From NCBI GenBank assembly GCA_964346295.1, contig CAYFUG010000002.1, positions 7,355 through 71,354 of the forward strand: a stretch of 64,000 nt of DNA, read 5' to 3'. Each line of letters opens with the position of its first letter. Within the stretch, counting starts at the first letter, position 1. The DNA is from an uncultured Bdellovibrionales bacterium. Its GTDB lineage: Bacteria > Patescibacteriota > Minisyncoccia > Moranbacterales > DUUL01. The position numbers were made by a program, and so were the translations under genes. The notes under the pieces were generated by a model. That model saw nothing but the letters and a program-made list of their open reading frames with translations, searched no databases and was not told where the DNA came from. Below, piece by piece: positions 1 to 64,000 of the stretch.

Positions 1-357
1 AAAGCTAACGAACTCTCCGGCATGCTCCGCCACCTTCCAAAATTGCTCCAGAATCCCCTTCTCGTCCATTGCTCGGTAGGTGATGCCTTCTTCTTCAAAG
101 TCTTCCACCTTTTCCCCGGGAGCCTGAAAGTAGACCGCCCCCTTGTCGCTATCGGCCTCCAGTACTCCAATCGCCACGATCGAGCCAGTGTAAGGAGAAA
201 ATCCCAATCCCTGCTTAACATCTTCCAGGGCCGCTTGGTAGGCCTTTTCGGTCTGAGTAGCCCGCTTAATCCAGCGGGTCAAAACATGCTGGGTAGTCTC
301 ATCCAAATCGTCAAAATTTTCTCCAATGGTTTCAATGTCAAAAATAATCCGTTTCAT
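1..357 (-). CDS. N-terminal part of a PolB-like 3'-5' exonuclease (RNase H-like fold, COG3298-type); gene runs off the window start
   Basis: Minus-strand translation from ATG at 357-355 reads MKRIIFDIETIGENFDDLDETTQHVLTRWIKRA...SIVAIGVLEAD...; the DIET motif and hydrophobic pattern are typical of exonuclease domain I. The ORF track only shows the antisense ORF 22..378. Confidence 0.5.
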   Translation of the reverse strand, partial: MKRIIFDIETIGENFDDLDETTQHVLTRWIKRATQTEKAYQAALEDVKQGLGFSPYTGSIVAIGVLEADSDKGAVYFQAPGEKVEDFEEEGITYRAMDEKGILEQFWKVAEHAGEFVSF

Positions 358-477
358 AAGTTAAAATTAAGTTGTTAGGAGAAGTTTGTTGCTATAACTC
401 CAGGAGTTATTCATTTGGGGGTTTTATTACTAAAAATTGAAAAGCGTAATTACTGAATTGATGAAAATTAATGAAAA

Positions 478-2619
478 TCAATCGACATAAACTTCCATGC
501 TACTCAACTCCTTGTCAATAATAAAATCGACATACACCTCACCAATTTCATCAATTTCAAAAATCTTATAGTATCTATATTTCCCTGATATTTTTAGCCT
601 TTCTATAAACTCGAAGCTATTAATATCAACTTCTTGCAAAATTTGTATGATTTTCTCTTTTTGTTCTTCCGTGAAATCCGTAAAAAAGGAGGTTCTCTTT
701 TCTGAAATGCTTTTTTTAAACAAATCATTTGCCTTGTCTTTATTTCCTTCTGAGATTGGTGAATTTTTAAAATCAAAAACTTCGATATGTACACAATCAC
801 TATCTCTATCATATTTTATTCTCACAAAATAAACTCCAAGTTCCTTTTCACTGCTTCTCACTTTAGCAATCCATGAAAAGATAGCCTCGTCACTACCATC
901 CACTGAGGGATCTATTTTCTGTGAAGCATTCCTCTCTTTTTGAAAGTAATAAAATTCTTCCATTGAGTCCTCGATATCTTGAAGTTTGAGTCTGCTCACA
1001 AAAAAGTCCCTATCTCTGTGATTATCACTAAGTATAGTTACTCTACCATTCAAGATTGCTTTTTCAATATATTGCTTTAATTTTTGCTGAACAACTTCTT
1101 CTGCTTTTTTTTCATCCTCTTTCAAAGAAATATCTGGGTCGTCATTTTTAATTTTTTCTATTTTTTCCACTTTATGTATGATGCCATGATCATCTATCCA
1201 AACCTTAAAGATCCCATTCTTTTTCTTTACAAAAACAGCTTGTCTCATTTTTCTTCTTCTGTAAACCCTGTGTTTATTTTTAGAACTCAAGAGTACTACA
1301 CCTCCAGTTAAACAAGATTCGATGCTTTGCTTGGTAATTATCTCGCTATTATCAATTGCTTTAATCCCTACAATTATAGCCCCTTGGGGATAATCCAGCG
1401 TTAAACCTGGCAATGAAATAACATTATAAACACCTCTTGGCGTCAGCAACACACCAGATCCTCTAGTTATACCTTGAAAACCATGAGCAGAAGTAACTCT
1501 TTCCTTACTGCCAGAAAAATATTTCTCATCATCAAGTAATTCTTTTAACGCCCCTTCTCTCGAGTCTTTTTTGTTGTAAAGAGAAATCCCTATTGGTTGA
1601 AACTTACCAGCAATAATGCTCTTGCCCTTTAATAATTCTTTAGCATTTTTTATTCTGGACTCTCTTTTGTTTATACTATATCTGGATCTTTTTCCTTGTT
1701 CATCGACAAAATTTCTCCAATCAGCATCTTCTACATTTCTTGTTGTTATACGGGGATTATACCTCGAATATTCCTTTGCTAGTTGATGCACATCAGCATA
1801 TACCCAATCCCTTTCTTCGTCGGAATATTTATAATCTGATGGCTCTGAAGCAAAATAGAGAAGTGGCTTTGCCCTACCAATATCTTTGCCAAATTTTTTA
1901 AATAAATTAGCCAAAAGACCATATGGGATACAATCACGAACTCCTGGAACAGCATCAACACCGCACATTGGACAAGCATTCGAACATCCAAAAGTCAACT
2001 GTATGGAACATAAGTTGCTTACCAATGTTTCTAATTCTTCTCTATTAAATCTTTTCTCTAAACCCAGTGGGAGCGATTCTTCATCTTCTGGTTTTTGCTC
2101 CCCGTATAGAACCTTCTTTTCCCTGACTATATTGTCTAAAATTCTGCGCTGATCTTTTTTAAGCCACTTTTCATAATAGCTCATTTTAGCTAAAAATATA
2201 TCGTTCTCCATTGCCCTGTCCAAAAAAAATTCTAGCTTGCCTCTATCATCAAGATAGCACATTAAATCAGCCATTTCACGAGGATTCAATGAAATCAAAG
2301 AATCTACAACTTCATTGATGCTTTGATTTTTTATGATAATAATTTCGACTGCAATATCCCTTAATAATTTTGAGTACTTTTTAGACAAATCCTCCCCAGC
2401 AAGAAAGCTGGCGCCAAAAGTTATATTCTTTGGGTGTTTTTTTAAATTAGCCTTTACCGCACAAACAAAAAATTCCTTAACACTCGATTCATCCATTGTT
2501 GAAAGAAGGCTTTCTACTTCTTCTGGATTCCATCTTGAAAAATCATCGAAGTCATTAACTTCATAGTTTTTAAGTTCTTTCTTGTTAGATTCAATTTTGA
2601 AATTTCCTGTTTCTTTCAT
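478..2619 (-). CDS. Large hypothetical protein (713 aa) with a central CX3CX2C cysteine triad (C212/C216/C219) at radical-SAM-like spacing; AT-rich compositional outlier
   Basis: Long uninterrupted ORF. Motif LTFGCSNACPMCG is followed about 45 aa later by ASEPS (GGEP-like position) and about 80 aa later by ITTRN (TNG-like position). By eye the region is around 33% GC versus nearly 50% in neighbours. Flanks are AT-rich non-coding. Confidence 0.6.
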   Translation of the reverse strand: MKETGNFKIESNKKELKNYEVNDFDDFSRWNPEEVESLLSTMDESSVKEFFVCAVKANLKKHPKNITFGASFLAGEDLSKKYSKLLRDIAVEIIIIKNQSINEVVDSLISLNPREMADLMCYLDDRGKLEFFLDRAMENDIFLAKMSYYEKWLKKDQRRILDNIVREKKVLYGEQKPEDEESLPLGLEKRFNREELETLVSNLCSIQLTFGCSNACPMCGVDAVPGVRDCIPYGLLANLFKKFGKDIGRAKPLLYFASEPSDYKYSDEERDWVYADVHQLAKEYSRYNPRITTRNVEDADWRNFVDEQGKRSRYSINKRESRIKNAKELLKGKSIIAGKFQPIGISLYNKKDSREGALKELLDDEKYFSGSKERVTSAHGFQGITRGSGVLLTPRGVYNVISLPGLTLDYPQGAIIVGIKAIDNSEIITKQSIESCLTGGVVLLSSKNKHRVYRRRKMRQAVFVKKKNGIFKVWIDDHGIIHKVEKIEKIKNDDPDISLKEDEKKAEEVVQQKLKQYIEKAILNGRVTILSDNHRDRDFFVSRLKLQDIEDSMEEFYYFQKERNASQKIDPSVDGSDEAIFSWIAKVRSSEKELGVYFVRIKYDRDSDCVHIEVFDFKNSPISEGNKDKANDLFKKSISEKRTSFFTDFTEEQKEKIIQILQEVDINSFEFIERLKISGKYRYYKIFEIDEIGEVYVDFIIDKELSSMEVYVD

Positions 2620-2807
2620 CTTCTTTATGTTTTAAATAAATTTTTCTACTTTTAAGTTCTTTCAATTCTTTTATCAAAGATTTTCTTTTTTTTATAATCG
2701 ACTTTATACCATGCTTATTTTTCATAAAAATACATTAATATTAATGATTACGTTCTTTAATCCCTAGGTGATAGCTTGTAAGACTAGAGCCTTGAAAATT
2801 TACTCCC

Positions 2808-3365
2808 TCACATCTTTCTTAGCTCCCGAGAAACCCGCTTAGCATTGGGAATCGTCTCTCCCACCAACGCCCAAAACCGTGGGGAATGATTCATCTCCTT
2901 GAGATGACACAACTCGTGTACCACCAGATAGTCCCGTAAGTTGGCCGGCAACCACGCCAAGCGATAATTAAAATTGAGATTATTCTGACTGCTACAACTC
3001 CCCCAGCGACTCTTTTGATCCCGAATGGCAATCCGCTCCCATTGAAAACCATAGTGCCGATTGAAATGCTCCAGCCGCTCTCGAGCAATCTGACGAGCCT
3101 GCTCTTTGAGCTTCAAATAATCCTCTCGCGTGCCTCGCTGAAGCAAGCGCTGCTGACCCTGACTCTCTTTTAGCCTTTGGGCAATCCAATCTTTTTGAGT
3201 TTTAGCAAAATCTAACGCTCGCCGCAAACTTTCTCGCTCCGGCACTACCAAAATCACCTCTCCCCCGCTTATTTTAAGAGAAATCTTCCGCGCCTTCTTG
3301 CTTCGTCGAACTTGACAATTAACTTGGTTGTTTTTTCCAGCTTCTTCAACTTTTTCAACTTCCAT
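2808..3365 (-). CDS. YgjP-like M48-family metal-dependent hydrolase (DUF45)
   Basis: VVHELCHLKEMNHSPRFWALV contains the HExxH zinc motif and WLM/DUF45 context typical of the YgjP family. Confidence 0.85.
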   Translation of the reverse strand: MEVEKVEEAGKNNQVNCQVRRSKKARKISLKISGGEVILVVPERESLRRALDFAKTQKDWIAQRLKESQGQQRLLQRGTREDYLKLKEQARQIARERLEHFNRHYGFQWERIAIRDQKSRWGSCSSQNNLNFNYRLAWLPANLRDYLVVHELCHLKEMNHSPRFWALVGETIPNAKRVSRELRKM

Positions 3366-3509
3366 CTTGTTTTTGCTTTTAGCGTCCTTTTGAAACTACT
3401 GATTAAATTTTACCACCCACCCAACAAAAAACAACCCAGAAAACCCAGGTTGTTGATAGCGTTGATAGCAAGGTTGAACTTACTTGCTCTTCTTAATCTA
3501 AGATAACCC

Positions 3510-3849
3510 CTAATCTGACTCGCCCCGAAATTTTTTTATTGCATCATCTTTTTCTCGCAACGACTTAATAGCATCCGTAATCTGGTTCCAATGTCTTATT
3601 GCATCATAAATATTTTCTTGAACTGACTCTAGGAACTTATCATTGCCTATTCTTTCAGCTTCATCTAGCCATACTCCCATTTTAAGCAATTTCTCCCTAA
3701 AATAAGGAAGTGTCTTCTTTAAATGTTCGTTTTCCGGAGCATTGTTAATTGCCCCCCCCCAATTTCGTTAATAAATTCCTTAAATCCCCAACTCTATCAG
3801 CTCTTTCTTTTTTTCTGTCAATAGGACTATTTTGGCCTAGAGTTTCCAT
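3510..3849 (-). pseudogene. Hypothetical 113-aa gene interrupted by a frameshift inside a G9 (plus-strand C9) homopolymer; candidate phase-variable or sequencing-error site
   Basis: Minus-strand ATG at 3849 gives METLGQNSPIDRKKERADRVGDLRNLLTKLGGGN* with the stop immediately after the G9 tract (plus 3752-3760). Removing one G restores a continuous ORF ending ...AIKSLREKDDAIKKFRGESD* at 3510. Confidence 0.4.
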
Positions 3850-3896
3850 TGTTTTATTTTAACCAATAATTTATTTCAAAAAATAGGCAAAATTGC

Positions 3897-4349
3897 CTAT
3901 TTTTTCTCAGTCTCTTCTTTCTTCTCTTCTTTCTTGGAATCAGCCTCAGCAGGCTTTTCCTCTTTCTTTTCTTCTACCTTCTCTTCCTTTTTAGCAGCTT
4001 CTTCCTTTTGCTTAAATGCCCCTGATTCCTCTTGGGATTTTTCAGCTGCTTCCGTTTTTGAAGCTTCTTTCTCTGGAGTTTCTGGTTTTGGCATTCGGAC
4101 CGGCCGTTTCTTAGCCTCAATTACTCCCTTTTTAACTAGCAAGTTGAAAACCGTATCGGAACAACTAGCCCCCTTTTCTAGCCAGTGCTTAATCCGGTCT
4201 TCTTTTAAAATAGTCTCTTTAGTACTAGGGTCATAACTGCCCAAAGTTTCAATAAAACGTCCCTGGACTGGGAAAGATTTTTCGGCCAAAACAATCCGAT
4301 AAAAAGCTCGGTTTCTTCTGCCTTTGCGAGAAAAACGAATTACCAACAT
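3897..4349 (-). CDS. rpsP: 30S ribosomal protein S16 with a K/E-rich C-terminal extension
   Basis: MLVIRFSRKGRRNRAFYRIVLAEKSFPVQGRFIETLGSYDP matches the bS16 N-terminus; the tail is EEKKEEK low complexity. Confidence 0.9.
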   Translation of the reverse strand: MLVIRFSRKGRRNRAFYRIVLAEKSFPVQGRFIETLGSYDPSTKETILKEDRIKHWLEKGASCSDTVFNLLVKKGVIEAKKRPVRMPKPETPEKEASKTEAAEKSQEESGAFKQKEEAAKKEEKVEEKKEEKPAEADSKKEEKKEETEKK

Positions 4350-4635
4350 TGAAGATCAAAGATGAATGATTAATAAACTAAAAAGCTTCGCTTATGTAAA
4401 GCTCTGCTTAGTCTAGGGAAAATAACCCTACTTGTCAAATTTAGCCTCAACCCCGATCACTTCCTCTGGACTCATCTTAATCAATTATTAGATTAACCCT
4501 TTAATTATTGCGGTCAAGCGGTTGACAAATTCTGATACATTCCCAGGCTTTGCTTAACACAAGAGTGTTTAATCACTTTCCCTCTGCAATTAACCCAGAC
4601 ACGCCCTGGTGCCCCACCGGAGACTGCTGGCTAAC

Positions 4636-6162
4636 CTAGAAACTAGAAACCGTCTCTTTTCGACTCTTTATTTCTTTAACTTTCCGCTGAGCCTGAATAT
4701 CTCCCGGGGTAATTTTTAGGAGCAACTCATACGCCTCCTGGGCATCATTAAGGTTGCCTTTTTTTAGATAGAGCTCCCCTAAACGCCGATAACACTTTAC
4801 ATCCCGAGGATTCTTGGCAATTTGACCTAGAATCTTCTTTTCCAAAATATTAAGGTCGATTTCAATTCCTTCCAACTCTTCCTCACTCATTTCTTCTTCT
4901 CTTTCGGATTGTTCCTGAATTTTTTGTCTGTTCTTCTCCTCTCTTCTTCTCTGTTCTTGCTCCGAAATATTCCCGGTAGACTCTTCTTCTGCCTCTTCTA
5001 AGCCCTGATCAGAAAAATCCACCCGAGAAACCACTCTTTCCAACTCTTCTCGCTTACTAAGTTCCTTTTCTTCCTCTGTGGAGGTATTTCTACCAAAAAA
5101 CCCTAGAGTTTTCTCCAACCAACTCTTAGGAGGAATTGCCCGCTCTGCTCCGTCTCCTTCTTTACTTTCCTCCTTTTTAACTTCGTTTTCTGAGAAAGGA
5201 AAACTCCCTTCTTGAGGATAAGAAAACTCCTCTTCTACTTCCTGTAGCCCTCTAGCTTCTAGCCCCTCCTCTTGATCGCCTTCTTGGTTAGAATCAGAAC
5301 TTAAAGTCTGCTCTAAAGACTGTTCATCGGGAACTTGCTCTTGAGATTGATAAGTTTTCTTTCTCAGTTTTCTACCCAAAAAACTAGGGCGTGGTTTCCT
5401 TTTTTCAGTCTGATCGTAAGAACTGTAAAATACTTGAGTAACTGACTCTCTCGCCTCTTCTTTTTCCTCTAAGCCTCCTTGAAAGATCTCTAATTCTGGC
5501 TCCCTCAGCTCTTCTGCCCTTTCTTCTTCAGAAAAATCCTCCCTCAAAGATTTTTCTTGTTGAAAACTAAAAAAATCTTCCTCTTCTTGATTCTTTAATC
5601 GAGAAGAACCCCTTCCGTCTATCTCTGATTGAGAAACGGAAACAGAATTTCTCTTGAAATCGAAAGCTTCTTCTTCTAATTCAAAGGGCTGCTCTCTTTC
5701 CTCCTCTCTGTTGCGCACTTCTTCTCTCTGAGAAATACCTAGTTCAGAAAGAGAATAGCCCTCTCCAAAGATCTTTTTAATTTCTTGCTCCTCTTCTCTT
5801 AAAAAAGCTTGTCGGATTTCTTCTTCCTGTCGAAAACTCTCCTCTCCGTCGAGCGGAGTATTGAGTGGGGTATTTTTTTTAAGCTTAACACGAGCCCTTA
5901 TTAAGCTATAATGAGCCAAGGTTAGAAGTTTCTTGGCCCATTTAACAGCAATTTCTGCCAAAAAAACCAGGGCCCGAGCCATCACTCTTTTGATGCCTAA
6001 CCAAAAAGCAGCCAGCTTCCCCTGAGGGAGGTTAGCCCGAGCCTTCTCTAGGGCGACTGGATCAATTTCCTGGATTTTCCTAGCATTCCGAGCAAAAACA
6101 ATAATGATAATTGCCAAGCTCAAGAAAATTGACCCGATAATTGCCAATTCCTTGAAGTTCAT
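4636..6162 (-). CDS. Membrane-anchored acidic low-complexity protein with a C-terminal TPR repeat
   Basis: N-terminal TM helix, long E-rich region, C-terminal GELYLKKGNLNDAQEAYELLLKITPGD TPR-like motif. Confidence 0.6.
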   Translation of the reverse strand: MNFKELAIIGSIFLSLAIIIIVFARNARKIQEIDPVALEKARANLPQGKLAAFWLGIKRVMARALVFLAEIAVKWAKKLLTLAHYSLIRARVKLKKNTPLNTPLDGEESFRQEEEIRQAFLREEEQEIKKIFGEGYSLSELGISQREEVRNREEEREQPFELEEEAFDFKRNSVSVSQSEIDGRGSSRLKNQEEEDFFSFQQEKSLREDFSEEERAEELREPELEIFQGGLEEKEEARESVTQVFYSSYDQTEKRKPRPSFLGRKLRKKTYQSQEQVPDEQSLEQTLSSDSNQEGDQEEGLEARGLQEVEEEFSYPQEGSFPFSENEVKKEESKEGDGAERAIPPKSWLEKTLGFFGRNTSTEEEKELSKREELERVVSRVDFSDQGLEEAEEESTGNISEQEQRRREEKNRQKIQEQSEREEEMSEEELEGIEIDLNILEKKILGQIAKNPRDVKCYRRLGELYLKKGNLNDAQEAYELLLKITPGDIQAQRKVKEIKSRKETVSSF

Positions 6163-6218
6163 CTAAGGCATAAATTACTCGTTTTGATTTGAATTTTCAG
6201 TAAAACTCTTCTTTTGAT

Positions 6219-7112
6219 TTATCTGAATTTGGCCTTCTTTCTTAATTCTTCTGTGGTGACTGATAGAGAGGTCCGATCCTCAAAATCAATTCTAACCCTT
6301 CCCGAAAGCACTTGCAAATCTCCGATTATCCCCGGGCGGTCCTCCCAAATCAATCTCCTACCTCGCTCTGGAAATTCTTTTAACATTTCGGAATATTGCT
6401 CTGCCTCGTAGGCCAAGCAACACATCAGGCGACCGCAGATTCCTGATAGTCGATCCGAGCCGCGATGAGAAATTAGCTGGCAACGAGCTAGGTCAGTAGA
6501 AATACTAGGAAGACTACCAGAGAATTTTTTGCAGCAAATTTCCCGGCCGCAAATTCCGTAGCCTCCTCGGCGCCGAGCCTCGTCTCGAGAGCCAATTTGT
6601 TGAAAACGAATGGACTTGCCAAATTGAGCCGAGAGTTCTCTTACTAATTGCCGAAAGTCCACTCGGCCGTCCGCCACAAAAGAGATTACCGCGCAACTCC
6701 CCTCCAGGCTAATTCGAGCATCTACTATTTTCATCGGCACTTCCAGTTGCCGGGCTCGCTCTTTGACTACCTCGATAATTTCTAGTTCCTTTTCTTGGTA
6801 GCTTTGATTGTTCGCTAAGTCTTCCTCATTAGCTAAGCGCACCGCTCTACCAGCAACTTCGTTTTCATAGCTCTTGCTGTCATCGGTTTGATTGCCTTTC
6901 TTATCAGTACTATTTTCTTTCTCTTTGGAACAACTTCCAGCTCCGCAGCCCAATCCGCAACTGCTTCCAAATCTATCTTCGGGACTAAAAACCTGAGCCA
7001 AAAAAGTTCCCCATTCGTGCTCTACCACTACCGCATCCCCACGCTTAACAGTCTCCGAAAAATCCGGTTCTACTTTCCGCAGACGATCCCACTCAAAAAA
7101 ACGAACTATCAT
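6219..7112 (-). CDS. PSP1 C-terminal domain protein (RicT/YaaT-like)
   Basis: Cys-rich GICGREICCKKF ... GICGRLMCCLAYE motifs characteristic of the PSP1/RicT family. Confidence 0.8.
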   Translation of the reverse strand: MIVRFFEWDRLRKVEPDFSETVKRGDAVVVEHEWGTFLAQVFSPEDRFGSSCGLGCGAGSCSKEKENSTDKKGNQTDDSKSYENEVAGRAVRLANEEDLANNQSYQEKELEIIEVVKERARQLEVPMKIVDARISLEGSCAVISFVADGRVDFRQLVRELSAQFGKSIRFQQIGSRDEARRRGGYGICGREICCKKFSGSLPSISTDLARCQLISHRGSDRLSGICGRLMCCLAYEAEQYSEMLKEFPERGRRLIWEDRPGIIGDLQVLSGRVRIDFEDRTSLSVTTEELRKKAKFR

Positions 7113-7159
7113 ATTGAAAATTGCTAATGTTTAAGAATAACTAACTAAACAAAACCTGG

Positions 7160-7546
7160 CTACCTATTATATTTTGCAACCTCAATTAGATTACCTTCAG
7201 TGTCATAAAATTGAAAACATCGATAGTAGTAATCAGTAAAATCTAAGTTTTCCGGCTCATCTTTGATCTTAACATCTTCATACATCTTAACCTTTTCGTA
7301 GACCGCATCAACATCATCAGACCAAAAAGCAACAATGGAATTATTCCCAACTGTCCTTTTATTTGAAATGATATCAGGATTTATTAAACCAAAATAACAA
7401 CCTTCACCAAGATCAAAATCAGCCCAACGGTTCTCTTCATAGTTGGAAACTTTCCGGCCCAAAAGATCTTCATAAAATTTAATCGCTCTATCAAGATCTT
7501 TTGCTGACACATAAGAATGGTCAAATTTCATTGTTGCCTTTTTCAT
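7160..7546 (-). CDS. VOC/glyoxalase-bleomycin resistance family protein
   Basis: Size and ...RAIKFYEDLLG... pattern typical of glyoxalase-fold proteins; somewhat AT-rich. Confidence 0.7.
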   Translation of the reverse strand: MKKATMKFDHSYVSAKDLDRAIKFYEDLLGRKVSNYEENRWADFDLGEGCYFGLINPDIISNKRTVGNNSIVAFWSDDVDAVYEKVKMYEDVKIKDEPENLDFTDYYYRCFQFYDTEGNLIEVAKYNR

Positions 7547-7667
7547 GCACAGGAAAATTTAAGTTTTATTCTACTGAAGCTTCAAAAAAGAAAGTTCTGA
7601 ATGGCGTATAAAAGACTGTTTAATAGGCCGCAATTATCAGACTTTTCCCAAAACAGAAGCCTCGCCC

Positions 7668-8246
7668 CTACAACTCCATCCGAGTAAATTCACCCACCTT
7701 AATATTCTCCCCCACCTTAGCAATCTTTTCCTTAATGACCTCCTCCACCGTCGATTCCGGGTCTTTTACAAAAGCCTGCCCCAAAAGTGACATTTCATTG
7801 CGCAACTTTTGCTCTTTACCAGAAAGAATTTTCTCAGCAATCTCGGCCGGCTTACCCTCTTTTTCTGCCGCCTCTTTCCAGGCAGTTTTTTGATCTATAA
7901 TTAACTTCTCCGGGACCTCTTCCGGGCTTACTGCTACCGGATCCATAGCGGCCACTTGCATTGCCAAATCCTTAGCTAGTTGCTGAAACTCTTCGTTGTC
8001 AGCCACAAAGTCGGTTTCACAAAGCAGTTTTACCAAGGCCACCTTTTTGCCATCAGTATGAACATAAACGCCAATAGTGCCCTCGCCCGCCTCTCGATCG
8101 GCTTTTTTAGCGGCTTTTTCGATACCCTTTTTACGCAAAATCTTGAGAGCCTCCTCTTCGTTACCCTTAGCTTCTTCTAAGGCTTTTTTAATGTCCACCA
8201 TTCCGGCTCCCGTTTGATTGCGGATCTTTTTAATAAGTTCTAACAT
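7668..8246 (-). CDS. tsf: Elongation factor Ts (short form)
   Basis: MLELIKKIRNQTGAGMVDIKKALEEAKGNEEEALKILRKKG is the EF-Ts UBA-like N-terminus; ...LCETDFVA... is a conserved block. Confidence 0.9.
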   Translation of the reverse strand: MLELIKKIRNQTGAGMVDIKKALEEAKGNEEEALKILRKKGIEKAAKKADREAGEGTIGVYVHTDGKKVALVKLLCETDFVADNEEFQQLAKDLAMQVAAMDPVAVSPEEVPEKLIIDQKTAWKEAAEKEGKPAEIAEKILSGKEQKLRNEMSLLGQAFVKDPESTVEEVIKEKIAKVGENIKVGEFTRMEL

Positions 8247-8277
8247 GGTTTTGGAATTTGAATTATAATTTTAAATT

Positions 8278-8952
8278 TTAAAAAATTGCGCCTTCTTTTT
8301 CCAGGCCTATTAAAAACCTTTTGAGAAATTTTACTTTCGGTTCTGCCAATCTTCTGGCTGTCTCAGTGTTCATGCAATCTCCCCGACTAATTTGAAAATT
8401 GATCTGATCAACAATGTAAACACCTACTCCCTTTTTTTCAACATCTAAGCGATAGTTAAACTGCTCTCCCGTCAAACCCCAGGTTTCACCCTTAGGATTA
8501 CCCTCTGGAAAAAAGGGTTTGGTCGCCTTAGAGCTCAAGCACCGAACAAGACCGGCAGAACCAAGTTGATCCAGCATATCTGCATCCCTTAATACCAGCG
8601 CCACGATATCATCCACTGGTTGAACAGAGTTATGATTAGCAATCGCAAAACAAATTCTCTCAATTTCATCCGGGCTTAAATCTACTTCCTTGCTCAAAAG
8701 TTCCCGAGCTATTTCTGCCCCTACCTTTCCATGATTTCCTCCTGGCTTGCTCCTGCCAATATCGTGTAAAAGAGCCGCTAGTTCTAGTAGTTCAATTTCT
8801 TTCTTGCTTAAGTCTTCCGCCTGAGCAATTTGCAAGGCCCACTGCCTGACCCGCTCTACATGACTAAATCCATGGGCAGTAACTTTCTCCATCAACTCTG
8901 CAGCTCTCTTTTTGATTAAATAAAGAACTGAAAATCCTTCGCCAGTAGACAA
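8278..8952 (-). CDS. HD-domain phosphohydrolase
   Basis: HGFSHVERV ... LLHDIGR HD motif. Confidence 0.8.
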   Translation of the reverse strand: MSTGEGFSVLYLIKKRAAELMEKVTAHGFSHVERVRQWALQIAQAEDLSKKEIELLELAALLHDIGRSKPGGNHGKVGAEIARELLSKEVDLSPDEIERICFAIANHNSVQPVDDIVALVLRDADMLDQLGSAGLVRCLSSKATKPFFPEGNPKGETWGLTGEQFNYRLDVEKKGVGVYIVDQINFQISRGDCMNTETARRLAEPKVKFLKRFLIGLEKEGAIF

Positions 8953-9151
8953 TTGATTTATTTTTAATTTTTATGAGGAGCTAATCCAGATTCTTGGAGA
9001 AACTTATAGATCCTCTGGTAATCAACTTTTTCAAAATTGGTGGTATCTACTTCTAAGGTAGGCCTTCAATTGGTAAAGGGCCGTACTTGCCTGCCAGAAG
9101 AGTCCCTTGAAATTCATCATAATTTAAATGATCTCGATGACCCGGGTGCCG

Positions 9152-9364
9152 CTAACCTGACTCAGAACGCTGTTTGAATCTTTCCAAAAGCACCTCCCCT
9201 TTCGTCTTGCAAATGACTTGAACTAGCTCAAGTTTGTGCTTCTTCTTGAGTTCTGAGATAGTTTTCAGGTCAAATCTAGGATTGAAGTTACTCTCAAGCG
9301 CCAATAGATCGCCGGAGTTAAAATAATCATCGACTAAAGAAAATTTGAAGTTACTCTTGGTCAT
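9152..9364 (-). CDS. Small hypothetical ORF, possibly the remnant of a decayed gene between the HD hydrolase and rpsB
   Basis: 70-aa ORF. Downstream minus-strand frames (9000-9150) give further short readable peptides in other frames and no long ORF. Confidence 0.25.
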   Translation of the reverse strand: MTKSNFKFSLVDDYFNSGDLLALESNFNPRFDLKTISELKKKHKLELVQVICKTKGEVLLERFKQRSESG

Positions 9365-9398
9365 TTTTGCAAAACCACAGAACTATGCGGTTAAAGCC

Positions 9399-10160
9399 CT
9401 AAGCTTTCGCCTTAATCGCGGGAGCCTTCCGCTTAGTCTCTAAAATCTTTTTCAAAAATACTCCGCAAATATACCGCAAAGAAGACAAGGCGTCATCATT
9501 AGCTGGGATGGGAAACTCCACTAACTCTGGATTACTATTAGAGTCCACTAAGCCAATCACCGGAATTCCCATCTTCTGAGATTCTTTAACTGCCAGTTTA
9601 TCTTTATTGATGTCTAAAACAATTACCAATCCCGGGAGCTCCTTAAGATTAATCAGGCCGCCCATTTTTTCTTCGATTCGCTCCAACTCCTTGGATAACT
9701 TAGTTCGCTCTAGCTTAGTTAAACCAGAAAGACGCCCTTTTTTAAGGGTTTCTTGGCTATCCAAATAGTATTTAATCCTTTTCTTGATAACCGGAAAATT
9801 GGTTAAGGTTCCTCCTATCCAACGCTCATTGACATAAGTAATATCAGCTTTTTCCGCCACTGCTTGCACCAAATCCTTAGCTTGTCGCTTAGTTCCGACC
9901 AAAGTAATAGGCTGGCCTTTTTCTATTACTCTCGCTACTTCTCCTAAAGCCTTCTGAAAAAGCTTCAGGGATTTCTCTAGGTCAATGATATGCACACCAT
10001 TACGCATCCCAAAGATATAAGAATTCATCTTGGGATTCCAGCGAGATTTTTTATGGCCAAAATGCATTCCGGCTTTCAGCATCGCTTCTAGCGATAGATC
10101 GTACTTGTTTTCTTCAGCTTCTGCCGGAGAAGAAGCTGCAACTGCTTGTTTTTCAGTCAT
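9399..10160 (-). CDS. rpsB: 30S ribosomal protein S2
   Basis: MLKAGMHFGHKKSRWNPKMNSYIFGMRNGVHIIDLEKS is the canonical bS2 signature. Confidence 0.95.
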   Translation of the reverse strand: MTEKQAVAASSPAEAEENKYDLSLEAMLKAGMHFGHKKSRWNPKMNSYIFGMRNGVHIIDLEKSLKLFQKALGEVARVIEKGQPITLVGTKRQAKDLVQAVAEKADITYVNERWIGGTLTNFPVIKKRIKYYLDSQETLKKGRLSGLTKLERTKLSKELERIEEKMGGLINLKELPGLVIVLDINKDKLAVKESQKMGIPVIGLVDSNSNPELVEFPIPANDDALSSLRYICGVFLKKILETKRKAPAIKAKA

Positions 10161-10187
10161 AGTTTAGGTTTCCTTATAAATTATTAG

Positions 10188-10420
10188 GAAACTGCCTAAG
10201 GACTATTCTTCTTTGATGAAAGCTCTCTAATTTCGTGCCTCACTTTGGAAGGTAAGATCAGAAGGCAAGAAAGGACTTTTAGTTTAATCTACTGGTAGTA
10301 GTTAGTCTAAGTTACCGGCAAGAACTCTGAACGAGAAAACTCTGAAAAAGAATCCTTGAATTTTTCCTCTCCAGAGCGAAATGGGCACCCGAAATTTAAG
10401 GTTTTCAGGGGAAAATATAG
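10188..10420. repeat. Direct repeat copy 1 (about 233 bp) in the rpsB upstream region
   Basis: gaaactgcctaaggactattcttc...gaaatttaaggttttcagg recurs 498 bp downstream at about 97% identity; its ends loosely resemble the arm motifs of the intergenic repeat family. Confidence 0.85.
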
Positions 10421-10685
10421 CTTTTTAGACAGTTTCTCAGCCTCTATTCGGCTTTTAATCCAGCTCTAAACCAAAACCCAACTTGGCCCTGGCAAGGAAA
10501 GCTAGCCACCGAATATGTGATATAGGAAAATTCTAGCTAACTGATGGTTTTTGTCAATGCTAAAGTTCCATTCTTCGTCAACACCCTCTAAGTCTTCCAA
10601 CTACTCTTCTCGTGGATACTCAAAAAATCAGACTTATCAAGGATAATTCGTAAGGTCGACAGTGGGTCCCTAGCGATCCCCCCGA

Positions 10686-10918
10686 GAAACTGCCTAAGGA
10701 CTATTCTTCGTTGATGAAAGCTCTCTAATTTCGTGCCTCACTTTGGAAGGTAAGATCAGAAGGCAAGAAAGGACTTTTAGTTTAATCTACTGGTAGTAGT
10801 TAGTCTAAGTTACCGGCAAGAACTCTGAACGAGAAAACTCTGAAAAAGAATCCTTGAATTTTTCCTCTCCAGAGCGAAATGGGCAACCGAAATTTAAGGT
10901 TTTCAGCGGAAAATACAC
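10686..10918. repeat. Direct repeat copy 2 (about 233 bp), separated from copy 1 by about 265 bp of unique sequence
   Basis: Near-identical to 10188-10420 with four visible substitutions. Confidence 0.85.
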
Positions 10919-10922
10919 TCGA

Positions 10923-12362
10923 CTAAGGACTAATTACTATGTCCCCCCTGGATTTAATCTGATAGGTTTTGCTCTCTCCCTTTTCGCCAATAATTTCCAC
11001 TTCTCCCTCTAGCTGATCAATTCCCGACTGTTTTTGAATCTGAAGGAGATAATCTTCAAAATTAACTTTCCAGGGCAATTGGTAGTCAAAACTAATTTTC
11101 TGAGACTTTCCTAGAGGAACTGCCAACCGAGTAGCAAAATACTTTCTTCCTAATTCTTCTCCTATTTCAACTTGCTCTGGAGCACTAGAATCCAACAACT
11201 GAGAGCCAGGAGGTAAATAAATTTTTAAGTAAGTATGGTAGTCAGAAGTAAATTCATCTCGTAAGCGCCCATGATGCCAATAAAAAACTGACAACTGAGT
11301 CTGGGCAGGTTCCTGAGATAAGTCTATCTGGTACTGAAAAGAAATTTCTACTAATCGGTCGTTGTCAAATGGGTCTAAGTTGGTATTAGTCACCAGTAGA
11401 TAATCCTCCCTCTCTTCTAGTTGACTCAAGGGCGCTGCCCATCCGACTGTCTTGATTCGAGCCTGGAGATTAGAATCCACAAAGTACACTCTTAGGTCCT
11501 TAGTTTTAATTTCCTGAGTTAATTGCTCCAAAACTTGGGATTTCTTTTCCCATCCAGCCTGAGAAAACTTTCCCCAAATAGCCCTCCAAATAGCCTCTTC
11601 TAAATTGAAGTATTCTTTTTCGGGAATTCTACTCTCCCCTGGCTGAAGAAGTTGATACTTCACTTGATTATTACTGCGAATGCTCTGAAGAACATTCTGA
11701 TGGCTTATCTCTCCTCTCCAGCCAACTACTTCTACTGATCCTAAAATCTTCAAAAGAGGCTTCAAGGATTGCCTAGAAATAGCCACCAATGCCTCCGGAA
11801 GAGCCTCCCTCTTTTTCCTTTCGTTAAAAGAAGAGTTAAAAACCTCTAATCCCAACTGGGCGCTTTGGGGGAAATCGGGCCACCAGTTGCTATTAGCCAC
11901 TTGCCAACTTTCCTGATTGCGAGGGGATATTTGACTTAAAATGTCCGGAAAGTTTTCTTTCTTATTGGAGTTTGCGCTTAGATCGAAAAAGTGGGCATCA
12001 AAAAATTCCACTTGAGAAACTTTTTCGCCCTGAAAACTTACTAGGGCAATAGTTTCAATCTGACCTCCTCCCGGTCTCAAACGATCAGTGTTTTGAAAAA
12101 CAATCAGCAGACTTTTCTCTTCTCCTTTTTTTAAAAAATCAGCAGCTACCCCTAGAAACACTTTTAATTGACCTTTAGTTTCCTCTTCCAGAGAAGACCA
12201 GTTTACCAAGGGATGAAGATACCTCAAGAAACTAGTTGCTCCTTGTCTTTGAAATTTCCAGTACCCCCCCCAGCTCAATAAAAAAACTCCGGCTACCGCC
12301 CAGAACAGCACCCAGAACTTCCAACTTTTATAACTTTTTTTAGGAGAGAAAGATAGTCGCAT
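10923..12362 (-). CDS. Hypothetical N-terminally membrane-anchored protein
   Basis: Long ORF with a single N-terminal TM helix (WKFWVLFWAVAGVFLLSWGGYW); no recognisable catalytic motif. Confidence 0.6.
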   Translation of the reverse strand: MRLSFSPKKSYKSWKFWVLFWAVAGVFLLSWGGYWKFQRQGATSFLRYLHPLVNWSSLEEETKGQLKVFLGVAADFLKKGEEKSLLIVFQNTDRLRPGGGQIETIALVSFQGEKVSQVEFFDAHFFDLSANSNKKENFPDILSQISPRNQESWQVANSNWWPDFPQSAQLGLEVFNSSFNERKKREALPEALVAISRQSLKPLLKILGSVEVVGWRGEISHQNVLQSIRSNNQVKYQLLQPGESRIPEKEYFNLEEAIWRAIWGKFSQAGWEKKSQVLEQLTQEIKTKDLRVYFVDSNLQARIKTVGWAAPLSQLEEREDYLLVTNTNLDPFDNDRLVEISFQYQIDLSQEPAQTQLSVFYWHHGRLRDEFTSDYHTYLKIYLPPGSQLLDSSAPEQVEIGEELGRKYFATRLAVPLGKSQKISFDYQLPWKVNFEDYLLQIQKQSGIDQLEGEVEIIGEKGESKTYQIKSRGDIVISP

Positions 12363-12388
12363 TCAGCTTTGGTTTCTTTGGTTAGTAA

Positions 12389-12715
12389 TCAGGAAAAATC
12401 TGTATTTTTATTCTCATCCACCTGTTCCTGTTTTTTCCTAGAAAAATCTTTTTGACATTTAATAGCTAGCTTTATACATTCCTCGGGGTCATACCCCAAG
12501 TCATCACACCATCTGATTGTAGAAAAAATTATATTTCCCAATTCCTTCTTGAGCTCTTCTTCGGTCTCAGCAGCTTCGCCCTGCTCGGAATCTCTTGTCC
12601 CCTTACAAATATCTCCAAAAACTTTTCCCATGGCAGAAACTATCTGAGGAAGACTCATTTTAAAATCTTGGCCCCAAATTTCTCTAGCTTTTCTAAGTAA
12701 AAAATTAATCTCCAT
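12389..12715 (-). CDS. MazG-like nucleotide pyrophosphohydrolase (small all-alpha NTP-PPase)
   Basis: EIWGQDF...LPQIVSAMGKVFGDI...ELGNIIFSTIRWCDDLGYDPEECI fits the MazG-like two-motif pattern. Confidence 0.6.
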   Translation of the reverse strand: MEINFLLRKAREIWGQDFKMSLPQIVSAMGKVFGDICKGTRDSEQGEAAETEEELKKELGNIIFSTIRWCDDLGYDPEECIKLAIKCQKDFSRKKQEQVDENKNTDFS

Positions 12716-12826
12716 TTTGAAATCTTTACTTCGTGATTAAAGCTTCTTAGAAAGCAAAACCCTGCCTTTTTAGCTTCTGTTAATTTAAATTGAAAATCCT
12801 TTCTAAATACAAAAATCTCCAAGCTG

Positions 12827-14641
12827 CTAATAATAAAGTTTGACCTGATCTCTTCCGGTCACCATCTGACCAGCCTTAAGGTTTAAAACTGCTCCATAAA
12901 ATAACCAAAAGGCTAAAGCAGCTGGTCCAAACAAGAGCGCATTACTAGACAGTCCCAAAAGAGTGAACTCTGCAAATATCGCCAGGGCCATTACCAACCA
13001 AATTCTCTTTATTCCGTCCGATTTCCTATAGAGATCATAAATATCTTTAAAGTAACGAAATAGCATCAAAATCAAAATCACTAATCCAGAAATTCCTAGG
13101 GTATTCCAGATATAAAAATAGGAATTATAAATTTCCCCCGTAGAACTCTGCCGCTTCTCTTTTTCAATTAACCACCCATTTCCTAAAATAGGATCGTTTT
13201 TAATTTCCTGGAAACCCGAAAGCCACTGCTGACCGCTATTCTCCCAGAGAAAAGAGGACTTTACCCCAGGAAAAACGACCGCTACCGCAATGATGGTAAC
13301 AGCTGTAAGCACCACAATAAAATTATTTCGCAATAAAATACCCACCATAAACATTCCCACTCCTAAAGTCACCAAGGCATAATAAGAAAAAGTGAGGGTA
13401 AGAGCTGTCATTTGCAAAACTAACAGCAAGAAAAATAGAAGTTTCAAGAAAAATTTTCTAAGTATTTCCTCTGAGGTGGGCGCCTCTTCTTCACCTAGTA
13501 ATTGTTCCAACTCCCTTTCTGTCTCACTAGTAGAAGGAATGGTTTTCTTTTTTAAGTCACCCTTAATCTTTACTAGAGACTTCTGAAGCTCTTTGAATTT
13601 ATTAGTCCAATAAAAGCGAGATGAGTATTTTTTTTTGTTCTGAGCAGAGTCTAGTAACTTAGATTTCAAATCAATCTTAATCTTGGGCTCTTCTTGCCCA
13701 AAATTAGCGGTAGCCTCCTTCTCTTCATGGTCAGGAAGAATTTTAGGATAAGTCTCCAAGGCAAAATTCTTTCCGTGCAATTCAGTTAGTTGCCCCGGGG
13801 TCTTTTCTAGCTCTCCCGGCGCCAAACCTAAAACTTCTGCAGAGGTAGCTGCCAGCTCCAAGGTAGTTTTACGCCTTCGATGTTTAACATTCAACAAAAA
13901 CCCTAGCGTGACCGGAATGCTGATCAAGAGAAAAGGCGCTAAGGCGCTTTCTCCAATTTTAAACAGAGCTCCATCTCCAAAAAAACCGCTTACCTTATAC
14001 TGAAAACTCCCAAAAATTAAGTGCTGAGCCTTCCCGCTAGTCACTCCGACTCCAGAAGAACTTTGCCAGCCCACCAAAAAGGCTCCTAGCCCTACCAAAG
14101 AATGGAGAACTCCCGCCACCAACAAAACTAGAAAGAAGCCTTCTAGGCGACGAAGAGTTTGAAAAAAGTATTGGAATACTACTAATAACATCCAAAACAT
14201 CGCCAAGTAAAAAGCCAGTTGCCAAACCTGGGGACTAACCTCTCTCCCAGAAAAAGTTCCTAATCCTAAAACTCCTCCCGCACAAACTAAAAACAAAAAA
14301 AAGTATTTGGATAGATAATTTTTAGAAAGCTTAACGCTTTCTACGCTAATATTTACTAATCCTACTAGGGCCGTCACTATGAGAATAATCTCGTACATTA
14401 CCAAGTCTCCTTCTAGGCCAATTCGAAGAGAAGAAAATAATAAAATAGCAAAAAACAAGAAAAGCCATCCCCGATAAAAACTATTCTGAAAAATTGCCAC
14501 CGCTACAAAGAGCATTAAAATTATTCCAGCCGCGGAAAGATCGAGAGTAATAACCAAAACTAAAACAAAGGCTGCCACTCCCATCACCAAAGATACATAA
14601 GAGTTGCGAAGGGTTTGCTTGATAAATTGAGTTAAATTCAT
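12827..14641 (-). CDS. Polytopic membrane protein, possibly O-antigen ligase / Wzy-like
   Basis: TM clusters at both ends with a large hydrophilic central loop; no definitive motif. Confidence 0.5.
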   Translation of the reverse strand: MNLTQFIKQTLRNSYVSLVMGVAAFVLVLVITLDLSAAGIILMLFVAVAIFQNSFYRGWLFLFFAILLFSSLRIGLEGDLVMYEIILIVTALVGLVNISVESVKLSKNYLSKYFFLFLVCAGGVLGLGTFSGREVSPQVWQLAFYLAMFWMLLVVFQYFFQTLRRLEGFFLVLLVAGVLHSLVGLGAFLVGWQSSSGVGVTSGKAQHLIFGSFQYKVSGFFGDGALFKIGESALAPFLLISIPVTLGFLLNVKHRRRKTTLELAATSAEVLGLAPGELEKTPGQLTELHGKNFALETYPKILPDHEEKEATANFGQEEPKIKIDLKSKLLDSAQNKKKYSSRFYWTNKFKELQKSLVKIKGDLKKKTIPSTSETERELEQLLGEEEAPTSEEILRKFFLKLLFFLLLVLQMTALTLTFSYYALVTLGVGMFMVGILLRNNFIVVLTAVTIIAVAVVFPGVKSSFLWENSGQQWLSGFQEIKNDPILGNGWLIEKEKRQSSTGEIYNSYFYIWNTLGISGLVILILMLFRYFKDIYDLYRKSDGIKRIWLVMALAIFAEFTLLGLSSNALLFGPAALAFWLFYGAVLNLKAGQMVTGRDQVKLYY

Positions 14642-14806
14642 ATTTAAAAATAGGTATCACAAAAAGGTGCTTTTGAAAAGTCTTTTCAAGCCCCTTTAAG
14701 TATGCTTAGATAATACTAAATTAAAGCTGGATGCTTTTTGTATTTTATACTAATTCACAATAAAAGACAAAAATAGTTGGCTTTGCCCACAAAATAATCA
14801 CTGATT

Positions 14807-15220
14807 ATGAAAATTAGCAATGCTCTCCAGAAAGTTACTCTCTCTATCTTTCAATCTTTGCCTTTGATAGTAGGAATTTTAGCCTTAGTAAACTTGATCA
14901 GCCTGGCCTTAGAAGATATTTACCCCCGAATTTTCACTGGCAATTTTTTGCTGGATCCTCTAATTGGCGCCCTGGCCGGCAGCGTCTCTTTTGGCATTCC
15001 CATCACTAGTTACATTGTGGGAGGAGAATTGATTAGACAAGGAGTGAGCCTCCTGGCCGTCACCGCTTTCATCATGGCCTGGACGACAGTCGGGCTAGCC
15101 ATGTTACCCTTGGAAGCTACTTATTTGGGAAAAAAATTCGCCATCAAGAGAAACTTGCTCAATTTCGTCTTCTCCCTCTTAATAGCTATTTTGACTGTTT
15201 TGACCTTGCAGATATTCTAA
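14807..15220 (+). CDS. Putative permease half (DUF318/YraQ-like)
   Basis: Four TM helices; GALAGSVSFGIPITSYIVGGELIRQG pattern; paired with the adjacent ORF. Confidence 0.55.
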   Translation: MKISNALQKVTLSIFQSLPLIVGILALVNLISLALEDIYPRIFTGNFLLDPLIGALAGSVSFGIPITSYIVGGELIRQGVSLLAVTAFIMAWTTVGLAMLPLEATYLGKKFAIKRNLLNFVFSLLIAILTVLTLQIF

Positions 15221-15335
15221 TTTTCCCCGCAAAGCTACTAATGGCAAACTGTAAGGACAGAACATTCCCTCAAATTTTTTCTTTATAAAAAAGCTCGCTT
15301 CTGGTTTCCCTCTTTATGAAAGGGGGTCAGGGAGA

Positions 15336-15890
15336 TTGAAAAATCATAACCACACCATGAACAGCAAGACCAAAAAAGGGCCCTCGGAGAAAGGCCTCAA
15401 CCGCTATCATCTTTTAGCCGGAGTAGCTTTAATTTACGGCCTAGTGGCTCTGGCCAATCGAGAACTTGCTCAAGCTGCCATTGTTTCTACCGGCCAAATG
15501 CTAGTAAAAATCCTGCCAATTTTATTAGTGGTGATTGTTTTGATGACTGTTACTAATTGGATTTTCAGCTCAGACTTTGTCTCCCGGCATCTAGGACAAG
15601 AATCCGGCGCCAAAGGCTGGTTTTACGCTGCAATTGGAGGTATTATTGTGGCCGGGCCACCCTACATTCTCTACCCGCTCTTGGGAGATTTGAAGCAAAA
15701 AGGCATGAAGGATTCCCTTTTAGCAATTTTCCTGTATAATCGCAATGTTAAGATCCCCTTCTTCCCGGTTTTAGTTTACTATTTTGGCTGGCCCTTCGCC
15801 CTAGTGCTCTCAGCTTACATCATTCTCTTTTCCGTTTTGAGTGGATTTTTATTTGAAGAGAAATCTAATAAATTGATCAAAAAGCAATGA
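15336..15890 (+). CDS. Putative permease half (DUF318/YraQ-like)
   Basis: GWFYAAIGGIIVAGPPYILYPLLGDLKQKGM is the homologous repeat of the preceding half; overlaps the next ORF by 4 nt. Confidence 0.55.
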   Translation: MKNHNHTMNSKTKKGPSEKGLNRYHLLAGVALIYGLVALANRELAQAAIVSTGQMLVKILPILLVVIVLMTVTNWIFSSDFVSRHLGQESGAKGWFYAAIGGIIVAGPPYILYPLLGDLKQKGMKDSLLAIFLYNRNVKIPFFPVLVYYFGWPFALVLSAYIILFSVLSGFLFEEKSNKLIKKQ

Positions 15891-16282
15891 GAGAATACAT
15901 CCTCGAAAACAAATTGGGAACTCCCCAGTACTGGCCCTACATTCCAACTGCCACTCTAAAAGGCGTCGAAAATGAATCTGATTTTGGCCTTCAAGACAGC
16001 GAAGACAAAAGAGGTGAGGCCGTTCGATCCATGCACAATATAGCGGTACTGAGAGCTACCAGTAAGACTTCAGTTAAGTTTTATGTGGGATTTTTTAAAG
16101 AAGATTTTTCTCAATTCCTAAAACATGAGCTTACTACCGACCTAGACTTTGGAATGCGAGTTGGTTCCAAAAATGTCACTTTTTTCGTTTTACCTGTAGA
16201 CTGGGAAAGCGAAATCAAACTAGAACTGGTCGAAAAAACCACAGAAGATAGCCCGAAATATAAAGAATTAATTCTCTTGTAA
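15887..16282 (+). CDS. Hypothetical protein
   Basis: 131-aa ORF in an operon-like arrangement; no recognisable motif. Confidence 0.45.
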   Translation: MREYILENKLGTPQYWPYIPTATLKGVENESDFGLQDSEDKRGEAVRSMHNIAVLRATSKTSVKFYVGFFKEDFSQFLKHELTTDLDFGMRVGSKNVTFFVLPVDWESEIKLELVEKTTEDSPKYKELILL

Positions 16283-16311
16283 AAACACTCGACCAATTTC
16301 AGTCTCAGTCT

Positions 16312-16462
16312 AGGGCTTTCAAATTTGAGCAAAGCTCTAGGCGACGCCGAGACTTTGGCCGACCTGTCCCGTCTAGCTTTAGCGATGCGGGAGCCGTACT
16401 GATTGGTACGGTGAGGTCAAAACGCAGGCGGCAACAACGAGATTTGCCAAACTTGAAAATCC
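16312..16462 (+). repeat. Intergenic structured repeat, copy A (about 150 nt), ending 1 nt before the start codon of the downstream gene
   Basis: 5' arm agggctttcaaatttgagcaaagctctagg and 3' arm gtacggtgaggtcaaaacgcaggcggcaacaacgagatttgccaaacttgaaaatcc are shared with copies at 34969-35130, 26175-26289, 61190-61269, 17690-17772 and inverted at 42706-42822. The terminal arms are mutually complementary. Confidence 0.8.
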
Positions 16463-16463
16463 T

Positions 16464-17519
16464 ATGAAAACAACCTATTTTTCCACATTCATCTCCGGCG
16501 CCCAAGAAATAGTCCGACGCGCCCTTCAAAAAAGATCCCGGGTCAAAATCATTGACCTGCTGGACGGTTTAGTAGTGTACCAGACGGACTATAACGAGAA
16601 AGATTTGCGAGAAATTCGCTTTTTTAACAACACTTTTCGTCTCCTGGGCAGCTACCAAAATGTCCACGATTTTCTAGATCTAATCAAGGCCGTTACCAAG
16701 GACAAATCTCTCGGTGGAACTCTCAAAAATCTTTTTACAACCCCTACCACCTATCGGCTATTCACCTCAGAGGAAAACCGCTCTATTAATCCGGGCTTGC
16801 CGGCCTTAGAAACTCTAGAGCAAAAAATCTCTCAAAATCGCTACCTAAAAACCGATTTTAAAAAATACCAACAAGAATTTTGGCTCATTTGGCGAAGAGG
16901 AAACCAGGGCTTTCTAGGCGCTCGTATTACTGGTAAAAAGCCTCTCGCCAAGCACCTCAAAGCTGGACAACTCCGCCCAGAACTGGCTCACTTAATTTGC
17001 CTAGCTTCTCGCCCTGGCCCCCAGGAGGTAATTTTGGATCCCTTTGCCGGCCAAGGAGGATTGCTAACGGAGCGCTTACGAGCTTTTCCTTTTAAAAAAG
17101 CTCTCGCCTTAGAAGAAGACGAGAAACTAGCTAATGACCTCAAGGGTAAAATTTTCCGCGCCTATCCCAAAGAAAAAGTCCAAGTCCGCCGAGAGAGCGC
17201 CCTGGAAATGGGATTTTTAGAAAATAACTCCATTGATAAGATCATCACCGATCCGCCCTGGGGACATTTTAAAAAACTAGATCAACCAGAAGAATTTTAC
17301 ACCCAGATGCTCCAGGAATTTTACCGGGTGCTTAAGTCGAGAGGCCTGGCAGTAATTTTGATGGGCGAGAATTTTCAATTTGACCAGATACTCCAAAGCA
17401 TGACAACTAAAGACAAAAATAATCAGGCAGATCCACTTCCCTCACCTTGGAAGATATCAGCCCAACATCACCTGTTAGTTTCTGGCCGAAAAGCTAATTT
17501 GTGGATTTTAAAAAAATAA
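16464..17519 (+). CDS. THUMP-domain class I SAM-dependent RNA methyltransferase (COG0116-like, N2-guanine/N6-adenine type)
   Basis: DPFAGQGG SAM motif I and DPPWG motif IV; N-terminal THUMP-like region. Confidence 0.8.
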   Translation: MKTTYFSTFISGAQEIVRRALQKRSRVKIIDLLDGLVVYQTDYNEKDLREIRFFNNTFRLLGSYQNVHDFLDLIKAVTKDKSLGGTLKNLFTTPTTYRLFTSEENRSINPGLPALETLEQKISQNRYLKTDFKKYQQEFWLIWRRGNQGFLGARITGKKPLAKHLKAGQLRPELAHLICLASRPGPQEVILDPFAGQGGLLTERLRAFPFKKALALEEDEKLANDLKGKIFRAYPKEKVQVRRESALEMGFLENNSIDKIITDPPWGHFKKLDQPEEFYTQMLQEFYRVLKSRGLAVILMGENFQFDQILQSMTTKDKNNQADPLPSPWKISAQHHLLVSGRKANLWILKK

Positions 17520-17603
17520 ATTAACCCAAATAGAATCATAGCACTGCCACGAACCCGTTCTAGCAATCACAAAAAGTCCCCTTAAATTTGAATCACCAAA
17601 AAA

Positions 17604-17628
17604 ACGCCTCTCGGCGTCTTCTCTCAGA
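17604..17628 (+). terminator. Possible intrinsic terminator after the methyltransferase gene (weak U-tract)
   Basis: acgcc-tctc-ggcgt hairpin followed by cttctctc. Confidence 0.3.
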
Positions 17629-17689
17629 AAACTAGAAATGACTAACAGTCCAAGAACTTTCTCGTTTTAGGACATTTTTAGAGAAAAGT

Positions 17690-17772
17690 GAGGCTTTAGT
17701 TGAGAATTACTGAAGCGTACAGCGAGAGTAAAACGCAGCTTTTGACAACGAAATTTTCAAAGTGAGAAAGTC
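17690..17772 (+). repeat. Intergenic structured repeat, compact copy E
   Basis: gaggctttagttgagaattactgaagc + gtacagcgagagtaaaacgcagcttttgacaacgaaattttcaaagtgagaaagtc matches the family 5' and 3' blocks; lies just 3' of the tRNA-like gene. Confidence 0.65.
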
Positions 17773-17784
17773 TTAGCAATACAG

Positions 17785-17883
17785 TGCAGACGAGAGGATT
17801 CGAACCTCTAACCTCCTTACTTTCTCTCGTTGACACTGCAACGAGAGAAAGTAAAGCGCTCAGCCTTTTTGAGCTTCGTCTGC
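17785..17883 (-). tRNA. tRNA-like gene with a 25-nt insertion in the anticodon loop forming an 18-bp continuous hairpin; anticodon ambiguous (UUC/Glu if 37/38 intron; GAA/Phe alternative)
   Basis: Minus strand reads GCAGACG-AA-GCUC-AAAAAGGCU-GAGC-G-CUUUA-[32 nt]-UAAGG-AGGUU-AGAGG-UUCGAAU-CCUCU-CGUCUGC-A. It has a 7-bp acceptor stem, D arm with GG, and canonical T arm (G53, UUCGAAU, C61). A8 is atypical. No encoded CCA. Confidence 0.6.
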
Positions 17884-18043
17884 CGCAATTTGATAATTTG
17901 CTTGTCTCCAAGATTAGCAACTTTTCTGATTTTGTCAATATTTTTTTAGACACTTTTTAAACAACCTCGGGATTCAAAAAAACCATGGAGGTAGACCAAA
18001 TCAAGCAAAGTTGCTATTCTAAGATTGAATTAACCGGGACAAC

Positions 18044-18589
18044 ATGACTTTTGCCGAAGAACTAAAAACTTTACTTCGAAATTACCCCGACCCGACGATC
18101 CGGATAACTTTTGGAGAGCGAATTGAGCAAGGCGCCTTAACTCAAGATGAAAACAAAGAATCTCATTTTTGTATTTATTTTGCTGCCTTTGATCCAGTTG
18201 CCCAAGAATTCTTTTTAGGCCACCATAAAAAAGCAGATAAGTGGCTTTTCAACGGCTGTCACATTAACCGGAACGAAACTATTGAGGAAGCTCTTGATCG
18301 AGAAATCGATGAGGAATGGGGACTCGACCGAAATAAACTGCAGATTATAAACCCTCCCCTTTTCACCACCAAAAAAATCGCTCCCAAGCCGCCTAAGTTT
18401 TTCTGCAAGTTCCACTATGACATCTGGTGTTTTGTGGAGGTCAATAAAAATTCCTTTGAGCCTAATCAGGAAAATTTGGCGACTGAATTTTACGAAACTG
18501 GATGGTTAAACTATTCCCAAGCACTAGAAAAAGTCACCGAACCGGATATCCTCCAGGGAATAGAATTTATCAAAGCAAGTTATTTTTAA
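18044..18589 (+). CDS. NUDIX hydrolase
   Basis: GCHINRNETIEEALDREIDEEWGL fits the Nudix box GX5EX7REUXEEXGU. Confidence 0.8.
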   Translation: MTFAEELKTLLRNYPDPTIRITFGERIEQGALTQDENKESHFCIYFAAFDPVAQEFFLGHHKKADKWLFNGCHINRNETIEEALDREIDEEWGLDRNKLQIINPPLFTTKKIAPKPPKFFCKFHYDIWCFVEVNKNSFEPNQENLATEFYETGWLNYSQALEKVTEPDILQGIEFIKASYF

Positions 18590-18624
18590 AATTTTAATTT
18601 AACCAACTTCAAAGCATTCAATAA

Positions 18625-19146
18625 ATGAAGGATTTAATTTTACTAAAAGGGAAGCCTGGGGTAGGAAAAAGCACAATCGCCTCCCTATTAGCCAAAAAAA
18701 TAAACTGCCCTGTTTTACATAAAGACGACCTTAATGATTTAGTATTTAGTTTTTTCGGAGCTAACAGCAAAACATCGGGGCTTGTCTATGAAATAATAGG
18801 TTATTTTGTAAAAAATTTATCCACTATAGTGGAAAGAAGTATTGTTGTAGATTGCTCTCTCTCTACAAAGAAAAATTACTTGCTTTTTAAGAAGTTGTCC
18901 CACAAAATAAACTTCAAATTAACCGTAATAGAAGTGGTTATGCCAAATAAAAAAGAACTAGAAAAAAGACTAAATCAAAGAGTTGGCCTACCTAAGCATA
19001 GAATAAAATCAATAAAAGATATCGGGAAGCAAGGATTATTCTACGAAGAGTACCCCATTGAGAATCTTATAAAAGTTAAAAATAATAAGGAAATTGCAAG
19101 TACTGTGAATGAGTTACTAGAAAAGCTCTCTTACAAAATAAACTAA
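18625..19146 (+). CDS. P-loop NTPase / small AAA-type kinase; AT-rich compositional outlier
   Basis: LLKGKPGVGKSTIASLL Walker A; by eye around 33% GC versus around 50% in adjacent cysS. Confidence 0.65.
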   Translation: MKDLILLKGKPGVGKSTIASLLAKKINCPVLHKDDLNDLVFSFFGANSKTSGLVYEIIGYFVKNLSTIVERSIVVDCSLSTKKNYLLFKKLSHKINFKLTVIEVVMPNKKELEKRLNQRVGLPKHRIKSIKDIGKQGLFYEEYPIENLIKVKNNKEIASTVNELLEKLSYKIN

Positions 19147-19151
19147 AAACC

Positions 19152-20702
19152 ATGTACCTATACAACACCCTCACCAATAAGAAGGAGAAATTTCAGCCCC
19201 AAGAAAAAGGCAAGGTTAAAATGTACACTTGCGGGCCCACTGTCTACAACTACGCCCACATTGGCAACTTGGCCGCCTACATTTATGCTGACACTCTGAG
19301 GCGGTTTTTGGAGTTCTCTGGTTTCGAAGTGCGCCACATTGTCAACATTACTGATGTTGGCCACCTCAGCGCTGATGATATTAACCAGGCTGACAGTGGC
19401 GAAGACAAGATGCTCAAGGCCGCCCTCCGAGAAAAAAAAACTCCTTGGGAAATCGCTAAATTCTACACCGAGCGCTTTTTTGAAGATCGCGATCGACTCA
19501 ATATCAAAAAAGCCCAGCACTATCCTCGAGCCACCGCTCATGTCAAGCAGATGATTCAGATCACCGAGACACTCCTAGAAAAAAGCCTGGCTTATGAGAA
19601 AAACGGCAATGTCTTTTTTGATGTAGAAAAATTTGACGGCTACGGTAAGCTCTCCGGCAAGAAACTGGAGGAGTTAAAACACGGCGCCCGCCTGGAGGAT
19701 CACCCCGACAAACAGCACAGCTACGATTTTGCTCTCTGGCTCAAGGCTCCCAAGAATCACCTGATGCAGTGGGAAAGCCCCTGGAGCCAGGGTTATCCCG
19801 GTTGGCACATTGAGTGCAGCGCCATGAGCATGGAATACCTGGGTGAAACACTGGACATTCACACCGGCGGCGAAGATCATGTCTTTCCTCATCACGAAAA
19901 TGAGATTGCCCAGAGCGAAGGTTGCACCGGCGCGCCTTTTGCTAATTATTGGTTTCACAACCGCTTCCTGCTAGTAGAAGGCGCCAAAATGAGTAAGTCT
20001 AAGGGCAATTTCTATGTCCTAGCGGATGTTTTAGAACGAGGTTTTGACCCGATGACTTTTCGAATGCTAATCTTGAGCTCCCACTATCGCTCTAATGTTA
20101 ATTTCACTTGGCAAGGAATGGAACAAGCCGCTAGGAACCTCGATAAAATTACTCGTTGGTGGGAAAAAATCTCCCAACTAGCAGGAGAGGAATCTGAAAA
20201 AAGTGATCGACAAATCAGTGGACAAACCATCAAGAAAAATGCTAAAATAGCCACTGAAGCAATGCCCTCGTTGCCCTCACTAAGAGACAAGCAAGACAAA
20301 AAACTAGGAGGTAGAAAAAGCAAATCTGACAACAGCGCCTACCAGGCGGCCGAAGAAAAAATTACCGCCGCCCTGACGGACGACCTCAACACTCCCCTGG
20401 CCCTAAGCGAACTTTACGAGTTAATTAACCAAACCAACCGCCAAGCAGACCAGGGTGAATTGACCTCAGGGGAAGCCCAAAGCCTCCTAAATCTCTGGAA
20501 AAAACTTAATCAGGTTTTTGGCTTGCTCTTGACCGCCCCTGGAAAAGAAATTTCTCAGGAAATTGAAAATTTGGCCCAAAAACGCCAAGCGGCCCGGAAG
20601 CAAAAAGACTTTACTCTATCCGATCAGCTTCGGGACCAAATTGAAGCTCGGGGCTTTCAAGTAGAAGACACTCCGGAAGGGCAGAAAATAAGAAGTAAGT
20701 AG
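19152..20702 (+). CDS. cysS: Cysteinyl-tRNA synthetase
   Basis: MYTCGPTVYNYAHIGN (HIGH) and KMSKSKGN (KMSKS) class I motifs; zinc-binding Cys pattern of CysRS. Confidence 0.95.
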   Translation: MYLYNTLTNKKEKFQPQEKGKVKMYTCGPTVYNYAHIGNLAAYIYADTLRRFLEFSGFEVRHIVNITDVGHLSADDINQADSGEDKMLKAALREKKTPWEIAKFYTERFFEDRDRLNIKKAQHYPRATAHVKQMIQITETLLEKSLAYEKNGNVFFDVEKFDGYGKLSGKKLEELKHGARLEDHPDKQHSYDFALWLKAPKNHLMQWESPWSQGYPGWHIECSAMSMEYLGETLDIHTGGEDHVFPHHENEIAQSEGCTGAPFANYWFHNRFLLVEGAKMSKSKGNFYVLADVLERGFDPMTFRMLILSSHYRSNVNFTWQGMEQAARNLDKITRWWEKISQLAGEESEKSDRQISGQTIKKNAKIATEAMPSLPSLRDKQDKKLGGRKSKSDNSAYQAAEEKITAALTDDLNTPLALSELYELINQTNRQADQGELTSGEAQSLLNLWKKLNQVFGLLLTAPGKEISQEIENLAQKRQAARKQKDFTLSDQLRDQIEARGFQVEDTPEGQKIRSK

Positions 20703-20710
20703 ACAATCCC

Positions 20711-21175
20711 ATGAACGAAAAACTTAGAGATAAGACTATCCTCTCTTCCGGAGAAAGTCACGAAATAAGCCACGAAAGAGCCAGAGGGATGATCTTAGGA
20801 AATATTCTGAGGCCTGACAAAAGAGACAAGGACTCTCTGATCCTTTGGGCATTTAAAGACCCTGTCAAAGAAAGTCTTAACGAAACGGAAAACAAAAAAA
20901 GGGACTTTGTGGAAGCCTTGGATTTAATAAAAAGCAGAAAACACCGAGAGGCTTTAGTGGTGTATCCCGATTTAATTCTGGAACTAATAAGAAGAAGGTT
21001 AGCTACTCTCGAAGAAAGAAAAGAGTCTTCCTTTAAATGCACGGACAAAGAACTTCCCACAGCCCCAACAGGAAAACCTCAGAAATACTCCATTAGAATA
21101 AAGCTTTTAGAAGGAGCCTTTGACTTTCTGGAGAAGCTCCCAAGAAAACAACATACTGCAGACCAAAAACGATAA
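20711..21175 (+). CDS. Hypothetical protein
   Basis: 154-aa ORF starting 9 nt after cysS. Confidence 0.45.
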   Translation: MNEKLRDKTILSSGESHEISHERARGMILGNILRPDKRDKDSLILWAFKDPVKESLNETENKKRDFVEALDLIKSRKHREALVVYPDLILELIRRRLATLEERKESSFKCTDKELPTAPTGKPQKYSIRIKLLEGAFDFLEKLPRKQHTADQKR

Positions 21176-21202
21176 GAATAAGAAATAGAAATTACTTATT
21201 TT

Positions 21203-21526
21203 TCACTTCTTAAGCACCTTCCTAATAATCGCGAGATCCACCATAGAATAAAACGCGCTCAATAAAGAAATAAGGACTGTCAAAAGAAAACCCTCCCTAG
21301 AGAAAGCTTCTTGCCCGGAAATAATCTTCCATCCATCAACCATCATCATAAACAGCAGAAACCCTCCCGGTGCCACCAAAAGAAGCAACACCACTAAGAT
21401 CTTAATGGTCCTTAGAAGCAAGCTTTCTTTAGAATCAGCCTCGCCTAAGCCTCGAAAAAAATCACCCGTTAATTCAATCTGTCGCATCGGATCAAATTGG
21501 TTACCTTGCTGTGCCTGCCCACCCAA
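21203..21526 (-). CDS. Small two-TM membrane protein
   Basis: Two hydrophobic helices (ILVVLLLLVAPGGFLLFMMMV and LLTVLISLLSAFYSMV). Confidence 0.45.
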   Translation of the reverse strand: MGGQAQQGNQFDPMRQIELTGDFFRGLGEADSKESLLLRTIKILVVLLLLVAPGGFLLFMMMVDGWKIISGQEAFSREGFLLTVLISLLSAFYSMVDLAIIRKVLKK

Positions 21527-21666
21527 AATCTTTTCCAGCTTAAGTTGATCCTGGTCTTTTGATGGTGGTTAATTGTCTTTTTTCATAAAATATACTGAGT
21601 GTTTTTTCTAACTAAGTACGGTTATAGTCCTCTAGAAAATTATTTTCAACCCGTAATCATTCTTCC

Positions 21667-22452
21667 TTGAGACTTTTTGTTAAAAAAATTATTTTCTTCT
21701 TAGCGGTCCTTGTTACTAGTTATTTAATGCTCGGGGTGGCTTTATTTTTCTATCAGCGCCAGTTTCTTTACTACCCTACCAATAACAATTTTGAGGAGTG
21801 CCCTCATTTTTCCTCTAGTGAAAAAATCACCTACCAAGACACCAATTTTTACTATCGCGAAAGATCGTCCGAGAGAGTGGCGGTCTTTTACCACGGAAAC
21901 GCTAGCAGCGCTTGCGATATGCACTTCTTGCACCAGTTATTTAGTCCGTCCGGCTATTCTTACCTACTGGTAGAATTTCCCGGTTATGCCCAAACTCCTG
22001 GTAATCCTACCCAAGAAAATCTTTCTCGAACGGTTAAGCAAGTGAATGATTTTATAGAAGAAAAAAATTACTCAGAGGTAGTTTTATTAGGCCAAAGCAT
22101 CGGAACCGGCCTAGCCAGCGAACACTCTCGGATTCGCCCTAGAAGCCGTTTAGCCTTAGTTTCTCCTTTTGAAAAATTTTCATCTTTAATTCAAGAAAAA
22201 ATTAAGATTTATCCTGGCAACTGGCTTCTTCGAGATAAATTCAACAACCTCCCTGGTGCCCAAGCCGCTCAATCAGTGTTAATTATTCATGGCAAAGAAG
22301 ATCAACTGATTCCCCCTCATCACGCTCAAAAGCTTTTTGAGAAAATCAAGAAAGCCCATAAAGAAATCCTTCTGGTAGAAAATTTTCATCATAATGATAT
22401 TTTTCAATCTCCTCAAACCCACTCTAAGTTGCGAGAATTTTTGAGAAAATAA
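21667..22452 (+). CDS. Alpha/beta-fold hydrolase with N-terminal TM anchor
   Basis: LLGQSIGTGLA GxSxG nucleophile elbow; HGKEDQLIP and conserved His near the C-terminus. Confidence 0.7.
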   Translation: MRLFVKKIIFFLAVLVTSYLMLGVALFFYQRQFLYYPTNNNFEECPHFSSSEKITYQDTNFYYRERSSERVAVFYHGNASSACDMHFLHQLFSPSGYSYLLVEFPGYAQTPGNPTQENLSRTVKQVNDFIEEKNYSEVVLLGQSIGTGLASEHSRIRPRSRLALVSPFEKFSSLIQEKIKIYPGNWLLRDKFNNLPGAQAAQSVLIIHGKEDQLIPPHHAQKLFEKIKKAHKEILLVENFHHNDIFQSPQTHSKLREFLRK

Positions 22453-22492
22453 TCCTGCAATGAAAATTCAAAAACCTAAAGAGAGAAAATCT

Positions 22493-23377
22493 TTATTCGG
22501 CACAATCAATCTCCTGTCCATCCTGATTCCAGCAGTGCCTAAGATAAGGCTCGCTGTCGCCTGGCAAACGAACTATTTCCTCTGCCAAATTTCCGTTCTC
22601 ATGCCACTTCCAGAAGGTAGCCTTTACCATCTCATTGTGACTACTAATGAATCTCATCTTTAAATTACCATCCTCACCCCAGTTAAGTAGCTCCCCGTGT
22701 GACTCGCTATTGACCCACTGATCTTCTCCCATTAGGCCTTGATAACCCTTTTCAGGGGAATCATAAAAAGTTAACATCTTACCGTCAATCTTTCCGTTTT
22801 TATAAGGAGTCACAATCTTAGAAATTCCTACCTCCTCCCTGGGTTCATTGTAGTAAATCGTCAAATCTCCGGTCATGCTAGAACGATCAGTTTCACTAAA
22901 TTCCACATCGGCAACCAGATATCCTTCCGGGAATTTAATTGCCATTTTCCCATCTTTCTTGGTAGAAAGGTAGCACATTCCCTCTTCACAGGAGCCTGAT
23001 GAAGGAACAGAAAGATCACTTTCTTCTTGACTTAAAAGTTGGCTGAGAGTCGCCAGCTTATTTTTAAGGGCTAACTCTACTCCCTCTACAAGACGAAATT
23101 TTTCTCCCTCAATCATCAAATCACCGGAAGAAACTTCTTCTACAAAAACAAACTTCCCGTCTTCTACTTTAACACTAGAGTTATCCACCCTGACTCCCGG
23201 CTCAGCTTCAGCCGGATCAAATGAATCTTCTAACTCTAAAGGATCCTTACTAAAAGCTGCCTCCTGAATTCCAACTTCCGACAAAATTGAATCTGTCTCT
23301 TTGCTAGAATTATTCCAACAAGCACTAAAAGTAAGTACTGTCGCCAAAATTAATCCCGTTGAAATTTTTGTTTTCAT
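22493..23377 (-). CDS. Putative lipoprotein
   Basis: Signal peptide with lipobox LTFSAC. Confidence 0.55.
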   Translation of the reverse strand: MKTKISTGLILATVLTFSACWNNSSKETDSILSEVGIQEAAFSKDPLELEDSFDPAEAEPGVRVDNSSVKVEDGKFVFVEEVSSGDLMIEGEKFRLVEGVELALKNKLATLSQLLSQEESDLSVPSSGSCEEGMCYLSTKKDGKMAIKFPEGYLVADVEFSETDRSSMTGDLTIYYNEPREEVGISKIVTPYKNGKIDGKMLTFYDSPEKGYQGLMGEDQWVNSESHGELLNWGEDGNLKMRFISSHNEMVKATFWKWHENGNLAEEIVRLPGDSEPYLRHCWNQDGQEIDCAE

Positions 23378-23428
23378 TTATTATTTTTTAATCGAGTTAT
23401 TTCCTTAGCAACCCTGCAAACATTCTCG

Positions 23429-23456
23429 GTTTTTCAAATTTTGAAAATTTGAAAGG
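23429..23456. repeat. Short palindromic motif (ttcaaattttgaaaatttgaaagg) immediately 3' of a stop codon; compact relative of the repeat family arms
   Basis: Same ttttcaaaatttgaaa palindrome as at 46935-46962, 47796-47830 and 26270-26289. Confidence 0.5.
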
Positions 23457-23463
23457 CTCCTCC

Positions 23464-24606
23464 CTAGCGGGGTCCGAATCCGCATTTCACCTTTAAAATC
23501 TCCCGATTATCCTGGTCAATGATGCACATTACACCTCTATATTTTTCCAGAGAAGTAGAGGCATAGCCCACTTCTCGACTACCAGCTGGAGCCACAAAAT
23601 CCAAGCCTAACGACCCCTTCTGATTCCAGTTTAGCTCCTCTTCGAAAAATTCCTCAGTTTTCTTGATTGTTTCTCGAGAAACATCCTTGGTGGTCACGCT
23701 CATTCCCTTATTGAGCAATAAATTAGCTTGTTCACTGGTCCAAAGTAAATCATTTTCTACCCCTACTTTTCCCACCTCAAATCCGGCTCGAGAATAATTC
23801 TCTAGCTCAATAAATAAATTGATGATTTGATGTCCCCCTCCTTGGGGTTCAGAGTCTTTTACTGTCTGAGGATTCTCTTCTGGAACCTTCTCCTCGCTTG
23901 TCATTATTCCCTTTCCCTCCTCGATTCTCCCCTGATCAGCACTTTTCTCTTCCTGAGGACTAGATATCGCCAATAAATAAAAAGATAAAAAAGTTATCAA
24001 ACCGCCAATAATTACTGCTCTTGCCAACTCAAAAATACCTAGCTGAATCTTTCTACGCAATAGAAAAAGATAAGTTCCCCATAACAATACCACTAACAAG
24101 AACCAATTTACCGAACGAGAAAGCAAAAAAACTCCCATCATCATTACTCCCGCAATAACAGCTACCCGAAAAAAACGTCGGGCCTGATCATCAAGTCTTT
24201 CTTCTGGACTTTCTTCCAAGAGAGATTGGCCAACACCACTTAAATCATCTCCCTCGGATGCTCCCCAAAAATTACTCCCCTGGGCAACGGAATCTTTTTT
24301 CTCAAATTTTTCTTCTTCTTTTTTTAGGTCTTCCTTGGATTTCTCAAGAGCCCCTTCTAAGGTCTCCTTCTCCTTTAAATTCTCTTTGGAAGAACCTTTT
24401 AAACTCTCCTTCGAGACCTCTATTTTTGCCATTTCTTGATTTTCCTTCTCAGAAGAAGATTTTTGTCCTGATTGAAGATCTGATTCCCTTTCAAGGTCAA
24501 GTTCTTCTTCTTTATTAAAAGCATCTTCAGTGCCCCTCTGCTTCCATTTATCCCTCAAAGAGGACTTGACCTTAGTCAATTTACTAAGCCAACCCTTTAA
24601 TTTCAT
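23464..24606 (-). CDS. Hypothetical membrane protein with K/E-rich N-terminal region
   Basis: 380-aa ORF; two central TM helices. Confidence 0.5.
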   Translation of the reverse strand: MKLKGWLSKLTKVKSSLRDKWKQRGTEDAFNKEEELDLERESDLQSGQKSSSEKENQEMAKIEVSKESLKGSSKENLKEKETLEGALEKSKEDLKKEEEKFEKKDSVAQGSNFWGASEGDDLSGVGQSLLEESPEERLDDQARRFFRVAVIAGVMMMGVFLLSRSVNWFLLVVLLWGTYLFLLRRKIQLGIFELARAVIIGGLITFLSFYLLAISSPQEEKSADQGRIEEGKGIMTSEEKVPEENPQTVKDSEPQGGGHQIINLFIELENYSRAGFEVGKVGVENDLLWTSEQANLLLNKGMSVTTKDVSRETIKKTEEFFEEELNWNQKGSLGLDFVAPAGSREVGYASTSLEKYRGVMCIIDQDNREILKVKCGFGPR

Positions 24607-24700
24607 TTTGCTTTTAGTTAAAAATTAGTTAAAGTCATTATACTACAATAAGCAATTTTCCCCAAAATCATGAATCGACTAAACTAGAAAACACCTAACA

Positions 24701-25936
24701 ATGAGTTCACTCCAAGACCGAAAAGATCTGGAACCAAGAACCCAGAAACCTAACCAGCCCATTTTGGCTCTTGCCCCCATGGCCGGCTTCACTGACCTCC
24801 CTTTTCGCCTCCTTTGCAAACAACATGGAGCTGATTTGCTGTTCTCTGAGATGATTAGCGCCACTGGACTTTTTCACGAAAAACGAGATAAATCCCTCCA
24901 ACTAGCCCAATCCTGCCCAGAAGACTCTCCGATGTTTTTGCAGCTTTTCGGTTCCGACCCTCAGCATTTCGCCTTCGCCACCCGATTAATCAATCAACTC
25001 CCAGTCAGAGCCAATCCATCTTATTCCAGAAATGATCCTAACAAGAAATCTGAGGAGTTTGTTTTTAAAAAATTTCTAGGAGAATTCGAGCATCGAAGCG
25101 AGATGTACTTAAGGTACGACGAACGAGACGCGGAGAATTCAACAACCAAATTTGAGGAAAACAAACTTCTCAGGCCAGAAGGAATTGACCTAAACCTTGG
25201 CTGCCCCGTCAAAAAAGTCCTTCGCCAAGAGGCCGGCTGTGCTCTAATGGAGAAGCCGCACCTGGTGCGAGAAATTCTCAAGAATATTTTAGGCAACACT
25301 ACTCTCCCGGTTTCTATCAAAATCCGGTCCCGAGGCAAGAGCCTAGACGCCCTCAAGTTTCTAAATGCTCTAGCTGATTTGGACTGGCAATTAGTTACCG
25401 TCCACGCTCGTTCTTTGAATCAAGGTTTTTCCGGCGATCCAGATTGGGCTTTAGTGAAAGAAATCAAGAGAAACTTTCCCCACAAAACCGTTCTGGCCAA
25501 CGGCGGAATTACTGATCTTGCTACCGCCCAAAAAGCCCTAGAAGAAAGTCGAGCTGATGGCTTGGCGCTAGCCCGAGGCGTCCTCGGTAACCCTTGGTTA
25601 TTCAATAAGATCAAGACCAATAGTCGCCCCCTTTCGAAAGGGGAACCAGAAGATTGGCAGTTATCTGAAGCAGAAATATTGGCTACTCCCAGAAAAAAAA
25701 ATGAGGCGCTCGAAAAGCAAATCCCCCTTAGCCGAGTTAGAGCCACCGCCCTCCAGCACGCCAGATTATTTCAACAAATTTTTCCAACAAACGACTTAAA
25801 GCCCCTCCGATCTCATCTTATTTGGTACTTCAAAAATTTTTCTGGAAGCAAAAAAACTCGCTCCCAACTCACTGGAGTGAAAACCTTAGAAGAACTAGAA
25901 AAGATTTTGCAACAAACAATCAGTTCCTCCCTCTAG
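24701..25936 (+). CDS. tRNA-dihydrouridine synthase (Dus family) with internal insertion
   Basis: LALAPMAGFTDLPFRLLCKQHGADLLFSEMISA is the Dus N-terminal signature. Confidence 0.85.
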   Translation: MSSLQDRKDLEPRTQKPNQPILALAPMAGFTDLPFRLLCKQHGADLLFSEMISATGLFHEKRDKSLQLAQSCPEDSPMFLQLFGSDPQHFAFATRLINQLPVRANPSYSRNDPNKKSEEFVFKKFLGEFEHRSEMYLRYDERDAENSTTKFEENKLLRPEGIDLNLGCPVKKVLRQEAGCALMEKPHLVREILKNILGNTTLPVSIKIRSRGKSLDALKFLNALADLDWQLVTVHARSLNQGFSGDPDWALVKEIKRNFPHKTVLANGGITDLATAQKALEESRADGLALARGVLGNPWLFNKIKTNSRPLSKGEPEDWQLSEAEILATPRKKNEALEKQIPLSRVRATALQHARLFQQIFPTNDLKPLRSHLIWYFKNFSGSKKTRSQLTGVKTLEELEKILQQTISSSL

Positions 25937-26044
25937 GAAAAATTTCTACAATATGCTAAAATCTCAGAAAATTAAGCTGCGGAAAATGAAGTCTGAATAA
26001 TAACTTAGGACTTACAATTTTGGATACGATTCTACCGTGTCCCG

Positions 26045-26145
26045 CCTAGGCTTTAGACAGATGGAGGTGCGGCTGAAAATCGAAGCAATCCGCGCTGAAG
26101 AGTGCGACCGAGCGAAAAGCGAGGATTTTTATCAAAATTTGGAAT
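26045..26145 (+). repeat. Intergenic structured repeat, copy B0 (tandem partner of copy B)
   Basis: cctaggctttagacag ... gcgaggatttttatcaaaatttggaat resemble the family 5' and 3' arms. Confidence 0.45.
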
Positions 26146-26174
26146 ATAAACAATATCTAATCAACAACACAAAA

Positions 26175-26289
26175 CTTTTAAGTTTTAGGAAAGCTCTAGA
26201 CGAAGTCGAGGTTTTGAATAAGGCGCACTGAAATGTACGGCGATCTCAAAACGCAGGCAACAATAACGAGATTTTCAAAATTTGAAAGC
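26175..26289 (+). repeat. Intergenic structured repeat, copy B (about 115 nt)
   Basis: cttttaagttttaggaaagctctagacgaagtcgag ... gtacggcgatctcaaaacgcaggcaacaataacgagattttcaaaatttgaaagc. The ORF track translates it as MYGDLKTQATITRFSKFESF. Confidence 0.8.
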
Positions 26290-26301
26290 TTTGACTCTAC
26301 C

Positions 26302-27426
26302 ATGAAACATCATTTCAATAACACCTTCCTCTTCCTTCTTCTCACCCTGGCTGGGATAGGGGCCTACTTTGTCCTCCAACCTTACCTGGTAGCTTTTTTG
26401 GTAGCCTTTGTGGTTTCTCAACTTTTTGACAACTGGTATCAAAAAACTCTCAAGATGATGGGTAAAAAGAAAAAGTCTCTGGCCTCCCTGACAATCTCTC
26501 TTTTGATTTTTCTTTTGATTTTTCTACCAGTTACCCTAATCACTGTTATGGGAGTAAACGAGGCTCGCAATGTGAGCCACTTGGTTCAAGAAAATAATAT
26601 CCTAGAAAAAACCACTCTTTCCATTCAAGAATTATTAAGCGATTTTGGAATCGATATATCTCAAGACAGACTCCAATCCACCCTGGGAGTTGAAAAGATT
26701 TCCCAGGGCTTGCAAAATTTTGGCTCCTTTTTTGTTTCCGTGGCTTCCAAAACCACTCAGGGAATCTTTAGTTTTTTGATGTTTACTTTCGCAGCTTTTT
26801 TCTCTCTTTACTATTTTTTTAAAGATGGCAAAAAATTTACCAATTATGTGATGCGGCTCAGTCCCTTGCGTGACAAGCAAGAAAAGATGCTATTAGATAA
26901 ATTCATTGGCATTTCTCGTGCTACCTTGAAGGGCTCCCTGGTTATCGCCGTCGTTCAAGCAACCCTTACCGGAATCGTCTTTCTGATCACTGGAACCCCC
27001 TCGGTTATTCTCTTGAGTTTGTTAACTCTTTTATTTTCTCTGATTCCTCTTCTGGGAAGTTTCGTAGTGTGGGCTCCCGTGGGTATTATTACCTTAGCTT
27101 ATGGAAATATCTGGCAAGGAATTTTGATCTTAGCCTTTGGTGCGATTGTAGTGGGAACGGTTGATAACCTACTTCGCCCCATTTTAGTAGGCAACGACGC
27201 CCAACTGCATCCCTTATTGGTCTTATTTTCTACTTTAGGAGGAATCGCTTTTTTCGGCATGGCGGGGTTTCTTTTGGGTCCCGTCTTGATCGTTTTGCTT
27301 CTTACTCTTCTAGACATCTATCACATTGAGTTCAAAGATGATCTAGATGAAATGAACTACTCTCAAAAAATTAAATTGGAAACCCGAAGAAGTATCAAAA
27401 AGGCCCAATCTTGGATAAAAAGCTAG
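26302..27426 (+). CDS. AI-2E family transporter (PerM/UPF0118); start moved to MKHHFNN
   Basis: Eight TM helices and a conserved GIAFFGMAGFLLGPVLIVLL C-terminal block. The 5' 69 nt of the track ORF are the repeat element. Confidence 0.8.
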   Translation: MKHHFNNTFLFLLLTLAGIGAYFVLQPYLVAFLVAFVVSQLFDNWYQKTLKMMGKKKKSLASLTISLLIFLLIFLPVTLITVMGVNEARNVSHLVQENNILEKTTLSIQELLSDFGIDISQDRLQSTLGVEKISQGLQNFGSFFVSVASKTTQGIFSFLMFTFAAFFSLYYFFKDGKKFTNYVMRLSPLRDKQEKMLLDKFIGISRATLKGSLVIAVVQATLTGIVFLITGTPSVILLSLLTLLFSLIPLLGSFVVWAPVGIITLAYGNIWQGILILAFGAIVVGTVDNLLRPILVGNDAQLHPLLVLFSTLGGIAFFGMAGFLLGPVLIVLLLTLLDIYHIEFKDDLDEMNYSQKIKLETRRSIKKAQSWIKS

Positions 27427-27463
27427 CTTTTAAAACTTAAACTAACCTTCTTGATTAGATTAA

Positions 27464-28060
27464 ATGGATAACCAGACTTTAATTGAACTCATCTCTACCT
27501 GGGGATACCCCATTTTACTAATCTTGGTAATCCTAGAGGGTCCTCTCTCCACTTTAAGTGGAGCTTTTTTAGCTTCCATAGGGGTTCTCTCCTGGCCTCT
27601 AGTCTTAACGACAAGCATTCTGGGAGATATTATTGGTGACACCATTCTTTATTCCATCGGAAGAGCTGGTGGGCCAAAGATGGTAACTCGCACTTCTCAA
27701 CTACTTCGAGTTAAAAAAAAGGATCTTAATAAGCTTCAAGAAAGATTCCGCGATAATGGAGCCAGGATCATTCTTTTTGTCAAAAGTACCACTGGGTTAG
27801 GTTGGATCACATTCATTTTGGCCGGAGCCTCCCGGGTTAAGTTTCGTCTTTTTATTCTTTACGCCTTTCTGGGGGGTATTGTTTGGACTAGCCTCTTAGT
27901 TTTTTTGGGCTATTTTTTTGGAGAACTGGCAGAACAGATCAATCAGTACCTTCGCTATGCTGGGTGGGTAGTTTTCTTTTTAGCTATCTTACTAGTTTTT
28001 ACTGTCAGTTGGATCAGAGGTCGAAAAAATAAAATTGATAATTTTCCAGATAAAAAATAA
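27464..28060 (+). CDS. DedA/VTT-domain membrane protein
   Basis: GYPILLILVILEGPL...G N-terminal DedA signature. Confidence 0.8.
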   Translation: MDNQTLIELISTWGYPILLILVILEGPLSTLSGAFLASIGVLSWPLVLTTSILGDIIGDTILYSIGRAGGPKMVTRTSQLLRVKKKDLNKLQERFRDNGARIILFVKSTTGLGWITFILAGASRVKFRLFILYAFLGGIVWTSLLVFLGYFFGELAEQINQYLRYAGWVVFFLAILLVFTVSWIRGRKNKIDNFPDKK

Positions 28061-28200
28061 CCCCTTCCCAACGATGATAGCCAATACTGCTAACCCCAAT
28101 AAAACCCAGTTCCAGAACATAAGCTTTACTCCTTTTTAGTTTTATCAACTTTGAGTAGTTAAGTATAAATCTATCTCCAGCCTTCCCTATTAAGATAAAT

Positions 28201-28884
28201 ATGTCAACCCTCCCCCAAGTCTTCTATCAAAAACCTACTGAGCAAGTCGCCCGAGAGCTCCTGGGTAAAGTTTTAGTCCGACGCTTTAAGAGAAATGTAT
28301 CATCCCGCTCAGAACAAAGCGGAATCGAAGGGACTAAAGAAGCTTACAACTCTAATCAAACTGGAGTTAAGCAAGTTGATCTACCTGGAACAGTTACCGA
28401 AATTCGCCTCTTAATTACAGAAACGGAGGCCTACCTGGGCCCCCACGATCAAGCTTGTCATACTCGCCGCGGTCCCACTCCTAGAACTCAGGTAATGTTT
28501 GGGTCAGCCGGTTTTTGGTATATCTACTTAATCTATGGCATGTATCATTGTCTCAATGTGGTAACGGAGAAAGTCGGCTCCGGTAGTGCAGTATTAATCC
28601 GGGGCGGCCAACTGCTAACGCCCCTGGACCCGGAAGAAAATAATCGAGAAATAAAAACTGACGGCCCTGGTAAACTTTGCCGAGCCCTCGAGATTGATAG
28701 AAGTTTTAACAAAACTAGTGCCTTTAACCCCACCAGCCAGCTCTTTATCGAGGATGCCCTTCTCAATAATCCGTTCCTAAAAAACTTTGAGGTTGAAAAG
28801 TTACCTCGAGTTGGTGTACAATATGCAGGAGAAAAGTGGGACAAAGCCCTTTTAAGGTTCAGGCTAATAACTGACCATGCCTAA
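28201..28884 (+). CDS. DNA-3-methyladenine glycosylase (Mpg/AAG family)
   Basis: VARELLGKVLVRR, ETEAYLGPHDQACHTRRG, GFWYIYLIYGMYHCLNVV are Mpg family blocks; about 30-aa insertion near the N-terminus. Confidence 0.8.
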   Translation: MSTLPQVFYQKPTEQVARELLGKVLVRRFKRNVSSRSEQSGIEGTKEAYNSNQTGVKQVDLPGTVTEIRLLITETEAYLGPHDQACHTRRGPTPRTQVMFGSAGFWYIYLIYGMYHCLNVVTEKVGSGSAVLIRGGQLLTPLDPEENNREIKTDGPGKLCRALEIDRSFNKTSAFNPTSQLFIEDALLNNPFLKNFEVEKLPRVGVQYAGEKWDKALLRFRLITDHA

Positions 28885-29272
28885 ATTAAAACTAGAAAAA
28901 CAATTCGCAGTTAAAGCCCTAGTTGAAAATAAAAATCACTTTTTATTTTTAAAAAAGAAGGATTTCCTGGGAGGAGACTATGACTTACCGGGAGGAAGGA
29001 AGAAACAGGGAGGGAAAGATCTTCTTGCTCTCAAAAGAGAAGTCAAAGAAGAGACTGGGCTTGAGATCACCACTATTCAATTTCTAAATAACTGGCAAGT
29101 GGATGTATCCTCTAAAGGAATCAATCTTAACGGGAAGACCTACCTCCGCCCCGTAAATTCAAATGAGGTCATCCTGAGCGAAGAGCACTTTGATTATAAA
29201 TGGCTACCAAAAGAGCAAGTCCTAAGAGAAAATATCCCTTATTGGGCGAGAGAAGCTTTAGAGAAAATCTAG
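28877..29272 (+). CDS. NUDIX-like hydrolase
   Basis: ALKREVKEETGLEI matches the REUXEEXGU core of the Nudix box. Confidence 0.65.
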   Translation: MPKLKLEKQFAVKALVENKNHFLFLKKKDFLGGDYDLPGGRKKQGGKDLLALKREVKEETGLEITTIQFLNNWQVDVSSKGINLNGKTYLRPVNSNEVILSEEHFDYKWLPKEQVLRENIPYWAREALEKI

Positions 29273-29332
29273 TCATCGCTACTGCAAAATTACCTTTAAA
29301 AACTTAGTACTAAAAATTGAAAACTCACTTTC

Positions 29333-29992
29333 ATGATTATAACTTGGCACGGCCACTCTTGTTTTAAAATTCAAACCCGCCCTCAACGAGGGGGGGATGA
29401 GATAGTAATCGCCACCGATCCTTTTGACAAAAGCATTGGCCTCACACCTCCTCAGTTTAAAACGGATATAGTAACCGTATCCCATTCTCACTTCGACCAT
29501 GCTAACACTCAATCCCTGAAAGGAGATCCTTTTGTGATTGATGCCCCCGGAGAATACTCCCTGGGTGGCATTACCGTTGAAGGAGTGGAAGCTTTTCACG
29601 ACTCCCAAAAAGGTCAAGAGCGAGGCCGCGACACTATCTATGTAATTGAAAGTGAGGATTTAAGAGTTTGTCACCTAGGAGACCTGGGTCATATCCTAGA
29701 AGAAAAACAAGTAGAGCAAATTGGGCAAGTAGATATTTTGATGATTCCAGTGGGAGGAACTTACACTTTAGACCCCAAAAAAGCAGAGGAGGTAATTGGC
29801 CAATTAGAACCTGGCCTGATCATTCCCATGCATTTCAAAGTGCCCGGGTTGAAACTTGACATCACCGATGAAGATCCCTTTCTAAAGGAATTTGGAGCTA
29901 AGGTAGAAGAGAAGTTAGACAAGTTAACCATCAAGAAAAAAGATTTGGAAGAAACTGAAAATAAGGTAGCAGTGCTAAAAGTAGCTTCCTAG
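29333..29992 (+). CDS. MBL-fold metal-dependent hydrolase (UPF0173-like)
   Basis: WHGHSCF...IATDPF...HSHFDH beta-lactamase-fold metal ligand pattern. Confidence 0.75.
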   Translation: MIITWHGHSCFKIQTRPQRGGDEIVIATDPFDKSIGLTPPQFKTDIVTVSHSHFDHANTQSLKGDPFVIDAPGEYSLGGITVEGVEAFHDSQKGQERGRDTIYVIESEDLRVCHLGDLGHILEEKQVEQIGQVDILMIPVGGTYTLDPKKAEEVIGQLEPGLIIPMHFKVPGLKLDITDEDPFLKEFGAKVEEKLDKLTIKKKDLEETENKVAVLKVAS

Positions 29993-30149
29993 AATTCTTA
30001 GCCTCTTAACTTTGGAGTAGGATTAATTTTCTCTCTTTTTTTAAAAATCAGGCGTTTGGCTTGCTTGTAAAAAATCATGAAAAGCTCAATAAAAAAATTG
30101 CATCAAATCAGTCTTTTCGCTTACTTAAATTCAAACAAAATGAAACTTC

Positions 30150-30524
30150 ATGCTTAGTAATCTTTTAGAGAAATCAGAGAAAGAACGCCAGAGAGCGGCT
30201 CTTATTATAACCGGAGTAATCGGGGTGATAATTTTCTCCGCCTGGCTTACGATTGCTGGCTTTGACATTAAACAAGCCGTGATTACTCCTGGCCAGGAAG
30301 ATCGCCTTAAAAAAAACTACCTAGCCTTTCAAGGAGAACTTCCTTCTGTTAGACAGACGGAGTCTGTTACTACCGAATTAGCTAAGCGCCAACAACTAGC
30401 TGGAAAAGTCAGTGGATTAAGTAACTCCGAAAAATCCGAACAAGAAAACGCTGATTTAGAGTCTGGTCAAGACCAGAAAAAAAAGCCTTTCCTGGAAAAG
30501 CTTTTTGAAAGATTGGGATTGTAA
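30150..30524 (+). CDS. Hypothetical single-TM protein
   Basis: 124-aa ORF with N-terminal TM. Confidence 0.45.
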   Translation: MLSNLLEKSEKERQRAALIITGVIGVIIFSAWLTIAGFDIKQAVITPGQEDRLKKNYLAFQGELPSVRQTESVTTELAKRQQLAGKVSGLSNSEKSEQENADLESGQDQKKKPFLEKLFERLGL

Positions 30525-30553
30525 AAAATACATTAACTGATAAACTGTTTCTC

Positions 30554-30580
30554 GCTACCCTTTACCCAGGGTAGCTTCTT
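30554..30580. terminator. Bidirectional intrinsic terminator between convergent genes
   Basis: gctaccct-ttaccc-agggtagc 8-bp stem followed by ttcttagtttt. Confidence 0.55.
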
Positions 30581-30649
30581 AGTTTTCGCAGAAAAATCCC
30601 TGCCCTTAAGATCACAAAGAAATTAACTTCAAGGATAAAAGAAGCGAAT

Positions 30650-31081
30650 CTAGCGAGAAAGAAAATATAACTCTAAGAGTAATACCAGCCCCACTGCCAA
30701 CAATGCATCCCACCAAATCAATACTCGAAAGCCTTGCATTAGAAGTAAGGCTACCACCAAAACTGCCAATAAAAATCCTTGGCGAGCTGAAATCCCCACC
30801 AAAGCAAAGCTAGCAACTCCTTCGTAAGAATGCTTTCTAAACCAAAACATTAACTGAGAAAATAGCCCGCCTAAAAATACTAATACTCCCAGAGCGAAAA
30901 TTCCTATATCTAAAAAATCCTTTTCTTGGTAACGAAGGTTTTCATTAGGATTATAAGGATTTTGATAAGGAGAACCCCAGAAAAGGATTAAGCCCATTAA
31001 AATAAATAATCCTAATAACAAAATCCCCCGGGCACTCCAGTGGAATATTTTAACCGAGGTATCGTCTTTTCTAATCGCCAT
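30650..31081 (-). CDS. Small membrane protein (DUF2304-like), partner of the adjacent GT2
   Basis: Four TM helices; adjacency to a GtrB-like glycosyltransferase. Confidence 0.45.
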   Translation of the reverse strand: MAIRKDDTSVKIFHWSARGILLLGLFILMGLILFWGSPYQNPYNPNENLRYQEKDFLDIGIFALGVLVFLGGLFSQLMFWFRKHSYEGVASFALVGISARQGFLLAVLVVALLLMQGFRVLIWWDALLAVGLVLLLELYFLSR

Positions 31082-31234
31082 TTTGGTTAGTGTTTTTGTT
31101 AAAAATACTCACTAGCAAGTATCCCTACTAATTTCAATCGGAGACTAGGGTCAGTCTAAAGCTCCTCCTCATTAATTAAGCTTATCCCTGGGGATAGCCA
31201 ATTAAGCCAGTTGCTGCACTACCCCGAAGCTCAG

Positions 31235-32173
31235 TTACTCTCTTTCAAATTCTTCTTTAATGCTATAAACCTGCTCCTTACGAGTCTGATAATATGTTTT
31301 AATTCCAATGTCTGCCAAAAGACCCGAGACAAAAAATTGGATTCCTAAAATTACTGAGAAAAACCCTACCATGGGCCAAATTCGACTACCAATTGCTGAA
31401 CCAAAAAATATTTTTTCTACTGCCATCCAACCTAAAATTAACATTCCAAAAGCGCTAATCAGCACCCCCATGGTCCCAAAAAGATGCAAAGGGCGCGAAG
31501 AAAACTTGCGCCAAAACCAAATCGAAAGTAAATCCAAAATCCCCTTTACCAAACGCTTCCAGTTGTATTTGGTTTTCCCCGCTATTCGCGGTCGATGATT
31601 CACCACTGCCTCTCCGACTTTGAAACCCTTGATCTTGAGAATTCCGGGAATAAAACGGTGCATCTCGCCATAAAGATCCAGATTCTCAAAACATTCCCTG
31701 CGATAAGCCTTTAAAGAGCAACCACTATCATTGATTTGGTCGTTGATCAAAAACTTGCGCAACTTATCCGCCCCCCTGGAAAGAATCTTTTTCAAAAAAG
31801 GATCCTTCCGATTTTTGCGCCAACCACTCACTACATCGTAACCTTTTTCGATTTTAGCCAAAAGCTTAGGAATATCAGCCGGATCATTTTGCCGATCGCC
31901 GTCCATAGTAACCACTACCTCCCCTCGAGCGGCCTTAACACCAGCATCCATAGCCGCTGTTTGGCCAAAATTACGCCGAAAGAAAATTGCTCGCACTGGC
32001 CGCAACTGGCGAATCTTCTCTCGCGTGCCATCACTACTACCATCATCTACCAAGATAATTTCCGCTTTTAGGCCCTCCTTCTCGATAACATCAACAATTT
32101 CCTGGTGCAAATCTTCCACATTCCCCTCCTCATTGTAGACCGGCACTACAATAGAAATAAGTTTATTTTCCAT
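31235..32173 (-). CDS. Family 2 glycosyltransferase (polyprenol-phosphate glycosyltransferase-like)
   Basis: ISIVVPVYNEEGNV ... VDDGSSDGT ... DGDRQNDP GT-A/DxD motifs with C-terminal TM helices. Confidence 0.85.
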   Translation of the reverse strand: MENKLISIVVPVYNEEGNVEDLHQEIVDVIEKEGLKAEIILVDDGSSDGTREKIRQLRPVRAIFFRRNFGQTAAMDAGVKAARGEVVVTMDGDRQNDPADIPKLLAKIEKGYDVVSGWRKNRKDPFLKKILSRGADKLRKFLINDQINDSGCSLKAYRRECFENLDLYGEMHRFIPGILKIKGFKVGEAVVNHRPRIAGKTKYNWKRLVKGILDLLSIWFWRKFSSRPLHLFGTMGVLISAFGMLILGWMAVEKIFFGSAIGSRIWPMVGFFSVILGIQFFVSGLLADIGIKTYYQTRKEQVYSIKEEFERE

Positions 32174-32197
32174 AATATTTAATAAAATTTATCCTCA

Positions 32198-33271
32198 TTA
32201 ATGACCAGAATAATAACTAAGAAGTTTTGTATAGCTTAATTCTTCAACTGGAAAAAATTCAGGCTCTATTGCGCTAGAAAATTTTTCTAAAACCTTGACT
32301 TTATCTCCATCTAGAATAAATTCTACTTTTTTAACTACTTCTCTATCCGTTAAAATGAAAGCTTCTTCGTCTTCTGGAGCATCTGGAAAAATAAAACCTA
32401 AATCACCTACTTTAAAGAATATTGTTGCCCCACCAAAGACAACTTTTTCGTCTTTCTCTATTTTTATATCACTTGGATTGAAATTAGCGCCTTGTAAAAA
32501 TCCTTTCTTATAAAAATTTATAAAAGTGCTAATTCTATCAAGATAATAACTCCCAACCCCTTCCTTGTCTTCTGCGTATGCTTGAATCGCTTGTTCGCTA
32601 AAAAAATCTGAATCAAAAATTATCTCGCTCTCCTCTAAAAATCTCTTGATTTCTTTGGCATACCGCCTTCTCTCTGGATCTTCTATGGTATCTCCTGTTC
32701 CTTCCTCCGTCACAGGAGGCGCAAATCTCTCAGCCTCATCTCCTTCCATCATAAGCTCTTTATCTCCATCTAAAAAATAACTATCTAAAATAAAGTAAGG
32801 ATTATTATCTTCATCATAACCAATAATCTCCACTTTGAGGATTCCCGAATTAAACAACTCGGAATTAATTGCCCATTCCCAGTCTTCCCTTTCCGGATGA
32901 TCTTTCAAGTGTAATCTGAGTTGATTTTGCAAGGAACTAACTACGCCTTCACTTAGTTGATATTTCCTAGCCTCAGCCCCAAAAACATCCACAGTATCTT
33001 CAGCGCCTCCCCCCTCGGAGTAAGTAATCGTCGCAGAAGATCCCGCCTCCACTTCCCTTGGAATTAATATTCCCAGGCTCATCATAACAGAGGTAAGCGC
33101 CAAAGATGCCACCATTATTCCTTCCTTAAGATTAAGCCGCTCTTTTTGAGAAATCTTTCTCTTCTCGTACTTGCTAGGTTGATTAAATCCTTTTAATTTA
33201 TCCATTTTTGTTTTATTTTCAAATTTAATCCCTAATCTCCACCAATTTTGTCCGACTAGTTTTTCCGGCAA
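32198..33271 (-). CDS. Hypothetical secreted/membrane-anchored protein
   Basis: Signal-anchor LALTSVMMSLGILIP; no motif. Confidence 0.5.
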   Translation of the reverse strand: MPEKLVGQNWWRLGIKFENKTKMDKLKGFNQPSKYEKRKISQKERLNLKEGIMVASLALTSVMMSLGILIPREVEAGSSATITYSEGGGAEDTVDVFGAEARKYQLSEGVVSSLQNQLRLHLKDHPEREDWEWAINSELFNSGILKVEIIGYDEDNNPYFILDSYFLDGDKELMMEGDEAERFAPPVTEEGTGDTIEDPERRRYAKEIKRFLEESEIIFDSDFFSEQAIQAYAEDKEGVGSYYLDRISTFINFYKKGFLQGANFNPSDIKIEKDEKVVFGGATIFFKVGDLGFIFPDAPEDEEAFILTDREVVKKVEFILDGDKVKVLEKFSSAIEPEFFPVEELSYTKLLSYYSGH

Positions 33272-33446
33272 TTACCTCCACCTGATTTTTAGCCACTTGC
33301 CACTCTTGCGCCACTAACTCCACCAAAGCCTGATTGGCCCGGCCTTTCTCTGGCACCGCCCTCACCCAAGCTTTATAGCTCCCATCCGCCTGCTTCTCCA
33401 ACTTATTCTGGCTACTCTTAGGAATTACCTTGATGTAAACTCTCAT
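33225..33446 (-). CDS. DUF167 (YggU-like) protein
   Basis: IKVIPKSSQNKL...AVPEKGRANQALVELVAQEW...VEVIAGKTSRTK matches the DUF167 pattern. Confidence 0.7.
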   Translation of the reverse strand: MRVYIKVIPKSSQNKLEKQADGSYKAWVRAVPEKGRANQALVELVAQEWQVAKNQVEVIAGKTSRTKLVEIRD

Positions 33447-33460
33447 GGGCCTACTGGTTA

Positions 33461-34177
33461 CTATCTAACAGTCACCTCCTCAAAATACTTTTTTTGCAAA
33501 AAATCTCTGGCCCAAATCAAATCAATTGACTCTTTTTTCATCTCCTCTCGGCGCTTTTCATCTAGAATCTTACCCTGATCCTGATAGCGTTGCAATACAA
33601 AGCGCTTAGCGCCTCGCAGCCACCGCCCAATGTCTTTGAGATCCTCCTCCGTGTGGATTCCGCCCACCGCCGTGGTCCGAAATTCATAGTCAATCTGGCG
33701 ATTATTGCGAATCAGCTCAGTAGAAAGCTGGATTCGTCCCGGATCAATCTTAACCCCGCAAGCTTGAGGGTACTTTTCGATGGAGGTCTTGATGTCCATC
33801 GCCACAAAGTCTAAGAGTTGCTTATCAAAGAGGTGTTTAAGCGCATCCGGTCGCGTCCCGTTAGTGTCTAGCTTTACCAAAAAACCCAGGTCTTTGATTT
33901 TAGCAATAAATTCCGGCAAATCCTGATGCAAAGTGGGCTCCCCTCCGGTAATACATACTCCGTCTAACTTGCCTTGGCGTTTTTTAAGAAACTTAAACAA
34001 CCGCTCTTCTTTAGATTTGAACTCCCCGCCGCCTGCCTCCAAGCCAGAAGCTGGTAAAACCAATTCTGGATTGTGACAAAACGGACAGCGAAAATTACAA
34101 CCTACCGTAAAAACCGTAGCCGCCACTTTACCCGGATAATCTAGTAGTGTCACAGGCGCAAAACCTCCAATCTTCAT
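33461..34177 (-). CDS. Radical-SAM activating enzyme of the anaerobic ribonucleotide reductase activase (NrdG) family
   Basis: GCNFRCPFCHNPEL CX3CX2C, GGEPTL, DTNG. No NrdD in the window. Confidence 0.75.
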   Translation of the reverse strand: MKIGGFAPVTLLDYPGKVAATVFTVGCNFRCPFCHNPELVLPASGLEAGGGEFKSKEERLFKFLKKRQGKLDGVCITGGEPTLHQDLPEFIAKIKDLGFLVKLDTNGTRPDALKHLFDKQLLDFVAMDIKTSIEKYPQACGVKIDPGRIQLSTELIRNNRQIDYEFRTTAVGGIHTEEDLKDIGRWLRGAKRFVLQRYQDQGKILDEKRREEMKKESIDLIWARDFLQKKYFEEVTVR

Positions 34178-34299
34178 GCATTCAATTTACTCCCCCAGTT
34201 TTTTATTTTGATTTTTCACTCAATTTATTTCAAACTATTTCTCAATATTCATGCCATCAAATCCGTTGACCACCTCTCTGAAATCATACTCGAATCAAT

Positions 34300-34914
34300 T
34301 TATGCCAGCTGTAACAGGCTTTCAAAGCTTTTAGTGCTAGGATCAAAAAAGATGTAAACAATGCCACTGTCATGAAAATAGTCTGATTTCTCAACCTTAA
34401 TACTCCCCACAAAAACAAGTGGCTCATTATTTCTAATTGGCCATTGATTTGCACTTTGTATCCAATTTGGCGGTTTTTTGAAATATCTAAATTTAGTTCG
34501 AATTTTTTCCTTCAAATATTTCTTGAGTTCATCCTCTTTCATGTTGTGCTTAATGGGCATTATGTAATTCATGAAATATTCTCCATCTATGTCAACCCAA
34601 TCGGGCTGACAATCAAGCAACAAATTATGACAATCGGAATACTTTCTTGTAGGATTGCAATCTATGTTTTTCTTTTTCAAGAAAAGCTCCGGCGCATCCT
34701 GAATATTCAAAGCACCAAGTAAACTTTCTGCGTTCTGGGTAAGGATAAAATCATAAGGATTAGTTTCGATATATGTATCCCCCCAGCCCAAACTAGGGTC
34801 CGAGAGTAAACTCTTCAATCCTTCTTCATTGTAAAAAACCTCCTCAAATTCAGCACCAGAAATTTTTCCTTCGACGAAATCGATCACTACTTGAAGTTGC
34901 TTTTCTTTTGACAT
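34300..34914 (-). CDS. Hypothetical protein; AT-rich compositional outlier
   Basis: 204-aa ORF, by eye around 36% GC. The C-terminal GIVYIFFD block loosely resembles immunity-protein families, but this is not confirmed. Confidence 0.45.
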   Translation of the reverse strand: MSKEKQLQVVIDFVEGKISGAEFEEVFYNEEGLKSLLSDPSLGWGDTYIETNPYDFILTQNAESLLGALNIQDAPELFLKKKNIDCNPTRKYSDCHNLLLDCQPDWVDIDGEYFMNYIMPIKHNMKEDELKKYLKEKIRTKFRYFKKPPNWIQSANQWPIRNNEPLVFVGSIKVEKSDYFHDSGIVYIFFDPSTKSFESLLQLA

Positions 34915-34968
34915 AATTCCCTTTTAAACATTAGATAACTCCAAAAAAACCAACCGCCTTCACAGCCC

Positions 34969-35130
34969 AGGGCTTTCAAGTTTGAGTGAAGCTCTACCTG
35001 AGTCTCGTCAACAGGCGAGATCAGCGCCGAGGTTTCGCTCGTAGAGAAGACATGCCATGGCATGTCTCTACCCATACTGTAAAAACAAAACGCAGGCGAC
35101 AACAACGAGATTCACCAAACTTAAAAGTCC
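34969..35130 (+). repeat. Intergenic structured repeat, copy C (about 162 nt), abutting the ftsH stop codon
   Basis: agggctttcaagtttgagtgaagctctacc ... aaaacgcaggcgacaacaacgagattcaccaaacttaaaagtcc. Internal perfect palindrome agacatgccatggcatgtct; inner helix gaagctctac/gtagagaag. Confidence 0.8.
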
Positions 35131-36984
35131 CTAGTCTTTTACCAACGCATCAAACTCATCCTTCTCCAAAGTCTCTTTCCTAATCAACTCCTTAGCTACC
35201 TTCTCTAAAGTCTCTGCTTTTTCGTCTAGAATCTCTCGAGCCTTTTGATGAGCCTCCTCAATAAAGCGACGCACTTCCTCGTCAATGCTTTCCGCCACTC
35301 TCTCGGAGTAGTTTTTGCGCTCTTGAATATCCCGCCCCAAAAATACCAAATCATCATTTTCGCCATAAGTAACCGGCCCCAACTTACTCATTCCAAAGCG
35401 AGTCACCAACTTACGAGCCATCTCCGTCGCCCGCTCTAGATCATTAGAAGCTCCCGTGGTCATCTCATCAAAAATTCGCTCCTCGGCGGCATAACCACCC
35501 AACAGCACCGCCAACTGATCCAAAAAGTAAGAGCGGAACTTCAAAGAACGATCCTTGTCGGGCACATTGAGAGTATAGCCAGCCGCGTGCCCCCGAGAAA
35601 CAATGGAGACTTTATGAACCGGATCAGCATTGGGCAAAGAAGCAGAAATCAAAGCATGCCCTCCTTCGTGATAAGCAGTAACCTTTTTTTCCTCTGGAGA
35701 AAAAACCTTGCTGCGCCGCTCCGGCCCCAAAATTACCTTTTCGATTGCCTCCCTCAGCTCGTCCATGCCAGTGGTTTTCTTGTCCCGCCGAGCCGCCAAA
35801 ATAGCTCCTTCATTAACCAAGTTTGCCAAATCCGCTCCAGAAAAACCCGGTGTTCGCTCAGCAATTTGACGCAATTTAACATCTTTTTCCATTTTTTTAT
35901 CAGTCACATGCAATTTTAAAATTGCCTCTCTTTCTTCAATATCGGGATTATCAATAGTCACTCGCCGATCAAAGCGTCCTGGGCGCAAAAGAGCGGGATC
36001 CAATACATCTGGTCGGTTAGTAGCCGCAATCACAATTACATTCACATTAGTGTCAAATCCGTCCATTTCTACCAAGATTTGATTAAGGGTCTGTTCTCGC
36101 TCGTCGTTACCACCGCCCACGCCGGCTCCTCGATGCCGACCTACTGCGTCAACTTCGTCAATAAAAACAATAGCCGGTGCATTTTTTTTAGCCTGCTTGA
36201 AGAGATCTCGCACTCGGCTAGCTCCCACTCCCACAAACATTTCTACAAATTCGCTTCCAGAGATTGAGAAAAAAGGCACATTAGCCTCTCCAGCCACTGC
36301 CTTGGCCAAAAGAGTTTTTCCAGTACCAGGAGGGCCCAACAGCAAAAATCCTCGCGGGATTCGCGCGCCCAAATCCCAAAATTTCTTAGGATTACGCAAA
36401 AATTCCACTACTTCGTAAAGCTCCTCTTTGGCCTCCTTGGCCCCCGCTACATCTTTGAAGGTAATTCGCCCTTCTTTGTCACGAGCCGGAAGCAAAACTC
36501 GAGCTCGAGAGCGACCAAAGGTCATGGCTTGATTATTGCCTCGCTGGGCTTGCCGCAATAAAAACCAAATAAAAAAAGCAATAAAGAAGAAAGGGAGTAT
36601 AAAAGGAATAAAAACACCCACCCAAAAATCTCGCCCCGAAGTGTCCTCCAGGTTTAACTGAATATCCCTTAGTTTATCCTTCTCCACTCCTACATTAGCC
36701 AAAGATTCCGTCAGGGAACTCTCCGGCTCCTTACGAGAAACTTCCTTGGTGCCATCTTTCAGCTCAATTTCCAGCTCATTGCCCTGGACTTTAATCTCAG
36801 TTACCTCTTCCTCGTTGATTTGACTGGCCAATTCGCTCAGGGAAACCTCCTTTTTCTCTTCTAAAGGAACAGAATAGAGCAAAACTAGACCAGAAATTAC
36901 CACAAAGATACCCAAAAAAATAAATAAATTTCGGGTCAATTTTTTAATAGGACCGCGATTATTAGGATTAACACTTTTTGCCAC
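35131..36984 (-). CDS. ftsH: ATP-dependent zinc metalloprotease FtsH
   Basis: GPPGTGKT Walker A, IDEVD Walker B, second region of homology, HEGGHA zinc motif. Confidence 0.95.
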
Positions 36985-37140
36985 AAAATTATTTTAATGC
37001 TTATTGATTCAATTTAAAGTTTTTCCAAAGTTAACAATGCGTATTAACCTAGGAAAAATTTTAACCAAAATACTAAAATAATTAAACTCTGTCTTCGAGA
37101 GATCAAATTAATAAGGAAGTAAGGCTAAAAAAGAATCCTA

Positions 37141-38217
37141 TTAAATATCCTTCTTAAACAAAAGCAACCCTTCCCCTTCGCGCTTAACTTGAATTCCTGA
37201 AAAATTTAGCTGCTGATTTTTACCCTTAGCGCTAAAAATAATCTTTTCCAACTCCGCTAAATGTTGCTTGGAAAGGTTGCGCAAATTTCCTTTAAGCTGC
37301 AATATCACTTTTCGCAAAATTAGAGCCCTGGTTGACTTTGATATTTTTTTTAAGCACTTTAAGTTAACCTCGAAAAAATCACTCTTTTCGAGTACTATCT
37401 TAGTATACTGGGTTTGAATATTTTCTTCAATATATTCTTCTGCCTCCTTAGCGATTTGGGATAAACTCACTAAACGATCTTTGATTTGAGATTGATAAGA
37501 TTCTTCTAAAAAGGGAATTAACTCTCCTCGCACTTGATTACGCAAGAAGCTAAAATCTTGGTTGCTCTGGTCTTCTCGCCATCTCTGATCTAACTCCCCA
37601 AGAAAATCTCTGATTTCAAGCTTGGTGAAAGTCAACAAGGGCCGAATCACTCTATCAGTTCGAAGTTTCATCCCTCCTAGACCTCGCAAGCCAGCCCCTC
37701 TTAATAAATTAATTAGAACTGTTTCTGCTTGGTCATCCTTAGTGTGCGCCACTGCGATCCAATCCAGGCCCTCCTGTTTACGCACCTGTTCAAATTTTTG
37801 ATAGCGAAAATTACGAAAAACCTCCTCCTGATTGCTATTGCCGCTAAAAGTACTCCAGTGAGAATCTTTGCGATACCCCCTTTTGTAAAGGGGGCTAGGG
37901 GGATTGAGTAAATCGAGCTGATTCCTGAGTGAATCTTCCTCAAACTTGAAAACTGAAAGTGACAGCTGAAATTCTTGTGCTAAATCTCGCACTAGCTGCT
38001 CATCCTGCTCGGAAGCTTGGCCTCTGACTTGATAGTTAACATGAACCAAGTGAAGTCTAAGCTTGTAACGAGGCCCTAAGCTCAAAAGCAATCTTACTAG
38101 CCCGACCGAATCCGAACCGCCCGAAACTCCCACTACTAATCCAGTTTCTTGATCCTTTCTTAGCCAACCTTGGCGAAAAATTTGCTCCTTAAAACACTTT
38201 ATAAATTTACTGTTCAT
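37141..38217 (-). CDS. tilS: tRNA(Ile)-lysidine synthetase
   Basis: VGVSGGSDSVGL PP-loop SGGxDS motif. Confidence 0.85.
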   Translation of the reverse strand: MNSKFIKCFKEQIFRQGWLRKDQETGLVVGVSGGSDSVGLVRLLLSLGPRYKLRLHLVHVNYQVRGQASEQDEQLVRDLAQEFQLSLSVFKFEEDSLRNQLDLLNPPSPLYKRGYRKDSHWSTFSGNSNQEEVFRNFRYQKFEQVRKQEGLDWIAVAHTKDDQAETVLINLLRGAGLRGLGGMKLRTDRVIRPLLTFTKLEIRDFLGELDQRWREDQSNQDFSFLRNQVRGELIPFLEESYQSQIKDRLVSLSQIAKEAEEYIEENIQTQYTKIVLEKSDFFEVNLKCLKKISKSTRALILRKVILQLKGNLRNLSKQHLAELEKIIFSAKGKNQQLNFSGIQVKREGEGLLLFKKDI

Positions 38218-38223
38218 AAAAAT

Positions 38224-38796
38224 CTAGGTGGTCGGGTTCCTGGATTTTTCGATAAAATCCCTTATTTTTTCAAACACTTCGTCCTTAGAAAGACTTGTGG
38301 TATCCACTACTAAATCATAATTACTCTCGTCCCAGATATAGACCCCGTAATATTCTTTATATCTTTTGTTGTCAGTTTTTTTGCGCCTCCGGTTAGCCTC
38401 GATGATTTCCTCAATAGAGCCCATAGAGGCATTCTCGTTCTTTCGATTTTCAGATTTTTCCTCTAATTCAATCAAAATTCTCCTAGCTGCTACCTCTTCC
38501 GAGGCTTTTAAGAAGACCTTCAAAGAGTTGGGAATAAGACACCAAGCAAGTCTACTATCAAAAACAACTTCCTCTCCGCTTCTTCCAATTTCTATAGTTC
38601 TTTGATCAATCTCTTGGTCAATAGATTTATCTTTTTCTCCCAATTCTAAGAGCTCTACTAAAGTCATATTCCTCTCTTGGGCCATACTTCTGAAAATTTC
38701 CCCCGTACAAACATACTTCATGCCTAGTTCCTGGGCAATTCTTTTTCCTACAGTGCTTTTTCCAGAGCCATGCTCACCATTAAGTGTAATAATCAT
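38224..38796 (-). CDS. cmk: Cytidylate kinase
   Basis: MIITLNGEHGSGKSTVGKRIAQELGMKYVCTGEIFR P-loop and NMP-binding pattern. Confidence 0.7.
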   Translation of the reverse strand: MIITLNGEHGSGKSTVGKRIAQELGMKYVCTGEIFRSMAQERNMTLVELLELGEKDKSIDQEIDQRTIEIGRSGEEVVFDSRLAWCLIPNSLKVFLKASEEVAARRILIELEEKSENRKNENASMGSIEEIIEANRRRKKTDNKRYKEYYGVYIWDESNYDLVVDTTSLSKDEVFEKIRDFIEKSRNPTT

Positions 38797-38810
38797 TTGA
38801 ATTTTTATTC

Positions 38811-39560
38811 TTAATCAAATTTAGAAAAATCCTCAAAAACTCTCTCTTCTAGATCTTTACGCCACAGTTTTTTTTGAGTTTCGTAGGCTAAGAAAATTAA
38901 GATTCCCCAGCAACCCACCGCTACTACCGGAACTGACCACTTAAAGTGACTAGTTCCCGTATAGATAACTAGTAATATCACTAAAATAAATACCATTCTT
39001 AACTCGGTAAAGCCAACTCCTAAAAAATTAGGCCGGTAATTCTTCTTCTCAAAAGACTTTACCACTAAAGAATGAAGTGAAAATCCTCCTATCGAAACCA
39101 CCAACAACAAAAACCATAATTCCAACTTACCGGGCGCAATTAAATAACCCGCTAACAATAAAACATTAATAAAAAGGTAATCCAAGAGATAACCTGTGTA
39201 AAAAAACCATCTAACTAGACTAAAGTCCTGCCAATAAGCCTTCTCTCTCCCCCACAAATCAGAGAAGTACTGAAAAATAATCACTACTACTATCCCCCCC
39301 AACCAAAGCAAACTGCTTTGAGCTAAAAAACCAAAAAATCCTGCCAATAGGCTCCAGACCACAGTCATTCCTAATAAATACTGAGGTTCTAGTTTGGCAG
39401 GAATCTTGGTTGCTCCCCACTGAGAAATCTTTTTTTCATAGCGACTCAAAGTAGGACCCCGGGAATCATCTACTTCCCGATCCTGAGAAAATCTTTTTTG
39501 AAAAGCCTCAAATTCCGTCATATAGTTGAAAACTAAGAAGTTGAGATTAGAGTCGATCAA
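38811..39560 (-). CDS. Hypothetical polytopic membrane protein
   Basis: Six predicted TM helices. Confidence 0.5.
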   Translation of the reverse strand: MIDSNLNFLVFNYMTEFEAFQKRFSQDREVDDSRGPTLSRYEKKISQWGATKIPAKLEPQYLLGMTVVWSLLAGFFGFLAQSSLLWLGGIVVVIIFQYFSDLWGREKAYWQDFSLVRWFFYTGYLLDYLFINVLLLAGYLIAPGKLELWFLLLVVSIGGFSLHSLVVKSFEKKNYRPNFLGVGFTELRMVFILVILLVIYTGTSHFKWSVPVVAVGCWGILIFLAYETQKKLWRKDLEERVFEDFSKFD

Positions 39561-39639
39561 AGTCAGTCTTCATTAAAAAATGCTCTTGAGTCAAGAAGTT
39601 AGACTAAATCTTAAAGCAAAGAAACAGCCTGGAAAGTAA

Positions 39640-41043
39640 TTATTCTTCGGTAGCCTCCTTCTCTCCCTCTGGCTTTTCAGAAGCACGCTCCTCTTTAGCA
39701 CCTTCTTTGGCATCTTCTGCTTTCTCCTTCTCTTCTTTTTTAGAGGCGACCTCTTTATTTTCTCCAATAAACTTCAGTCCCATCCGATGTTCACTAGGTT
39801 CCATAGACATAATTTGCCAGAGATACTCTTCGTCGGCTTTGATGATTTCGTCCAAAGCTCGCTGAGGATATTGCGGAAATCCACTAACGTGAGCTAATCC
39901 ATGAATATCTTTGTCTAAGTAAACAAACGCTCCAAAATGATTGATTTTGTGAACCATTCCCACTACTTTTTCTCCTACATTATACTTCTTAGCAGCAGTC
40001 ATCCAAGGATCGTCTTTAAGCACCCTGGTGGAAAGTGAAATTCTAGTGCCATCAATAGAAATAATTTTAGCCTGAACTTTCTCTCCCACCTTAACCACTT
40101 TACGAGGATCTTCAATTAACTGCCAATCTAGTTGGGAAATATGCACCAGACCCTCCAGTTTATCATCTTCTTGAGCCACATCCTGCTTGGAAGGAGGAGC
40201 GAATTTAACAAAAGCTCCAAAGTCAACAATGCCACTAACCTGACCTGTTACGACATCACCTACCTTAAGCTCCGCAATAGCCTCTTTTTCCTTGCCTAAA
40301 TTAGCGGCCTTCTCTGACACAATTAACTTCTCCTCTTCGTCATCCAGATCAAGTATGCAAACGCTCATCTCCGTTCCTATATAACCCCGAAGGATCTCTA
40401 GAATTCGCTGCTTATCACCGTCTTCTACTCGAGGGTAATGTTCTGAAGTTAACTGACTAACCGGCATAAATCCAGTAATTCCGTTGATTTCTACCATCAA
40501 GCCACCCTTATTAGCATCCAATATTTTAGTAATGACAACAGCTTTTTCTTTCATTTTCTGGCGCAAATCCTTCCAAGCCTCTTCTCTGATTGCCTCACTA
40601 ATGGAGAGCTCTACATAACCATCTTCGTTTTCTAAGTCCAAGATAACCGCAATTAGCTTATCTCCAATTTCCAATTTTTTCCGATCTGGACCAAAGCCAT
40701 CTTTAATATCTTTTCCGTAAACAACTCCCGCGCCTAATTTTTCCAAATCCACATAGACTGCCATAGATTCTACTCCCACTACCCGACCTTCTACTTTTTC
40801 TCCTTCTTGAGTTAACTTAACCGGGTATTCTCGCAATAAACGAGCCATTTCTGACTGCTCTTCCCCCTCTTCTTTTTCCTCTTTGTTATTTTTAGCACTG
40901 TCATCCAAGGAATATTCCCCTTCTTCTTGCTCTGTCTCCAAAGAAAAATCCTCGGGGTCTCCCGGAGTAACACCATCCAATAATTGGTCGATTTCCTCTT
41001 CTATGGCTACTTTCTTTGTAGCCGTTTTGGTTTGATCTGACAT
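39640..41043 (-). CDS. rpsA: S1-domain ribosomal protein (S1/RpsA-like, four S1 repeats) with acidic termini
   Basis: Repeated G..V.G.V..I..FGAFV S1 motifs; E/K-rich N- and C-termini. Confidence 0.75.
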   Translation of the reverse strand: MSDQTKTATKKVAIEEEIDQLLDGVTPGDPEDFSLETEQEEGEYSLDDSAKNNKEEKEEGEEQSEMARLLREYPVKLTQEGEKVEGRVVGVESMAVYVDLEKLGAGVVYGKDIKDGFGPDRKKLEIGDKLIAVILDLENEDGYVELSISEAIREEAWKDLRQKMKEKAVVITKILDANKGGLMVEINGITGFMPVSQLTSEHYPRVEDGDKQRILEILRGYIGTEMSVCILDLDDEEEKLIVSEKAANLGKEKEAIAELKVGDVVTGQVSGIVDFGAFVKFAPPSKQDVAQEDDKLEGLVHISQLDWQLIEDPRKVVKVGEKVQAKIISIDGTRISLSTRVLKDDPWMTAAKKYNVGEKVVGMVHKINHFGAFVYLDKDIHGLAHVSGFPQYPQRALDEIIKADEEYLWQIMSMEPSEHRMGLKFIGENKEVASKKEEKEKAEDAKEGAKEERASEKPEGEKEATEE

Positions 41044-41145
41044 AATTAGAAACGAGACAATAAAGAACTCCGTCCTCCTGGATTCTTTTTCGCCTTATTA
41101 AAACTTTTAACTTAGTTTAAATTTCACAAGCAAGTCTTAATTTAT

Positions 41146-41170
41146 AAAACAAAAAAGCCTCCCGGAGAGG
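41146..41170 (-). terminator. Intrinsic terminator downstream of the aminotransferase gene
   Basis: Minus strand CCUCUCCGGGAGG hairpin followed by CUUUUUUGUUUU. Confidence 0.55.
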
Positions 41171-41349
41171 TTTCCTAGTTCCGTCTATCTCGTTAGGTTA
41201 ATGATTAAATTAGAAATTAGAGAGACTAAAATAAATCCTCTAGGTAGAGATTAATTTATCACCCTTACAATAAAAAGTCAATTCCAAGTAAAGTTGCTGC
41301 TAATCCCAAAAACTATCTAGAGATTCCTCAAAAAAGCAAGCTCGGGTCA

Positions 41350-42474
41350 CTAATTTTTCGCTAAATCTTGCAAAATTACAATCCCTTTCTTTAAATCCTC
41401 CTTTCGAGAAGCCAAAGAAATCCTAAAGTAGCCGGCCTTTTTAGAGAAAACCTCCCCCGGGACAATCAAAACCTTGCGATCCAGTAATTGCTGCACTAAA
41501 TCTGGCTGATTCTCCGGAATTTTAATCCAGACATAAAAAGCCCCTTCTGGATAAGCTAGCTGATAGTGATCCTGGAGGCCCTGATAAATCGAATCTCGCC
41601 GCCGCCGATATTCCGCCACTTCCTTCTCAATTCCTACCTGATCCCAAGCTTCCACCAAAGCCTTTTGAGCCATGCTAGGCGCACACACAAAAGAGTATTG
41701 TTGCAGCTTAGCCATTTGTTCAATCACTGTTTCTGGGGCGTGCGCAAAGCCCACTCGCCAACCAGGAATCGCCAAGCTCTTAGAAAAACCTCCTAAAGTG
41801 ATGGTCTCAGGGTAAATGCTCCCAATAGAAAAAAACTTTTGGTCGTAATCAAACTTTTCGTAAATCTCATCGGAGAGAATCATTAATTGATGTTGCTGGG
41901 CCACTGCCGCCACCGCCCCTAGCTCCCCTTGAGAATACACCGCTCCCGTGGGGTTATTAGGGGAATTCAGCAACAGCAACTTGGTTTTAGAGGTGATTAA
42001 CTTTTCTAAATCTTGAGCCTCTAAATGAAAATTACTGCCGTAAGTATCCCACAGCACCACTTTGACGCCTAAAAAATCCAAGAGTTGTTTATAGAGGACA
42101 AAATAAGGATCTGGCACAATCACTTCGTCTCCCGGATTCAGCAACATCCCAAAGGCCAGCAATAGACCTCCCGAAGTCCCCGAGGTTACTATAATTTCTT
42201 CTGGTTGAGCTTTGATTCCGTTTTCTACTTGAAGCTTTTTTGCGATTTTAGCCCGCAATTCTGGCAATCCCGCAGTGGGGGCATAGCCGTTAAAATCGTC
42301 CTGGATCGCCGCTTGAGCCGCCTTCTTTAGCGCTGGAGAAGCAGCAAAATCCGGCTGACCAATGGAGAGATTGACCCACTCCCCCGGCTTAGAACCAGCC
42401 GCCAAAGCAAACATCTTCCGGATCCCAGAAGGCTCCATTCGGCCAATGGATTGAGAAAAATTAAAATCCTCCAT
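41350..42474 (-). CDS. PLP-dependent class I/II aminotransferase
   Basis: Aminotransferase fold pattern with conserved SFSKSLAIPGWRVG PLP-lysine block. Confidence 0.85.
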   Translation of the reverse strand: MEDFNFSQSIGRMEPSGIRKMFALAAGSKPGEWVNLSIGQPDFAASPALKKAAQAAIQDDFNGYAPTAGLPELRAKIAKKLQVENGIKAQPEEIIVTSGTSGGLLLAFGMLLNPGDEVIVPDPYFVLYKQLLDFLGVKVVLWDTYGSNFHLEAQDLEKLITSKTKLLLLNSPNNPTGAVYSQGELGAVAAVAQQHQLMILSDEIYEKFDYDQKFFSIGSIYPETITLGGFSKSLAIPGWRVGFAHAPETVIEQMAKLQQYSFVCAPSMAQKALVEAWDQVGIEKEVAEYRRRRDSIYQGLQDHYQLAYPEGAFYVWIKIPENQPDLVQQLLDRKVLIVPGEVFSKKAGYFRISLASRKEDLKKGIVILQDLAKN

Positions 42475-42582
42475 ATTTTTAATTTAATAGAATTACCAAA
42501 ATAAAAACCGCCTGTCATTCCAAACTTCTTGCCAGATCTTCTGAAAGAAAACTCTAAGATTCTGAATCGGTCCCTAAAAAAT

Positions 42583-42610
42583 TTGACATTTAGTCTCTTT
42601 GTTCTATAAT
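42583..42610 (+). promoter_or_regulatory. Consensus sigma70-type promoter (TTGACA-16 nt-TATAAT)
   Basis: ttgaca at 42583-42588 and tataat at 42605-42610; predicted TSS near 42617. No plus-strand CDS follows. Confidence 0.5.
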
Positions 42611-42705
42611 TCAAGTACAAATCGCTTCCCCCAGTTTACTCCGACTGGAAGCTCCGAGACCTCCGTTCCTCCGGGAATGGGGGTCGTTTATTAGTGGAGG
42701 AATTA

Positions 42706-42822
42706 CGCATTTGGAAAATTTCGTTGTTACAAGCTGCGTTTAGCGCTCACCGTACCCTTCAGTACGCCTCCCGCTAAGCCTCGCTTGCGCCTAGTAATTT
42801 CCTCAAATCCGTAATCCCTAGG
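42706..42822 (-). repeat. Intergenic structured repeat, copy K, inverted orientation
   Basis: Minus strand reads ctagggattacggatttgaggaaattactaggcgcaagcgagg ... gtacggtgagcgctaaacgcagcttgtaacaacgaaattttccaaatgcg, matching the family 5' and 3' arms. Confidence 0.75.
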
Positions 42823-42866
42823 CTATACATCAGCGAGCGACCATTGAAGGCTATAATTATTAAGTA

Positions 42867-42886
42867 CCCCGCCTTGACGGGGTTTT
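42867..42886. terminator. Intrinsic terminator (likely bidirectional) between the candidate transcript and the convergent mazF-like gene
   Basis: ccccg-ccttga-cgggg followed by tttt on the plus strand. Confidence 0.6.
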
Positions 42887-42979
42887 GCTTCCTATAAACA
42901 ACACTCATCCATAGACTCTATCCTACCCGACCTCTAGCTACTCCTAATTTGCCTTTTGAGTTTTATCTTTTGAGCTTTC

Positions 42980-43375
42980 CTAGAATCCCAGCAACCTAGC
43001 CAACCCAGCTTTCACTTCATTAAATTCCCCCCGGTTAATCTTAGAAATCTTTCGTAGCAGTCGCTTGCTACTCAAAGCCCGCAATTGCGACAAAATCACT
43101 TGGTAACCTTCTTTTTCGTAAGTGATCGGTTGGTAATACCGCCCTTGTTTTTGCTGGCTAGTCACCGGCAACCCCCAAAAGAGATTATGATTAAATTTTT
43201 TCAATATCAAAACCGGCCGCTCAAATTTATCGTGCTTGCCATCTTGCTCATGGCCAATATTAACGCCTAGGCTACTCCACCAAATTTCTCGCTCCTTAAA
43301 ATAAAGCTTTTCCTTGCGCTTAACCCCATGCAACTGCTTTTTTTGCTTATTCCAAGTATCAAAATCTTTTTTCAT
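42980..43375 (-). CDS. PemK/MazF-family endoribonuclease toxin with 20-aa N-terminal extension; no adjacent antitoxin gene
   Basis: REIWWSSLGVNIGHEQDGKHDKFERPVLIL...GLPVTSQ...VILSQLRALSSKRLLRKISKINRGEFNEVKAGLARLL aligns to the MazF/Kid G-E-Q-G/RP-LVL/PITS/DQIRTIDKSRL pattern. Confidence 0.7.
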   Translation of the reverse strand: MKKDFDTWNKQKKQLHGVKRKEKLYFKEREIWWSSLGVNIGHEQDGKHDKFERPVLILKKFNHNLFWGLPVTSQQKQGRYYQPITYEKEGYQVILSQLRALSSKRLLRKISKINRGEFNEVKAGLARLLGF

Positions 43376-43437
43376 TTTATTAAAGTCTTATTTTAAAACA
43401 GTTTCCAATACAGACTCGCTGTCGTAAACTTACTGTC

Positions 43438-43469
43438 ATTCCGGAATTTCCACGGGAAATATCCGGAAT
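43438..43469. promoter_or_regulatory. Near-perfect 14-bp inverted repeat upstream of the mazF-like gene (candidate operator)
   Basis: attccggaatttcc-acgg-gaaatatccggaat. Confidence 0.4.
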
Positions 43470-43493
43470 CTTAGTTAAATAAATAACAAATAT

Positions 43494-43730
43494 TTAACTC
43501 AAAACAGTTCCAATTTCTTCCTGAAATATCCCTGCCAATAAAACCAACCAAATAACTAAACTGATCAAAAACAACCCTACAGCAAAAAGAACTTTCCTCC
43601 AAGAACTTAAGCCCCTGATTTTCTTCTTGAAAGTAAATAATAAAACAACAAAAAGTACCAATGTTGGAGACAAAAGAAGCCCGATTCCAAAAAGTATAGG
43701 CCCTCCAGAATGCCCAAAATCTGCTATCAT
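43494..43730 (-). CDS. Small two-TM membrane protein, paralogue of 44391..44642
   Basis: MIADFGHSGGPILFGIGLLLSPTLVLFVVLLFTFKKKIRGLSSWRKVLFAVGLFLISLVIWLVLLAG aligns along its length with the paralogue. Confidence 0.5.
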   Translation of the reverse strand: MIADFGHSGGPILFGIGLLLSPTLVLFVVLLFTFKKKIRGLSSWRKVLFAVGLFLISLVIWLVLLAGIFQEEIGTVLS

Positions 43731-43771
43731 AATCTTGTCTTATTTATTTAAAATTGTTTTGAAATTCAAAA

Positions 43772-44401
43772 CTAGAAATTACCAAGAAAGTCTCTTGCCT
43801 TCCTTAGCGCCCTTCCTCGGTGGCTAACTTGATCCTTTTCCTGGAGAGTAATCTCCGCCTCCGTTTTATCTAGAGAGGGAAGATAGAACACCGGATCATA
43901 ACCGAATCCACCTGTCCCCCGCGGCTCTGTTGCAATTTGACCTTCGTTCACCCCTCGCCAAGTTCGGGCTTGTTCTTTCTGAGGATCATACACCGCTACC
44001 ACCGCCACAAAACGCGCCGTGCGTTCTTTTTCTGGCACATCCTTCAACTCCTTTAGGAGTTTTCGATAACGATCCTCGTCACTCCCCGCACAATACCGCG
44101 CTGAATAAACTCCCGGTCGCCCGCCCAAAGCATCCACCTCCAAACCAGAGTCATCTGCCAGAGTCAGCATCCCAAATCGATTGCCTAAAATAATCGCCTT
44201 GATCAAAGCATTGCCTTCGAAAGTCTCCGCCGTCTCTTCTACTTCCAGCTCCTCCGGGGCAACTCTTCTCCCCAAAAACTCGCCCAGATCCGCCAGGCTC
44301 ACCAATTCCAAATCCAAGCCCTTCAAAGCCTCTCTGATTTCTATCACCTTACCCTTGTTTTGAGTCGCGATTAGTAACTTTCTCATAGTCCTAAACACCA
44401 C
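43772..44401 (-). CDS. rdgB: Non-canonical purine NTP pyrophosphatase (RdgB/Ham1)
   Basis: LLIATQNKGKVIEIREAL ... TFEGNALIKA ... GFGYDPVF are Ham1 family blocks. Confidence 0.9.
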   Translation of the reverse strand: MVFRTMRKLLIATQNKGKVIEIREALKGLDLELVSLADLGEFLGRRVAPEELEVEETAETFEGNALIKAIILGNRFGMLTLADDSGLEVDALGGRPGVYSARYCAGSDEDRYRKLLKELKDVPEKERTARFVAVVAVYDPQKEQARTWRGVNEGQIATEPRGTGGFGYDPVFYLPSLDKTEAEITLQEKDQVSHRGRALRKARDFLGNF

Positions 44402-44642
44402 AAAGCATAAGCCCTACTGCTAAAAATATCCAACTAATAAAACTAAGGACATAGAACCCCGCTCCCAATAATAACTTCTTCCAGAAAACTAGAGCTTTAA
44501 GCTTCTCCTTGAAAATAATCAATAAAATAGCAAAAATAACCAAGGGAGGTAAAAACAAAAGTGCCAACAAAAAAAATACATAAGACTGGGGCCCAGCCAA
44601 GGCTGAACAACCTCCAATAATTTTTGAACAATCTCCAATCAT
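44391..44642 (-). CDS. Small two-TM membrane protein, paralogue of 43494..43730; overlaps rdgB by 11 nt
   Basis: MIGDCSKIIGGCSALAGPQSYVFFLLALLFLPPLVIFAILLIIFKEKLKALVFWKKLLLGAGFYVLSFISW. A duplicated 5' fragment (ccaaaatctgctatcat) lies upstream. Confidence 0.5.
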   Translation of the reverse strand: MIGDCSKIIGGCSALAGPQSYVFFLLALLFLPPLVIFAILLIIFKEKLKALVFWKKLLLGAGFYVLSFISWIFLAVGLMLCGV

Positions 44643-44780
44643 TTTTCTTTGAATTAAAAATCGAATTAGTTACTAAAGAACGCTCTAAAACCAATTCAGA
44701 GCTACCAAGCATGGGGGCAACCAAAATCTGCTATCATCTTACCCTTGCTTTAATTAATTTAAAATTTAAAATTTAAAAAT

Positions 44781-45803
44781 CTATTTCTGCCGTCTTTTCG
44801 CCTCCTCAAAAACAATCCGATAAAACTCCTTGAGAAACTCCTCCGGTAGCTTAGTTTGCTTTTTCCGATTCTCAATAATCGCCTGCTCCCTTCTAGGATC
44901 AAACACCGAAATCCCCTCCTTCTTTTTAATTTTCCCTATTTTTTCTGCCACTTTAAAACGCTCTTCTAGTAGACTTAAGATTTGGCCGTCTAGATAGTCA
45001 ATTAAGGCTCGCTCCCGAGCAAACTGGCCTCGAGTCAACCTTTTTTTAAGCAACATTCGATTAACTTGATGAACCTTCTTGAGAAAATTCTTCCTCGTTT
45101 TTTCGCCGTAAGGATTACGATTCTGCAAATCACAAAACAACTCGTCACTATTGTTGACCACAAAAGGCAACAAACCCTGCAAATGCCGATAGCCCAAAGT
45201 GGTGACATCTACCTCTTTGAGAGGCATTTTTTGCAAAATCTTACCCACAAACTGAGCCAAAACTTGACTATGAGCCGCCTGCTGATCATGCTTTTGGGGC
45301 GTCTGAATCAGCACTTTAAGCCCCGCCCTTTTTAGGCCTTGGCTAATTTGATCTAAAAGTTTTTTTTGAATCCGCACCGGGCAAAGCACCACCTTGAGAC
45401 CTTTTAGTCCTTCGTTGATTTGGTAACTATCCCGCCCCCAGGTAGGGTGGGTGGCCAGTAGCTCCACTTCGGGGCCAAAATGAGCTTGCATCGCGCGAGC
45501 CGGTTCCACTTTTACCGAGCAAACATCTACCACCAAAGTACCAGAGTTTACCAAGGGCGCTATTTTCTTCACTACTCCCTCAAATTTGCCAATCGGCACC
45601 GCCAAAATCACCCCCTCACAAGCCGCTACTTCTTTGAGGCTAGCAGGAATCAAACTGGACTTAGTCAAACGCTTCTGATCAAGATGAGAGTCGAACACTA
45701 AAATCTCCTCAAAATAATCCGCTAAAATCTCTCCCACCAGAGAGCCAAAAGTACCAAACCCTACGATTCCAATTTTAGTTTGAGGGGTAATTTTATTTAG
45801 CAA
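44781..45803 (-). CDS. tyrA: Prephenate/arogenate dehydrogenase with a C-terminal AroQ chorismate mutase domain
   Basis: KIGIVGFGTFGSLVG Rossmann motif, HPTWG; C-terminal RERALIDYLDGQILSLLEERFKVAEKIGKIKK...VFDPRREQAI chorismate mutase pattern. Confidence 0.75.
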   Translation of the reverse strand: MLNKITPQTKIGIVGFGTFGSLVGEILADYFEEILVFDSHLDQKRLTKSSLIPASLKEVAACEGVILAVPIGKFEGVVKKIAPLVNSGTLVVDVCSVKVEPARAMQAHFGPEVELLATHPTWGRDSYQINEGLKGLKVVLCPVRIQKKLLDQISQGLKRAGLKVLIQTPQKHDQQAAHSQVLAQFVGKILQKMPLKEVDVTTLGYRHLQGLLPFVVNNSDELFCDLQNRNPYGEKTRKNFLKKVHQVNRMLLKKRLTRGQFARERALIDYLDGQILSLLEERFKVAEKIGKIKKKEGISVFDPRREQAIIENRKKQTKLPEEFLKEFYRIVFEEAKRRQK

Positions 45804-45819
45804 AACTTGAAATTAACTC

Positions 45820-46236
45820 TTAAACATTGAATTCCCTCTCTATCTCGCTTTCTATCCTCTCAATTCTTTGCATTATTTCCTGCTGCCCCTCTCCTCCTTC
45901 AGTTGCCTCCCTTGCTTCCTCCTTCGCCTTCTTCATTGTCCTGAGGAGTTCCTCTAGTTTAGCAATGACACTTTCGATTTTCTTTTTTTCGGCCCTGACT
46001 CTTGCAATTTCTCTTTCCAAGCTGTCTCTGTCTGTTAGGTTTCCCGCATGCCCTAAAGCAAATTCAATCCCTCCGATTTCCTCATTAATATCAACCAGTG
46101 GTCTCAGCCTGCTTTGAGCAAGGGAAATTTTTTCCTTGATTCTATCTACCGTAAGACTGATTCCCGCATAACCAACCTTGAACATTATTTCACCTTCCCT
46201 TGGCCTCCTCCTCTTTTCAACAGGAATTTTTTCCAT
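45820..46236 (-). CDS. Hypothetical coiled-coil protein
   Basis: 138-aa ORF; E/R/K-rich C-terminal heptads. Confidence 0.4.
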   Translation of the reverse strand: MEKIPVEKRRRPREGEIMFKVGYAGISLTVDRIKEKISLAQSRLRPLVDINEEIGGIEFALGHAGNLTDRDSLEREIARVRAEKKKIESVIAKLEELLRTMKKAKEEAREATEGGEGQQEIMQRIERIESEIEREFNV

Positions 46237-46242
46237 AAAAAA

Positions 46243-46830
46243 TTATTTTCTAGCTACTATAAAAGTAGTAAAGTTAAACTTCAAGTCCTGAATGCGCTCT
46301 TCTAGTAACTCCAAGCTGTAAAGCTCGGAGCAAATCCGAGGCGCGATCACCGCGCAGGTAGGCGCCAAATCACCCTCTTTCAAGGCCTTGGCAGCACTGG
46401 CAGTATCAGAATATTCCTCTAGCTCCACTTCTGGCCACTTCCGTCGCAAATACATCCGGCACTGCTTCAGTGCCTGCGGATGAGAAACAATCTTTTCAAT
46501 CGCACTACTCCGAGTAGCCGGCAAAACATGCAAGTTCATCTGAATATCAATCTCGAAAATTTTCTCGATCTCAAAAGTATGCCGACTCATAGAATAGACC
46601 GCCTCGTAAACAATTCCTCCGTTAGAATTTTCAATCGGAAAAACCGCCTGATCCACCTCACCCTTGTCCAGCGCCGTCAGAGCATTTTCTGAATTAAGCC
46701 AGTAACTCAATTCAAACTCATTCTGCGCAACTCCCTCCTTTTCACAATAATAATTAGCCGCCTCTTCGGAAAAGCTTCCTCGATTCCCCGAAACCCCAAT
46801 TTTAAGCTTATTTTTTTTAGTCATAACCAA
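46243..46830 (-). CDS. pheA: Prephenate dehydratase (PDT domain only, no ACT domain)
   Basis: KIGVSGNRGSFSEEAANYY PDT N-terminal signature. Confidence 0.75.
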   Translation of the reverse strand: MVMTKKNKLKIGVSGNRGSFSEEAANYYCEKEGVAQNEFELSYWLNSENALTALDKGEVDQAVFPIENSNGGIVYEAVYSMSRHTFEIEKIFEIDIQMNLHVLPATRSSAIEKIVSHPQALKQCRMYLRRKWPEVELEEYSDTASAAKALKEGDLAPTCAVIAPRICSELYSLELLEERIQDLKFNFTTFIVARK

Positions 46831-46934
46831 TATTAAGAAATTTTACTTAAATAGAGCTATCACAGGAGCAAGGCCCTGCTTCAATTTTGACAACCCTAAG
46901 ACTTTCTGAGTTTTATTTTGTTTAAATTTAGATC

Positions 46935-46962
46935 TTTCAAAATTTTCAAAATTTGAAATCCC
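46935..46962. repeat. Short palindromic motif (tttcaaaattttcaaaatttgaaatcc) directly 3' of the clpP stop codon
   Basis: Same palindrome as at 47796-47830 and 23429-23456. Confidence 0.5.
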
Positions 46963-46964
46963 TC

Positions 46965-47546
46965 TTACTTCTTTTTCTCAACTATTTTGTCTATAAGCCC
47001 ATACTTTTTGGCCTCTTCTGCGCTCATATAATAATCTCGGTCGGAGTCCTTCTCCACCCTCTCCACTTTTTGACCGGAATGTTTGGCCAAAATCTCATTG
47101 AGGCGCTGTTTGGTTTTAAGGATATGCTTAGCGTGAATATCGATATCAGTTGCTTGCCCCTCGGTACCGCCCATCACTTGATGAATCATCACTTCACTAT
47201 TGGGCAATCCTAAACGCTTCCCTTTCTTGCCTGCCGCCAAAAGTAGTGCTGCTGCCGATGCTGCCGTCCCCACACAGATAGTGGAAATATCCGGCTTAAC
47301 AAATTGCATGGTATCGTAAATCGCTAAAGCCGCTGAAACATGGCCACCCGGTGAATTAATATAGAGCTTAATGTCCTCCTTGGGATCCTGGGATTGCAAA
47401 AACAGCAACTGAGCAATCACCGCATTAGCCACTTGATCGTTAATGCCGGTGCCCAAAAAAATGATCCGGTCTTTTAATAAACGAGAATAAATGTCGTAAG
47501 CCCGCTCCCCAAATTGGGATTTTTCAATAACAGTAGGGATTAACAT
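46965..47546 (-). CDS. clpP: ATP-dependent Clp protease proteolytic subunit
   Basis: [24 protein letters not shown]...INSPGG...[13 protein letters not shown] ClpP blocks with catalytic Ser context. Confidence 0.95.
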
Positions 47547-47769
47547 AGAAACAAAAGATTAACAAATTTTATTACTAACCACAGATACCAACCCTTCTCG
47601 CTAAAAAGCCAAGATTAGCCTTGATGTTATTAAGCCAATCTTAGCACTAATGACAAAAAAATCAAAAGAGTCTCCCGGCAGGAAGACTCTTTTGAGAAAA
47701 TAAAGACTTAAGGTTTTCAATTTTTAGAAAATTTTAGGAAAAATCGAGTACTGAGCGAGATATACCGAA

Positions 47770-47830
47770 GTGTATAACAAACGAGTAACAGAGATTTTGA
47801 CATCAAAATTTTCAAAATTTGGAAGCCCCT
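47770..47830. repeat. Diverged repeat-family copy with palindromic core, directly 3' of tuf
   Basis: aacaaacgagtaacagagattttgacatcaaaattttcaaaatttggaagcccc resembles the family 3' block plus the palindrome. Confidence 0.45.
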
Positions 47831-47839
47831 CTTTTGTTT

Positions 47840-49030
47840 CTATTTAGTAATACTAGTAACAGCACCAGCACCTACTGTACGACCACCTTCGCGGATCGCA
47901 AAGCGCATTCCTTCTTCCATTGCCACTGGACTTACCAATTTGACATTCAAAGTAATAGTATCACCAGGCATTACCATTTCGGTTCCTTCTGGCAAGAACA
48001 CCTCGCCGGTCACGTCAGTGGTTCGAATGTAGAATTGGGGCTTGTATCCCTTAAAAAAAGGAGTGTGGCGTCCACCTTCATCTTTAGTTAAAATGTAAAT
48101 CTTAGCCTCGAATTCGGTGTGAGGGGTAATGGTTCCAGGCTTAGCCAAAACCTGTCCTCGCTCTACATCTTCTTTTTTAAGTCCCCGCAAGAGAATTCCA
48201 GCGTTATCACCTGCTTCTCCTCGATCCAAGGACTTATTGAACATTTCCACGCCAGTAACAGTAGTCTTTTGAGTATCGCGCAAACCTACAATTTCAATCT
48301 CTTCACTCAGATTAACTACTCCTCGCTCAATTCTTCCGGTTACTACGGTTCCTCGACCTTCAATTGAGAAAATATCCTCAATTGGCATCAAGAAAGGTTT
48401 TTCCACATCTCGTTCCGGCTGAGGAATCTTCTCGTCTAAAGCGTCCAAGAGATCAAAGACAGGCTTTACTTCATCACTCTCTGGGTCCTTAGACTCTAAA
48501 GCCTTCAAAGCAGAACCTCGCACAATGGTGGCATTTTCTCCATCAAATTCGTACTTGGTTAAAAGATCTCGCACTTCTTCTTCGACTAAGTCAACTAGAT
48601 CAGGATCGTCTACCATGTCTACCTTATTAATAAACACTACAATCTGAGGAACGCCTACCTGACGAGCCAATAAAATATGCTCTCGGGTTTGAGGCATCGG
48701 ACCATCGGTAGCGCTAACCACCAAGATGGATCCGTCCATTTGAGCAGCTCCGGTAATCATATTCTTGATGTAATCAGCGTGACCAGGACAATCCACATGA
48801 GCATAGTGGCGATTGTCGGTTTCGTACTCTACATGAGCGGTAGCAATAGTAATTCCCCGCTCGCGCTCTTCCGGGGCCTTATCAATTTGATCCACTGGAA
48901 TCTCTTTGTCTAGCTTTCCAGCAATCGCCAAAGAATGCAGAATAGCAGCAGTCAAAGTAGTTTTTCCGTGGTCAACATGGCCAATGGTTCCCACATTAAC
49001 ATGGGCCTTGGAACGATTAAAATCTGCCAT
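47840..49030 (-). CDS. tuf: Elongation factor Tu
   Basis: [23 protein letters not shown]-domain motifs; full-length EF-Tu. Confidence 0.97.
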
Positions 49031-49277
49031 AATTGTTGAGAAGTAAATCAGCAGCTAAATATTTTTCTTATATTTTTTCAGCTACTAACTCCTTTTTAGA
49101 CTGATTTAATTAAATATTATATTAATTTCCAAAAATTCTTATTAGGATTAGACCTCTTGTAATTAAAGCACATCCACTCAAAACCAGCAAGGCTAGGGCG
49201 GTGCTTGATACTTCGTAGTGTGTTAGAATCCAATCAACTAATCTCGATCTGACAATCAAATCTCTGCACTTCTCGCA

Positions 49278-49898
49278 TTAAACTTCTTCGTATCTAATTT
49301 CTGATTGCTCTGATTGCTCCGCCTCCAAGCTACTTTCTAACTCTTCCTCTACTTTTCTCTGTCGTAGTTGAGCAATATCAGCGTTTATTCTATCCAACAG
49401 CTGAGCGTTTGTCAAATTAGCGGCTAAATCCCTTTTTTCCTTTAATTCGCCAGCTTCTTCTTGTTTGAAATTTCTCTTGGGAAGTTTATCTAAGCGCTCC
49501 TCAGGATCCCCAAAAGATGGCAAAGAAGCTATGGTCTCGAGATAATTCTCCCCTTCTTTCTCTCCAGGTAAAAAACACTCTCCTGCTGAATCTTTCTCTT
49601 CCCAAGCAAGAGGCGCTTCCAAAGAATCTTCTTCACCAGAAAAGTAATATTCGTCTTCTAACTCCCACTCATCAAAATCATAACGCTCCCAAAACTCTTC
49701 GGGATCCAGCTCTCCCATTCTCCGAATTTCCCTTAAATACTCCTTCAGGCCCATTACCACAAAAGCCTTGTTAGATTTTTCGTCGTTAATAATTACCTTC
49801 CCCCCTGACAACTTCAGTAGCTGCTTAAGTTTCCTGGGCAGCATAATCTTTGAATTACTTGTTAATCCCCTATTTTGTTTTTCGAAGCTGAACGCCAA
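49278..49898 (-). CDS. Hypothetical acidic protein
   Basis: 206-aa ORF, D/E-rich. Confidence 0.45.
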   Translation of the reverse strand: MAFSFEKQNRGLTSNSKIMLPRKLKQLLKLSGGKVIINDEKSNKAFVVMGLKEYLREIRRMGELDPEEFWERYDFDEWELEDEYYFSGEEDSLEAPLAWEEKDSAGECFLPGEKEGENYLETIASLPSFGDPEERLDKLPKRNFKQEEAGELKEKRDLAANLTNAQLLDRINADIAQLRQRKVEEELESSLEAEQSEQSEIRYEEV

Positions 49899-50257
49899 AA
49901 AATCTTTCTGATGTTAATTAAAATTAATATTATCACTACTAACAGCACTGGAAATGCTAACTTATTTAACTCCCAAGTCTCCTGAAAATTCCCTTTTAAT
50001 AAATTAGCCAAAGCATGGGTAATGTCGCAAGCTGGGCACTGACAACCTTCTAGCCACCCTGCCGAAGGACACTCTCCTCCCAGAATCCAAGGAATCAACC
50101 ACTCTCTAAAAAGACATTTCACAGGCAATCTCTCTAGATACTCAACAGGGACCACAGCTAAAAAAACTAAACCCGCCGAAAAAACAGTTACCACTGCCCT
50201 CGGAGAAGCCAATCCGATAAACTCTCCCGCCAACAGTCTCCATTTTTTCTTCTTCAT
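49862..50257 (-). CDS. DUF2752-like membrane protein with CxxC pairs
   Basis: CPSAGWLEGCQCPACDITHALANLL pattern and TM flanks; typical neighbour of TM2-domain genes. Confidence 0.6.
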   Translation of the reverse strand: MKKKKWRLLAGEFIGLASPRAVVTVFSAGLVFLAVVPVEYLERLPVKCLFREWLIPWILGGECPSAGWLEGCQCPACDITHALANLLKGNFQETWELNKLAFPVLLVVIILILINIRKIFWRSASKNKIGD

Positions 50258-50264
50258 AGAGCAA

Positions 50265-50540
50265 TTACAACTGCTCTACCCATTCAATATCCTCGAAGGG
50301 ATGTTTAATGGCAATTAGAACAATGTCAATGATGTACCAAATTCCGCAACCGCCAGCCGTTAACAGTTTTAGAATTCCTAACCCCACATGACCCATAATA
50401 AAACGGTCCACTCCCAATCCTCCAAATAACACTGACATTATTAGAGTAAGAACCCAATTAACTCTTCGTTTTCCAGAGGAGGGATTGATTTGACCAGTAG
50501 GTCCGGGCTGAGGCTGACTCGACTGAGATGTTTGTTCCAT
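50265..50540 (-). CDS. TM2-domain protein
   Basis: VLFGGLGVDRFIMGHVGLGILKLLTAGGCGIWYIIDIVLI matches the TM2 domain pattern. Confidence 0.7.
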   Translation of the reverse strand: MEQTSQSSQPQPGPTGQINPSSGKRRVNWVLTLIMSVLFGGLGVDRFIMGHVGLGILKLLTAGGCGIWYIIDIVLIAIKHPFEDIEWVEQL

Positions 50541-50600
50541 AATTAAACTGTAGTATATTTAAAAGATTAATCGAAGTACCTAAAAATCTAACTGGGCTCT

Positions 50601-52688
50601 CTACCTTCCTTGCTGCTTGATTTCCTCCGCTACATTAGCAGGAACCTGAGCATAATGATCAAATTCCATGGCATAATTGGCTCGGCCTTGAGTCATAGAT
50701 CGAAGCTGCGTGGCATAACCAAACAAGGAAGCCAGAGGAACTTGAGCCTTAATTACTTTAACGGCAGCATTTCCTTCTCCTCGATCTTGCATTTCTTCAA
50801 TCTGACCTCGCTTAGCGTTCAAATCGCCCACTACATCTCCCATAAAATTTTCGGGAGTAATTACCTCCACCTTCATAACAGGCTCCAAGATAGCAGGTTT
50901 CGCTTGATGACAAGCTTCTTTGAAGGCCATCGAACCGGCAATTTTAAAGGCTGCCTCTGAAGAGTCCACATCATGATAAGATCCATCATAAAGGGTAACT
51001 TTAACATCTACCATCTGATAGCCTGCCAATATTCCATTTTCCATGGCCTCTTTCACGCCTTTTTCTGCCGCCGGAATAAACTCCACAGGAATTACTCCTC
51101 CTTTGATTTCATTAATAAACTCAAAGCCTTTGCCCTCACCTAGAGGTTCTACCTTGACATGACAATCACCATATTGACCTCGCCCCCCACTCTGACGAAT
51201 GTATTTACCTTGGGCCTTAGCTTCTTGTAGGATAGTCTCTCGATAAGCCACTTGGGGTTGTCCCACATTAGCCTCTACCTTAAATTCTCTTTTGAGACGA
51301 TCCACGATAATATCTAAATGCAACTCTCCCATGCCACTGATAAGGGTTTGACTAGTCTCCTCGTCAGTACGCACTCGGAAGGTAGGGTCTTCTTCTGCCA
51401 ACTTCCTAAGTGCCACCGCCATTTTTTCTTGGTCCGCTTTAGTCTTCGGCTCAATAGCAATCGAAATTACCGGCTCTGGGAATTCAATATTCTCCAGTAA
51501 CAAAGGATAGTCTTCATCGCAAAGAGTATCTCCAGTGGTGGTATACTTGGTTCCCACTAAGGCGCCAATTCCTCCTGAGTAAATTTCGTCCATCTCCTCT
51601 CGATGATTAGAGTGCATTCGCAAGATTCTTCCAATTCGCTCCTTTTTGCCCTTAGAAGAATTGAGGACATAGGAACCCGCTTTTAAAGCTCCCGAATAAA
51701 CTCGGAAAAAGGTTAATTGACCCACATAAGGATCCGAAGCTACCTTAAAAGCCAAAGCCGCAAAAGGCTGGTCATCTCCCGCTTTTCGACTAAGTTCTTT
51801 TTCAGGATCCGCAATATCCAATCCTTTTACCGGAGGTACTTCTGTAGGGGAAGGCAGGTAATCCACTACAGCATCTAGCACTCGCTGCACTCCTTTATTT
51901 TTAAGAGCAGTTCCAGTTAAAACGGGAATCAAAGTACCAGCGATAGTTCCCTTTCGCAAGGCCTTCTTGAGCTCTTCTTCGCTAATTTCTTGACCTTCTA
52001 AAAATTTTTCGGTAAGGACGTCATCAGTCTCGGCCACTTTTTCTATCATTTTATCATGCCATTCTTGAGCTACTTGCTTAAGATCTTCCGGAATCTCCTT
52101 TTCATTTACTTCCATTCCATGATTACCCTCAAAGTAGACGGCCTTCATCTTCAAGAGATCCACTACTCCCAGATGCTCCCCACTCTGACCAATCGGATAC
52201 TGAATGGCTACTGCATTAGGAGAAAGCCGATCCCAAATAGAACTCAAGGCTCTCTCAAAATCAGCGCCTTCTTTATCGATCTTGTTAATAAAGCACACTC
52301 GTGGCACATGGTATTTATCGGCTTGGCGCCAAACGGTTTCACTTTGAGGCTCTACTCCCTCTTTACCGTCAAAGACCACCACACCTCCGTCCAGTACTCG
52401 TAAAGAGCGCTCTACCTCCACCGTAAAGTCAACGTGACCAGGGGTGTCAATGATGTTAATTTGATGATCTTTCCAACTAGAAGTGGTAGCCGCCGAAGTG
52501 ATAGTAATTCCGCGTTCTCGCTCCTGTTCCATCCAGTCCATCACTGCCTCTCCTTCGTGAACTTCTCCAATTTTGTGAGAAAGCCCGGTGTAAAATAAAA
52601 CTCGCTCGGTAGTAGTGGTTTTACCGGCGTCAATGTGAGCAATAATTCCAATATTGCGCAATTTTTCAATAGGGGTTTGTCGTGCCAT
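50601..52688 (-). CDS. fusA: Elongation factor G
   Basis: [24 protein letters not shown]; domain IV/V blocks. Confidence 0.97.
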
Positions 52689-53094
52689 GTTTTTGTAAAA
52701 AATTAAAATTTCAATTAAGTTGCTTAATCATAAAGCCAATAAAACAAAGGCTTGTTAGAATCATATCCAAAAATATTCACATAAATAATCAACAAAAAAA
52801 TAGCAGCAGAAACAGTACTAAAGGAGACAAAACAGCGAAAACACTTGCCGACCACCTTTTTATCTTAAAACCCTTCCAGGAAACAAAAAATATAACTATC
52901 GGTAAAATTAAAAAATAGGAAACTGAAAAAACGAAGGTCTTCATAGATAACTCTTAATTGTCAATGTCTTTGATCTCCCTCCCAACACCTTCCTGAGTCA
53001 ATCTTACCTGCTTCCGATAAAAAAATCAAAAGGATCCGGAAATAAAAATCCAGATCCCACCAATTCTAAAGGCAATCTAAGTTTTAGTCAAATT

Positions 53095-53417
53095 TCAAAT
53101 ATCTTCGCTCTTTATTCTTGTTTCCAATTCATTCATAGTGGACAAAAAAGATTCCTCCATGTTAACCTCGTATTCTTTGGCTAAAACTAACAAGCAAAAG
53201 AGGCAGTCCGATAACTCATGCTTAATCTTAAATCCATATTATCAATGGTCCTAATTCCATTTTTAGCCTGAACCAGCTTCATCAAATCTCCCACATCTCC
53301 TACCAGCCCCAAAGCAAACTCTTCGTTTGTCCAACTTCTTCCGTGCTTCTTTTTTTCGAATTCCTTATAAAGCTCCCTAATCTCCAAGGCTCGTTTTTGA
53401 ATTTCCACTAATTCCAT
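53095..53417 (-). pseudogene. MazG-like nucleotide pyrophosphohydrolase disrupted by a frameshift
   Basis: Frame 1 reads MELVEIQKRALEIRELYKEFEKKKHGRSWTNEEFALGLVGDVGDLMKLV...MDLRLSMSYRTASFAC* ending at 53187. The expected C-terminus ELSDCLFCLLVLAKEYEVNMEESFLSTMNELETRIKSEDI* is in another frame (shift near 53195-53215) ending at 53095. Confidence 0.5.
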
Positions 53418-53439
53418 AAAGATATAATAAGAAATTAAT

Positions 53440-53907
53440 TTATTTGTAAAAACTTTCAATCGGCTCCATCCCTTCAGGAAATATCGGGGAGTATTTCCCT
53501 CTGTCAAGATACTTAGCTAGATTATCAACTCTTCTTCTTAGCTCCTCTTCTCTTCTTAGCACAATAACACTATCGCCCGAAGCAATCCCGGCATCCGAGC
53601 AAACCTCTAAATTCCTAAAAGTATTGCACTCAATTAGAGGCCCCGAATCACTCCAATTTTCCATATCATGAATCCAAACATCCGTCATGCGTTCACCGCC
53701 AAGACTCCACACAAAAACAATATGATAAGCGCCCTTACTCAAGCCTTCCAAATGTTTTTTGTAGAGATTATCCAAATGTTCCTGTATGGAATAATTATCC
53801 TTCCGATCAAATACTTCATATAAAGGATTCTCATCTCTCACAGGATAAACAATCAACTGCAGCTTTCCAATGTTATGATTAAAGGGCTTGAATTGCCTTG
53901 CAGCCAT
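53440..53907 (-). CDS. Hypothetical protein
   Basis: 155-aa ORF immediately upstream of the MazG-like pseudogene. Confidence 0.45.
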   Translation of the reverse strand: MAARQFKPFNHNIGKLQLIVYPVRDENPLYEVFDRKDNYSIQEHLDNLYKKHLEGLSKGAYHIVFVWSLGGERMTDVWIHDMENWSDSGPLIECNTFRNLEVCSDAGIASGDSVIVLRREEELRRRVDNLAKYLDRGKYSPIFPEGMEPIESFYK

Positions 53908-54013
53908 AACAATAATTTTACTATTTAACTGAGAAGAATTCTTGGTCTGACCTTTTTCAATACCAAAGAAATTACGCTTAATTCTCCTTGCGACTTAACA
54001 TCTTCCCCAAAGA

Positions 54014-55528
54014 CTACCTCAATTCATCCTTCAAAATCGTCATTGCCAACTGTGGATTGGCTTTCCCCTTGGTTTCTTTCATCACCTGACCCATCAAAAA
54101 TTTAACCGCATTCTCCTTGCCGGCCTGGTAAGCTTCCACGGAAGCAGGATTTTGAAAAATCACCCGCTTAACCACTTCTCGCAAAGTATCCTGGTCAGAA
54201 GTTTGAGCTAAATCGTTATCGCGAATAATGTCCGAGGGATCACCGCCTTTTTTGACCAGCTCCAGCATCACCAACTGAGCGGAAGAAGAGTTGATTTCTC
54301 CTTGGAAAATAATTTTGGTCAGCTCGGCAAAGTTCTCTGGAGTTACCTTCAGTTCACTTACCTCCTGGCCTTCCTGAATCAATAATCTCTGCAGCTCGGT
54401 GGTAATATAGTTAGCCGCCAAGCGACAAACCTCGTTTTTATCATCTTCTTTAAATTTATGACCTTCAGCTTTGAGCCAATTTTCCAGCTCGCTGGTAACC
54501 TGCTCAAAGAAATTCGCCAATTCTCGACTCCTCGCCAAAAATTCAGCACTTTCCTCTCGCAGGCCATATTGCTTCAACAAGCGATCTTTTTTGGCAGCCG
54601 GCAGTTCTGGCAACTTTCTCTTGAGTAGTTCAATTTCTGCTTCTTCAAAGATAATTCGGCGCAAATCCGGCTCGGGAAAGTAGCGATAATCATGGGCATC
54701 TTCCTTGGTGCGCTGAGAAAAAGTCTCGCTGCGAGTCTCGTCCCAGCCCCGAGTTTCTTGAATTACCTGACCACCTTCTTCTAAAACTTCACTTTGGCGA
54801 ATAACTTCATATTCAATCCCTTTTTCTACTGATCGAAAAGAATTGATATTTTTTAGCTCCACCTTAGTGCCGCTAAGCGGGTCCTCGTGCGGCCGATGCA
54901 AGGAAACATTGGCCTCGCAACGCATTTGCCCCTTCTCCATATCGGCCGGCGATACATTAATCGCTCGCAACAAGAGTTGGAGATTTTCACAAAAAGCTCG
55001 AGCCTCGGCTGCTGACTGGATGTCCGGATCCGTTACCAGCTCCATCAGGGGTACTCCGGAGCGGTTATAGTCCACCAGAGTCTCGCCCTTGTCGCCGTGC
55101 AGCAATTTTCCGGTGTCCTCTTCCATGTGAATCCGATTGATTCCCACTCGCTTAAGATAGGACTCCTCGCCATTTTTACCGCTCACCATAAATTCCAAAA
55201 AACCACTTTGACACAACGGTGGCTCGTATTGAGAGATTTGGTAGCCCTTGGGAAGATCGGGATAGAAATAATTTTTCCGATGAAAGCGGCTCTTGCGATT
55301 GACATGGCAATTAAGCGCCAGTCCCGTCTGAATTAAAAACTCCAAAGCTTTCCGATTGGGCGTTGGCAAGGCTCCTGGCTGTCCTGTGCACACTGGGCAA
55401 ATATTTTTATTCGGCACCGGCTCTTGACCCATGCCGTTTTTGCAAGAACAAAACATTTTGCTCTCGGTAGCCAGCTCCACATGCACTTCCATTCCAATAG
55501 TCGGTTGATATTTTTCAATTTTATACAT
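54014..55528 (-). CDS. gatB: Asp-tRNA(Asn)/Glu-tRNA(Gln) amidotransferase subunit B
   Basis: MYKIEKYQPTIGMEVHVELATESKMFCSC GatB N-terminus; C-terminal YqeY-like tail. Confidence 0.93.
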   Translation of the reverse strand: MYKIEKYQPTIGMEVHVELATESKMFCSCKNGMGQEPVPNKNICPVCTGQPGALPTPNRKALEFLIQTGLALNCHVNRKSRFHRKNYFYPDLPKGYQISQYEPPLCQSGFLEFMVSGKNGEESYLKRVGINRIHMEEDTGKLLHGDKGETLVDYNRSGVPLMELVTDPDIQSAAEARAFCENLQLLLRAINVSPADMEKGQMRCEANVSLHRPHEDPLSGTKVELKNINSFRSVEKGIEYEVIRQSEVLEEGGQVIQETRGWDETRSETFSQRTKEDAHDYRYFPEPDLRRIIFEEAEIELLKRKLPELPAAKKDRLLKQYGLREESAEFLARSRELANFFEQVTSELENWLKAEGHKFKEDDKNEVCRLAANYITTELQRLLIQEGQEVSELKVTPENFAELTKIIFQGEINSSSAQLVMLELVKKGGDPSDIIRDNDLAQTSDQDTLREVVKRVIFQNPASVEAYQAGKENAVKFLMGQVMKETKGKANPQLAMTILKDELR

Positions 55529-55555
55529 TGTTATTATTGAGAAAATTTTACTAGG

Positions 55556-56128
55556 CTAAGACAAAGCCTCTTCTAATAAAGCAGGAAATCTTTCGCTCTT
55601 TAAGTCCTTAAGGCAAAAATGGCCATGATCCTTGAATTCTCTATACTTCAAATCTTTTATTACTTGTCTAATCTCCTCTACGCTCTTATGTATTCCCTCA
55701 TCGTCGTCAGAAGAATTAAAGACAACTAGCTGCCTCACTCTTTCATTCAACTGAGGATCAATTTCAAAATCGAAAAATTGACGGCCTTCTCCAGATTCTT
55801 TATCGCCTAACCAAGGAGCAACCAATATCACCTTGCCCGCCTCAATCCTTTTTTCTTCGCTCAAATATCTAACCAAAAAACCAGCTCCGCAACTATGGCC
55901 AACTAACAAAGTAGATTCATCAACAACAAATTGCTCAAATACTTTTTTCCAACTTTCGTAATCAGGCTCATAAGGCCTGGGCATCTCTGGAGTTTGAGTT
56001 AAAACATCCTTTAAAAGCAATTGGTGCTGCAACCAAGGAATCCAATGATTATTAGAATCAGAGCTTCTATTCAAGCTATAATATTCTTTTTCAGAGGGCT
56101 TGCCATGGATAATTAGGGCTTTCTCCAT
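55556..56128 (-). CDS. RBBP9/YdeN-like serine hydrolase (alpha/beta fold)
   Basis: LVGHSCGAGF nucleophile motif and size of about 190 aa; AT-rich. Confidence 0.65.
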   Translation of the reverse strand: MEKALIIHGKPSEKEYYSLNRSSDSNNHWIPWLQHQLLLKDVLTQTPEMPRPYEPDYESWKKVFEQFVVDESTLLVGHSCGAGFLVRYLSEEKRIEAGKVILVAPWLGDKESGEGRQFFDFEIDPQLNERVRQLVVFNSSDDDEGIHKSVEEIRQVIKDLKYREFKDHGHFCLKDLKSERFPALLEEALS

Positions 56129-56210
56129 AAGTTTTACATCAGAAGTTAGTCCTTACAATAAAGCTCTAGTCTAATTCTAAACCAAAAATCTTTCCTTGTC
56201 CAAAAGTTTC

Positions 56211-56492
56211 TCATTCAAAGCCAATGGGATTCTCCTTTTTTTCTGCCTCGGTCACTTTACCAAATTTCTCTTCGTATTTTTTTAGATTCTCCTCCATGGC
56301 CTTAATCATCCGCTTAAAGTGGCCAGGAGAAAGCACTACTCGACTATTAAGCGTGCCAGTGGGCGGAAAAACACTTAAAAAATCCAAGACAAACTCTTCT
56401 TTGGTGTGAATAATTTGCATCATGTTGGCATATTTGCCTTTCAAATCTTCGTCAGAAGCTTTGATTTGAATTTGTTGTTTTTGATTGGTCAT
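56211..56492 (-). CDS. DUF3467 protein
   Basis: YANMMQIIHTKEEFVLDF is the DUF3467 core. Confidence 0.65.
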   Translation of the reverse strand: MTNQKQQIQIKASDEDLKGKYANMMQIIHTKEEFVLDFLSVFPPTGTLNSRVVLSPGHFKRMIKAMEENLKKYEEKFGKVTEAEKKENPIGFE

Positions 56493-56529
56493 GTAGTTGG
56501 AATTAACAATTTAAAAAACCTGAAACAAT

Positions 56530-56726
56530 TAATCCTTATCCCAGTTAAGGGGATTATACTCTATGTATTCTCGCAGTTTTTCTAGAGATTTCTCATTGCG
56601 GATGATGTGATCGTAATAACTGCGTTGCCAAGAGAAGCCTGCAGTTTGGATGTTTTTTCTAGCCTCAACTAAACCGCTAAATCCCTCGTCCACAAAGCCC
56701 CATAGCGAGCCAAAAGAGGAAGCAGG
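56530..56726 (-). pseudogene. 3' fragment of a RAYT / IS200-like (Y1) transposase, overlapping the 3' end of the oxidoreductase gene in another frame
   Basis: Reads ...EARKNIQTAGFSWQRSYYDHIIRNEKSLEKLREYIEYNPLNWDKD*. The WQR.YYDHIIR...YI.YNP..W block is the characteristic C-terminus of REP-associated tyrosine transposases (COG1943). No N-terminal HuH or catalytic Tyr region is present. Confidence 0.55.
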
Positions 56727-57910
56727 TGCGGCTTAAGGACAATTCCCTCTAAACCTTGGCCAAAGTTCTTGGCATCGGCAAATTGACGCAAAAAAGTCTC
56801 TTTGTCCCTAGCAATCAAGGTAAACATCGCCTCAAAAGTGCTGTCCCGTTTCATTTGATTCCAAATCCAACGGTACAATTGCTGCTTGCGAAAATAATGC
56901 ATCAACCGCTGATGCTGATTGATTCGCCGGTGATACTGCCGAAATACTCGCTGATCCTGATTTTCAAAATACTCCTCCAATAACCCGGCTGCCACCCGGG
57001 CCGAAACCAAGGCCCCCTTGATGCGATCCGCTACAAAAGCTCCACATAATCCAGCCGCGTCGCCCAAAAGCAATACTCGATCTCCATAGTAATGCCGAAG
57101 CGGACCGCCGATCGGAATTTTTCCGGCATAAGCATAAATCTCTCTTCCTTTCACTTGCAAATGGCCTTTATCTTGAATTTTCTCAAAAAAACGCTGAGTT
57201 AACTGTTTGATCTCATTACCATTCTGAGCTAATTTGGCCAACCCTAATCGCAAAGCTGGCTCACCTGCTACCTGAGTAGGCGACATCCAACCTCCGTAAC
57301 CCAAGCTAAACTCACCAAACCAATAGTGATAGACCGAGAATTTCGGCCTCTCCCCTAACAGAATTTTACCCGGGTAAAGCCGCTCATAACCTAAGAGAAA
57401 TTTGCGATTGATTCCCAATCCCGCCGCCTGGGCTACCCGAGAGCTTCCGCCATCCGCTCCAATCACAAACCGCCCTTTGACTTTAAGCGTATCCCCATTG
57501 TTTTTAGCCAGTACTTCCAAGTGGTCAGCTCTCCTATTCAAAGAAGAGAATTCCCAGCCCAACTCAATTTTAACATTAGAATTCGAACTATCTCCCAAGG
57601 CCTTTATCAAAGCTGGAGTGTCAGTAGAAAAAACCCAAGGCTTGGCAGACGAAGAAAAGAAGTTGGTCTCAAAATCAGTCGAAATAACTCCGATGGTGTC
57701 GATATCGTTGGTGAGAAATTTTTTCAAACCAGGAAGCTCCTCTTCTAACAGCTCCTTGGTGCGATTAGTCACCAGGCCGGTTGATTCATAGGCCGCATTT
57801 AGTTTGGCCTTTCTCTCCAAAATCAAAACCCGCTTATCCGAACCCAAATGACGAGCCAATGTCAGGCCCGCAAATCCTCCCCCTACAATAATAACATCGT
57901 AAATTGGCAT
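56669..57910 (-). CDS. FAD-dependent oxidoreductase (geranylgeranyl reductase family)
   Basis: MPIYDVIIVGGGFAGLTLARHL dinucleotide-binding motif; GDAAGL motif. Confidence 0.85.
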   Translation of the reverse strand: MPIYDVIIVGGGFAGLTLARHLGSDKRVLILERKAKLNAAYESTGLVTNRTKELLEEELPGLKKFLTNDIDTIGVISTDFETNFFSSSAKPWVFSTDTPALIKALGDSSNSNVKIELGWEFSSLNRRADHLEVLAKNNGDTLKVKGRFVIGADGGSSRVAQAAGLGINRKFLLGYERLYPGKILLGERPKFSVYHYWFGEFSLGYGGWMSPTQVAGEPALRLGLAKLAQNGNEIKQLTQRFFEKIQDKGHLQVKGREIYAYAGKIPIGGPLRHYYGDRVLLLGDAAGLCGAFVADRIKGALVSARVAAGLLEEYFENQDQRVFRQYHRRINQHQRLMHYFRKQQLYRWIWNQMKRDSTFEAMFTLIARDKETFLRQFADAKNFGQGLEGIVLKPHLLPLLARYGALWTRDLAV

Positions 57911-57925
57911 GGGTTAAATTGAATT

Positions 57926-58555
57926 TCAAGAATTATACTTACGATGCTCCGAAAAATGAGACCAGAGATCAGCGATAGTTTTAAGCGCTATTAATAATAC
58001 AGCCGGAAAAGCCACGAATCCTATAATAATCGCCAAATGCATGGGGATAACTCTTTTGTAAGGCTCCGTGAAAAGCTTAGTTAGCTCAGCTTGCTCATAT
58101 TCCTTTGCCTTGAGATAATTCAACCAATAAGAAATCCCGTGGCTCAAAAAGAGTAAGGTTGAAAAAATTACTACTCGCCTAACAATCAAAGAGGGGTCAC
58201 TTAAATTGCCATCCTTAATAAAAACCAGTACCAAAAGAAAAATAAAGTGAACTGTCATAAAACCCCCAAAGTGAGACAGAAAGAAAAGTATCGTTCCCCA
58301 TCGCCCCATTTTATTAGCATCTAAAGCCTTTTTATTGAATTTTAGTCCCTTAGGCGGCTTCCCAAATTTCTTAGCCTTAGCCATCTTAAGTACGGTGAAA
58401 AATCCAATAATTGCCGTTTCCACCCAAAAAGAAAGCAAAATGACCCCCGAACTCCAGCCCCAAAAAAGCACGCCCAAAACTGCCGCTGAATTAGAAGCAA
58501 TTAAAAAGAAGGCACTAATTAAGATTTGCTTTTTTTGAGTATTAAAGAATGGCAT
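57926..58555 (-). CDS. Hypothetical polytopic membrane protein
   Basis: Six TM helices. Confidence 0.5.
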   Translation of the reverse strand: MPFFNTQKKQILISAFFLIASNSAAVLGVLFWGWSSGVILLSFWVETAIIGFFTVLKMAKAKKFGKPPKGLKFNKKALDANKMGRWGTILFFLSHFGGFMTVHFIFLLVLVFIKDGNLSDPSLIVRRVVIFSTLLFLSHGISYWLNYLKAKEYEQAELTKLFTEPYKRVIPMHLAIIIGFVAFPAVLLIALKTIADLWSHFSEHRKYNS

Positions 58556-58598
58556 TACTCAATTTTCATAAAGATAAAGATAGGTTCTCATCAAGCTA

Positions 58599-58808
58599 CT
58601 AACTATCCAGGTCGCCAGTCTTCTCCTCCACTTCCAGCTTCATTTTCTCTAATTTATTTCGAGTTTTTTTAATTTTCTGGCTAGTCTCCTGGTAAAGCTC
58701 CAGGCTTTCATCAATAGAAAGTTCGCCTTGATCCAGCTCCTCCACGGCTCGCTGGATTTCTTGCAAATCTTGCTCTAAGTTGGTTTTTTTAGTTTTTTTC
58801 TGGGACAT
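58599..58808 (-). CDS. xseB: Exodeoxyribonuclease VII small subunit
   Basis: LEQDLQEIQRAVEELDQGELSIDESLELYQETSQKIKK matches the XseB helical hairpin signature. xseA is not adjacent. Confidence 0.75.
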   Translation of the reverse strand: MSQKKTKKTNLEQDLQEIQRAVEELDQGELSIDESLELYQETSQKIKKTRNKLEKMKLEVEEKTGDLDS

Positions 58809-58965
58809 AAATTTAAAAATAATTTATTTATAAGTGGCGCTGATCAGCTTATCTTCATAAGTGATCTTGAAGAAATCACCCAATCTGGGGATCAGTTTAG
58901 TGACGAAGATGATATCCAGAAGCTTAGAATGGCTCTTTTTAGACAGCCTAACTAATACCTCTAAT

Positions 58966-59496
58966 CTATTTGGAATTAGATGCTTTTTCGCACTTAGCTT
59001 TAGCTTTTTTCTTCTTCAGCCACCATAATCCTTGGAATAACAAAGCAAAAATCACTGCAAAAATCATGAAGTTACCGAGTGATAACGCCAAAGCCTCCCA
59101 AGAGCTATGGTAATCACCACAAGGAGCTCCACTTTGAACAATTGAAATAGGAAACCCGAATTTGGAAACCTTAAACCACTCACCTTTGCACATTTCCAGA
59201 GAAAAGCTATCTTCCCACACTATACAAAACATTTGCCCTATCACAACCAATAAGGCTAAATTAAGAGAAGAAAGATTAAAATAGACTTCTTTAACCCTCT
59301 TCATCTCTTTCTTGGTGACCTCCTTTTTTCTTTTCAATAACAGCACCAGCCCTACCAGCCCTACCAAAGTCAGGCTATAAATTACTGCGGCAATCAGTCC
59401 ACTCCAAGGAGTACTTAAAACATCCACTCCAAAAATCAAAAGTAAAAATCCTCCAATTAAATTTCCGTAAAAAAGTTTCTTGCTAATTTTCTCCAT
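58966..59496 (-). CDS. Hypothetical membrane protein
   Basis: Four TM helices; KK-rich juxtamembrane segments. Confidence 0.5.
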   Translation of the reverse strand: MEKISKKLFYGNLIGGFLLLIFGVDVLSTPWSGLIAAVIYSLTLVGLVGLVLLLKRKKEVTKKEMKRVKEVYFNLSSLNLALLVVIGQMFCIVWEDSFSLEMCKGEWFKVSKFGFPISIVQSGAPCGDYHSSWEALALSLGNFMIFAVIFALLFQGLWWLKKKKAKAKCEKASNSK

Positions 59497-59540
59497 TTTC
59501 TATTTATTTTTAAAATTTTAAGTTAACTATCGCGACACTA

Positions 59541-60482
59541 TTAATCATAGAATTTTCTCAGATCTCCTTTTTTAAAAGTCCACTCCGGAGTAATTAAGCT
59601 ATCTTCAAAGTCAACGCTAAACCAAGGACTTAAGCTTTTGTTTTGAGGTTTTTGCAAAACATGAATATCCTGGGCTGGCATATAACTTTGCGCTAAGAGA
59701 AAAATCTTTCACCCGTTACAGAATCCGCCGCTACATCCACCACCAACACGGCATGCCCTGGACTTCCACCTTGAATTATCACTTGCCCTGCCGTCAAATC
59801 CTGCCAAGAAGCCAAGTCTAGTTCTTGTTCTAAAGAAAAAGTGCCGGCATAAGTAAAAACCAAATCCAGATAGCGTCGAAAACTCTCGCGAGAATAATCC
59901 TCCGGAGCTATTTTATTCCAATCTGCCCTCCCGGAAGAGAAATCGGGCCGATAGCCTTGCGCGTATTTTTCAAAAGAAGCCTCTCGGCCATTAGTAAAGT
60001 TAAAGTGAGTCTCTGAATAATCACCTTTCCTGGCCTATTTAATTTTCTCAAAAAGATACTCTGCTCGCAAGCAAATCACTGCATCGGCGCATTGCTGCAA
60101 ATCCCGTTTTCCTCGATCAATTTCCAACACAGCAAATTGGGCTGTTTGGTTTCTTTTAGGCTTTCCGTTATAGAAATAAACCTTTTTGGAATCTGTTTTC
60201 AACGGAAAATTTGCAAATAAGAATTGAGAGAGACTTCGACAAGAGACACCCGCTCAAAGCCCTTCGGAAGAGGAATCTCTCCCACTCGAGAAAATCTCCC
60301 GGCCTCCCAGATTATTTCCGAGCTGTTCGATTTTTCTAGCCATAAGTCACTTGAACTCGAGCTGGCAACTTCCTCCCGATTTGAATCTCCGTTCTCGTAA
60401 CCACTGTTCCCTTTACCACAACCGGACACCGCCAACAAAGTGCTCGTCACAAAAAAACAAAAACAGGCCTGCTACCAGCCAT
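59541..60482 (-). pseudogene. Decayed lipoprotein gene: frameshift in the signal peptide at an A7CA5 tract, two in-frame TAG stops and at least two further frameshifts
   Basis: Minus strand reads MAGSRPVFVFL* then FFVTSTLLAVSGCGKGNSG... (lipobox) ...LQIFR*, then frame-shifted ...[54 protein letters not shown] (TAG near 60035), ...GSPGHAVLVVDVAADSVTGERFFS* (TAG near 59693), then ...AQSYMPAQDIHVLQKPQNKSLSPWFSVDFEDSLITPEWTFKKGDLRKFYD*. TAG is a genuine stop in neighbouring genes. Confidence 0.5.
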
Positions 60483-60683
60483 TTTATTTTTTTCTTATCT
60501 TTAATTTTGATCATCTTCCTAAATTACCAAATTTTACAAACTTCATTAGGAAAATTTGAGATTTGTTTTAATGACCTGTCGTGAAACCCCCATAAGGCTT
60601 AGGTTTGAAAATTTAGTACGCAGTTAAACATCTAACTTCTACTGCCTACCTTATTCTGACGGTGGCAATTTTGAAATTTAAAA

Positions 60684-61154
60684 CTACTTGAGTTTACCGC
60701 AGAATTCCTCGATTTCTTTTTTCACCTCTTTAGCTTCAGCTTTCACTTGCTTATCCTTAATTCCTAATTTCGCCACGGGAGCTTGAAGTAACTCTTCCAA
60801 GTCCCTGAAGGTGTTGCTAACTTCTCCCCCAAAAGTACAGAAGAGGGCTATCTTGGTATTTTTGAGGGATTCTTGATGCTCCAAGGCATAAGTTCGAATG
60901 GCGGGAGTCGCCGTTCCCACCCACACCGGAGTGCCTAAAATCACTAGATCGTAGTCCGCTGGATCTTGAGTAAACTTAATTTTGGTAGCCTTTTTCTTGA
61001 GGGCATCGTGGCCTCCCACTAAAAACCCTTTGATGCCCTTACGACTCTTTTCGTCTTTAATTTCATCTAAGTCCGCCTCTAAAATCTTGGCGATTTGCTC
61101 CGCTACTTGTTTAGTATGCTCCGTTCTAGAGTAATAAGCAATGAGAATTTTCAT
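60684..61154 (-). CDS. Flavodoxin-like fold protein (flavodoxin / NAD(P)H-dependent FMN reductase family); start moved to MKILIAYYS
   Basis: MKILIAYYSRTEHTKQVAEQIA flavodoxin N-terminal phosphate-binding pattern. The track ORF's extra 25 codons run into the repeat element. Confidence 0.7.
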   Translation of the reverse strand: MKILIAYYSRTEHTKQVAEQIAKILEADLDEIKDEKSRKGIKGFLVGGHDALKKKATKIKFTQDPADYDLVILGTPVWVGTATPAIRTYALEHQESLKNTKIALFCTFGGEVSNTFRDLEELLQAPVAKLGIKDKQVKAEAKEVKKEIEEFCGKLK

Positions 61155-61189
61155 TTTAGTTTTAATGCAAAAATGAGAGCGATAAGATT

Positions 61190-61269
61190 TAAGGAGTTTC
61201 CTCCTTAAATCTTTGTACGGTGAAATCAAAATGCAAGCGACAACAACGAGATTTTCAAAAAAGAAAGTC
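61190..61269 (+). repeat. Intergenic structured repeat, copy D, abutting the pnp stop codon
   Basis: taaggag-tttc-ctcctta hairpin + gtacggtgaaatcaaaatgcaagcgacaacaacgagattttcaaaaaagaaagtcc. The ORF track translates it as MYGEIKMQATTTRFSKK. Confidence 0.75.
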
Positions 61270-63417
61270 CTACTTCAACCGTTTCACTTCATTCTCCATT
61301 CCCTTCATAGTCAAATTAATCCGGCCCATTTGATCAATCTCCGCTACTTTAACTTTAACCTTCTGACCTACCTTGAGATAGTTTTCCACTTTATCAATTC
61401 GCTCGTCAGCAATCTTGGAAATATGCACCAAGCCATCTTTTCCGCCCGGCCAGAGCTCCACAAAGGCTCCAAAGTCCATCAATTTGACCACTCGAGCATC
61501 CGGATAAATCTCGCCTGCTTCCACTTCACGAACAATATCCTGGATCATCTTTTGGGCTTTTTGACCACCCTCTCCGTTTTCGGCAGTGATGAAGATAGTC
61601 CCATCGTCTTCAATGTCAATATTAGCCCCAGTTTCATCAATAATCTCGTTGATAATTTTTCCGCCTGGCCCAATCACCTCCCGAATCTTTTCTTCGGCAA
61701 TTTTCATGGTAATAATACTCGGGGCGTAAGATGAAAGTTCTGCTCGAGGCTCTGGGATAGCTGCTAACATCACCTCCATAATCTCCATTCGAGCCTTATG
61801 AGCCTGCTCCAGCACCTCAATCACTACCTCGGGAGAAATTCCGTCAATTTTCACATCCATCTGCATAGCAGTGATTCCGTCTTTAGTTCCTGCCACCTTA
61901 AAGTCCATATCACCCCAATGGTCTTCCGGTCCTTGAATGTCGGAAAGAATCTTGTACTCGCCATTTTCTCCAGTGATAATTCCCATCGCGATCCCACTCA
62001 CCGGGCTTTTGATTGGAACTCCCGCGTCCATTAAGGAGAGAGTGGATCCGCAAGTAGAGGCCATCGAAGAAGATCCATTAGAACCCAACACTTCACTTAC
62101 CAACAGCATAGTATACGGAAAGTCTTCCTTAGAAGGCAGTACCGGAAGCAAGGCTTTTTCCGCTAAGGCTCCGTGACCAATTTCTCGTCTCCCAGGGCCA
62201 CGCATTGGTCGTACTTCTCCCACACTGAAGGGAGGGAAGTTATAGTGGTGGATATAGCGCTTCTTCTCATCAACCTCCATTGTATCAATAATTTGCTGAT
62301 CACCAGGAGCTCCTAAGGTAGTCACATTAAGAACTTGTGTTTCTCCTCGTTGAAAAAGAGCGCTTCCGTGAATCCGCGGCAATACTCCTACCTTAGAAAT
62401 AATCTTCCGAACCTCATCGGTTCGCCTTCCATCGGGACGAGCCTCTTCCTGAAGAACTTTTTCGTGCAAAATTTCATTGAGACGATTCTCGAATACCAAA
62501 TCGGCTTCTGACCAGCGTTGTTCTTGCAATTTTTTTTCTTCGGCAGTTTGAGCCGGGAACTGCTTCTTTAAAAGCCCCTTGAGGCCGTCTTTAATTTTGT
62601 CCATCTTACCCTTTTGATCGTCTTTAGCTTTAGTATAAAAGGCGTCAGTAAGATCTTCTTGCTCCAAGTAATCTCGCACTTGCTTCTCCCAAGCTTCTTC
62701 TGGCTCAGTAAGAGGCACTGTAGTTTTTTCCTTACCTAACTCGTCGATAATTGACTGCTCAAAACGAGCAACCTTTTGGACTTCTTCGTAAGCCTGCCCA
62801 ATTGCCTCCGCCATCTCTTGATTAGAAATTTCTTCTCCATCCGCCTCAATCATATTGATTTTGTCAGCAGTTCCGGCCACCAACAAATCCAAGTCGCTCT
62901 CTTCCAAATGATCCGCTGCCGGATTGATTACTCGTTCGTTTTCTACCCGACCAATTCGAGCGGCTGCCACTGGTCCCCGCCAAGGAATATTAGAAACTCC
63001 CAATGCCAAAGAAGCGGCAATTATCCCAACAATCGAAGGATCATTTTCTTTGTCGATGGAAAGCACCGTGATAATTACCTGCACTTCGTTGCGCATCCGC
63101 TCATCAAAAAGCGGCCGGATAGTCCGGTCAATGATACGCCCATTGAGAATAGCCTTATCAGAAGGGCGACCTTCTCGCTTAATAAAACGCGAACCTTTAA
63201 TTTTATTGGCCGCGTAATAACGCTCTTCGTAATCCACAAACAGCGGGAAGAAGTTCATGCCTTCTCGTCGTTCTTTGCTCATGGTAGCAGTAGCCAACAC
63301 TACTGTGTCACCACATTGCACCTTAACTGAGCCGTTGGCTTGTTGCGCCAATTCGCCCAATTCTGCTTTCAGTTGCTGGCCGCCAAAATCGACCGCAAAT
63401 TCTTTTTTGTTCATCAA
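61270..63417 (-). CDS. pnp: Polyribonucleotide nucleotidyltransferase (PNPase)
   Basis: Two RNase PH domains, KH and C-terminal S1 (GQKVKVKVAEIDQMGRINLT); 715 aa. Confidence 0.95.
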   Translation of the reverse strand: MMNKKEFAVDFGGQQLKAELGELAQQANGSVKVQCGDTVVLATATMSKERREGMNFFPLFVDYEERYYAANKIKGSRFIKREGRPSDKAILNGRIIDRTIRPLFDERMRNEVQVIITVLSIDKENDPSIVGIIAASLALGVSNIPWRGPVAAARIGRVENERVINPAADHLEESDLDLLVAGTADKINMIEADGEEISNQEMAEAIGQAYEEVQKVARFEQSIIDELGKEKTTVPLTEPEEAWEKQVRDYLEQEDLTDAFYTKAKDDQKGKMDKIKDGLKGLLKKQFPAQTAEEKKLQEQRWSEADLVFENRLNEILHEKVLQEEARPDGRRTDEVRKIISKVGVLPRIHGSALFQRGETQVLNVTTLGAPGDQQIIDTMEVDEKKRYIHHYNFPPFSVGEVRPMRGPGRREIGHGALAEKALLPVLPSKEDFPYTMLLVSEVLGSNGSSSMASTCGSTLSLMDAGVPIKSPVSGIAMGIITGENGEYKILSDIQGPEDHWGDMDFKVAGTKDGITAMQMDVKIDGISPEVVIEVLEQAHKARMEIMEVMLAAIPEPRAELSSYAPSIITMKIAEEKIREVIGPGGKIINEIIDETGANIDIEDDGTIFITAENGEGGQKAQKMIQDIVREVEAGEIYPDARVVKLMDFGAFVELWPGGKDGLVHISKIADERIDKVENYLKVGQKVKVKVAEIDQMGRINLTMKGMENEVKRLK

Positions 63418-63599
63418 ACTTGGTTTTCTCTATCTTGCAAAATTTTTGCCGGAGTAGAGTAAAAGAAGAAAAAAGACCTTTTCGAGAAACTTTTTCATTG
63501 GCCTCCTTTCGCCTTTTACCCGTAGCAAAAGATCCCTGCCAAACAGAGAAAATTAAAATATTAGCTTATGACTAATTTTAAGGGACTCTTGTCTAGTTG

Positions 63600-63986
63600 T
63601 CAATCCAGAAAATCACCTATCTTTTTCATTTTGTAACATATAATTCCTAAATCCAAATATTGCCCCGTTAGAAGCGGATAAAAATCCTCTCCACTCAAAC
63701 TAACCAGGTTAAAATCCTTTAAATTCGAAATTTCTCCACGGTAAGAGGTTTTTTTTAGTTTCCCATAGACCTGCCAAAAAATTTTCTTGGTAATTTTTCT
63801 CTGGCCGACTTCTTGCGTTAAATTAAACAAGAAAGTCTCAGTAATCTCGACTGCCTTTTTTATCATCCTACTTCGATTTACGCCTTTTGATCCAAATTCT
63901 AATTCAATAGAATTATTCAATACATCTCCCATCGGACCCTTTGGATCTGGCCAAAATAAAACATTCTTCAAAGGAACCAACTCCAA
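63600..63986 (-). CDS. Hypothetical protein, possibly extending beyond the window end
   Basis: ORF on the minus strand with its first Met only 14 nt from the window edge. Confidence 0.35.
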   Translation of the reverse strand: MELVPLKNVLFWPDPKGPMGDVLNNSIELEFGSKGVNRSRMIKKAVEITETFLFNLTQEVGQRKITKKIFWQVYGKLKKTSYRGEISNLKDFNLVSLSGEDFYPLLTGQYLDLGIICYKMKKIGDFLD

Positions 63987-64000
63987 GGGGAAACTTCCCA

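What the first reader, a model, noticed from the sequence alone, without database searches (positions are those of the whole stretch)
42583..42886. Perfect sigma70-consensus promoter and strong terminator bracket a 270-nt ORF-less transcript antisense to an inverted repeat copy
TTGACA (42583-88) - 16 nt - TATAAT (42605-10) is a textbook promoter, improbable by chance in 64 kb. About 270 nt downstream lies a GC-rich hairpin (ccccg ccttga cgggg) followed by tttt. No plus-strand ORF lies between, and both flanking genes are on the minus strand. The candidate transcript does not have tmRNA T-arm or tag features, the SRP AGGUCCGGAAGGAAGCAGC motif, or RNase P P4 motifs. It does contain the reverse complement of a full repeat-family copy (K, 42706-42822). 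It would therefore be an abundant antisense RNA to the element family, or the element carries or attracts promoter activity. The terminator is shared with the convergent mazF-like gene.
Basis: partly seen in the sequence, partly recalled or inferred. Interest (0 to 1): 0.6.

Follow-up and report, generated by a model that had tools for sequence, protein, structure and literature searches.

The report
Conserved small RNA beside PemK toxin
The perfect promoter drives a roughly 75-base non-coding RNA that lies tail-to-tail with a MazF/PemK-type toxin gene in every related locus that could be checked, so it is probably the RNA antidote of a toxin with no protein antidote; the repeat copy behind it is a later insertion.

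Summary
TTGACA-16-TATAAT (42583-42610, +) is the only 12/12 promoter in the window. A terminator lies at 42866-42886, there is no credible ORF between them, and a repeat copy sits inside the interval.

The interpretation does not hold. The promoter belongs to a short structured RNA (42617-42695): 5'-ACAAAU, hairpin P1, invariant UCCGAG, and a GC-rich hairpin P2 with a U-tail. A covariance model of this RNA hits 81 of 83 loci that encode homologues of the adjacent PemK/MazF-like gene (42980-43375, -). The hit is always convergent, and in 63 of 81 loci it ends within 7 nt of the PemK stop codon. The two misses have 12 nt or less of contig after the stop. There are no hits in 1.1 Mb of control DNA. 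Both helices covary and the promoter is conserved. Rfam has no match, and no protein gene is conserved near PemK.

I read this as a PemK-plus-sRNA two-gene module of Patescibacteria, with the RNA as the likely antitoxin. That function is inferred, not shown.

The repeat copy K (42696-42826) is one of eight diverged, structure-conserving, MITE/RPE-like elements. It has been inserted between the sRNA and PemK, which explains the unusual 270-nt promoter-to-terminator interval.

The parts
42583..42610 (+). Sigma-70 promoter of the sRNA (-35 TTGACA 42583-88, 16-nt spacer, -10 TATAAT 42605-10), preceded by an A-tract CTAAAAAAT.
   Evidence: 12/12; the only perfect site in the window. The homologous position carries TTGACA or TTGACT plus TATACT or TATAAT in most of 76 distinct related loci.
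42617..42695 (+). PemK-convergent sRNA: 5' ACAAAU (42617-22), hairpin P1 (42624-42652, enlarged here), linker UCCGAG (42653-58), hairpin P2 with UCCG loop (42658-42685), tail GUUUAUUAG (42686-94).
   Evidence: CM R2 hit 42617-42692, 33.8 bits, E=3.7e-7, the only hit in the window (alignment). MFE fold -33 kcal/mol, z=-3.4. The 5' end is inferred from the 6-nt distance to the -10 hexamer, as in 60 of 76 relatives.
42696..42826 (+). Copy K of a dispersed, roughly 130-nt structured repeat (MITE/RPE-like), inserted after the sRNA terminator. It is the only + strand copy of eight.
   Evidence: nhmmer E=6e-32; CM R1 127.5 bits. Family structure: 84% of pairs kept, 23 of 34 pairs covary.
42827..42979 (.). 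153 nt of unknown origin between element K and the PemK stop.
   Evidence: terminator. No similarity elsewhere in the window for the queried 42821-42900 stretch. In relatives this space does not exist: the gap is -6 to +7 nt in 63 of 81 loci, against 287 nt here.
42980..43375 (-). PemK/MazF-like endoribonuclease toxin gene (131 aa), the conserved partner of the sRNA.
   Evidence: Pfam PF02452, E=7e-13. The family profile aligns to B. subtilis EndoA/MazF 4MDX with the RPV motif and the Thr position aligned. Homologues are found across Patescibacteria.
16305..16465 (-). Repeat copy A, for context: the same family as K.
   Evidence: CM R1 128.1 bits.
17645..17776 (-). Repeat copy B, directly 3' of a tRNA-like gene (17785-17883) and before its terminator.
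   Evidence: CM R1 113.2 bits.
25045..25173 (-). Repeat copy H, in frame inside the Dus gene.
   Evidence: CM R1 64.4 bits and not in the training set. Dus residues 97-161 of this protein have no counterpart between E. coli DusB residues 104 and 113.
26164..26294 (-). Repeat copy C.
   Evidence: CM R1 125.2 bits.
34962..35133 (-). Repeat copy D. Its first bases, TAG, are the FtsH stop codon.
   Evidence: CM R1 100.2 bits.
47702..47831 (-). Repeat copy G, 8 nt after the EF-Tu stop.
   Evidence: CM R1 104.4 bits.
61134..61273 (-). Repeat copy E, overlapping the stop codon of the 715-aa gene 61270-63417.
   Evidence: CM R1 79.4 bits.

Best explanation
Shown: the perfect promoter is that of a small non-coding RNA of about 75 nt here and 45-65 nt in relatives. 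This RNA forms a fixed two-gene module with a PemK/MazF-type toxin gene throughout Patescibacteria. The two genes converge, and in the normal layout the U-tail of the sRNA terminator is templated by the A-run that contains the PemK stop codon. The RNA consists of a 5' single-stranded AYWARU, a short hairpin that usually carries a UUCG loop, an invariant single-stranded CCGAG, and a GC-rich terminator hairpin that often carries a GNRA loop. No protein gene is conserved next to PemK.

Inferred: the sRNA is the antitoxin or dedicated regulator of PemK.

Preferred mechanism, about 0.4: the abundant, rigid RNA presents its invariant single-stranded motifs to PemK and blocks it as a pseudo-substrate, in the manner of a type III system.

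Second mechanism, about 0.3: it pairs with a PemK mRNA 3' end that reads into the sRNA gene, in the manner of type I systems that overlap at their 3' ends.

Specific to this window: a copy of an unrelated mobile repeat (K) plus 153 nt have been inserted between the sRNA terminator and the PemK stop. The 270-nt promoter-to-terminator interval is therefore the sRNA plus read-through into the insertion. I predict two RNA species, one of about 75 nt and one of about 270 nt.
For: - CM R2 finds the sRNA on the strand opposite PemK in 81 of 83 PemK-homologue loci. The two misses have 9 and 12 nt of contig after the stop.
- In 63 of 81 loci the sRNA 3' end lies -6 to +7 nt from the end of the stop codon, with a mode of -2.
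- R2 gives no hit at E<=1 in 1.11 Mb of unrelated loci, none at E<=0.01 in three Patescibacteria loci without PemK, and one hit in the window.
- A second hit in L108 and L111 lies at the end of a second PemK paralogue.
- On 78 distinct sequences, 84.3% of cells are paired against 68.8% when shuffled. The covariation score is 0.414 against 0.174 (0 of 500 shuffles reach it). Slid controls give 36-70%. Seven of 8 P2 pairs and 2 of 3 P1 pairs show double changes.
- The RNA is not coding: P1 is 10, 11 or 12 nt or longer, so CCGAG falls in different frames.
- The promoter is conserved: 60 of 76 distinct upstream regions reach at least 10/12, and the -10 hexamer ends 6 nt before the modelled 5' end in 60 of 76.
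- There is no protein partner. Only 8 of 82 loci have a same-strand ORF of 45 aa or more ending within 40 nt upstream, and their sizes are unrelated. No ORF family is shared by more than 5 of 76 loci within 1.5 kb.
- The family profile aligns to B. subtilis EndoA/MazF (4MDX) across the RPV motif and the Thr position. That these correspond to the catalytic Arg and Thr is my own knowledge of MazF.
- Support for a trans or protein-directed action: CCGAG is invariant and the 5' motif nearly so, although the PemK partners are only about 50% identical. The loops are UUCG and GNRA types rather than open kissing loops. In this window the sRNA and its perfect promoter are intact although they lie 287 nt from PemK.
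Against: - There are no expression data, so the RNA, its ends and any effect on PemK are all inferred.
- The strict convergent, stop-codon-abutting geometry is what 3'-overlapping type I systems show. A purely protein-binding RNA does not need it.
- G-U and A-C counts in the helices are about equal (42 against 38), so pair statistics do not identify the functional strand. Orientation rests on the promoter and the U-tail.
- One R2 hit (L100 4787-4835, 30 bits) lies after a 188-aa ORF that gave no PemK match in tblastn.
- In 14 of 81 loci no in-frame stop was found before the sRNA gene, which may be an artefact.
- PemK toxicity is assumed from family membership. The match to solved MazF structures is weak (E about 3e-4).
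- The Campylobacter pVir PemK homologue might have a protein antitoxin. I could not check this in the literature.
Confidence: 0.6

Rival explanations
1. The partners are the same, but the mechanism is type I-like. PemK transcripts lack a terminator of their own and read into the sRNA gene. The abundant convergent sRNA pairs with that 3' end, or RNA polymerases collide there, and this triggers cleavage and decay of the toxin mRNA.
For: - The sRNA 3' end overlaps the PemK stop codon in most loci.
- On the PemK-sense strand, P2 is followed by the complement of GGCCUCCGAG, with no U-run, so read-through is expected (consensus).
- The geometry matches B. subtilis txpA/RatA and bsrG/SR4 (own knowledge).
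- An antisense sRNA, CjrA, is reported as a type I antitoxin on C. jejuni pVir (PMC10470494). That plasmid's PemK homologue has a convergent promoter and hairpin at its stop.
Against: - A cis-antisense RNA needs no conserved primary sequence, yet CCGAG is invariant.
- The loops are closed UUCG and GNRA tetraloops.
- In this window the sRNA lies 287 nt from PemK, behind a hairpin and a highly structured element, and yet both genes are intact.
- Classical type I toxins are small membrane peptides, not RNases.
Confidence: 0.3
2. One reading: the 270-nt RNA is an abundant antisense regulator of the dispersed repeat family.
For: The transcript would contain copy K if the first terminator is read through. 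K is the only + strand copy, and its arm is 72% complementary over 108 nt to copy B on the DNA + strand.
Against: - The promoter and first 79 nt belong to an sRNA family present in 81 loci that lack the repeat.
- K lies beyond that sRNA's terminator.
- Copies B, D, E and G lie directly downstream of - strand genes, so their RNA would have the same sense as K.
- Identity between copies is 44-70%.
- The element is self-complementary, so apparent antisense matches are trivial.
Confidence: 0.04
3. The repeat element carries or creates the promoter, as Correia elements do.
For: Some MITEs generate promoters (own knowledge). Copy B also lies in a promoter-driven RNA gene.
Against: - The promoter ends 85 nt upstream of K.
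- It is conserved at the same place in relatives without the element.
- No 11/12 or 12/12 promoter lies next to any other copy.
- The promoter near B (TTGACA-17-TAATCT) lies upstream of the tRNA-like gene that precedes B.
Confidence: 0.02
4. The RNA is a diverged known housekeeping RNA (SRP, 6S, tmRNA or RNase P), or the promoter is a chance match with no function.
For: A perfect promoter and terminator are typical of stable-RNA genes. About 0.1 perfect promoter sites per window are expected by chance (my estimate).
Against: - No Rfam match in the window region or over the sRNA in 17 related loci.
- At 45-65 nt the RNA is too short for those families.
- It is strictly linked to PemK in variable neighbourhoods.
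- The promoter is conserved.
Confidence: 0.02

Closest known systems
Type III toxin-antitoxin systems (ToxIN, CptIN, TenpIN)
   Same: A protein endoribonuclease toxin with no protein antitoxin, and a small, abundant, structured RNA encoded beside it. ToxN has a Kid/MazF-like fold (own knowledge), so there is a fold-level precedent for RNA inhibition of such an RNase.
   Different: Here the toxin matches Pfam PemK_toxin and got no match in PADLOC-DB, which holds models of known anti-phage defence systems; I did not confirm that it includes ToxN/AbiQ models. The RNA is a single unit, not a tandem repeat array. It is convergent and downstream rather than upstream on the same strand. Binding and processing were not tested.
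Type I systems overlapping at their 3' ends (B. subtilis txpA/RatA, bsrG/SR4); CjrA antisense antitoxin of C. jejuni pVir (Shen et al. 2016, cited in PMC10470494)
   Same: Convergent toxin and sRNA genes whose 3' ends meet, and a strong sRNA promoter. The pVir and Nitratiruptor plasmid PemK homologues (42-49% identity) also have a convergent promoter and hairpin at the stop.
   Different: Classical type I toxins are short hydrophobic peptides. The Patescibacteria sRNA has invariant single-stranded motifs that antisense pairing does not need. CM R2 does not hit the Campylobacterota loci. I could not establish whether CjpT is the pVir PemK homologue, because the paper is not held.
Type II MazEF/PemIK, including the antisense RNA aMEF of E. 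coli mazEF (PMC8749433)
   Same: The toxin belongs to the MazF/PemK superfamily, and an RNA is transcribed against the toxin locus.
   Different: There is no MazE/PemI-like gene or any conserved neighbouring protein. According to that paper, aMEF stimulates mazEF and its promoter is poorly conserved. Here the promoter is strongly conserved.
pemK RNA motif (Rfam RF02913; accession from the text of bioRxiv 10.1101/2021.11.03.467129)
   Same: A conserved RNA structure associated with pemK genes.
   Different: As I recall, it is described as a 5'-UTR cis-regulatory motif of Firmicutes. It is not among the matches listed in the window region or over the sRNA in 17 related loci. The RNA here is a separate convergent transcript.
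Rickettsia palindromic elements, Neisseria Correia elements and other MITEs (relevant to element K only)
   Same: A dispersed, roughly 130-nt element with long complementary termini, found in intergenic spaces that abut stop codons, once in frame inside a protein gene (Dus), and inside RNA transcription units.
   Different: The copies are old (44-70% identity) yet keep 84% of their pairs through compensatory changes, and they keep a conserved asymmetric core. No transposase or clear target duplication was seen. The element was not found outside this organism.

Membership tests
Known housekeeping or curated RNA families (Rfam 15: tmRNA, SRP, 6S, RNase P, pemK motif RF02913 and others) | A match to the family covariance model | tested here: not met
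   No hit at E<=1 in 42400-43050 (three weak matches at E 1.6-5.5). No hit over the sRNA in 17 related loci at E<=1. ARAGORN finds no tmRNA.
PemK-convergent sRNA family (defined here) | 5' AYWARU, then P1, then CCGAG, then P2 terminator, convergent with a PemK gene | tested here: met
   R2 hit 42617-42692, 33.8 bits, E=3.7e-7, with all motifs present. This locus departs from the usual spacing: it lies 287 nt from the PemK stop rather than about 0.
Type II MazEF/PemIK | Toxin of the MazF/PemK fold | tested here: met
   PF02452, E=7e-13. The profile hits EndoA/MazF structures at E about 3e-4.
Type II MazEF/PemIK | An adjacent, co-transcribed protein antitoxin gene | tested here: not met
   8 of 82 loci have any same-strand ORF of 45 aa or more ending within 40 nt upstream, and these are of unrelated sizes. 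No neighbouring ORF family occurs in more than 5 of 76 loci.
Type III TA (ToxIN-like) | RNA antitoxin made of tandem repeats upstream of the toxin on the same strand | tested here: not met
   A single unit, convergent and downstream.
Type III TA (ToxIN-like) | The RNA binds and inhibits the toxin protein, and the toxin processes the RNA | not testable with these tools
   Needs biochemistry. Only indirect support is available: invariant single-stranded motifs.
Type I TA | An antisense RNA complementary to the toxin mRNA | tested here: inconclusive
   The genes converge and meet at the stop codon. Overlap of the transcripts depends on PemK read-through, which is inferred from the lack of a sense-strand U-tract.
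Type I TA | The toxin is a small hydrophobic peptide | tested here: not met
   The toxin is a 131-aa PemK-family protein.
MITE or palindromic mobile element (element K) | Multiple dispersed copies with complementary termini, in varied contexts including coding sequence | tested here: met
   Eight copies in 64 kb, one of them in frame in Dus.
MITE or palindromic mobile element (element K) | Target-site duplication and a cognate transposase | tested here: inconclusive
   TA or TAG is present at several ends but not consistently. No transposase was noticed among the genes with Pfam hits on record in 31350-52474. The rest of the genome is not available.

The most novel reading that the evidence does not exclude
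Patescibacteria carry a widespread, mobile, two-gene toxin-antitoxin module in which a MazF/PemK-fold endoribonuclease is neutralised by a dedicated 50-nt convergent sRNA rather than by a protein. The sRNA would bind the toxin through an invariant CCGAG-containing single-stranded platform. This would be a new TA architecture bridging types I, II and III, together with a new RNA family absent from Rfam.
Probability: 0.4. Interest if true: 0.75.

Novelty: new variant of a known kind. Interest (0 to 1): 0.62.

Why it matters
MazF/PemK toxins are the textbook type II toxins, and they are defined by a protein antitoxin. A large family of them, spread over many Patescibacteria lineages, has no conserved protein neighbour and is instead strictly tied to a conserved small RNA. 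That RNA would be a new RNA family and probably a new way of controlling this toxin fold.

The module is small enough to test directly in E. coli: about 400 nt of toxin gene plus about 100 nt for the sRNA gene and its promoter.

It also adds one of the few candidate regulatory sRNAs with strong comparative support in these unculturable, reduced-genome bacteria.

The window also shows a structure-conserving dispersed repeat that inserts into intergenic spaces, RNA transcription units and a protein-coding gene. This resembles the Rickettsia palindromic elements, but in a different reduced-genome lineage.

Tried and rejected
- An exact-pattern scan for the repeat core (AATYTCGTTRTYNNNNNYTGCRTTTNNNNNTNNCNGTA) found nothing in GTDB representative genomes, JGI metagenomes or viral contigs, not even the source contig. 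These collections therefore lack this organism.
- The search for related loci with the aminotransferase returned Planctomycetota at 48% identity or less. This was useless for synteny, but the loci served as 1.1 Mb of negative control.
- Contigs carrying the exact aminotransferase protein are the same strain, 99.98-100% identical, and give no variation.
- S1-protein relatives at 70-79% identity (L071, L073, L075) contain neither the repeat nor the sRNA. A hairpin after S1 in L071 looked similar by eye, but it aligns poorly and folds no better than shuffles (z=-0.7), so I rejected it.
- The K and B loci share nothing upstream of the repeat, so there is no common 'RNA gene plus element' unit.
- I considered a coding reading of the sRNA, because AUG occurs in ACAAAUGG. 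I rejected it because CCGAG changes frame between sequences.
- I looked for a conserved PemK 5' UTR or a site complementary to the sRNA, and found none.
- G-U against A-C counts did not reveal the functional strand for either RNA.
- NCBIfam and PADLOC have no model for this PemK family.
- CM R2 does not hit the Campylobacterota plasmid homologues.
- Shen et al. 2016 (CjrA/CjpT) is not held, so I could not map it onto pVir. 'Cjpv2, cis to pVir0033' is probably a different locus, because PemK is the 43rd CDS listed on pVir.
Full report
1. THE OBSERVATION

The + strand carries TTGACA (42583-88), a 16-nt spacer and TATAAT (42605-10). This scores 12 of 12 and is the only perfect site on either strand of the window; four other sites reach 11/12.

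A terminator-like hairpin, ACCCCG-CCTTGA-CGGGGT, lies at 42866-42883 and is followed by TTTT.

Between the promoter and that hairpin, the only + strand ORF of 30 aa or more is a 31-aa TTG ORF. It starts before the -10 hexamer ends, upstream of the inferred transcript start.

Both neighbouring genes are on the - strand. One is a class I/II aminotransferase (41350-42474). The other is a 131-aa PemK_toxin protein (42980-43375; Pfam E=7e-13).

Rfam gives no hit at E<=1 in 42400-43050; three weak matches (RsmY twice, SscA) appear at E 1.6-5.5. ARAGORN finds no tmRNA.

2. THE REPEAT FAMILY

The repeat copy inside the interval is real. An nhmmer search and a covariance model (R1) find eight copies in 64 kb:
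- K at 42696-42826 on the + strand.
- A, B, H, C, D, G and E at 16305-16465, 17645-17776, 25045-25173, 26164-26294, 34962-35133, 47702-47831 and 61134-61273, all on the - strand.

Copy H scores 64 bits and was not used to train the model.

The copies are only 44-70% identical. Even so, 84% of the cells in a 34-pair structure are paired, against 29-50% in slid controls, and 23 pairs show changes on both sides. The structure is a long closing stem, a conserved asymmetric core (AATYTCGTTRTY..YTGCRTTT) and a CCGTAC hairpin.

G-U and A-C counts are equal, 14 against 12. The pairing therefore looks symmetric between the two strands, which suggests it is maintained at the DNA level rather than by an oriented RNA.

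Seven of the eight copies share one strand, while GC skew is negative across the whole window. Their orientation relative to the local genes is mixed.

The copies abut or contain stop codons (D, E, G). One follows a tRNA-like gene and precedes its terminator (B). One lies in frame inside the Dus gene: residues 97-161 of this protein have no counterpart between residues 104 and 113 of E. coli DusB.

This is the behaviour of a MITE or of a Rickettsia-palindromic-element-like selfish element.

I could not find the family in relatives or in public collections.

3. WHAT THE PROMOTER BELONGS TO

The organism is a member of Patescibacteria. Its S1-protein relatives carry source names such as Patescibacteria group and Moranbacteria.

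Its PemK protein has many homologues at 50-60% identity across Patescibacteria lineages.

I first fetched three such loci (L076, L077, L078). In each, a strong sigma-70 promoter, a short transcript and a GC-rich hairpin with a U-tail lie on the opposite strand directly after the PemK stop. The sequences are visibly homologous to window 42617-42695.

A metagenome scan with a PemK alignment then gave 80 more loci.

I built a covariance model, R2, on 70 sequences (53 positions, 11 pairs). It hits 81 of the 83 PemK loci, always on the strand opposite to PemK and next to its 3' end. The two loci without a hit end 9 and 12 nt after the stop.

Specificity controls:
- The window has exactly one hit, 42617-42692 (33.8 bits, E=3.7e-7).
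- There is no hit at E<=1 in 1.11 Mb of unrelated loci.
- There is no hit at E<=0.01 in three Patescibacteria loci without PemK.
- A second hit in L108 and L111 lies at the end of a second PemK paralogue.
- One 30-bit hit in L100 follows a 188-aa ORF that gave no PemK match in tblastn.

4. ANATOMY AND SUPPORT FOR AN RNA

The consensus is 5'-AYWARU, then P1 (commonly GGC-UUCG-GCC), then U-CCGAG, then P2 (GC-rich, often with a GNRA loop), then CG-WUUUUU.

On 78 distinct sequences:
- 84.3% of cells are paired, against 68.8% when shuffled.
- The covariation score is 0.414 against 0.174, and 0 of 500 shuffles reach it.
- Slid controls give 36-70%.
- Seven of 8 P2 pairs and 2 of 3 P1 pairs show double changes.

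P1 varies in length (10, 11 or 12 nt, or longer), so CCGAG falls in different reading frames. This excludes a coding explanation, even though the sequence contains an AUG.

The promoter is conserved. In 76 distinct upstream regions, 60 have at least 10/12 matches, against 4 of 1600 random positions. The -35 hexamer is TTGACA or TTGACT in 61 of them. The -10 hexamer ends 6 nt before the modelled 5' end in 60.

Rfam has no family for this RNA. No match covers it in 17 related loci at E<=1, and the pemK motif RF02913 is not among the matches listed.

5. GEOMETRY

In 63 of 81 loci the sRNA 3' end lies -6 to +7 nt from the end of the PemK stop codon, with a mode of -2. The A-run that contains the stop codon is thus the template of the sRNA U-tail.

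In the window the distance is 287 nt, the largest seen. The extra DNA is repeat copy K (42696-42826) plus 153 nt that hold the second terminator.

The window's sRNA keeps every conserved feature: ACAAAU, UCCGAG and P2 with a UCCG loop. Its P1 is enlarged (42624-42652), and its U-tract is interrupted (GUUUAUUAG).

I predict a species of about 75 nt and a species of about 270 nt.

6. IS THERE A PROTEIN ANTITOXIN?

Only 8 of 82 loci have a same-strand ORF of 45 aa or more that ends within 40 nt upstream of PemK. Their lengths (48 to 522 aa) are unrelated.

I clustered all ORFs of 40 aa or more lying within 1.5 kb of PemK in 76 non-identical loci. No family is shared by more than 5 loci. The neighbourhoods are otherwise unrelated.

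PemK upstream regions share no motif. Many have a -10-like box 7-12 nt before the ATG, which suggests short-leader or leaderless mRNAs.

The family profile aligns to B. subtilis EndoA/MazF (4MDX) across the RPV motif and the Thr position. That these are the catalytic Arg and Thr is my own knowledge of MazF.

PemK and the sRNA therefore behave as a self-contained, mobile two-gene module.

7. MECHANISM (INFERRED)

The only conserved partner of a presumably toxic RNase is this RNA. The most economical reading is that the RNA is its antitoxin or dedicated regulator. I put this at about 0.6-0.75.

There are two candidate modes.

(a) Type III-like: the RNA binds the protein and blocks it. Four points favour this:
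- CCGAG is invariant and the 5' motif is nearly so, in single-stranded segments, although the proteins are only about 50% identical.
- The helices are capped by closed UUCG and GNRA tetraloops rather than open kissing loops.
- The promoter is close to consensus, which implies high abundance.
- In this window both genes are intact despite being separated.

(b) Type I-like: the RNA pairs with a PemK mRNA 3' end. Two points favour this:
- The stop-codon-abutting convergent geometry is very strict.
- The PemK-sense strand has no U-tract after P2.

I prefer (a) at about 0.4 over (b) at about 0.3. The two modes are not mutually exclusive.

8. COMPARISON WITH KNOWN SYSTEMS

- The locus is not a member of type II, because it has no protein antitoxin.
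- It is not a member of the known type III families. The RNA is a single unit rather than a repeat array, it is convergent rather than upstream, and the toxin matches Pfam PemK.
- It is not a classical type I system, because the toxin is a 131-aa RNase.
- It is not the Firmicutes pemK 5'-UTR motif.
- E. coli aMEF is an antisense RNA of mazEF, but that locus has MazE and a poorly conserved promoter (PMC8749433).
- PemK homologues at 42-49% identity on Campylobacterota plasmids also have a convergent promoter and hairpin at the stop. These are C. jejuni pVir 30634-31038 and Nitratiruptor pNitYY0814. The Nitratiruptor RNA even begins AUAAAU. R2 does not hit either locus.
- A type I antisense antitoxin, CjrA, is reported on pVir (PMC10470494, citing Shen et al. 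2016). I could not obtain that paper to learn whether its toxin is the PemK homologue, so this remains a lead and not a test.

9. VERDICT

The 'antisense to the repeat family' and 'promoter attracted by the element' interpretations are rejected.

What is actually there is a conserved sRNA, absent from Rfam, that is the fixed partner of a PemK/MazF-type toxin across Patescibacteria. In this locus a structure-conserving mobile repeat has been inserted between the two genes.

In terms of novelty this is a new variant of a known kind: a TA-like module with an RNA partner. I score interest at about 0.6.

Noticed in passing
window 17785-17883 (-): A tRNA-like gene with its own promoter (TTGACA-17-TAATCT). 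Rfam tRNA scores 47.4 bits, but ARAGORN does not call it. The acceptor, D and T arms are normal, but the anticodon arm is a continuous 18-bp hairpin with no anticodon loop. It is followed by repeat copy B and a terminator. No other tRNA is detected in 64 kb.
   Followed up: partly
window 25045-25173 (-), inside the Dus ORF 24701-25936 (+): A copy of the dispersed repeat lies in frame within the dihydrouridine synthase gene, just before the IDLNLGCP motif. It falls within residues 97-161 of this protein, which have no counterpart between E. coli DusB residues 104 and 113. This resembles a Rickettsia palindromic element.
   Followed up: partly
window 10188-10417 and 10686-10915: Two 99% identical 230-nt direct repeats, 498 nt apart, in the 762-nt gap upstream of the 253-aa ORF 9399-10160 (-) (probably rpsB, by my reading of its sequence; not scanned). 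An 11/12 promoter (TTGACA-16-TAGAAT) lies at 10557 on the - strand between them. No Rfam match.
   Followed up: partly
window 41350-42474 (-), and 44781-46830: The best GTDB relatives of the aminotransferase are Planctomycetota at 48% identity or less. Prephenate dehydrogenase/chorismate mutase and prephenate dehydratase genes lie nearby. This looks like a probably acquired aromatic amino-acid gene set, which as far as I know is unusual for Patescibacteria.
   Followed up: no
window 43494-43730 and 44391-44642 (both -): Two paralogous hydrophobic ORFs of about 80 aa flank the Ham1 gene. They have no Pfam family.
   Followed up: no
whole window: GC skew is negative throughout (-0.03 to -0.28), so the - strand is G-rich across the whole window. 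Seven of the eight repeat copies lie on that strand whatever the local gene direction. If the skew marks replication direction (my inference), this hints at replication-linked insertion, possibly through single-stranded DNA.
   Followed up: partly
L004 and L005 (Logan contigs) ending at window 42788: Independent assemblies of the same strain break inside element K, as expected for a multi-copy repeat.
   Followed up: no
L159 (C. jejuni pVir) 1885-2000 (-); L160 (Nitratiruptor plasmid) 1882-1935 (-): PemK homologues on Campylobacterota plasmids also have a convergent promoter and hairpin RNA that ends at the toxin stop codon. The Nitratiruptor RNA begins AUAAAU, like the Patescibacteria sRNA.
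   Followed up: partly
L100 4787-4835 (-): An sRNA-like hit (30 bits) lies 123 nt after a 188-aa ORF that gave no PemK match in tblastn (it looks LexA-like by eye; not scanned). It may be an orphan or a remnant copy.
   Followed up: partly
L091 and L133 (31 nt) and L092 (81 nt) between the sRNA and the PemK stop: In these three loci the sRNA is not flush with the stop. In L091 and L133 an extra perfect hairpin (for example GCAAAAACATCTCTCTGAGATGTTTTTGC) lies in the gap. These are further small insertions at the same junction.
   Followed up: no

Follow-up and report, generated by a model that had tools for sequence, protein, structure and literature searches.

MazF and PemK are textbook type II toxins. 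In type III systems, the RNA inhibits the toxin ToxN, whose fold is related to that of Kid/MazF; type III RNAs consist of tandem repeats encoded upstream on the same strand, are followed by a terminator before the toxin gene, and are processed by the toxin. In the Bacillus subtilis type I pairs txpA/RatA and bsrG/SR4, the toxin and small RNA genes are convergent with a 3′ overlap. Type I toxins other than membrane peptides have also been described, namely SymE (SymE/SymR) and RalR (RalR/RalA), according to excerpts of PMC4041452.

A further RNA-based system is carried by the pVir plasmid of Campylobacter. Excerpts of PMC10470494 and PMC7826846 cite CjrA as the antitoxin, an antisense RNA, of a pVir-borne type I system, report a plasmid-stabilising role for this system, and describe CjrA as needed for plasmid maintenance. 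In Table S12, the part of PMC3656092 used here, CJpv3 is a 77-nt pVir sRNA with its own promoter, detected by dRNA-seq and Northern blot. Its gene is convergent with pVir0047 of Campylobacter jejuni 81-176 (WP_011117588, annotated as a PemK/MazF toxin), and it ends 5 nt beyond the stop codon of that gene. The two genes are probably the type I pair cjpT/cjrA published by Shen et al. (2016, Mol Microbiol 101:909), an identity that we presume from position.

We analyzed a 64-kb stretch of Patescibacteria (CPR) DNA, hereafter the window, that encodes a MazF/PemK-like protein which the original prediction had described as an orphan toxin. The features of the locus are listed in Table 1.

Table 1. 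Features at the MazF/PemK-like locus, in window coordinates
Feature	Position	Strand	Basis or detail
Sigma-70-type promoter of the small RNA	42583..42610	+	TTGACA, 16 nt, TATAAT; 12/12 consensus
Conserved convergent small RNA, probable RNA antitoxin	42617..42692	+	Covariance model R1, fold
Small-RNA terminator: hairpin of 12 pairs and, after it, a weakened U-tract (GUUUAUU)	42658..42685	+	Computed
Palindromic repeat element between small RNA and toxin stop codon, outside the conserved module	42693..42826	.	nhmmer
Second terminator-like hairpin with T-run; could stop read-through from the small-RNA promoter	42866..42883	+	
MazF/PemK-fold endoribonuclease-like toxin gene, 131 aa	42980..43375	-	ORF with ATG start, Pfam, fold, homologues
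Basic N-terminal extension of the toxin, codons 1-27	43295..43375	-	Alignment, AF2 secondary structure
Inverted repeat between upstream membrane-protein gene and toxin gene	43438..43470	.	Locus-specific
Upstream gene, small membrane protein, 78 aa	43494..43730	-	ORF

Sequence and fold comparisons support the assignment of the protein to the MazF/PemK family. It matched Pfam PF02452 (PemK_toxin) over residues 28-129 with 49.1 bits against a cut-off of 23.1, and the MazF/Kid motifs pointed out in the original prediction (GHEQDG, RPVLIL, LPVTS and SQLRALSSKRL) are all present. The AF2 model (pLDDT 84) predicts an SH3-like barrel with a C-terminal helix, and a Foldseek search with this model retrieved the MazF structures of S. 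aureus, M. tuberculosis, B. subtilis and E. coli (4mzp, 5hjz, 1ne8 and 5cr2; probability 1.0) with TM scores of 0.7-0.8 at about 20% identity. A profile alignment placed R53-P54 of the toxin on R25 of EndoA and T72 on T48, positions that, together with R29 and T52 of EcMazF, we take to be catalytic from the established MazF literature. Across 37 toxin homologues, R53-P54 was invariant and T72 was present in at least 90%, and the Glu of the beta1-beta2 loop was conserved alongside these positions in the family. A loss of catalytic residues had been named as the sign of an inactive homologue; the alignment instead retained Arg53 and Thr72. The protein is presumably toxic.

Because the PF02452 match begins at residue 28, about 27 residues precede the MazF core. 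This segment is indeed basic, is predicted by AF2 to form a helix at residues 3-18, and carries F5, W8 and K12 as family-conserved positions in the homologue alignment, W8 and K12 being invariant. More than 500 homologues with 45-60% identity and coverage of the N-terminus were found. The classical type II proteins of the MazEF/PemIK/Kis-Kid group (E. coli MazF, B. subtilis EndoA/YdcE and S. aureus MazF) have the same fold, and the family profile matched EndoA with an E-value of 2e-4. In contrast to classical MazF, however, the toxin is longer by these residues at its N-terminus, has five residues inserted ahead of the RP motif, and scored only 14 bits with the NCBIfam MazF equivalog, whose cut-off is 120. 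The subfamily comprises approximately 400 clusters (50% identity) at E ≤ 1e-30 and approximately 1,900 at E ≤ 1e-10.

We then compared the gene neighborhoods of the toxin, and no protein antitoxin ORF was found beside it in the window, nor a conserved one in 80 related loci. Across 81 loci with greedy ORF calls, 430 neighboring ORFs fell into 377 clusters, among which no conserved protein neighbor was found. All-against-all BLAST of 84 small same-strand ORFs at most 80 nt from the toxin revealed no conserved partner, and when 46 of these were compared with Pfam, no MazE/PemI, AbrB or RHH antitoxin and a single unrelated HicB match were detected. Within the 118 bp upstream of the gene (43376-43493), no ORF of at least 20 aa lies wholly inside on the toxin's strand; the toxin start is overlapped by two ORFs of the plus strand, and on the minus strand an out-of-frame ORF of 43 aa covers the end of the gene upstream. 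The absence of an antitoxin gene, originally reported for this locus, therefore extends to the whole subfamily, and the comparison of orthologous loci that had been proposed revealed no conserved small antitoxin ORF upstream. Unlike type II MazEF/PemIK systems, which pair the toxin with a MazE, PemI, AbrB or RHH protein, the partner here is an RNA.

A faint likeness among the apparent ORFs downstream of the toxin led to the discovery of this RNA, since these were translations of a conserved RNA gene, visible in related loci as a conserved block just past the toxin stop codon. We constructed a covariance model, R1, from 46 other loci, with the window excluded. In 77 of 80 related Patescibacteria loci, R1 identified a convergent small RNA gene of about 55 nt that abuts or overlaps the toxin stop codon, and the remaining three contained variant forms of the RNA, as judged by eye. 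The model also matched next to every extra toxin copy and in the two closest relatives, both of which had been left out of model building. Across the family, the RNA is preceded by its own promoter, folds into two covarying hairpins and ends in a U-tract terminator, and the promoter arrangement TTGACA-17-(TG)nTATAcT-7-ACA was present ahead of it in 76 related loci. Paired states accounted for 90% of cells, with compensatory changes at 12 of 13 pairs; the covariation score was reached by none of 500 shuffles and was much lower in slid registers. On the proposed strand, 43 G-U pairs were counted against 19 A-C pairs. Strong conservation was also seen at unpaired or invariant positions, namely ACAAAUGG, CCGAG and one G-C pair that never covaried.

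The orientation of toxin and RNA was always convergent in related loci. In most of them the 3′ end of the RNA overlapped the toxin stop codon by 1-2 nt (median gap, -2 nt), and 14 toxin ORFs extended at least 20 nt into the RNA gene. In a reverse test that started from an RNA 20-mer alone, 50 of 56 metagenome occurrences lay opposite a MazF-like frame, four of these 50 being toxin remnants only; among the other six, three lacked any toxin and three were too near a contig end to test. No toxin without an RNA-like element was seen among the related loci and metagenome occurrences. We consider the fold and catalytic residues of the toxin, its lack of a protein partner, the existence of the RNA, its strand, promoter and structure, and its tight two-way tie to the toxin to be established. 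A small peptide translated from the RNA's AUG was rejected as an alternative product, because the AUG was present in only 55 of 82 RNAs and opened ORFs of 2-79 aa whose frame was not kept. The modules were patchily distributed and variable in their location, occurred in tandem multicopy arrays, and included decayed toxins beside a retained RNA. In CPR they are chromosomal, often multicopy, and situated among housekeeping genes of very small genomes. The PADLOC defence catalogue yielded no match for the module, and 2.9 million viral contigs yielded one toxin match, which was not accompanied by the small RNA.

In the window, R1 produced a single match in the whole 64 kb, full length on the plus strand at 42617-42692 (28 bits, E = 1.3e-5). 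The RNA folded with a z-score of -4.1 and is ordered as 5′ ACAAAU, an extended hairpin 1, UCCGAGA, the terminator hairpin and UCGUUUAUU; the location of its promoter places the RNA start near 42617. It is separated from the toxin stop codon by 287 nt. The palindromic repeat in this gap recurs five more times in the window and also matches itself in the opposite orientation (nhmmer). Insertion of this repeat element between the two genes has stretched the module by 287 nt and left both parts intact. Despite this displacement, the module was identical in contigs of several samples. In the window, no minus-strand terminator was predicted in the stretch that separates the toxin stop codon from the small RNA gene. 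A convergent small RNA of about 270 nt had been proposed as a possible partner. The RNA is real and has a perfect consensus promoter, but the middle of that region is the multicopy repeat and only its first 76 nt are the conserved partner, so that the whole transcript was rejected in this role. No Rfam family, RF02913 included, reached its gathering score in the window or in 16 loci, and none matched at E-values up to 10 around the RNA.

The two other elements to which the original prediction had drawn attention lie upstream of the toxin. The palindrome is a real inverted repeat, with arms at 43438-43451 (14 nt) and 43456-43470 (15 nt), one bulged base and a 4-nt loop, and the 118-nt upstream region folded with a z-score of -3.4, matched by 3 of 200 shuffles. 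Its proposed role as a typical autoregulatory operator was not supported: it lies 24 nt past the stop codon of the upstream gene, and at least about 40 nt separate it from any plausible -10 element downstream, so that it is not over a promoter; a counterpart was absent from all related loci, and the locus encodes no antitoxin protein that could bind it. We also rejected it as a repeated operator motif, because its arm was not enriched in the window (11 matches, 11.75 expected). The 78-aa membrane protein is, as had been noticed, paralogous to an ORF of 83 aa that precedes the Ham1/RdgB gene (E = 7e-10, with 36% identity across 44 aa). Its suggested function as the antitoxin was not borne out, and it was rejected as a partner, since it was absent beside the toxin in every other locus.

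Among described systems, the pVir pair shows the same layout as the CPR module. pVir0047 is a homologue of the toxin (38% identity by BLASTP); hhalign aligned it with the toxin family end to end over 129 columns (99.3%), and it shares the N-terminal helix motif FDxWNxxKK (FDEWNEVKK) and likewise lacks an annotated protein antitoxin. CJpv3 and the CPR RNA, in contrast, have no detectable sequence relationship, and CJpv3 forms three hairpins whereas the CPR RNA forms two. R1 gave no significant match on the Campylobacter and Nitratiruptor loci, and the likeness of the RNAs there is one of layout only. Toxin relatives were found on both plasmids and prophages of Campylobacter, in contrast to the chromosomal CPR modules.

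The type I pairs txpA/RatA and bsrG/SR4 resemble the module in their convergent genes with overlapping 3′ ends. However, the CPR toxin differs from these as well as from SymE/SymR and RalR/RalA in being a MazF-fold RNase whose RNA does not pair with the mRNA 5′ or translation-start region, and in an RNA sequence that is strongly conserved across the superphylum. The type III systems ToxIN, CptIN and TenpIN share with it an endoribonuclease of MazF-like fold next to a structured non-coding RNA, whereas the CPR RNA is a single, convergent unit with its own promoter and terminator, and no tandem repeats as in ToxIN occur at the window locus. The pemK RNA motif (RF02913 in Rfam, one of the "224 candidate structured RNAs") is likewise a structured RNA tied to pemK-family genes, but it is catalogued as cis-regulatory, while the CPR RNA lies downstream on the opposite strand and has its own promoter.

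From these comparisons, we infer that the small RNA is the antitoxin and neutralises the toxin. We propose that toxin and RNA form a two-gene module of toxin and RNA antitoxin, widespread in Patescibacteria, for which we give cis-antisense action as the main mechanism about an even chance. The toxin would be translated from a short-leader or leaderless mRNA; toxin mRNAs mostly lack a Shine-Dalgarno sequence. The partner would be an RNA of about 55-75 nt transcribed from the opposite strand by a near-consensus promoter, with an intrinsic terminator that normally lies over the toxin stop codon. With no terminator predicted ahead of the RNA gene, the toxin transcript may read into that gene, and the abundant small RNA would pair with the complementary 3′ end of the toxin mRNA, lowering toxin expression. 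Such an arrangement would correspond to the type I layout of 3′-overlapping systems and of cjrA/cjpT on pVir. In the window, an overlap between the RNA and the toxin mRNA would depend on putative read-through across the 287 nt. Trans pairing of the RNA with the toxin 5′ end or start codon was rejected: duplexes with the cognate 5′ region were no better than non-cognate ones (-16.9 versus -17.7 kcal/mol, p = 0.89), and the mRNAs lack a Shine-Dalgarno sequence. The antitoxin role of a convergent small RNA, one of the options in the original prediction, is strongly supported by the R1 matches, the covariation and the promoter. The type I reading is weakened by the nature of the toxin, as the typical type I toxin is a small hydrophobic peptide and not an RNase. 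Furthermore, purely cis-antisense action does not require the conservation of ACAAAUGG and CCGAG, which hints at recognition by a protein, and direct RNA-protein contact may add to the antisense effect.

Carried further, this hint leads to a possible, though on present evidence unlikely, type III-like mechanism, in which the small RNA acts on the enzyme and not on its mRNA. It would bind the MazF-like protein itself, in the manner of a pseudo-substrate or inhibitor and perhaps via the basic N-terminal helix, and the convergent layout would serve only linkage and shared termination. Conservation beyond the needs of cis-antisense pairing is consistent with this mechanism, as are the helix, which classical MazF lacks and in which W8 and K12 are invariant, the fold and RNA-mediated inhibition of ToxN, and the window module, which is intact and the same in contigs of several samples although its RNA lies 287 nt away. 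The constant convergence, with the RNA almost always over the stop codon, would on the other hand be needless for a protein-binding RNA, the tandem repeats and upstream same-strand layout of ToxIN are missing, and the only experimental relative is cited as antisense and type I in excerpts of PMC10470494 and PMC7826846. We would accordingly suggest only tentatively that the module represents a new class of RNA antitoxin, single-unit and convergent, that binds a MazF-fold RNase through ACAAAUGG/CCGAG and the N-terminal helix.

Two further readings dispense with an RNA antitoxin. The protein could be a domesticated RNA-processing or RNA-binding protein, with the small RNA as its substrate, its cofactor or a regulator of a neighboring gene. 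The location of modules among housekeeping genes in very small genomes, the conserved RNA sequence, the lack of a PADLOC match and the near absence of the module from viral contigs would fit this, yet we regard it as improbable, because patchiness, variable location, tandem arrays and decayed toxins with the RNA kept are signatures of selfish toxin-antitoxin systems, relatives reside on Campylobacter plasmids and prophages, and a plasmid-stabilising toxin-antitoxin role is reported for the pVir system in the excerpts of PMC10470494 and PMC7826846. That the protein is a true orphan, its partner lost or its own N-terminal extension restraining it, with the palindrome as an autoregulatory operator, appears highly improbable. 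The missing protein antitoxin, the real and stable palindrome and the conserved extension could be read in this way, but a conserved RNA partner accompanies the toxin here and in essentially every relative, so the idea of a lost partner was not confirmed; the palindrome is missing at other loci, lies just past the stop codon of the upstream gene rather than over the promoter, and its arm is no repeated motif in the window.

Annotation pipelines give all members of the subfamily the label "type II toxin-antitoxin system PemK/MazF family toxin", whereas the comparative evidence indicates no protein antitoxin and a one-to-one pairing with an uncatalogued structured small RNA that genome annotation has missed. 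The RNA partner corrects this systematic mis-annotation and accounts for apparent "orphan" toxins. If the cjrA/cjpT identification is right, the lone plasmid example would be the visible tip of a large family.

To our knowledge, almost no regulatory RNAs have been described from CPR/Patescibacteria, which now gain a well-supported and readily testable sRNA family. The module offers a compact system for asking whether RNA can control a MazF-fold enzyme, and how. If the protein-binding reading were true, thousands of "type II MazF toxins" would belong to a distinct RNA-controlled type of toxin-antitoxin system, and the MazF and ToxN branches of the fold would be linked.

The 131-aa protein originally predicted to be a PemK/MazF-family toxin matched PemK_toxin (PF02452) over residues 28-129 with 49.1 bits against a Pfam cut-off of 23.1. 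With the NCBIfam MazF equivalog model, it scored 14 bits against a cut-off of 120; these scores place it in the PemK/MazF superfamily, but not as an orthologue of Escherichia coli MazF. A profile of 37 homologues matched solved structures weakly (Bacillus subtilis EndoA/YdcE, E = 2e-4), and the AlphaFold2 model, a MazF barrel with a C-terminal helix (pLDDT 84), superposed with MazF from S. aureus, M. tuberculosis, B. subtilis, and E. coli with TM-scores of 0.7-0.8 at ~20% identity. In the profile alignment, R53-P54 aligned with the catalytic Arg of EndoA and T72 with the catalytic Thr; these residues and E43 in the beta1-beta2 loop were invariant or nearly so across the 37 homologues. The basic N-terminal extension that had been described was also recovered, as ~27 residues ahead of the MazF core with a predicted helix at residues 3-18, and its F5, W8, and K12 are kept across the family. 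As judged from alignment and model, the toxin has the MazF fold and keeps the catalytic positions, and its gene, taken alone, is unremarkable within a catalogued superfamily.

More than 500 homologues with 45-60% identity span the entire toxin, including the N-terminal extension, and nearly all derive from assemblies of Patescibacteria (CPR). An exhaustive profile search, clustered at 50% identity, yielded 410 clusters at E <= 1e-30 and 1,914 at E <= 1e-10. For comparison, we fetched 80 genomic loci in addition to the window's own contigs. As the original prediction stated, the 118-bp spacer upstream of the toxin contains no ORF on the toxin's strand, and a conserved small antitoxin ORF was also absent from the 80 related loci. 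In those loci, the upstream neighbour was of any size and on either strand, and 430 ORFs located up to three genes on either side fell into 377 clusters, the largest being present in 5 loci. Small same-strand ORFs within 80 nt of the toxin showed no mutual similarity except between near-identical genomes, and a Pfam scan of 46 small flanking ORFs detected one HicB-like protein and no MazE, PemI, AbrB, RHH, or Phd (0/46 each). In the window, the toxin gene is flanked by rdgB and a small membrane protein gene on one side and an aminotransferase gene on the other, with EF-Tu, ClpP, S1, cmk, tilS, and ftsH in the wider neighbourhood; the closest relatives (60% and 57% identity) have unrelated gene neighbourhoods. 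The upstream 78-aa membrane protein does have the predicted paralogue beside the Ham1/RdgB gene (36% identity over 44 aa), and neither protein has an above-threshold Pfam family. The toxin subfamily is thus without a protein partner, in the window and its relatives alike.

When the DNA beyond the last conserved toxin codon was compared locus by locus, nearly all loci shared a block that reads, on the toxin strand, TAAAAAACGA, a hairpin rich in G+C whose sequence varies, (A)TCTCGGAG, a short hairpin, CATTTGTA, TAGTATA, ~17 nt, and TGTCAA. On the opposite strand, this block forms a full small transcription unit, with a promoter (TTGACA, 17 nt, often TG, TATAcT) whose consensus was plain in 76 loci and, beginning seven nt past it, an RNA of the form 5'-ACAAAUGG-hairpin 1-UCCGAGA-hairpin 2-UCGUUUUUU. 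We aligned 46 of these RNAs, excluding the window sequence, and built a covariance model (R1), which detected an RNA convergent with and adjoining the toxin in 77 of the 80 loci; the other three contained variants recognizable by eye. R1 also matched the loci of the two nearest relatives of the window protein, which had not gone into the model, at 60.8 and 48.5 bits; in both, the RNA directly adjoins the toxin stop codon.

In an 85-row alignment, 90% of cells were paired, and compensatory changes occurred at 12 of 13 pairs. Doubly changed cells numbered 189, compared with 55 in shuffles, none of 500 shuffles attained the observed score, and all slid pairing registers scored far lower. G-U pairs exceeded A-C pairs (43 versus 19), supporting the strand opposite to the toxin. 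No conserved reading frame followed from the conserved AUG near the 5' end, and the RNA matched no Rfam family, including the pemK motif RF02913. In most loci, 1-2 nt of its modelled 3' end overlap the toxin stop codon, and the toxin ORF enters the RNA gene by at least 20 nt in 14 loci. Comparative analysis shows a structured and apparently independently transcribed RNA, tightly linked to the toxin and convergent with it. In loci L028, L039, L043, L046, L050, L051, L070, L071, and L078, the toxin ORF has lost its canonical TAA and extends 48-162 nt over the RNA gene; such read-in gives rise to longer, "C-terminally extended" database proteins such as P0106.

The window toxin had been called an orphan. 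The presence of the conserved convergent RNA in the window (R1, E = 1.3e-5), as in the related loci, contradicts this; the toxin is an orphan only as an artefact of annotation. The window RNA has a long hairpin 1, as in L001, L010, L035, L036, L045, and L047, and a weakened U-tract, and lies 287 nt from the toxin stop codon. Most of this gap is filled by a copy of a palindromic repeat that separates the RNA from the toxin gene, with a second terminator downstream. Given these contents, the "convergent small RNA" first suggested as a non-canonical partner is a composite: the conserved RNA stands, whereas the rest is an inserted repeat and the second terminator. On the minus strand of the window, no terminator was predicted from the toxin stop to the RNA gene, so the toxin transcript could still read through the RNA gene. 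A TATAAT hexamer directly precedes the second terminator hairpin; this and the weakened U-tract of the RNA suggest that the 42583 promoter may yield both ~76-nt and ~270-nt transcripts.

Coordinates of the features in the window and in two related sequences
Feature	Sequence	Position	Strand	Remarks
RNA promoter	Window	42583-42610	+	12/12; RNA begins seven bases later
Conserved small RNA	Window	42617-42692	+	Sole R1 match in 64 kb; 28 bits, full length
TATAAT hexamer and second terminator hairpin	Window	42853-42883	+
Second terminator	Window	42866-42883	+	Downstream of palindromic repeat
Toxin ORF, 131 aa	Window	42980-43375	-	ORF call
Inverted repeat	Window	43438-43451 and 43456-43470		One bulge; within 118-bp spacer
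Two-TM membrane protein paralogues	Window	43494-43730 and 44391-44642	-	Flank rdgB/Ham1
Palindromic repeat	Window	42693-42826	+
Palindromic repeat	Window	16306-16468, 17650-17772, 26182-26284, 25061-25154, 47716-47829	-
tRNA	Window	17785-17883	-	Rfam 47 bits; missed by ARAGORN
Toxin homologue, annotated PemK/MazF	pVir, NC_005012	30630-31034
Toxin copies	L030	22-405, 617-1000, 1212-1649, 3433-3867

The palindromic repeat belongs to a REP/MITE-like family of ~110-135 nt with six copies in 64 kb, a conserved core (ttgaaaatttcgttgt...ctgcgtt...ccgtac..ttcagtac...cctagaaatttcc), and no Rfam match. One copy lies 12 nt from a tRNA gene with 28 extra nt at its anticodon loop, an intron-like insertion.

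The inverted repeat predicted upstream of the toxin was also found. It lies 24 nt past the stop of the upstream membrane-protein gene and has no U-tract, and any hexamer resembling a -10 element of the toxin gene is at least ~40 nt further downstream. Its arm does not recur above chance within the 64-kb window, and no comparable palindrome was found ahead of other toxin genes in related loci. On this comparison, the palindrome is real yet outside the conserved module. It may serve the upstream transcript as a 3' stem-loop or be a local site for a protein.

The association was also examined in reverse, by searching metagenome contigs with an RNA-derived 20-mer alone. Fifty of 56 occurrences faced a MazF-like reading frame within 620 nt, three were too near a contig end for the check, and three lacked any toxin (L117:1005, L131:750, L130:4508). 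At 4 of the 50, the C-terminal third of the toxin alone was present, fused behind another gene (L094:1713, L123:2667, L130:2908, L135:1931). The intact RNA genes at the L094, L123, L130, L135, L117, and L131 sites are orphan "antitoxin" RNAs, and no toxin gene without an RNA-like element was found among the loci examined. Retention of the RNA while the toxin decays, without the reverse, is as expected of an antitoxin, and the patchy distribution, shifting location, and tandem copies fit a selfish toxin-antitoxin module better than a housekeeping ribonucleoprotein. In several genomes (L030, L031, L046, L026), two to four copies of the toxin gene lie within a few kb of each other; R1 detected an own RNA beside two of four copies in L030 and both in L031 and L046, and the second L026 copy, at the locus edge, had no R1 match. 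RNA copies distant from a toxin occur at L027:3891-3957 and L070:2441-2500.

In plasmid and phage collections, relatives of the toxin were restricted to Campylobacterota, namely the Campylobacter jejuni 81-176 plasmid pVir, other Campylobacter plasmids, CJIE4 prophages, and one Nitratiruptor plasmid. The pVir protein aligned end to end with the CPR profile, N-terminal helix included. Table S12 of Dugar et al. 2013 (PMC3656092) lists a 77-nt pVir sRNA, CJpv3, on the minus strand from 31119 to 31043, between pVir0047 and pVir0048 and seen on a Northern blot. The two pVir records differ by a 4-nt offset; once this is applied, the CJpv3 3' end is 5 nt beyond the toxin stop, and its start coincides with that predicted from a TGnTATAAT element. 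This layout is that of the CPR modules, with direct transcription evidence in the pVir case. Later papers cite CjrA of the 81-176 pVir as a type I antitoxin, an antisense sRNA (PMC10470494, PMC7826846). R1 matched none of the Campylobacter and Nitratiruptor loci, whose RNAs resemble those of CPR in size, position, and hairpin-rich fold but have no detectable sequence likeness to them. From position, we take cjpT/cjrA (Shen et al. 2016), with good confidence, to be pVir0047/CJpv3. On the Nitratiruptor plasmid (L086), a 62-aa ribbon-helix-helix/CopG-like ORF (1955-2143, plus strand) is located after the toxin and its putative RNA, ahead of the rep gene; it probably serves plasmid copy control and could be an additional regulator of the module.

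By whichever route, the RNA probably acts as the antitoxin. Our primary proposal, which we hold at about even confidence, is that it would do so in cis as an antisense RNA (type I). Such a mechanism would accord with the invariably convergent orientation, the overlap of the RNA with the toxin stop codon or ORF, a toxin mRNA apparently without a terminator ahead of the RNA gene, an RNA promoter far nearer consensus than the toxin promoter, and, by analogy, the Campylobacter precedent described as antisense. The main alternative, a type III-like system in which the RNA binds the toxin protein directly, could explain the conservation of ACAAAUGG, CCGAG, and a G-C pair that never covaries, features that a cis-antisense RNA need not keep; the conserved basic N-terminal helix of the toxin and the intactness of the window module despite its 287-nt displacement also point this way. 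We consider direct protein binding the less likely of the two routes.

Action of the RNA at the toxin ribosome-binding site was ruled out. Of 55 toxin genes, only 3 are preceded by an SD-like tetramer and 17 appear leaderless, with a TATAAT-like hexamer 6-8 nt ahead of the ATG (versus 4% at random positions), and cognate toxin 5' regions pair with the RNA no better than non-cognate ones. Many toxin mRNAs are probably leaderless. Loci with a TATAAT-like hexamer just upstream of the toxin start (position 4001) include L014, L022, L056, L077, and L079.

These results indicate that a toxin subfamily pairs with an uncatalogued small RNA across Patescibacteria, a pairing in CPR that no paper found in our literature search describes. 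The one relative that has been studied, a Campylobacter plasmid system, is not generally recognized as MazF-like. Should cjpT indeed be the pVir homologue and the two systems share a mechanism, the CPR modules would join an already known system.

Follow-up and report, generated by a model that had tools for sequence, protein, structure and literature searches.

A probable 3' relic of a subclass 2.4 RAYT gene between an intact oxidoreductase gene and a DUF3467 gene

How does the C-terminal end of a REP-associated tyrosine transposase (RAYT, or TnpAREP) come to stand alone between two bacterial genes, and does it still serve any purpose there? The question is raised by a short stretch of the 64,000-nucleotide DNA analyzed here, hereafter called the window. 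On the minus strand of the window, a reading frame stays open from 56732 to 56532 (67 codons) and closes with a TAA stop at 56529–56531. Its last 44 codons, ARKNIQTAGFSWQRSYYDHIIRNEKSLEKLREYIEYNPLNWDKD, resemble RAYTs of the TnpAREP subclass 2.4 type and together with the stop codon occupy 56529..56663 (minus strand); we refer to this segment as the relic. A mechanically called open reading frame (ORF) of 54 amino acids with a GTG start encloses the relic (56529..56693, minus strand), its codons 1–10 overlapping the 3' end of the upstream gene. The source pipelines called no gene at this position.

The relic fills most of the gap between two genes that share its orientation. Upstream is a 413-aa FAD-dependent oxidoreductase of the geranylgeranyl-reductase family (56669..57910, minus strand; Pfam FAD_binding_3, TIGR02032). 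Downstream is a 93-aa DUF3467 gene (56211..56492, minus strand; Pfam PF11950, E=7e-21), whose start codon lies 36 nt past the relic stop. The 135 nt of the relic account for most of the 176-nt spacer between these genes, where the local median spacer is 153 nt. Neither a promoter, a terminator nor an RNA structure was detected above chance within the relic, and its RNA fold is not significant (z=-0.85). The relic stretch is 100% identical across four independent assemblies from different projects (JGI, Logan and two from ENA), and is therefore no assembly artefact. The named relatives of the oxidoreductase are Patescibacteria (Peregrinibacteria, Gracilibacteria, Altimarinota and others), the nearest homologue being 55% identical. 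Synteny did not recover the ancestral state of the locus: the nearest homologues of the oxidoreductase share no more than 55% identity with it and have other genes as neighbors.

Profile searches place the relic within the RAYT family. Pfam Y1_Tnp (PF01797), a check proposed in the first-pass annotation, matches it over profile positions 88–120 of 121 (E=0.0042, 17.6 bits); the score falls below the gathering score of 23, as expected because only a quarter of the domain is present. The NCBIfam model REP_Tyr_transpos (NF047646) gives a stronger match (E=3.5e-9, 36.7 bits), to be read against an E. coli-type model with a cutoff of 80 on which intact relatives themselves reach just 50–63 bits. 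A subfamily hidden Markov model (HMM) built from 81 full-length homologues scores the relic at 74.9 bits (E=6e-25) over profile positions 127–170 of 187. Run in six frames over the whole 76-kb contig, of which the window makes up positions 7355–71354, the same HMM returned the relic as its sole strong match (E=1.5e-21). Searched exhaustively with HMMER, a library of 1.84 billion representative proteins yielded 6485 at E<=0.001; the full-length matches are 160–220 aa long, and the matching region is their C-terminus. Intact homologues are abundant, Patescibacteria being among their hosts.

The relic has also kept every conserved position of the region to which it corresponds. In our alignment A2, all 15 of the invariant or nearly invariant columns within the fragment are retained (W, Q, Y, H, I, R, N, I, Y-I-x-x-N-P, N-W, D). 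The W is invariant and the Q nearly so, and the Y, I, N and P of the Tyr motif are invariant. The similarity is far above chance, and the NF047646 and subfamily HMM matches bear out the first-pass reading of a C-terminal RAYT remnant. That reading had put the extent of the remnant at 45–55 aa; it was right that only a C-terminal piece is left, while the solid homology comes to 44 aa.

What survives of the enzyme is its last beta-strand, which carries the WQ motif, and the catalytic helix alphaD. The WQ motif is encoded by the codons TGG CAA (56625..56630, minus strand) and is subclass-defining in class 2 TnpAREP (motif table in PMC6006769). By phmmer, the fragment SWQRSYYDHIIRNEKSLEKLREYIEYNPLN aligns to residues 93–122 of PDB 4ER8, IWQPRFWEHAIRNTKDYRHHVDYIYINPVK, the sole solved-structure match and a weak one (E=0.55 over 30 residues), and REYIEYNP of the relic is aligned with DYIYINP of E. 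coli TnpAREP. In the E. coli enzyme, Y115 is the catalytic tyrosine, the HUH motif consists of H59 and H61, and alphaD contributes N119 as a metal ligand (PMC3479197). By alignment to 4ER8, the TAC codon at 56565..56567 (minus strand) encodes the tyrosine equivalent to Y115, so the earlier statement that no catalytic Tyr region is present was wrong. The motif YIEYNP spans 56550–56567 (minus strand), and its Asn codon at 56553–56555 is equivalent to N119.

The other half of the active site is missing. The HUH motif had been described as absent, and it is: homology to the family sets in only at position 127 of the 187-position profile. Run at maximum sensitivity, a six-frame HMM search of the window, the contig's other 12 kb and a second assembly found no HUH-bearing N-terminal piece in any frame, and tblastn found no second RAYT copy or missing half on the contig. 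No near-identical intact copy emerged from metagenomes, the best reaching 77% identity over 35 aa among the matches listed, which did not include the relic's own contig. A WQ strand and a Tyr helix without the HUH half cannot form an active site.

Two independent boundaries, one from each side, show where the RAYT-derived DNA starts. From the relic side, the subfamily HMM aligns residues 24–67 only of the 67-residue frame (window 56532–56663), and the first 24 residues alone give no score against the RAYT profile. From the oxidoreductase side, the C-terminus ...LLARYGALWTRDLAV aligns with those of homologues such as ...LIRYGVLWLRDWFFIN, and the end ...KPHLLPLLARYGALWTRDLAV matches residue for residue in 47 homologues, for example ...KPRLFPKLIRYGVLWLRDWFFIN. 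The gene is also full length, as homologues of 412–420 aa cover 99–100% of its 413 aa. The first-pass annotation had the fragment running 57 nt inside the oxidoreductase and about 140 nt beyond it, which is correct against the ORF at 56669..57910. Because the oxidoreductase C-terminus is conserved in homologues, however, those 57 nt are native oxidoreductase DNA read in another frame. The HMM boundary and the oxidoreductase alignment likewise show that codons 1–10 of the 54-aa ORF are not of RAYT origin. A RAYT-derived end of the oxidoreductase is excluded by the 47-homologue alignment together with the lack of any score for the first 24 residues, and a longer NCBIfam alignment (fragment residues 6–62) is an over-extension.

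The relic thus begins about 6 nt past the oxidoreductase stop codon. The C-terminal alignment and the HMM boundary together confine the deletion or rearrangement junction to 56664..56680 (minus strand), between the last conserved oxidoreductase residue, a D (56681–56683), and the first RAYT-homologous residue (56661–56663). The stop codon TAG itself (56669–56671) falls within this interval. Calling the relic fused out of frame onto the 3' end of the oxidoreductase gene therefore overstated the case: it abuts the stop codon, and the native gene end has not been replaced.

The close full-length relatives of the relic belong to a described group. They are 160–220 aa long, with an N-H-[IVLF]-H HUH motif, a WQ motif and YIxNNP, and were found at over 600 sites spread across species-representative genomes from many phyla, with Moran-, Roizman- and Parcubacteria among them. 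They carry a 28–29-nt perfect palindrome, GTAG[GA]G...C[CT]CTAC, upstream of, downstream of and inside the gene; the in-gene copy sits in a variable linker, about 110–160 nt ahead of the WQ motif. Under a strict test, GTAG palindromes are present at 41 of 80 genome loci of these relatives. GTAG-tagged REPs are established partners of RAYTs (PMC3733652), and the combination of HUH, WQ, YIxNNP and an in-gene GTAG REP has been published for TnpAREP subclass 2.4 (PMC6006769), which corresponds to RAYT Group 4 of Bertels et al. (PMC5581495). We assign the relic to this subclass because it has the WQ and YIxxNP motifs and because close relatives bear a REP palindrome inside their genes. Its type is therefore already known: it is a pseudogene fragment of a described RAYT subclass.

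As for REPs, the window holds exactly one REP-like element. This orphan is a 31-nt GTAG-tagged palindrome, GTAGAGAAGACATGCCATGGCATGTCTCTAC (35041..35071), at a distance of 21 kb from the relic; removing a 3-nt AGA duplication leaves the perfect 28-mer GTAGAGACATGCCATGGCATGTCTCTAC. Its head and tail, GTAGAGAC...GTCTCTAC, are those of REPs around Patescibacteria RAYT genes in three other loci (L019, L026 and L031). It lies at the 5' edge of one copy of a 110-nt repeat, just downstream of the gene at 35131..36984 (minus strand). An indel-tolerant local-alignment scan of about 81 kb detected no other such element in the window and none at all in the stretches on either side of it. The 3-nt indel hides the element from a strict ungapped scan, and gapped global scoring misses it as well. 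The relic has no GTAG palindrome closer than 20 kb.

Two other repeat families in the window were considered as REPs and rejected. The first, the dispersed repeat of about 110 nt, has the core AAACGCAG-N6-ANAACGARATT and extends from about -75 to +45 nt around the core starts at 16420, 17731, 26249, 35088 and 61229 (plus strand) and 42717–42741 (minus strand). These six copies in 64 kb are 66–89% identical in pairs, all intergenic and inconsistently oriented to genes. The repeat has no Rfam match and no convincing consensus fold, its hairpin having 5–6 bp with little covariation. It is non-palindromic, lacks both a GTAG tag and an Rfam match, and does not flank the relic. The second family is an AT-rich palindromic 15-mer, TTTCAAAATTTGAAA, found at four or five sites in intergenic spacers (23432–23454, 26273–26287, 46935–46958 and 47810–47824), with 13 strand-hits where 2.3 are expected. 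It occurs also at the 3' end of one 110-nt repeat copy. It could be an operator or terminator-like motif; as a REP it fails, having no GTAG tag and not flanking the relic.

These results divide the earlier proposal of a past or present RAYT–REP system. Its link between the relic and a family of palindromic repeats fails, since the repeat families of the window are not GTAG-tagged and neither flanks the relic, and with it falls the reading of those families as REPs. The single orphan GTAG palindrome lends weak support to a past system. REP and REPIN populations are known to erode after RAYT loss (bioRxiv 10.1101/2021.07.10.451892), and a truncated RAYT together with a single damaged orphan REP across about 81 kb of contig agrees with that published pattern.

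Several further features of the window were recorded in passing. A tRNA-like RNA at 17785–17883 (minus strand) scores 47.4 bits against Rfam tRNA, and ARAGORN finds nothing there. It folds as a cloverleaf (dG -50.2 kcal/mol, z=-8.1) in which a perfect 18-bp hairpin closed by a 6-nt loop (CAGUGU) makes up the anticodon arm, leaving no normal anticodon loop, and a weak Y-RNA-like (YrlA) match overlaps it (E=0.9). This may represent a tRNA gene that carries a palindromic insert, or else a regulatory RNA that resembles a tRNA. A 230-nt direct repeat, whose two copies (10188–10417 and 10686–10915) are 99% identical and 498 nt apart, lies between the ORFs 9399..10160 and 10923..12362 (both minus strand). 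A DUF4846 gene at about 59540–60200 (3709–4370 in L001) seems split into three called ORFs of 55, 56 and 46 aa, and is likely a second pseudogene, about 3 kb from the relic.

Is the loss of the N-terminal part peculiar to this locus? A census of 160 related loci, drawn from genome and metagenome scans, gave 170 copies containing the C-terminus. Most are intact (129/170), 14 are split or frameshifted, and nine are cut by contig ends. The remaining 18 (about 11%) are C-terminal-only, although some of these loci probably represent the same organism resampled and are not all independent. C-terminal remnants are thus ordinary for the RAYT family.

The C-terminal-only copies elsewhere mostly start at profile positions 99–108. 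In two loci, the relics start right after the REP palindrome that is found inside intact genes (L012, palindrome at 2986–3014; L075, at 2944–2971), a pattern suggestive of a recurrent hotspot of breakage or recombination at the in-gene REP. Two others (L103 and L164) start at profile positions 132–134, near position 127 of the present relic. Internal REPs in subclass 2.4 have been published before (PMC6006769); that roughly one copy in ten is C-terminal-only, mostly broken just past the internal REP position, is of modest general interest. RAYT pieces also occur in other arrangements. One Spirochaetaceae locus (L048) holds a tandem cluster of two intact RAYT copies and several fragments. A 157-aa metagenomic ORF (P0003) consists of two tandem C-terminal RAYT halves and a linker, and the linker peptide (..ETQCIASLQ..) matches that of a full-length homologue (P0006).

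Combining these observations, we propose that the stretch is, very probably, the non-functional 3' relic of a subclass 2.4 / Group 4 RAYT gene that formerly stood between the oxidoreductase and DUF3467 genes. A full RAYT gene would first have lain downstream of the oxidoreductase, in the same orientation as both neighbors. A deletion or rearrangement would then have removed about 126 of the 170 core profile positions, and with them the N-terminal beta-sheet, the HUH motif, the variable linker and the in-gene REP palindrome. The same event would have taken the 5' three quarters of the RAYT gene together with intergenic DNA, ending no more than about 15 nt from the oxidoreductase stop codon. The present role of the relic is most likely no more than that of a co-transcribed spacer between the two cistrons. 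The homology and its extent, the absence of the N-terminal part from the contig, the native end of the oxidoreductase and the scarcity of REPs are direct observations; from them we infer the succession of events and an absence of expression or function. The first-pass annotation had likewise called the piece a dead fragment, on the ground that it has neither an HUH nor a catalytic Tyr region; of these, only the HUH half is in fact missing.

The relic itself shows no sign of decay: its 44 codons are free of stops and frameshifts, and none of the positions conserved in the family has been lost. On a sub-profile it reaches 86.9 bits and outscores all 74 intact genes compared (68.6 +/- 3.6), but the comparison is biased by a profile trained on the relic's own best hits and shows no more than an absence of obvious decay. 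Because the piece is undecayed, either the truncation is recent or the piece is under selection.

The main rival reading, which we consider very unlikely, is that of a functional micro-gene, translated as the 54-aa ORF from the GTG at 56693 or by coupled re-initiation. Its WQ strand and Tyr helix might then act as a regulator, a decoy or, by analogy with dimeric IS608 TnpA, a trans-acting donor of the Tyr helix. The open frame and intact conserved positions agree with this idea, as does the recurrence of C-terminal-only copies in other genomes. The GTG lies 22 nt ahead of the oxidoreductase stop with a weak GGGG stretch upstream, so translational coupling is possible, and in TnpA-IS608 dimers the alphaD helix is domain-swapped (PMC3479197). 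Yet TnpAREP acts as a monomer whose active site is formed in cis (PMC3479197), and no HUH partner was found on the contig. The first 10 codons of the putative product are unconserved, out-of-frame oxidoreductase sequence, the pipelines saw no gene, and a 44-aa strand-plus-helix would be unlikely to fold alone. Relics elsewhere, moreover, start at varied points, mostly within positions 99–108, and a palindrome beside the breakpoint was detected in two loci (L012 and L075), a pattern that suggests a mutational hotspot and not a conserved product. A broader form of the idea, to which we give very little credence, holds that C-terminal-only subclass 2.4 pieces are a recurrent product, often of breakage or recombination at the in-gene REP, that is kept and expressed as small Tyr-helix proteins. 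If it were true, such proteins may modulate intact RAYTs or REP DNA, and the undecayed 44-codon piece, with its GTG possibly coupled to the oxidoreductase stop, would be a micro-gene in a streamlined Patescibacteria genome.

The two other rivals concern where the DNA came from. That it is a remnant of a classical mobile IS200/IS605 element (TnpA-IS200, subclass 1.1) and not of a domesticated RAYT is highly improbable. Pfam does place the relic in Y1_Tnp, 'Transposase IS200 like', and one intact relative weakly matches NCBIfam transpos_IS200 (E=1.9e-4). The top NCBIfam model for the relic, however, is REP_Tyr_transpos and not transpos_IS200, and its sole PDB match is the TnpAREP structure 4ER8. 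Subclass 1.1 is marked by W[TS] and Y[IV]ENQ (PMC6006769), where the relic has WQ and YIEYNP, and the closest full-length relatives have GTAG REPs both inside the gene and next to it. That the match is due to chance or to a chimeric assembly, with no real transposase-derived DNA, has next to no probability: the fragment is short and its Pfam score lies under the gathering threshold, but the two HMM matches (E=3.5e-9 and E=6e-25), the 6485 homologues and the complete identity of four independent assemblies from different projects speak against it.

As the 3' relic of a RAYT gene, the stretch documents a Patescibacteria-like lineage that would once have had a Group 4 / subclass 2.4 RAYT–REP system and has since mostly lost it. 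For annotation, the 54-aa ORF is best treated as a pseudogene fragment and the oxidoreductase as intact.

Several known systems can be compared with the relic. It resembles subclass 2.4 enzymes (Quentin et al. 2018, PMC6006769; Bertels et al. 2017, PMC5581495) in its WQ motif and its YIxNNP-type motif, although YIEYNP has a Tyr for the second Asn. It keeps only profile positions 127–170 of 187, lacking the HUH motif (NH[IFV]H, carried on the central beta-strand), the linker and any internal or flanking REP. With E. coli TnpAREP (YafM; PDB 4ER8; subclass 2.2 / RAYT Group 2), it shares the Tyr and the Asn ligand in alphaD. The E. coli protein differs in having WE and YIHYNP, and is an intact 165-aa enzyme that is active on REPs and flanked by REP/BIMEs. 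IS200/IS605 TnpA, such as IS608 TnpA, belongs to the same Y1 HUH superfamily (PF01797) and also has its catalytic Tyr in a C-terminal helix. It is distinguished by W[TS] and Y[IV]ENQ and by a dimeric form with a trans active site, and comes as a multi-copy insertion sequence with subterminal hairpins; the relic is present in a single copy in the window, and flanking hairpins are absent. A further parallel is that of inactivated RAYTs with eroding REPINs, where a disabled RAYT likewise accompanies few or decayed REPs. Examples are the frameshifted RAYT of Neisseria gonorrhoeae and the RAYT-less lineages of E. coli and Pseudomonas chlororaphis (bioRxiv 10.1101/2021.07.10.451892). Unlike these, the relic has been cut to a quarter rather than frameshifted, and it belongs to Group 4 rather than to Groups 2 or 3.
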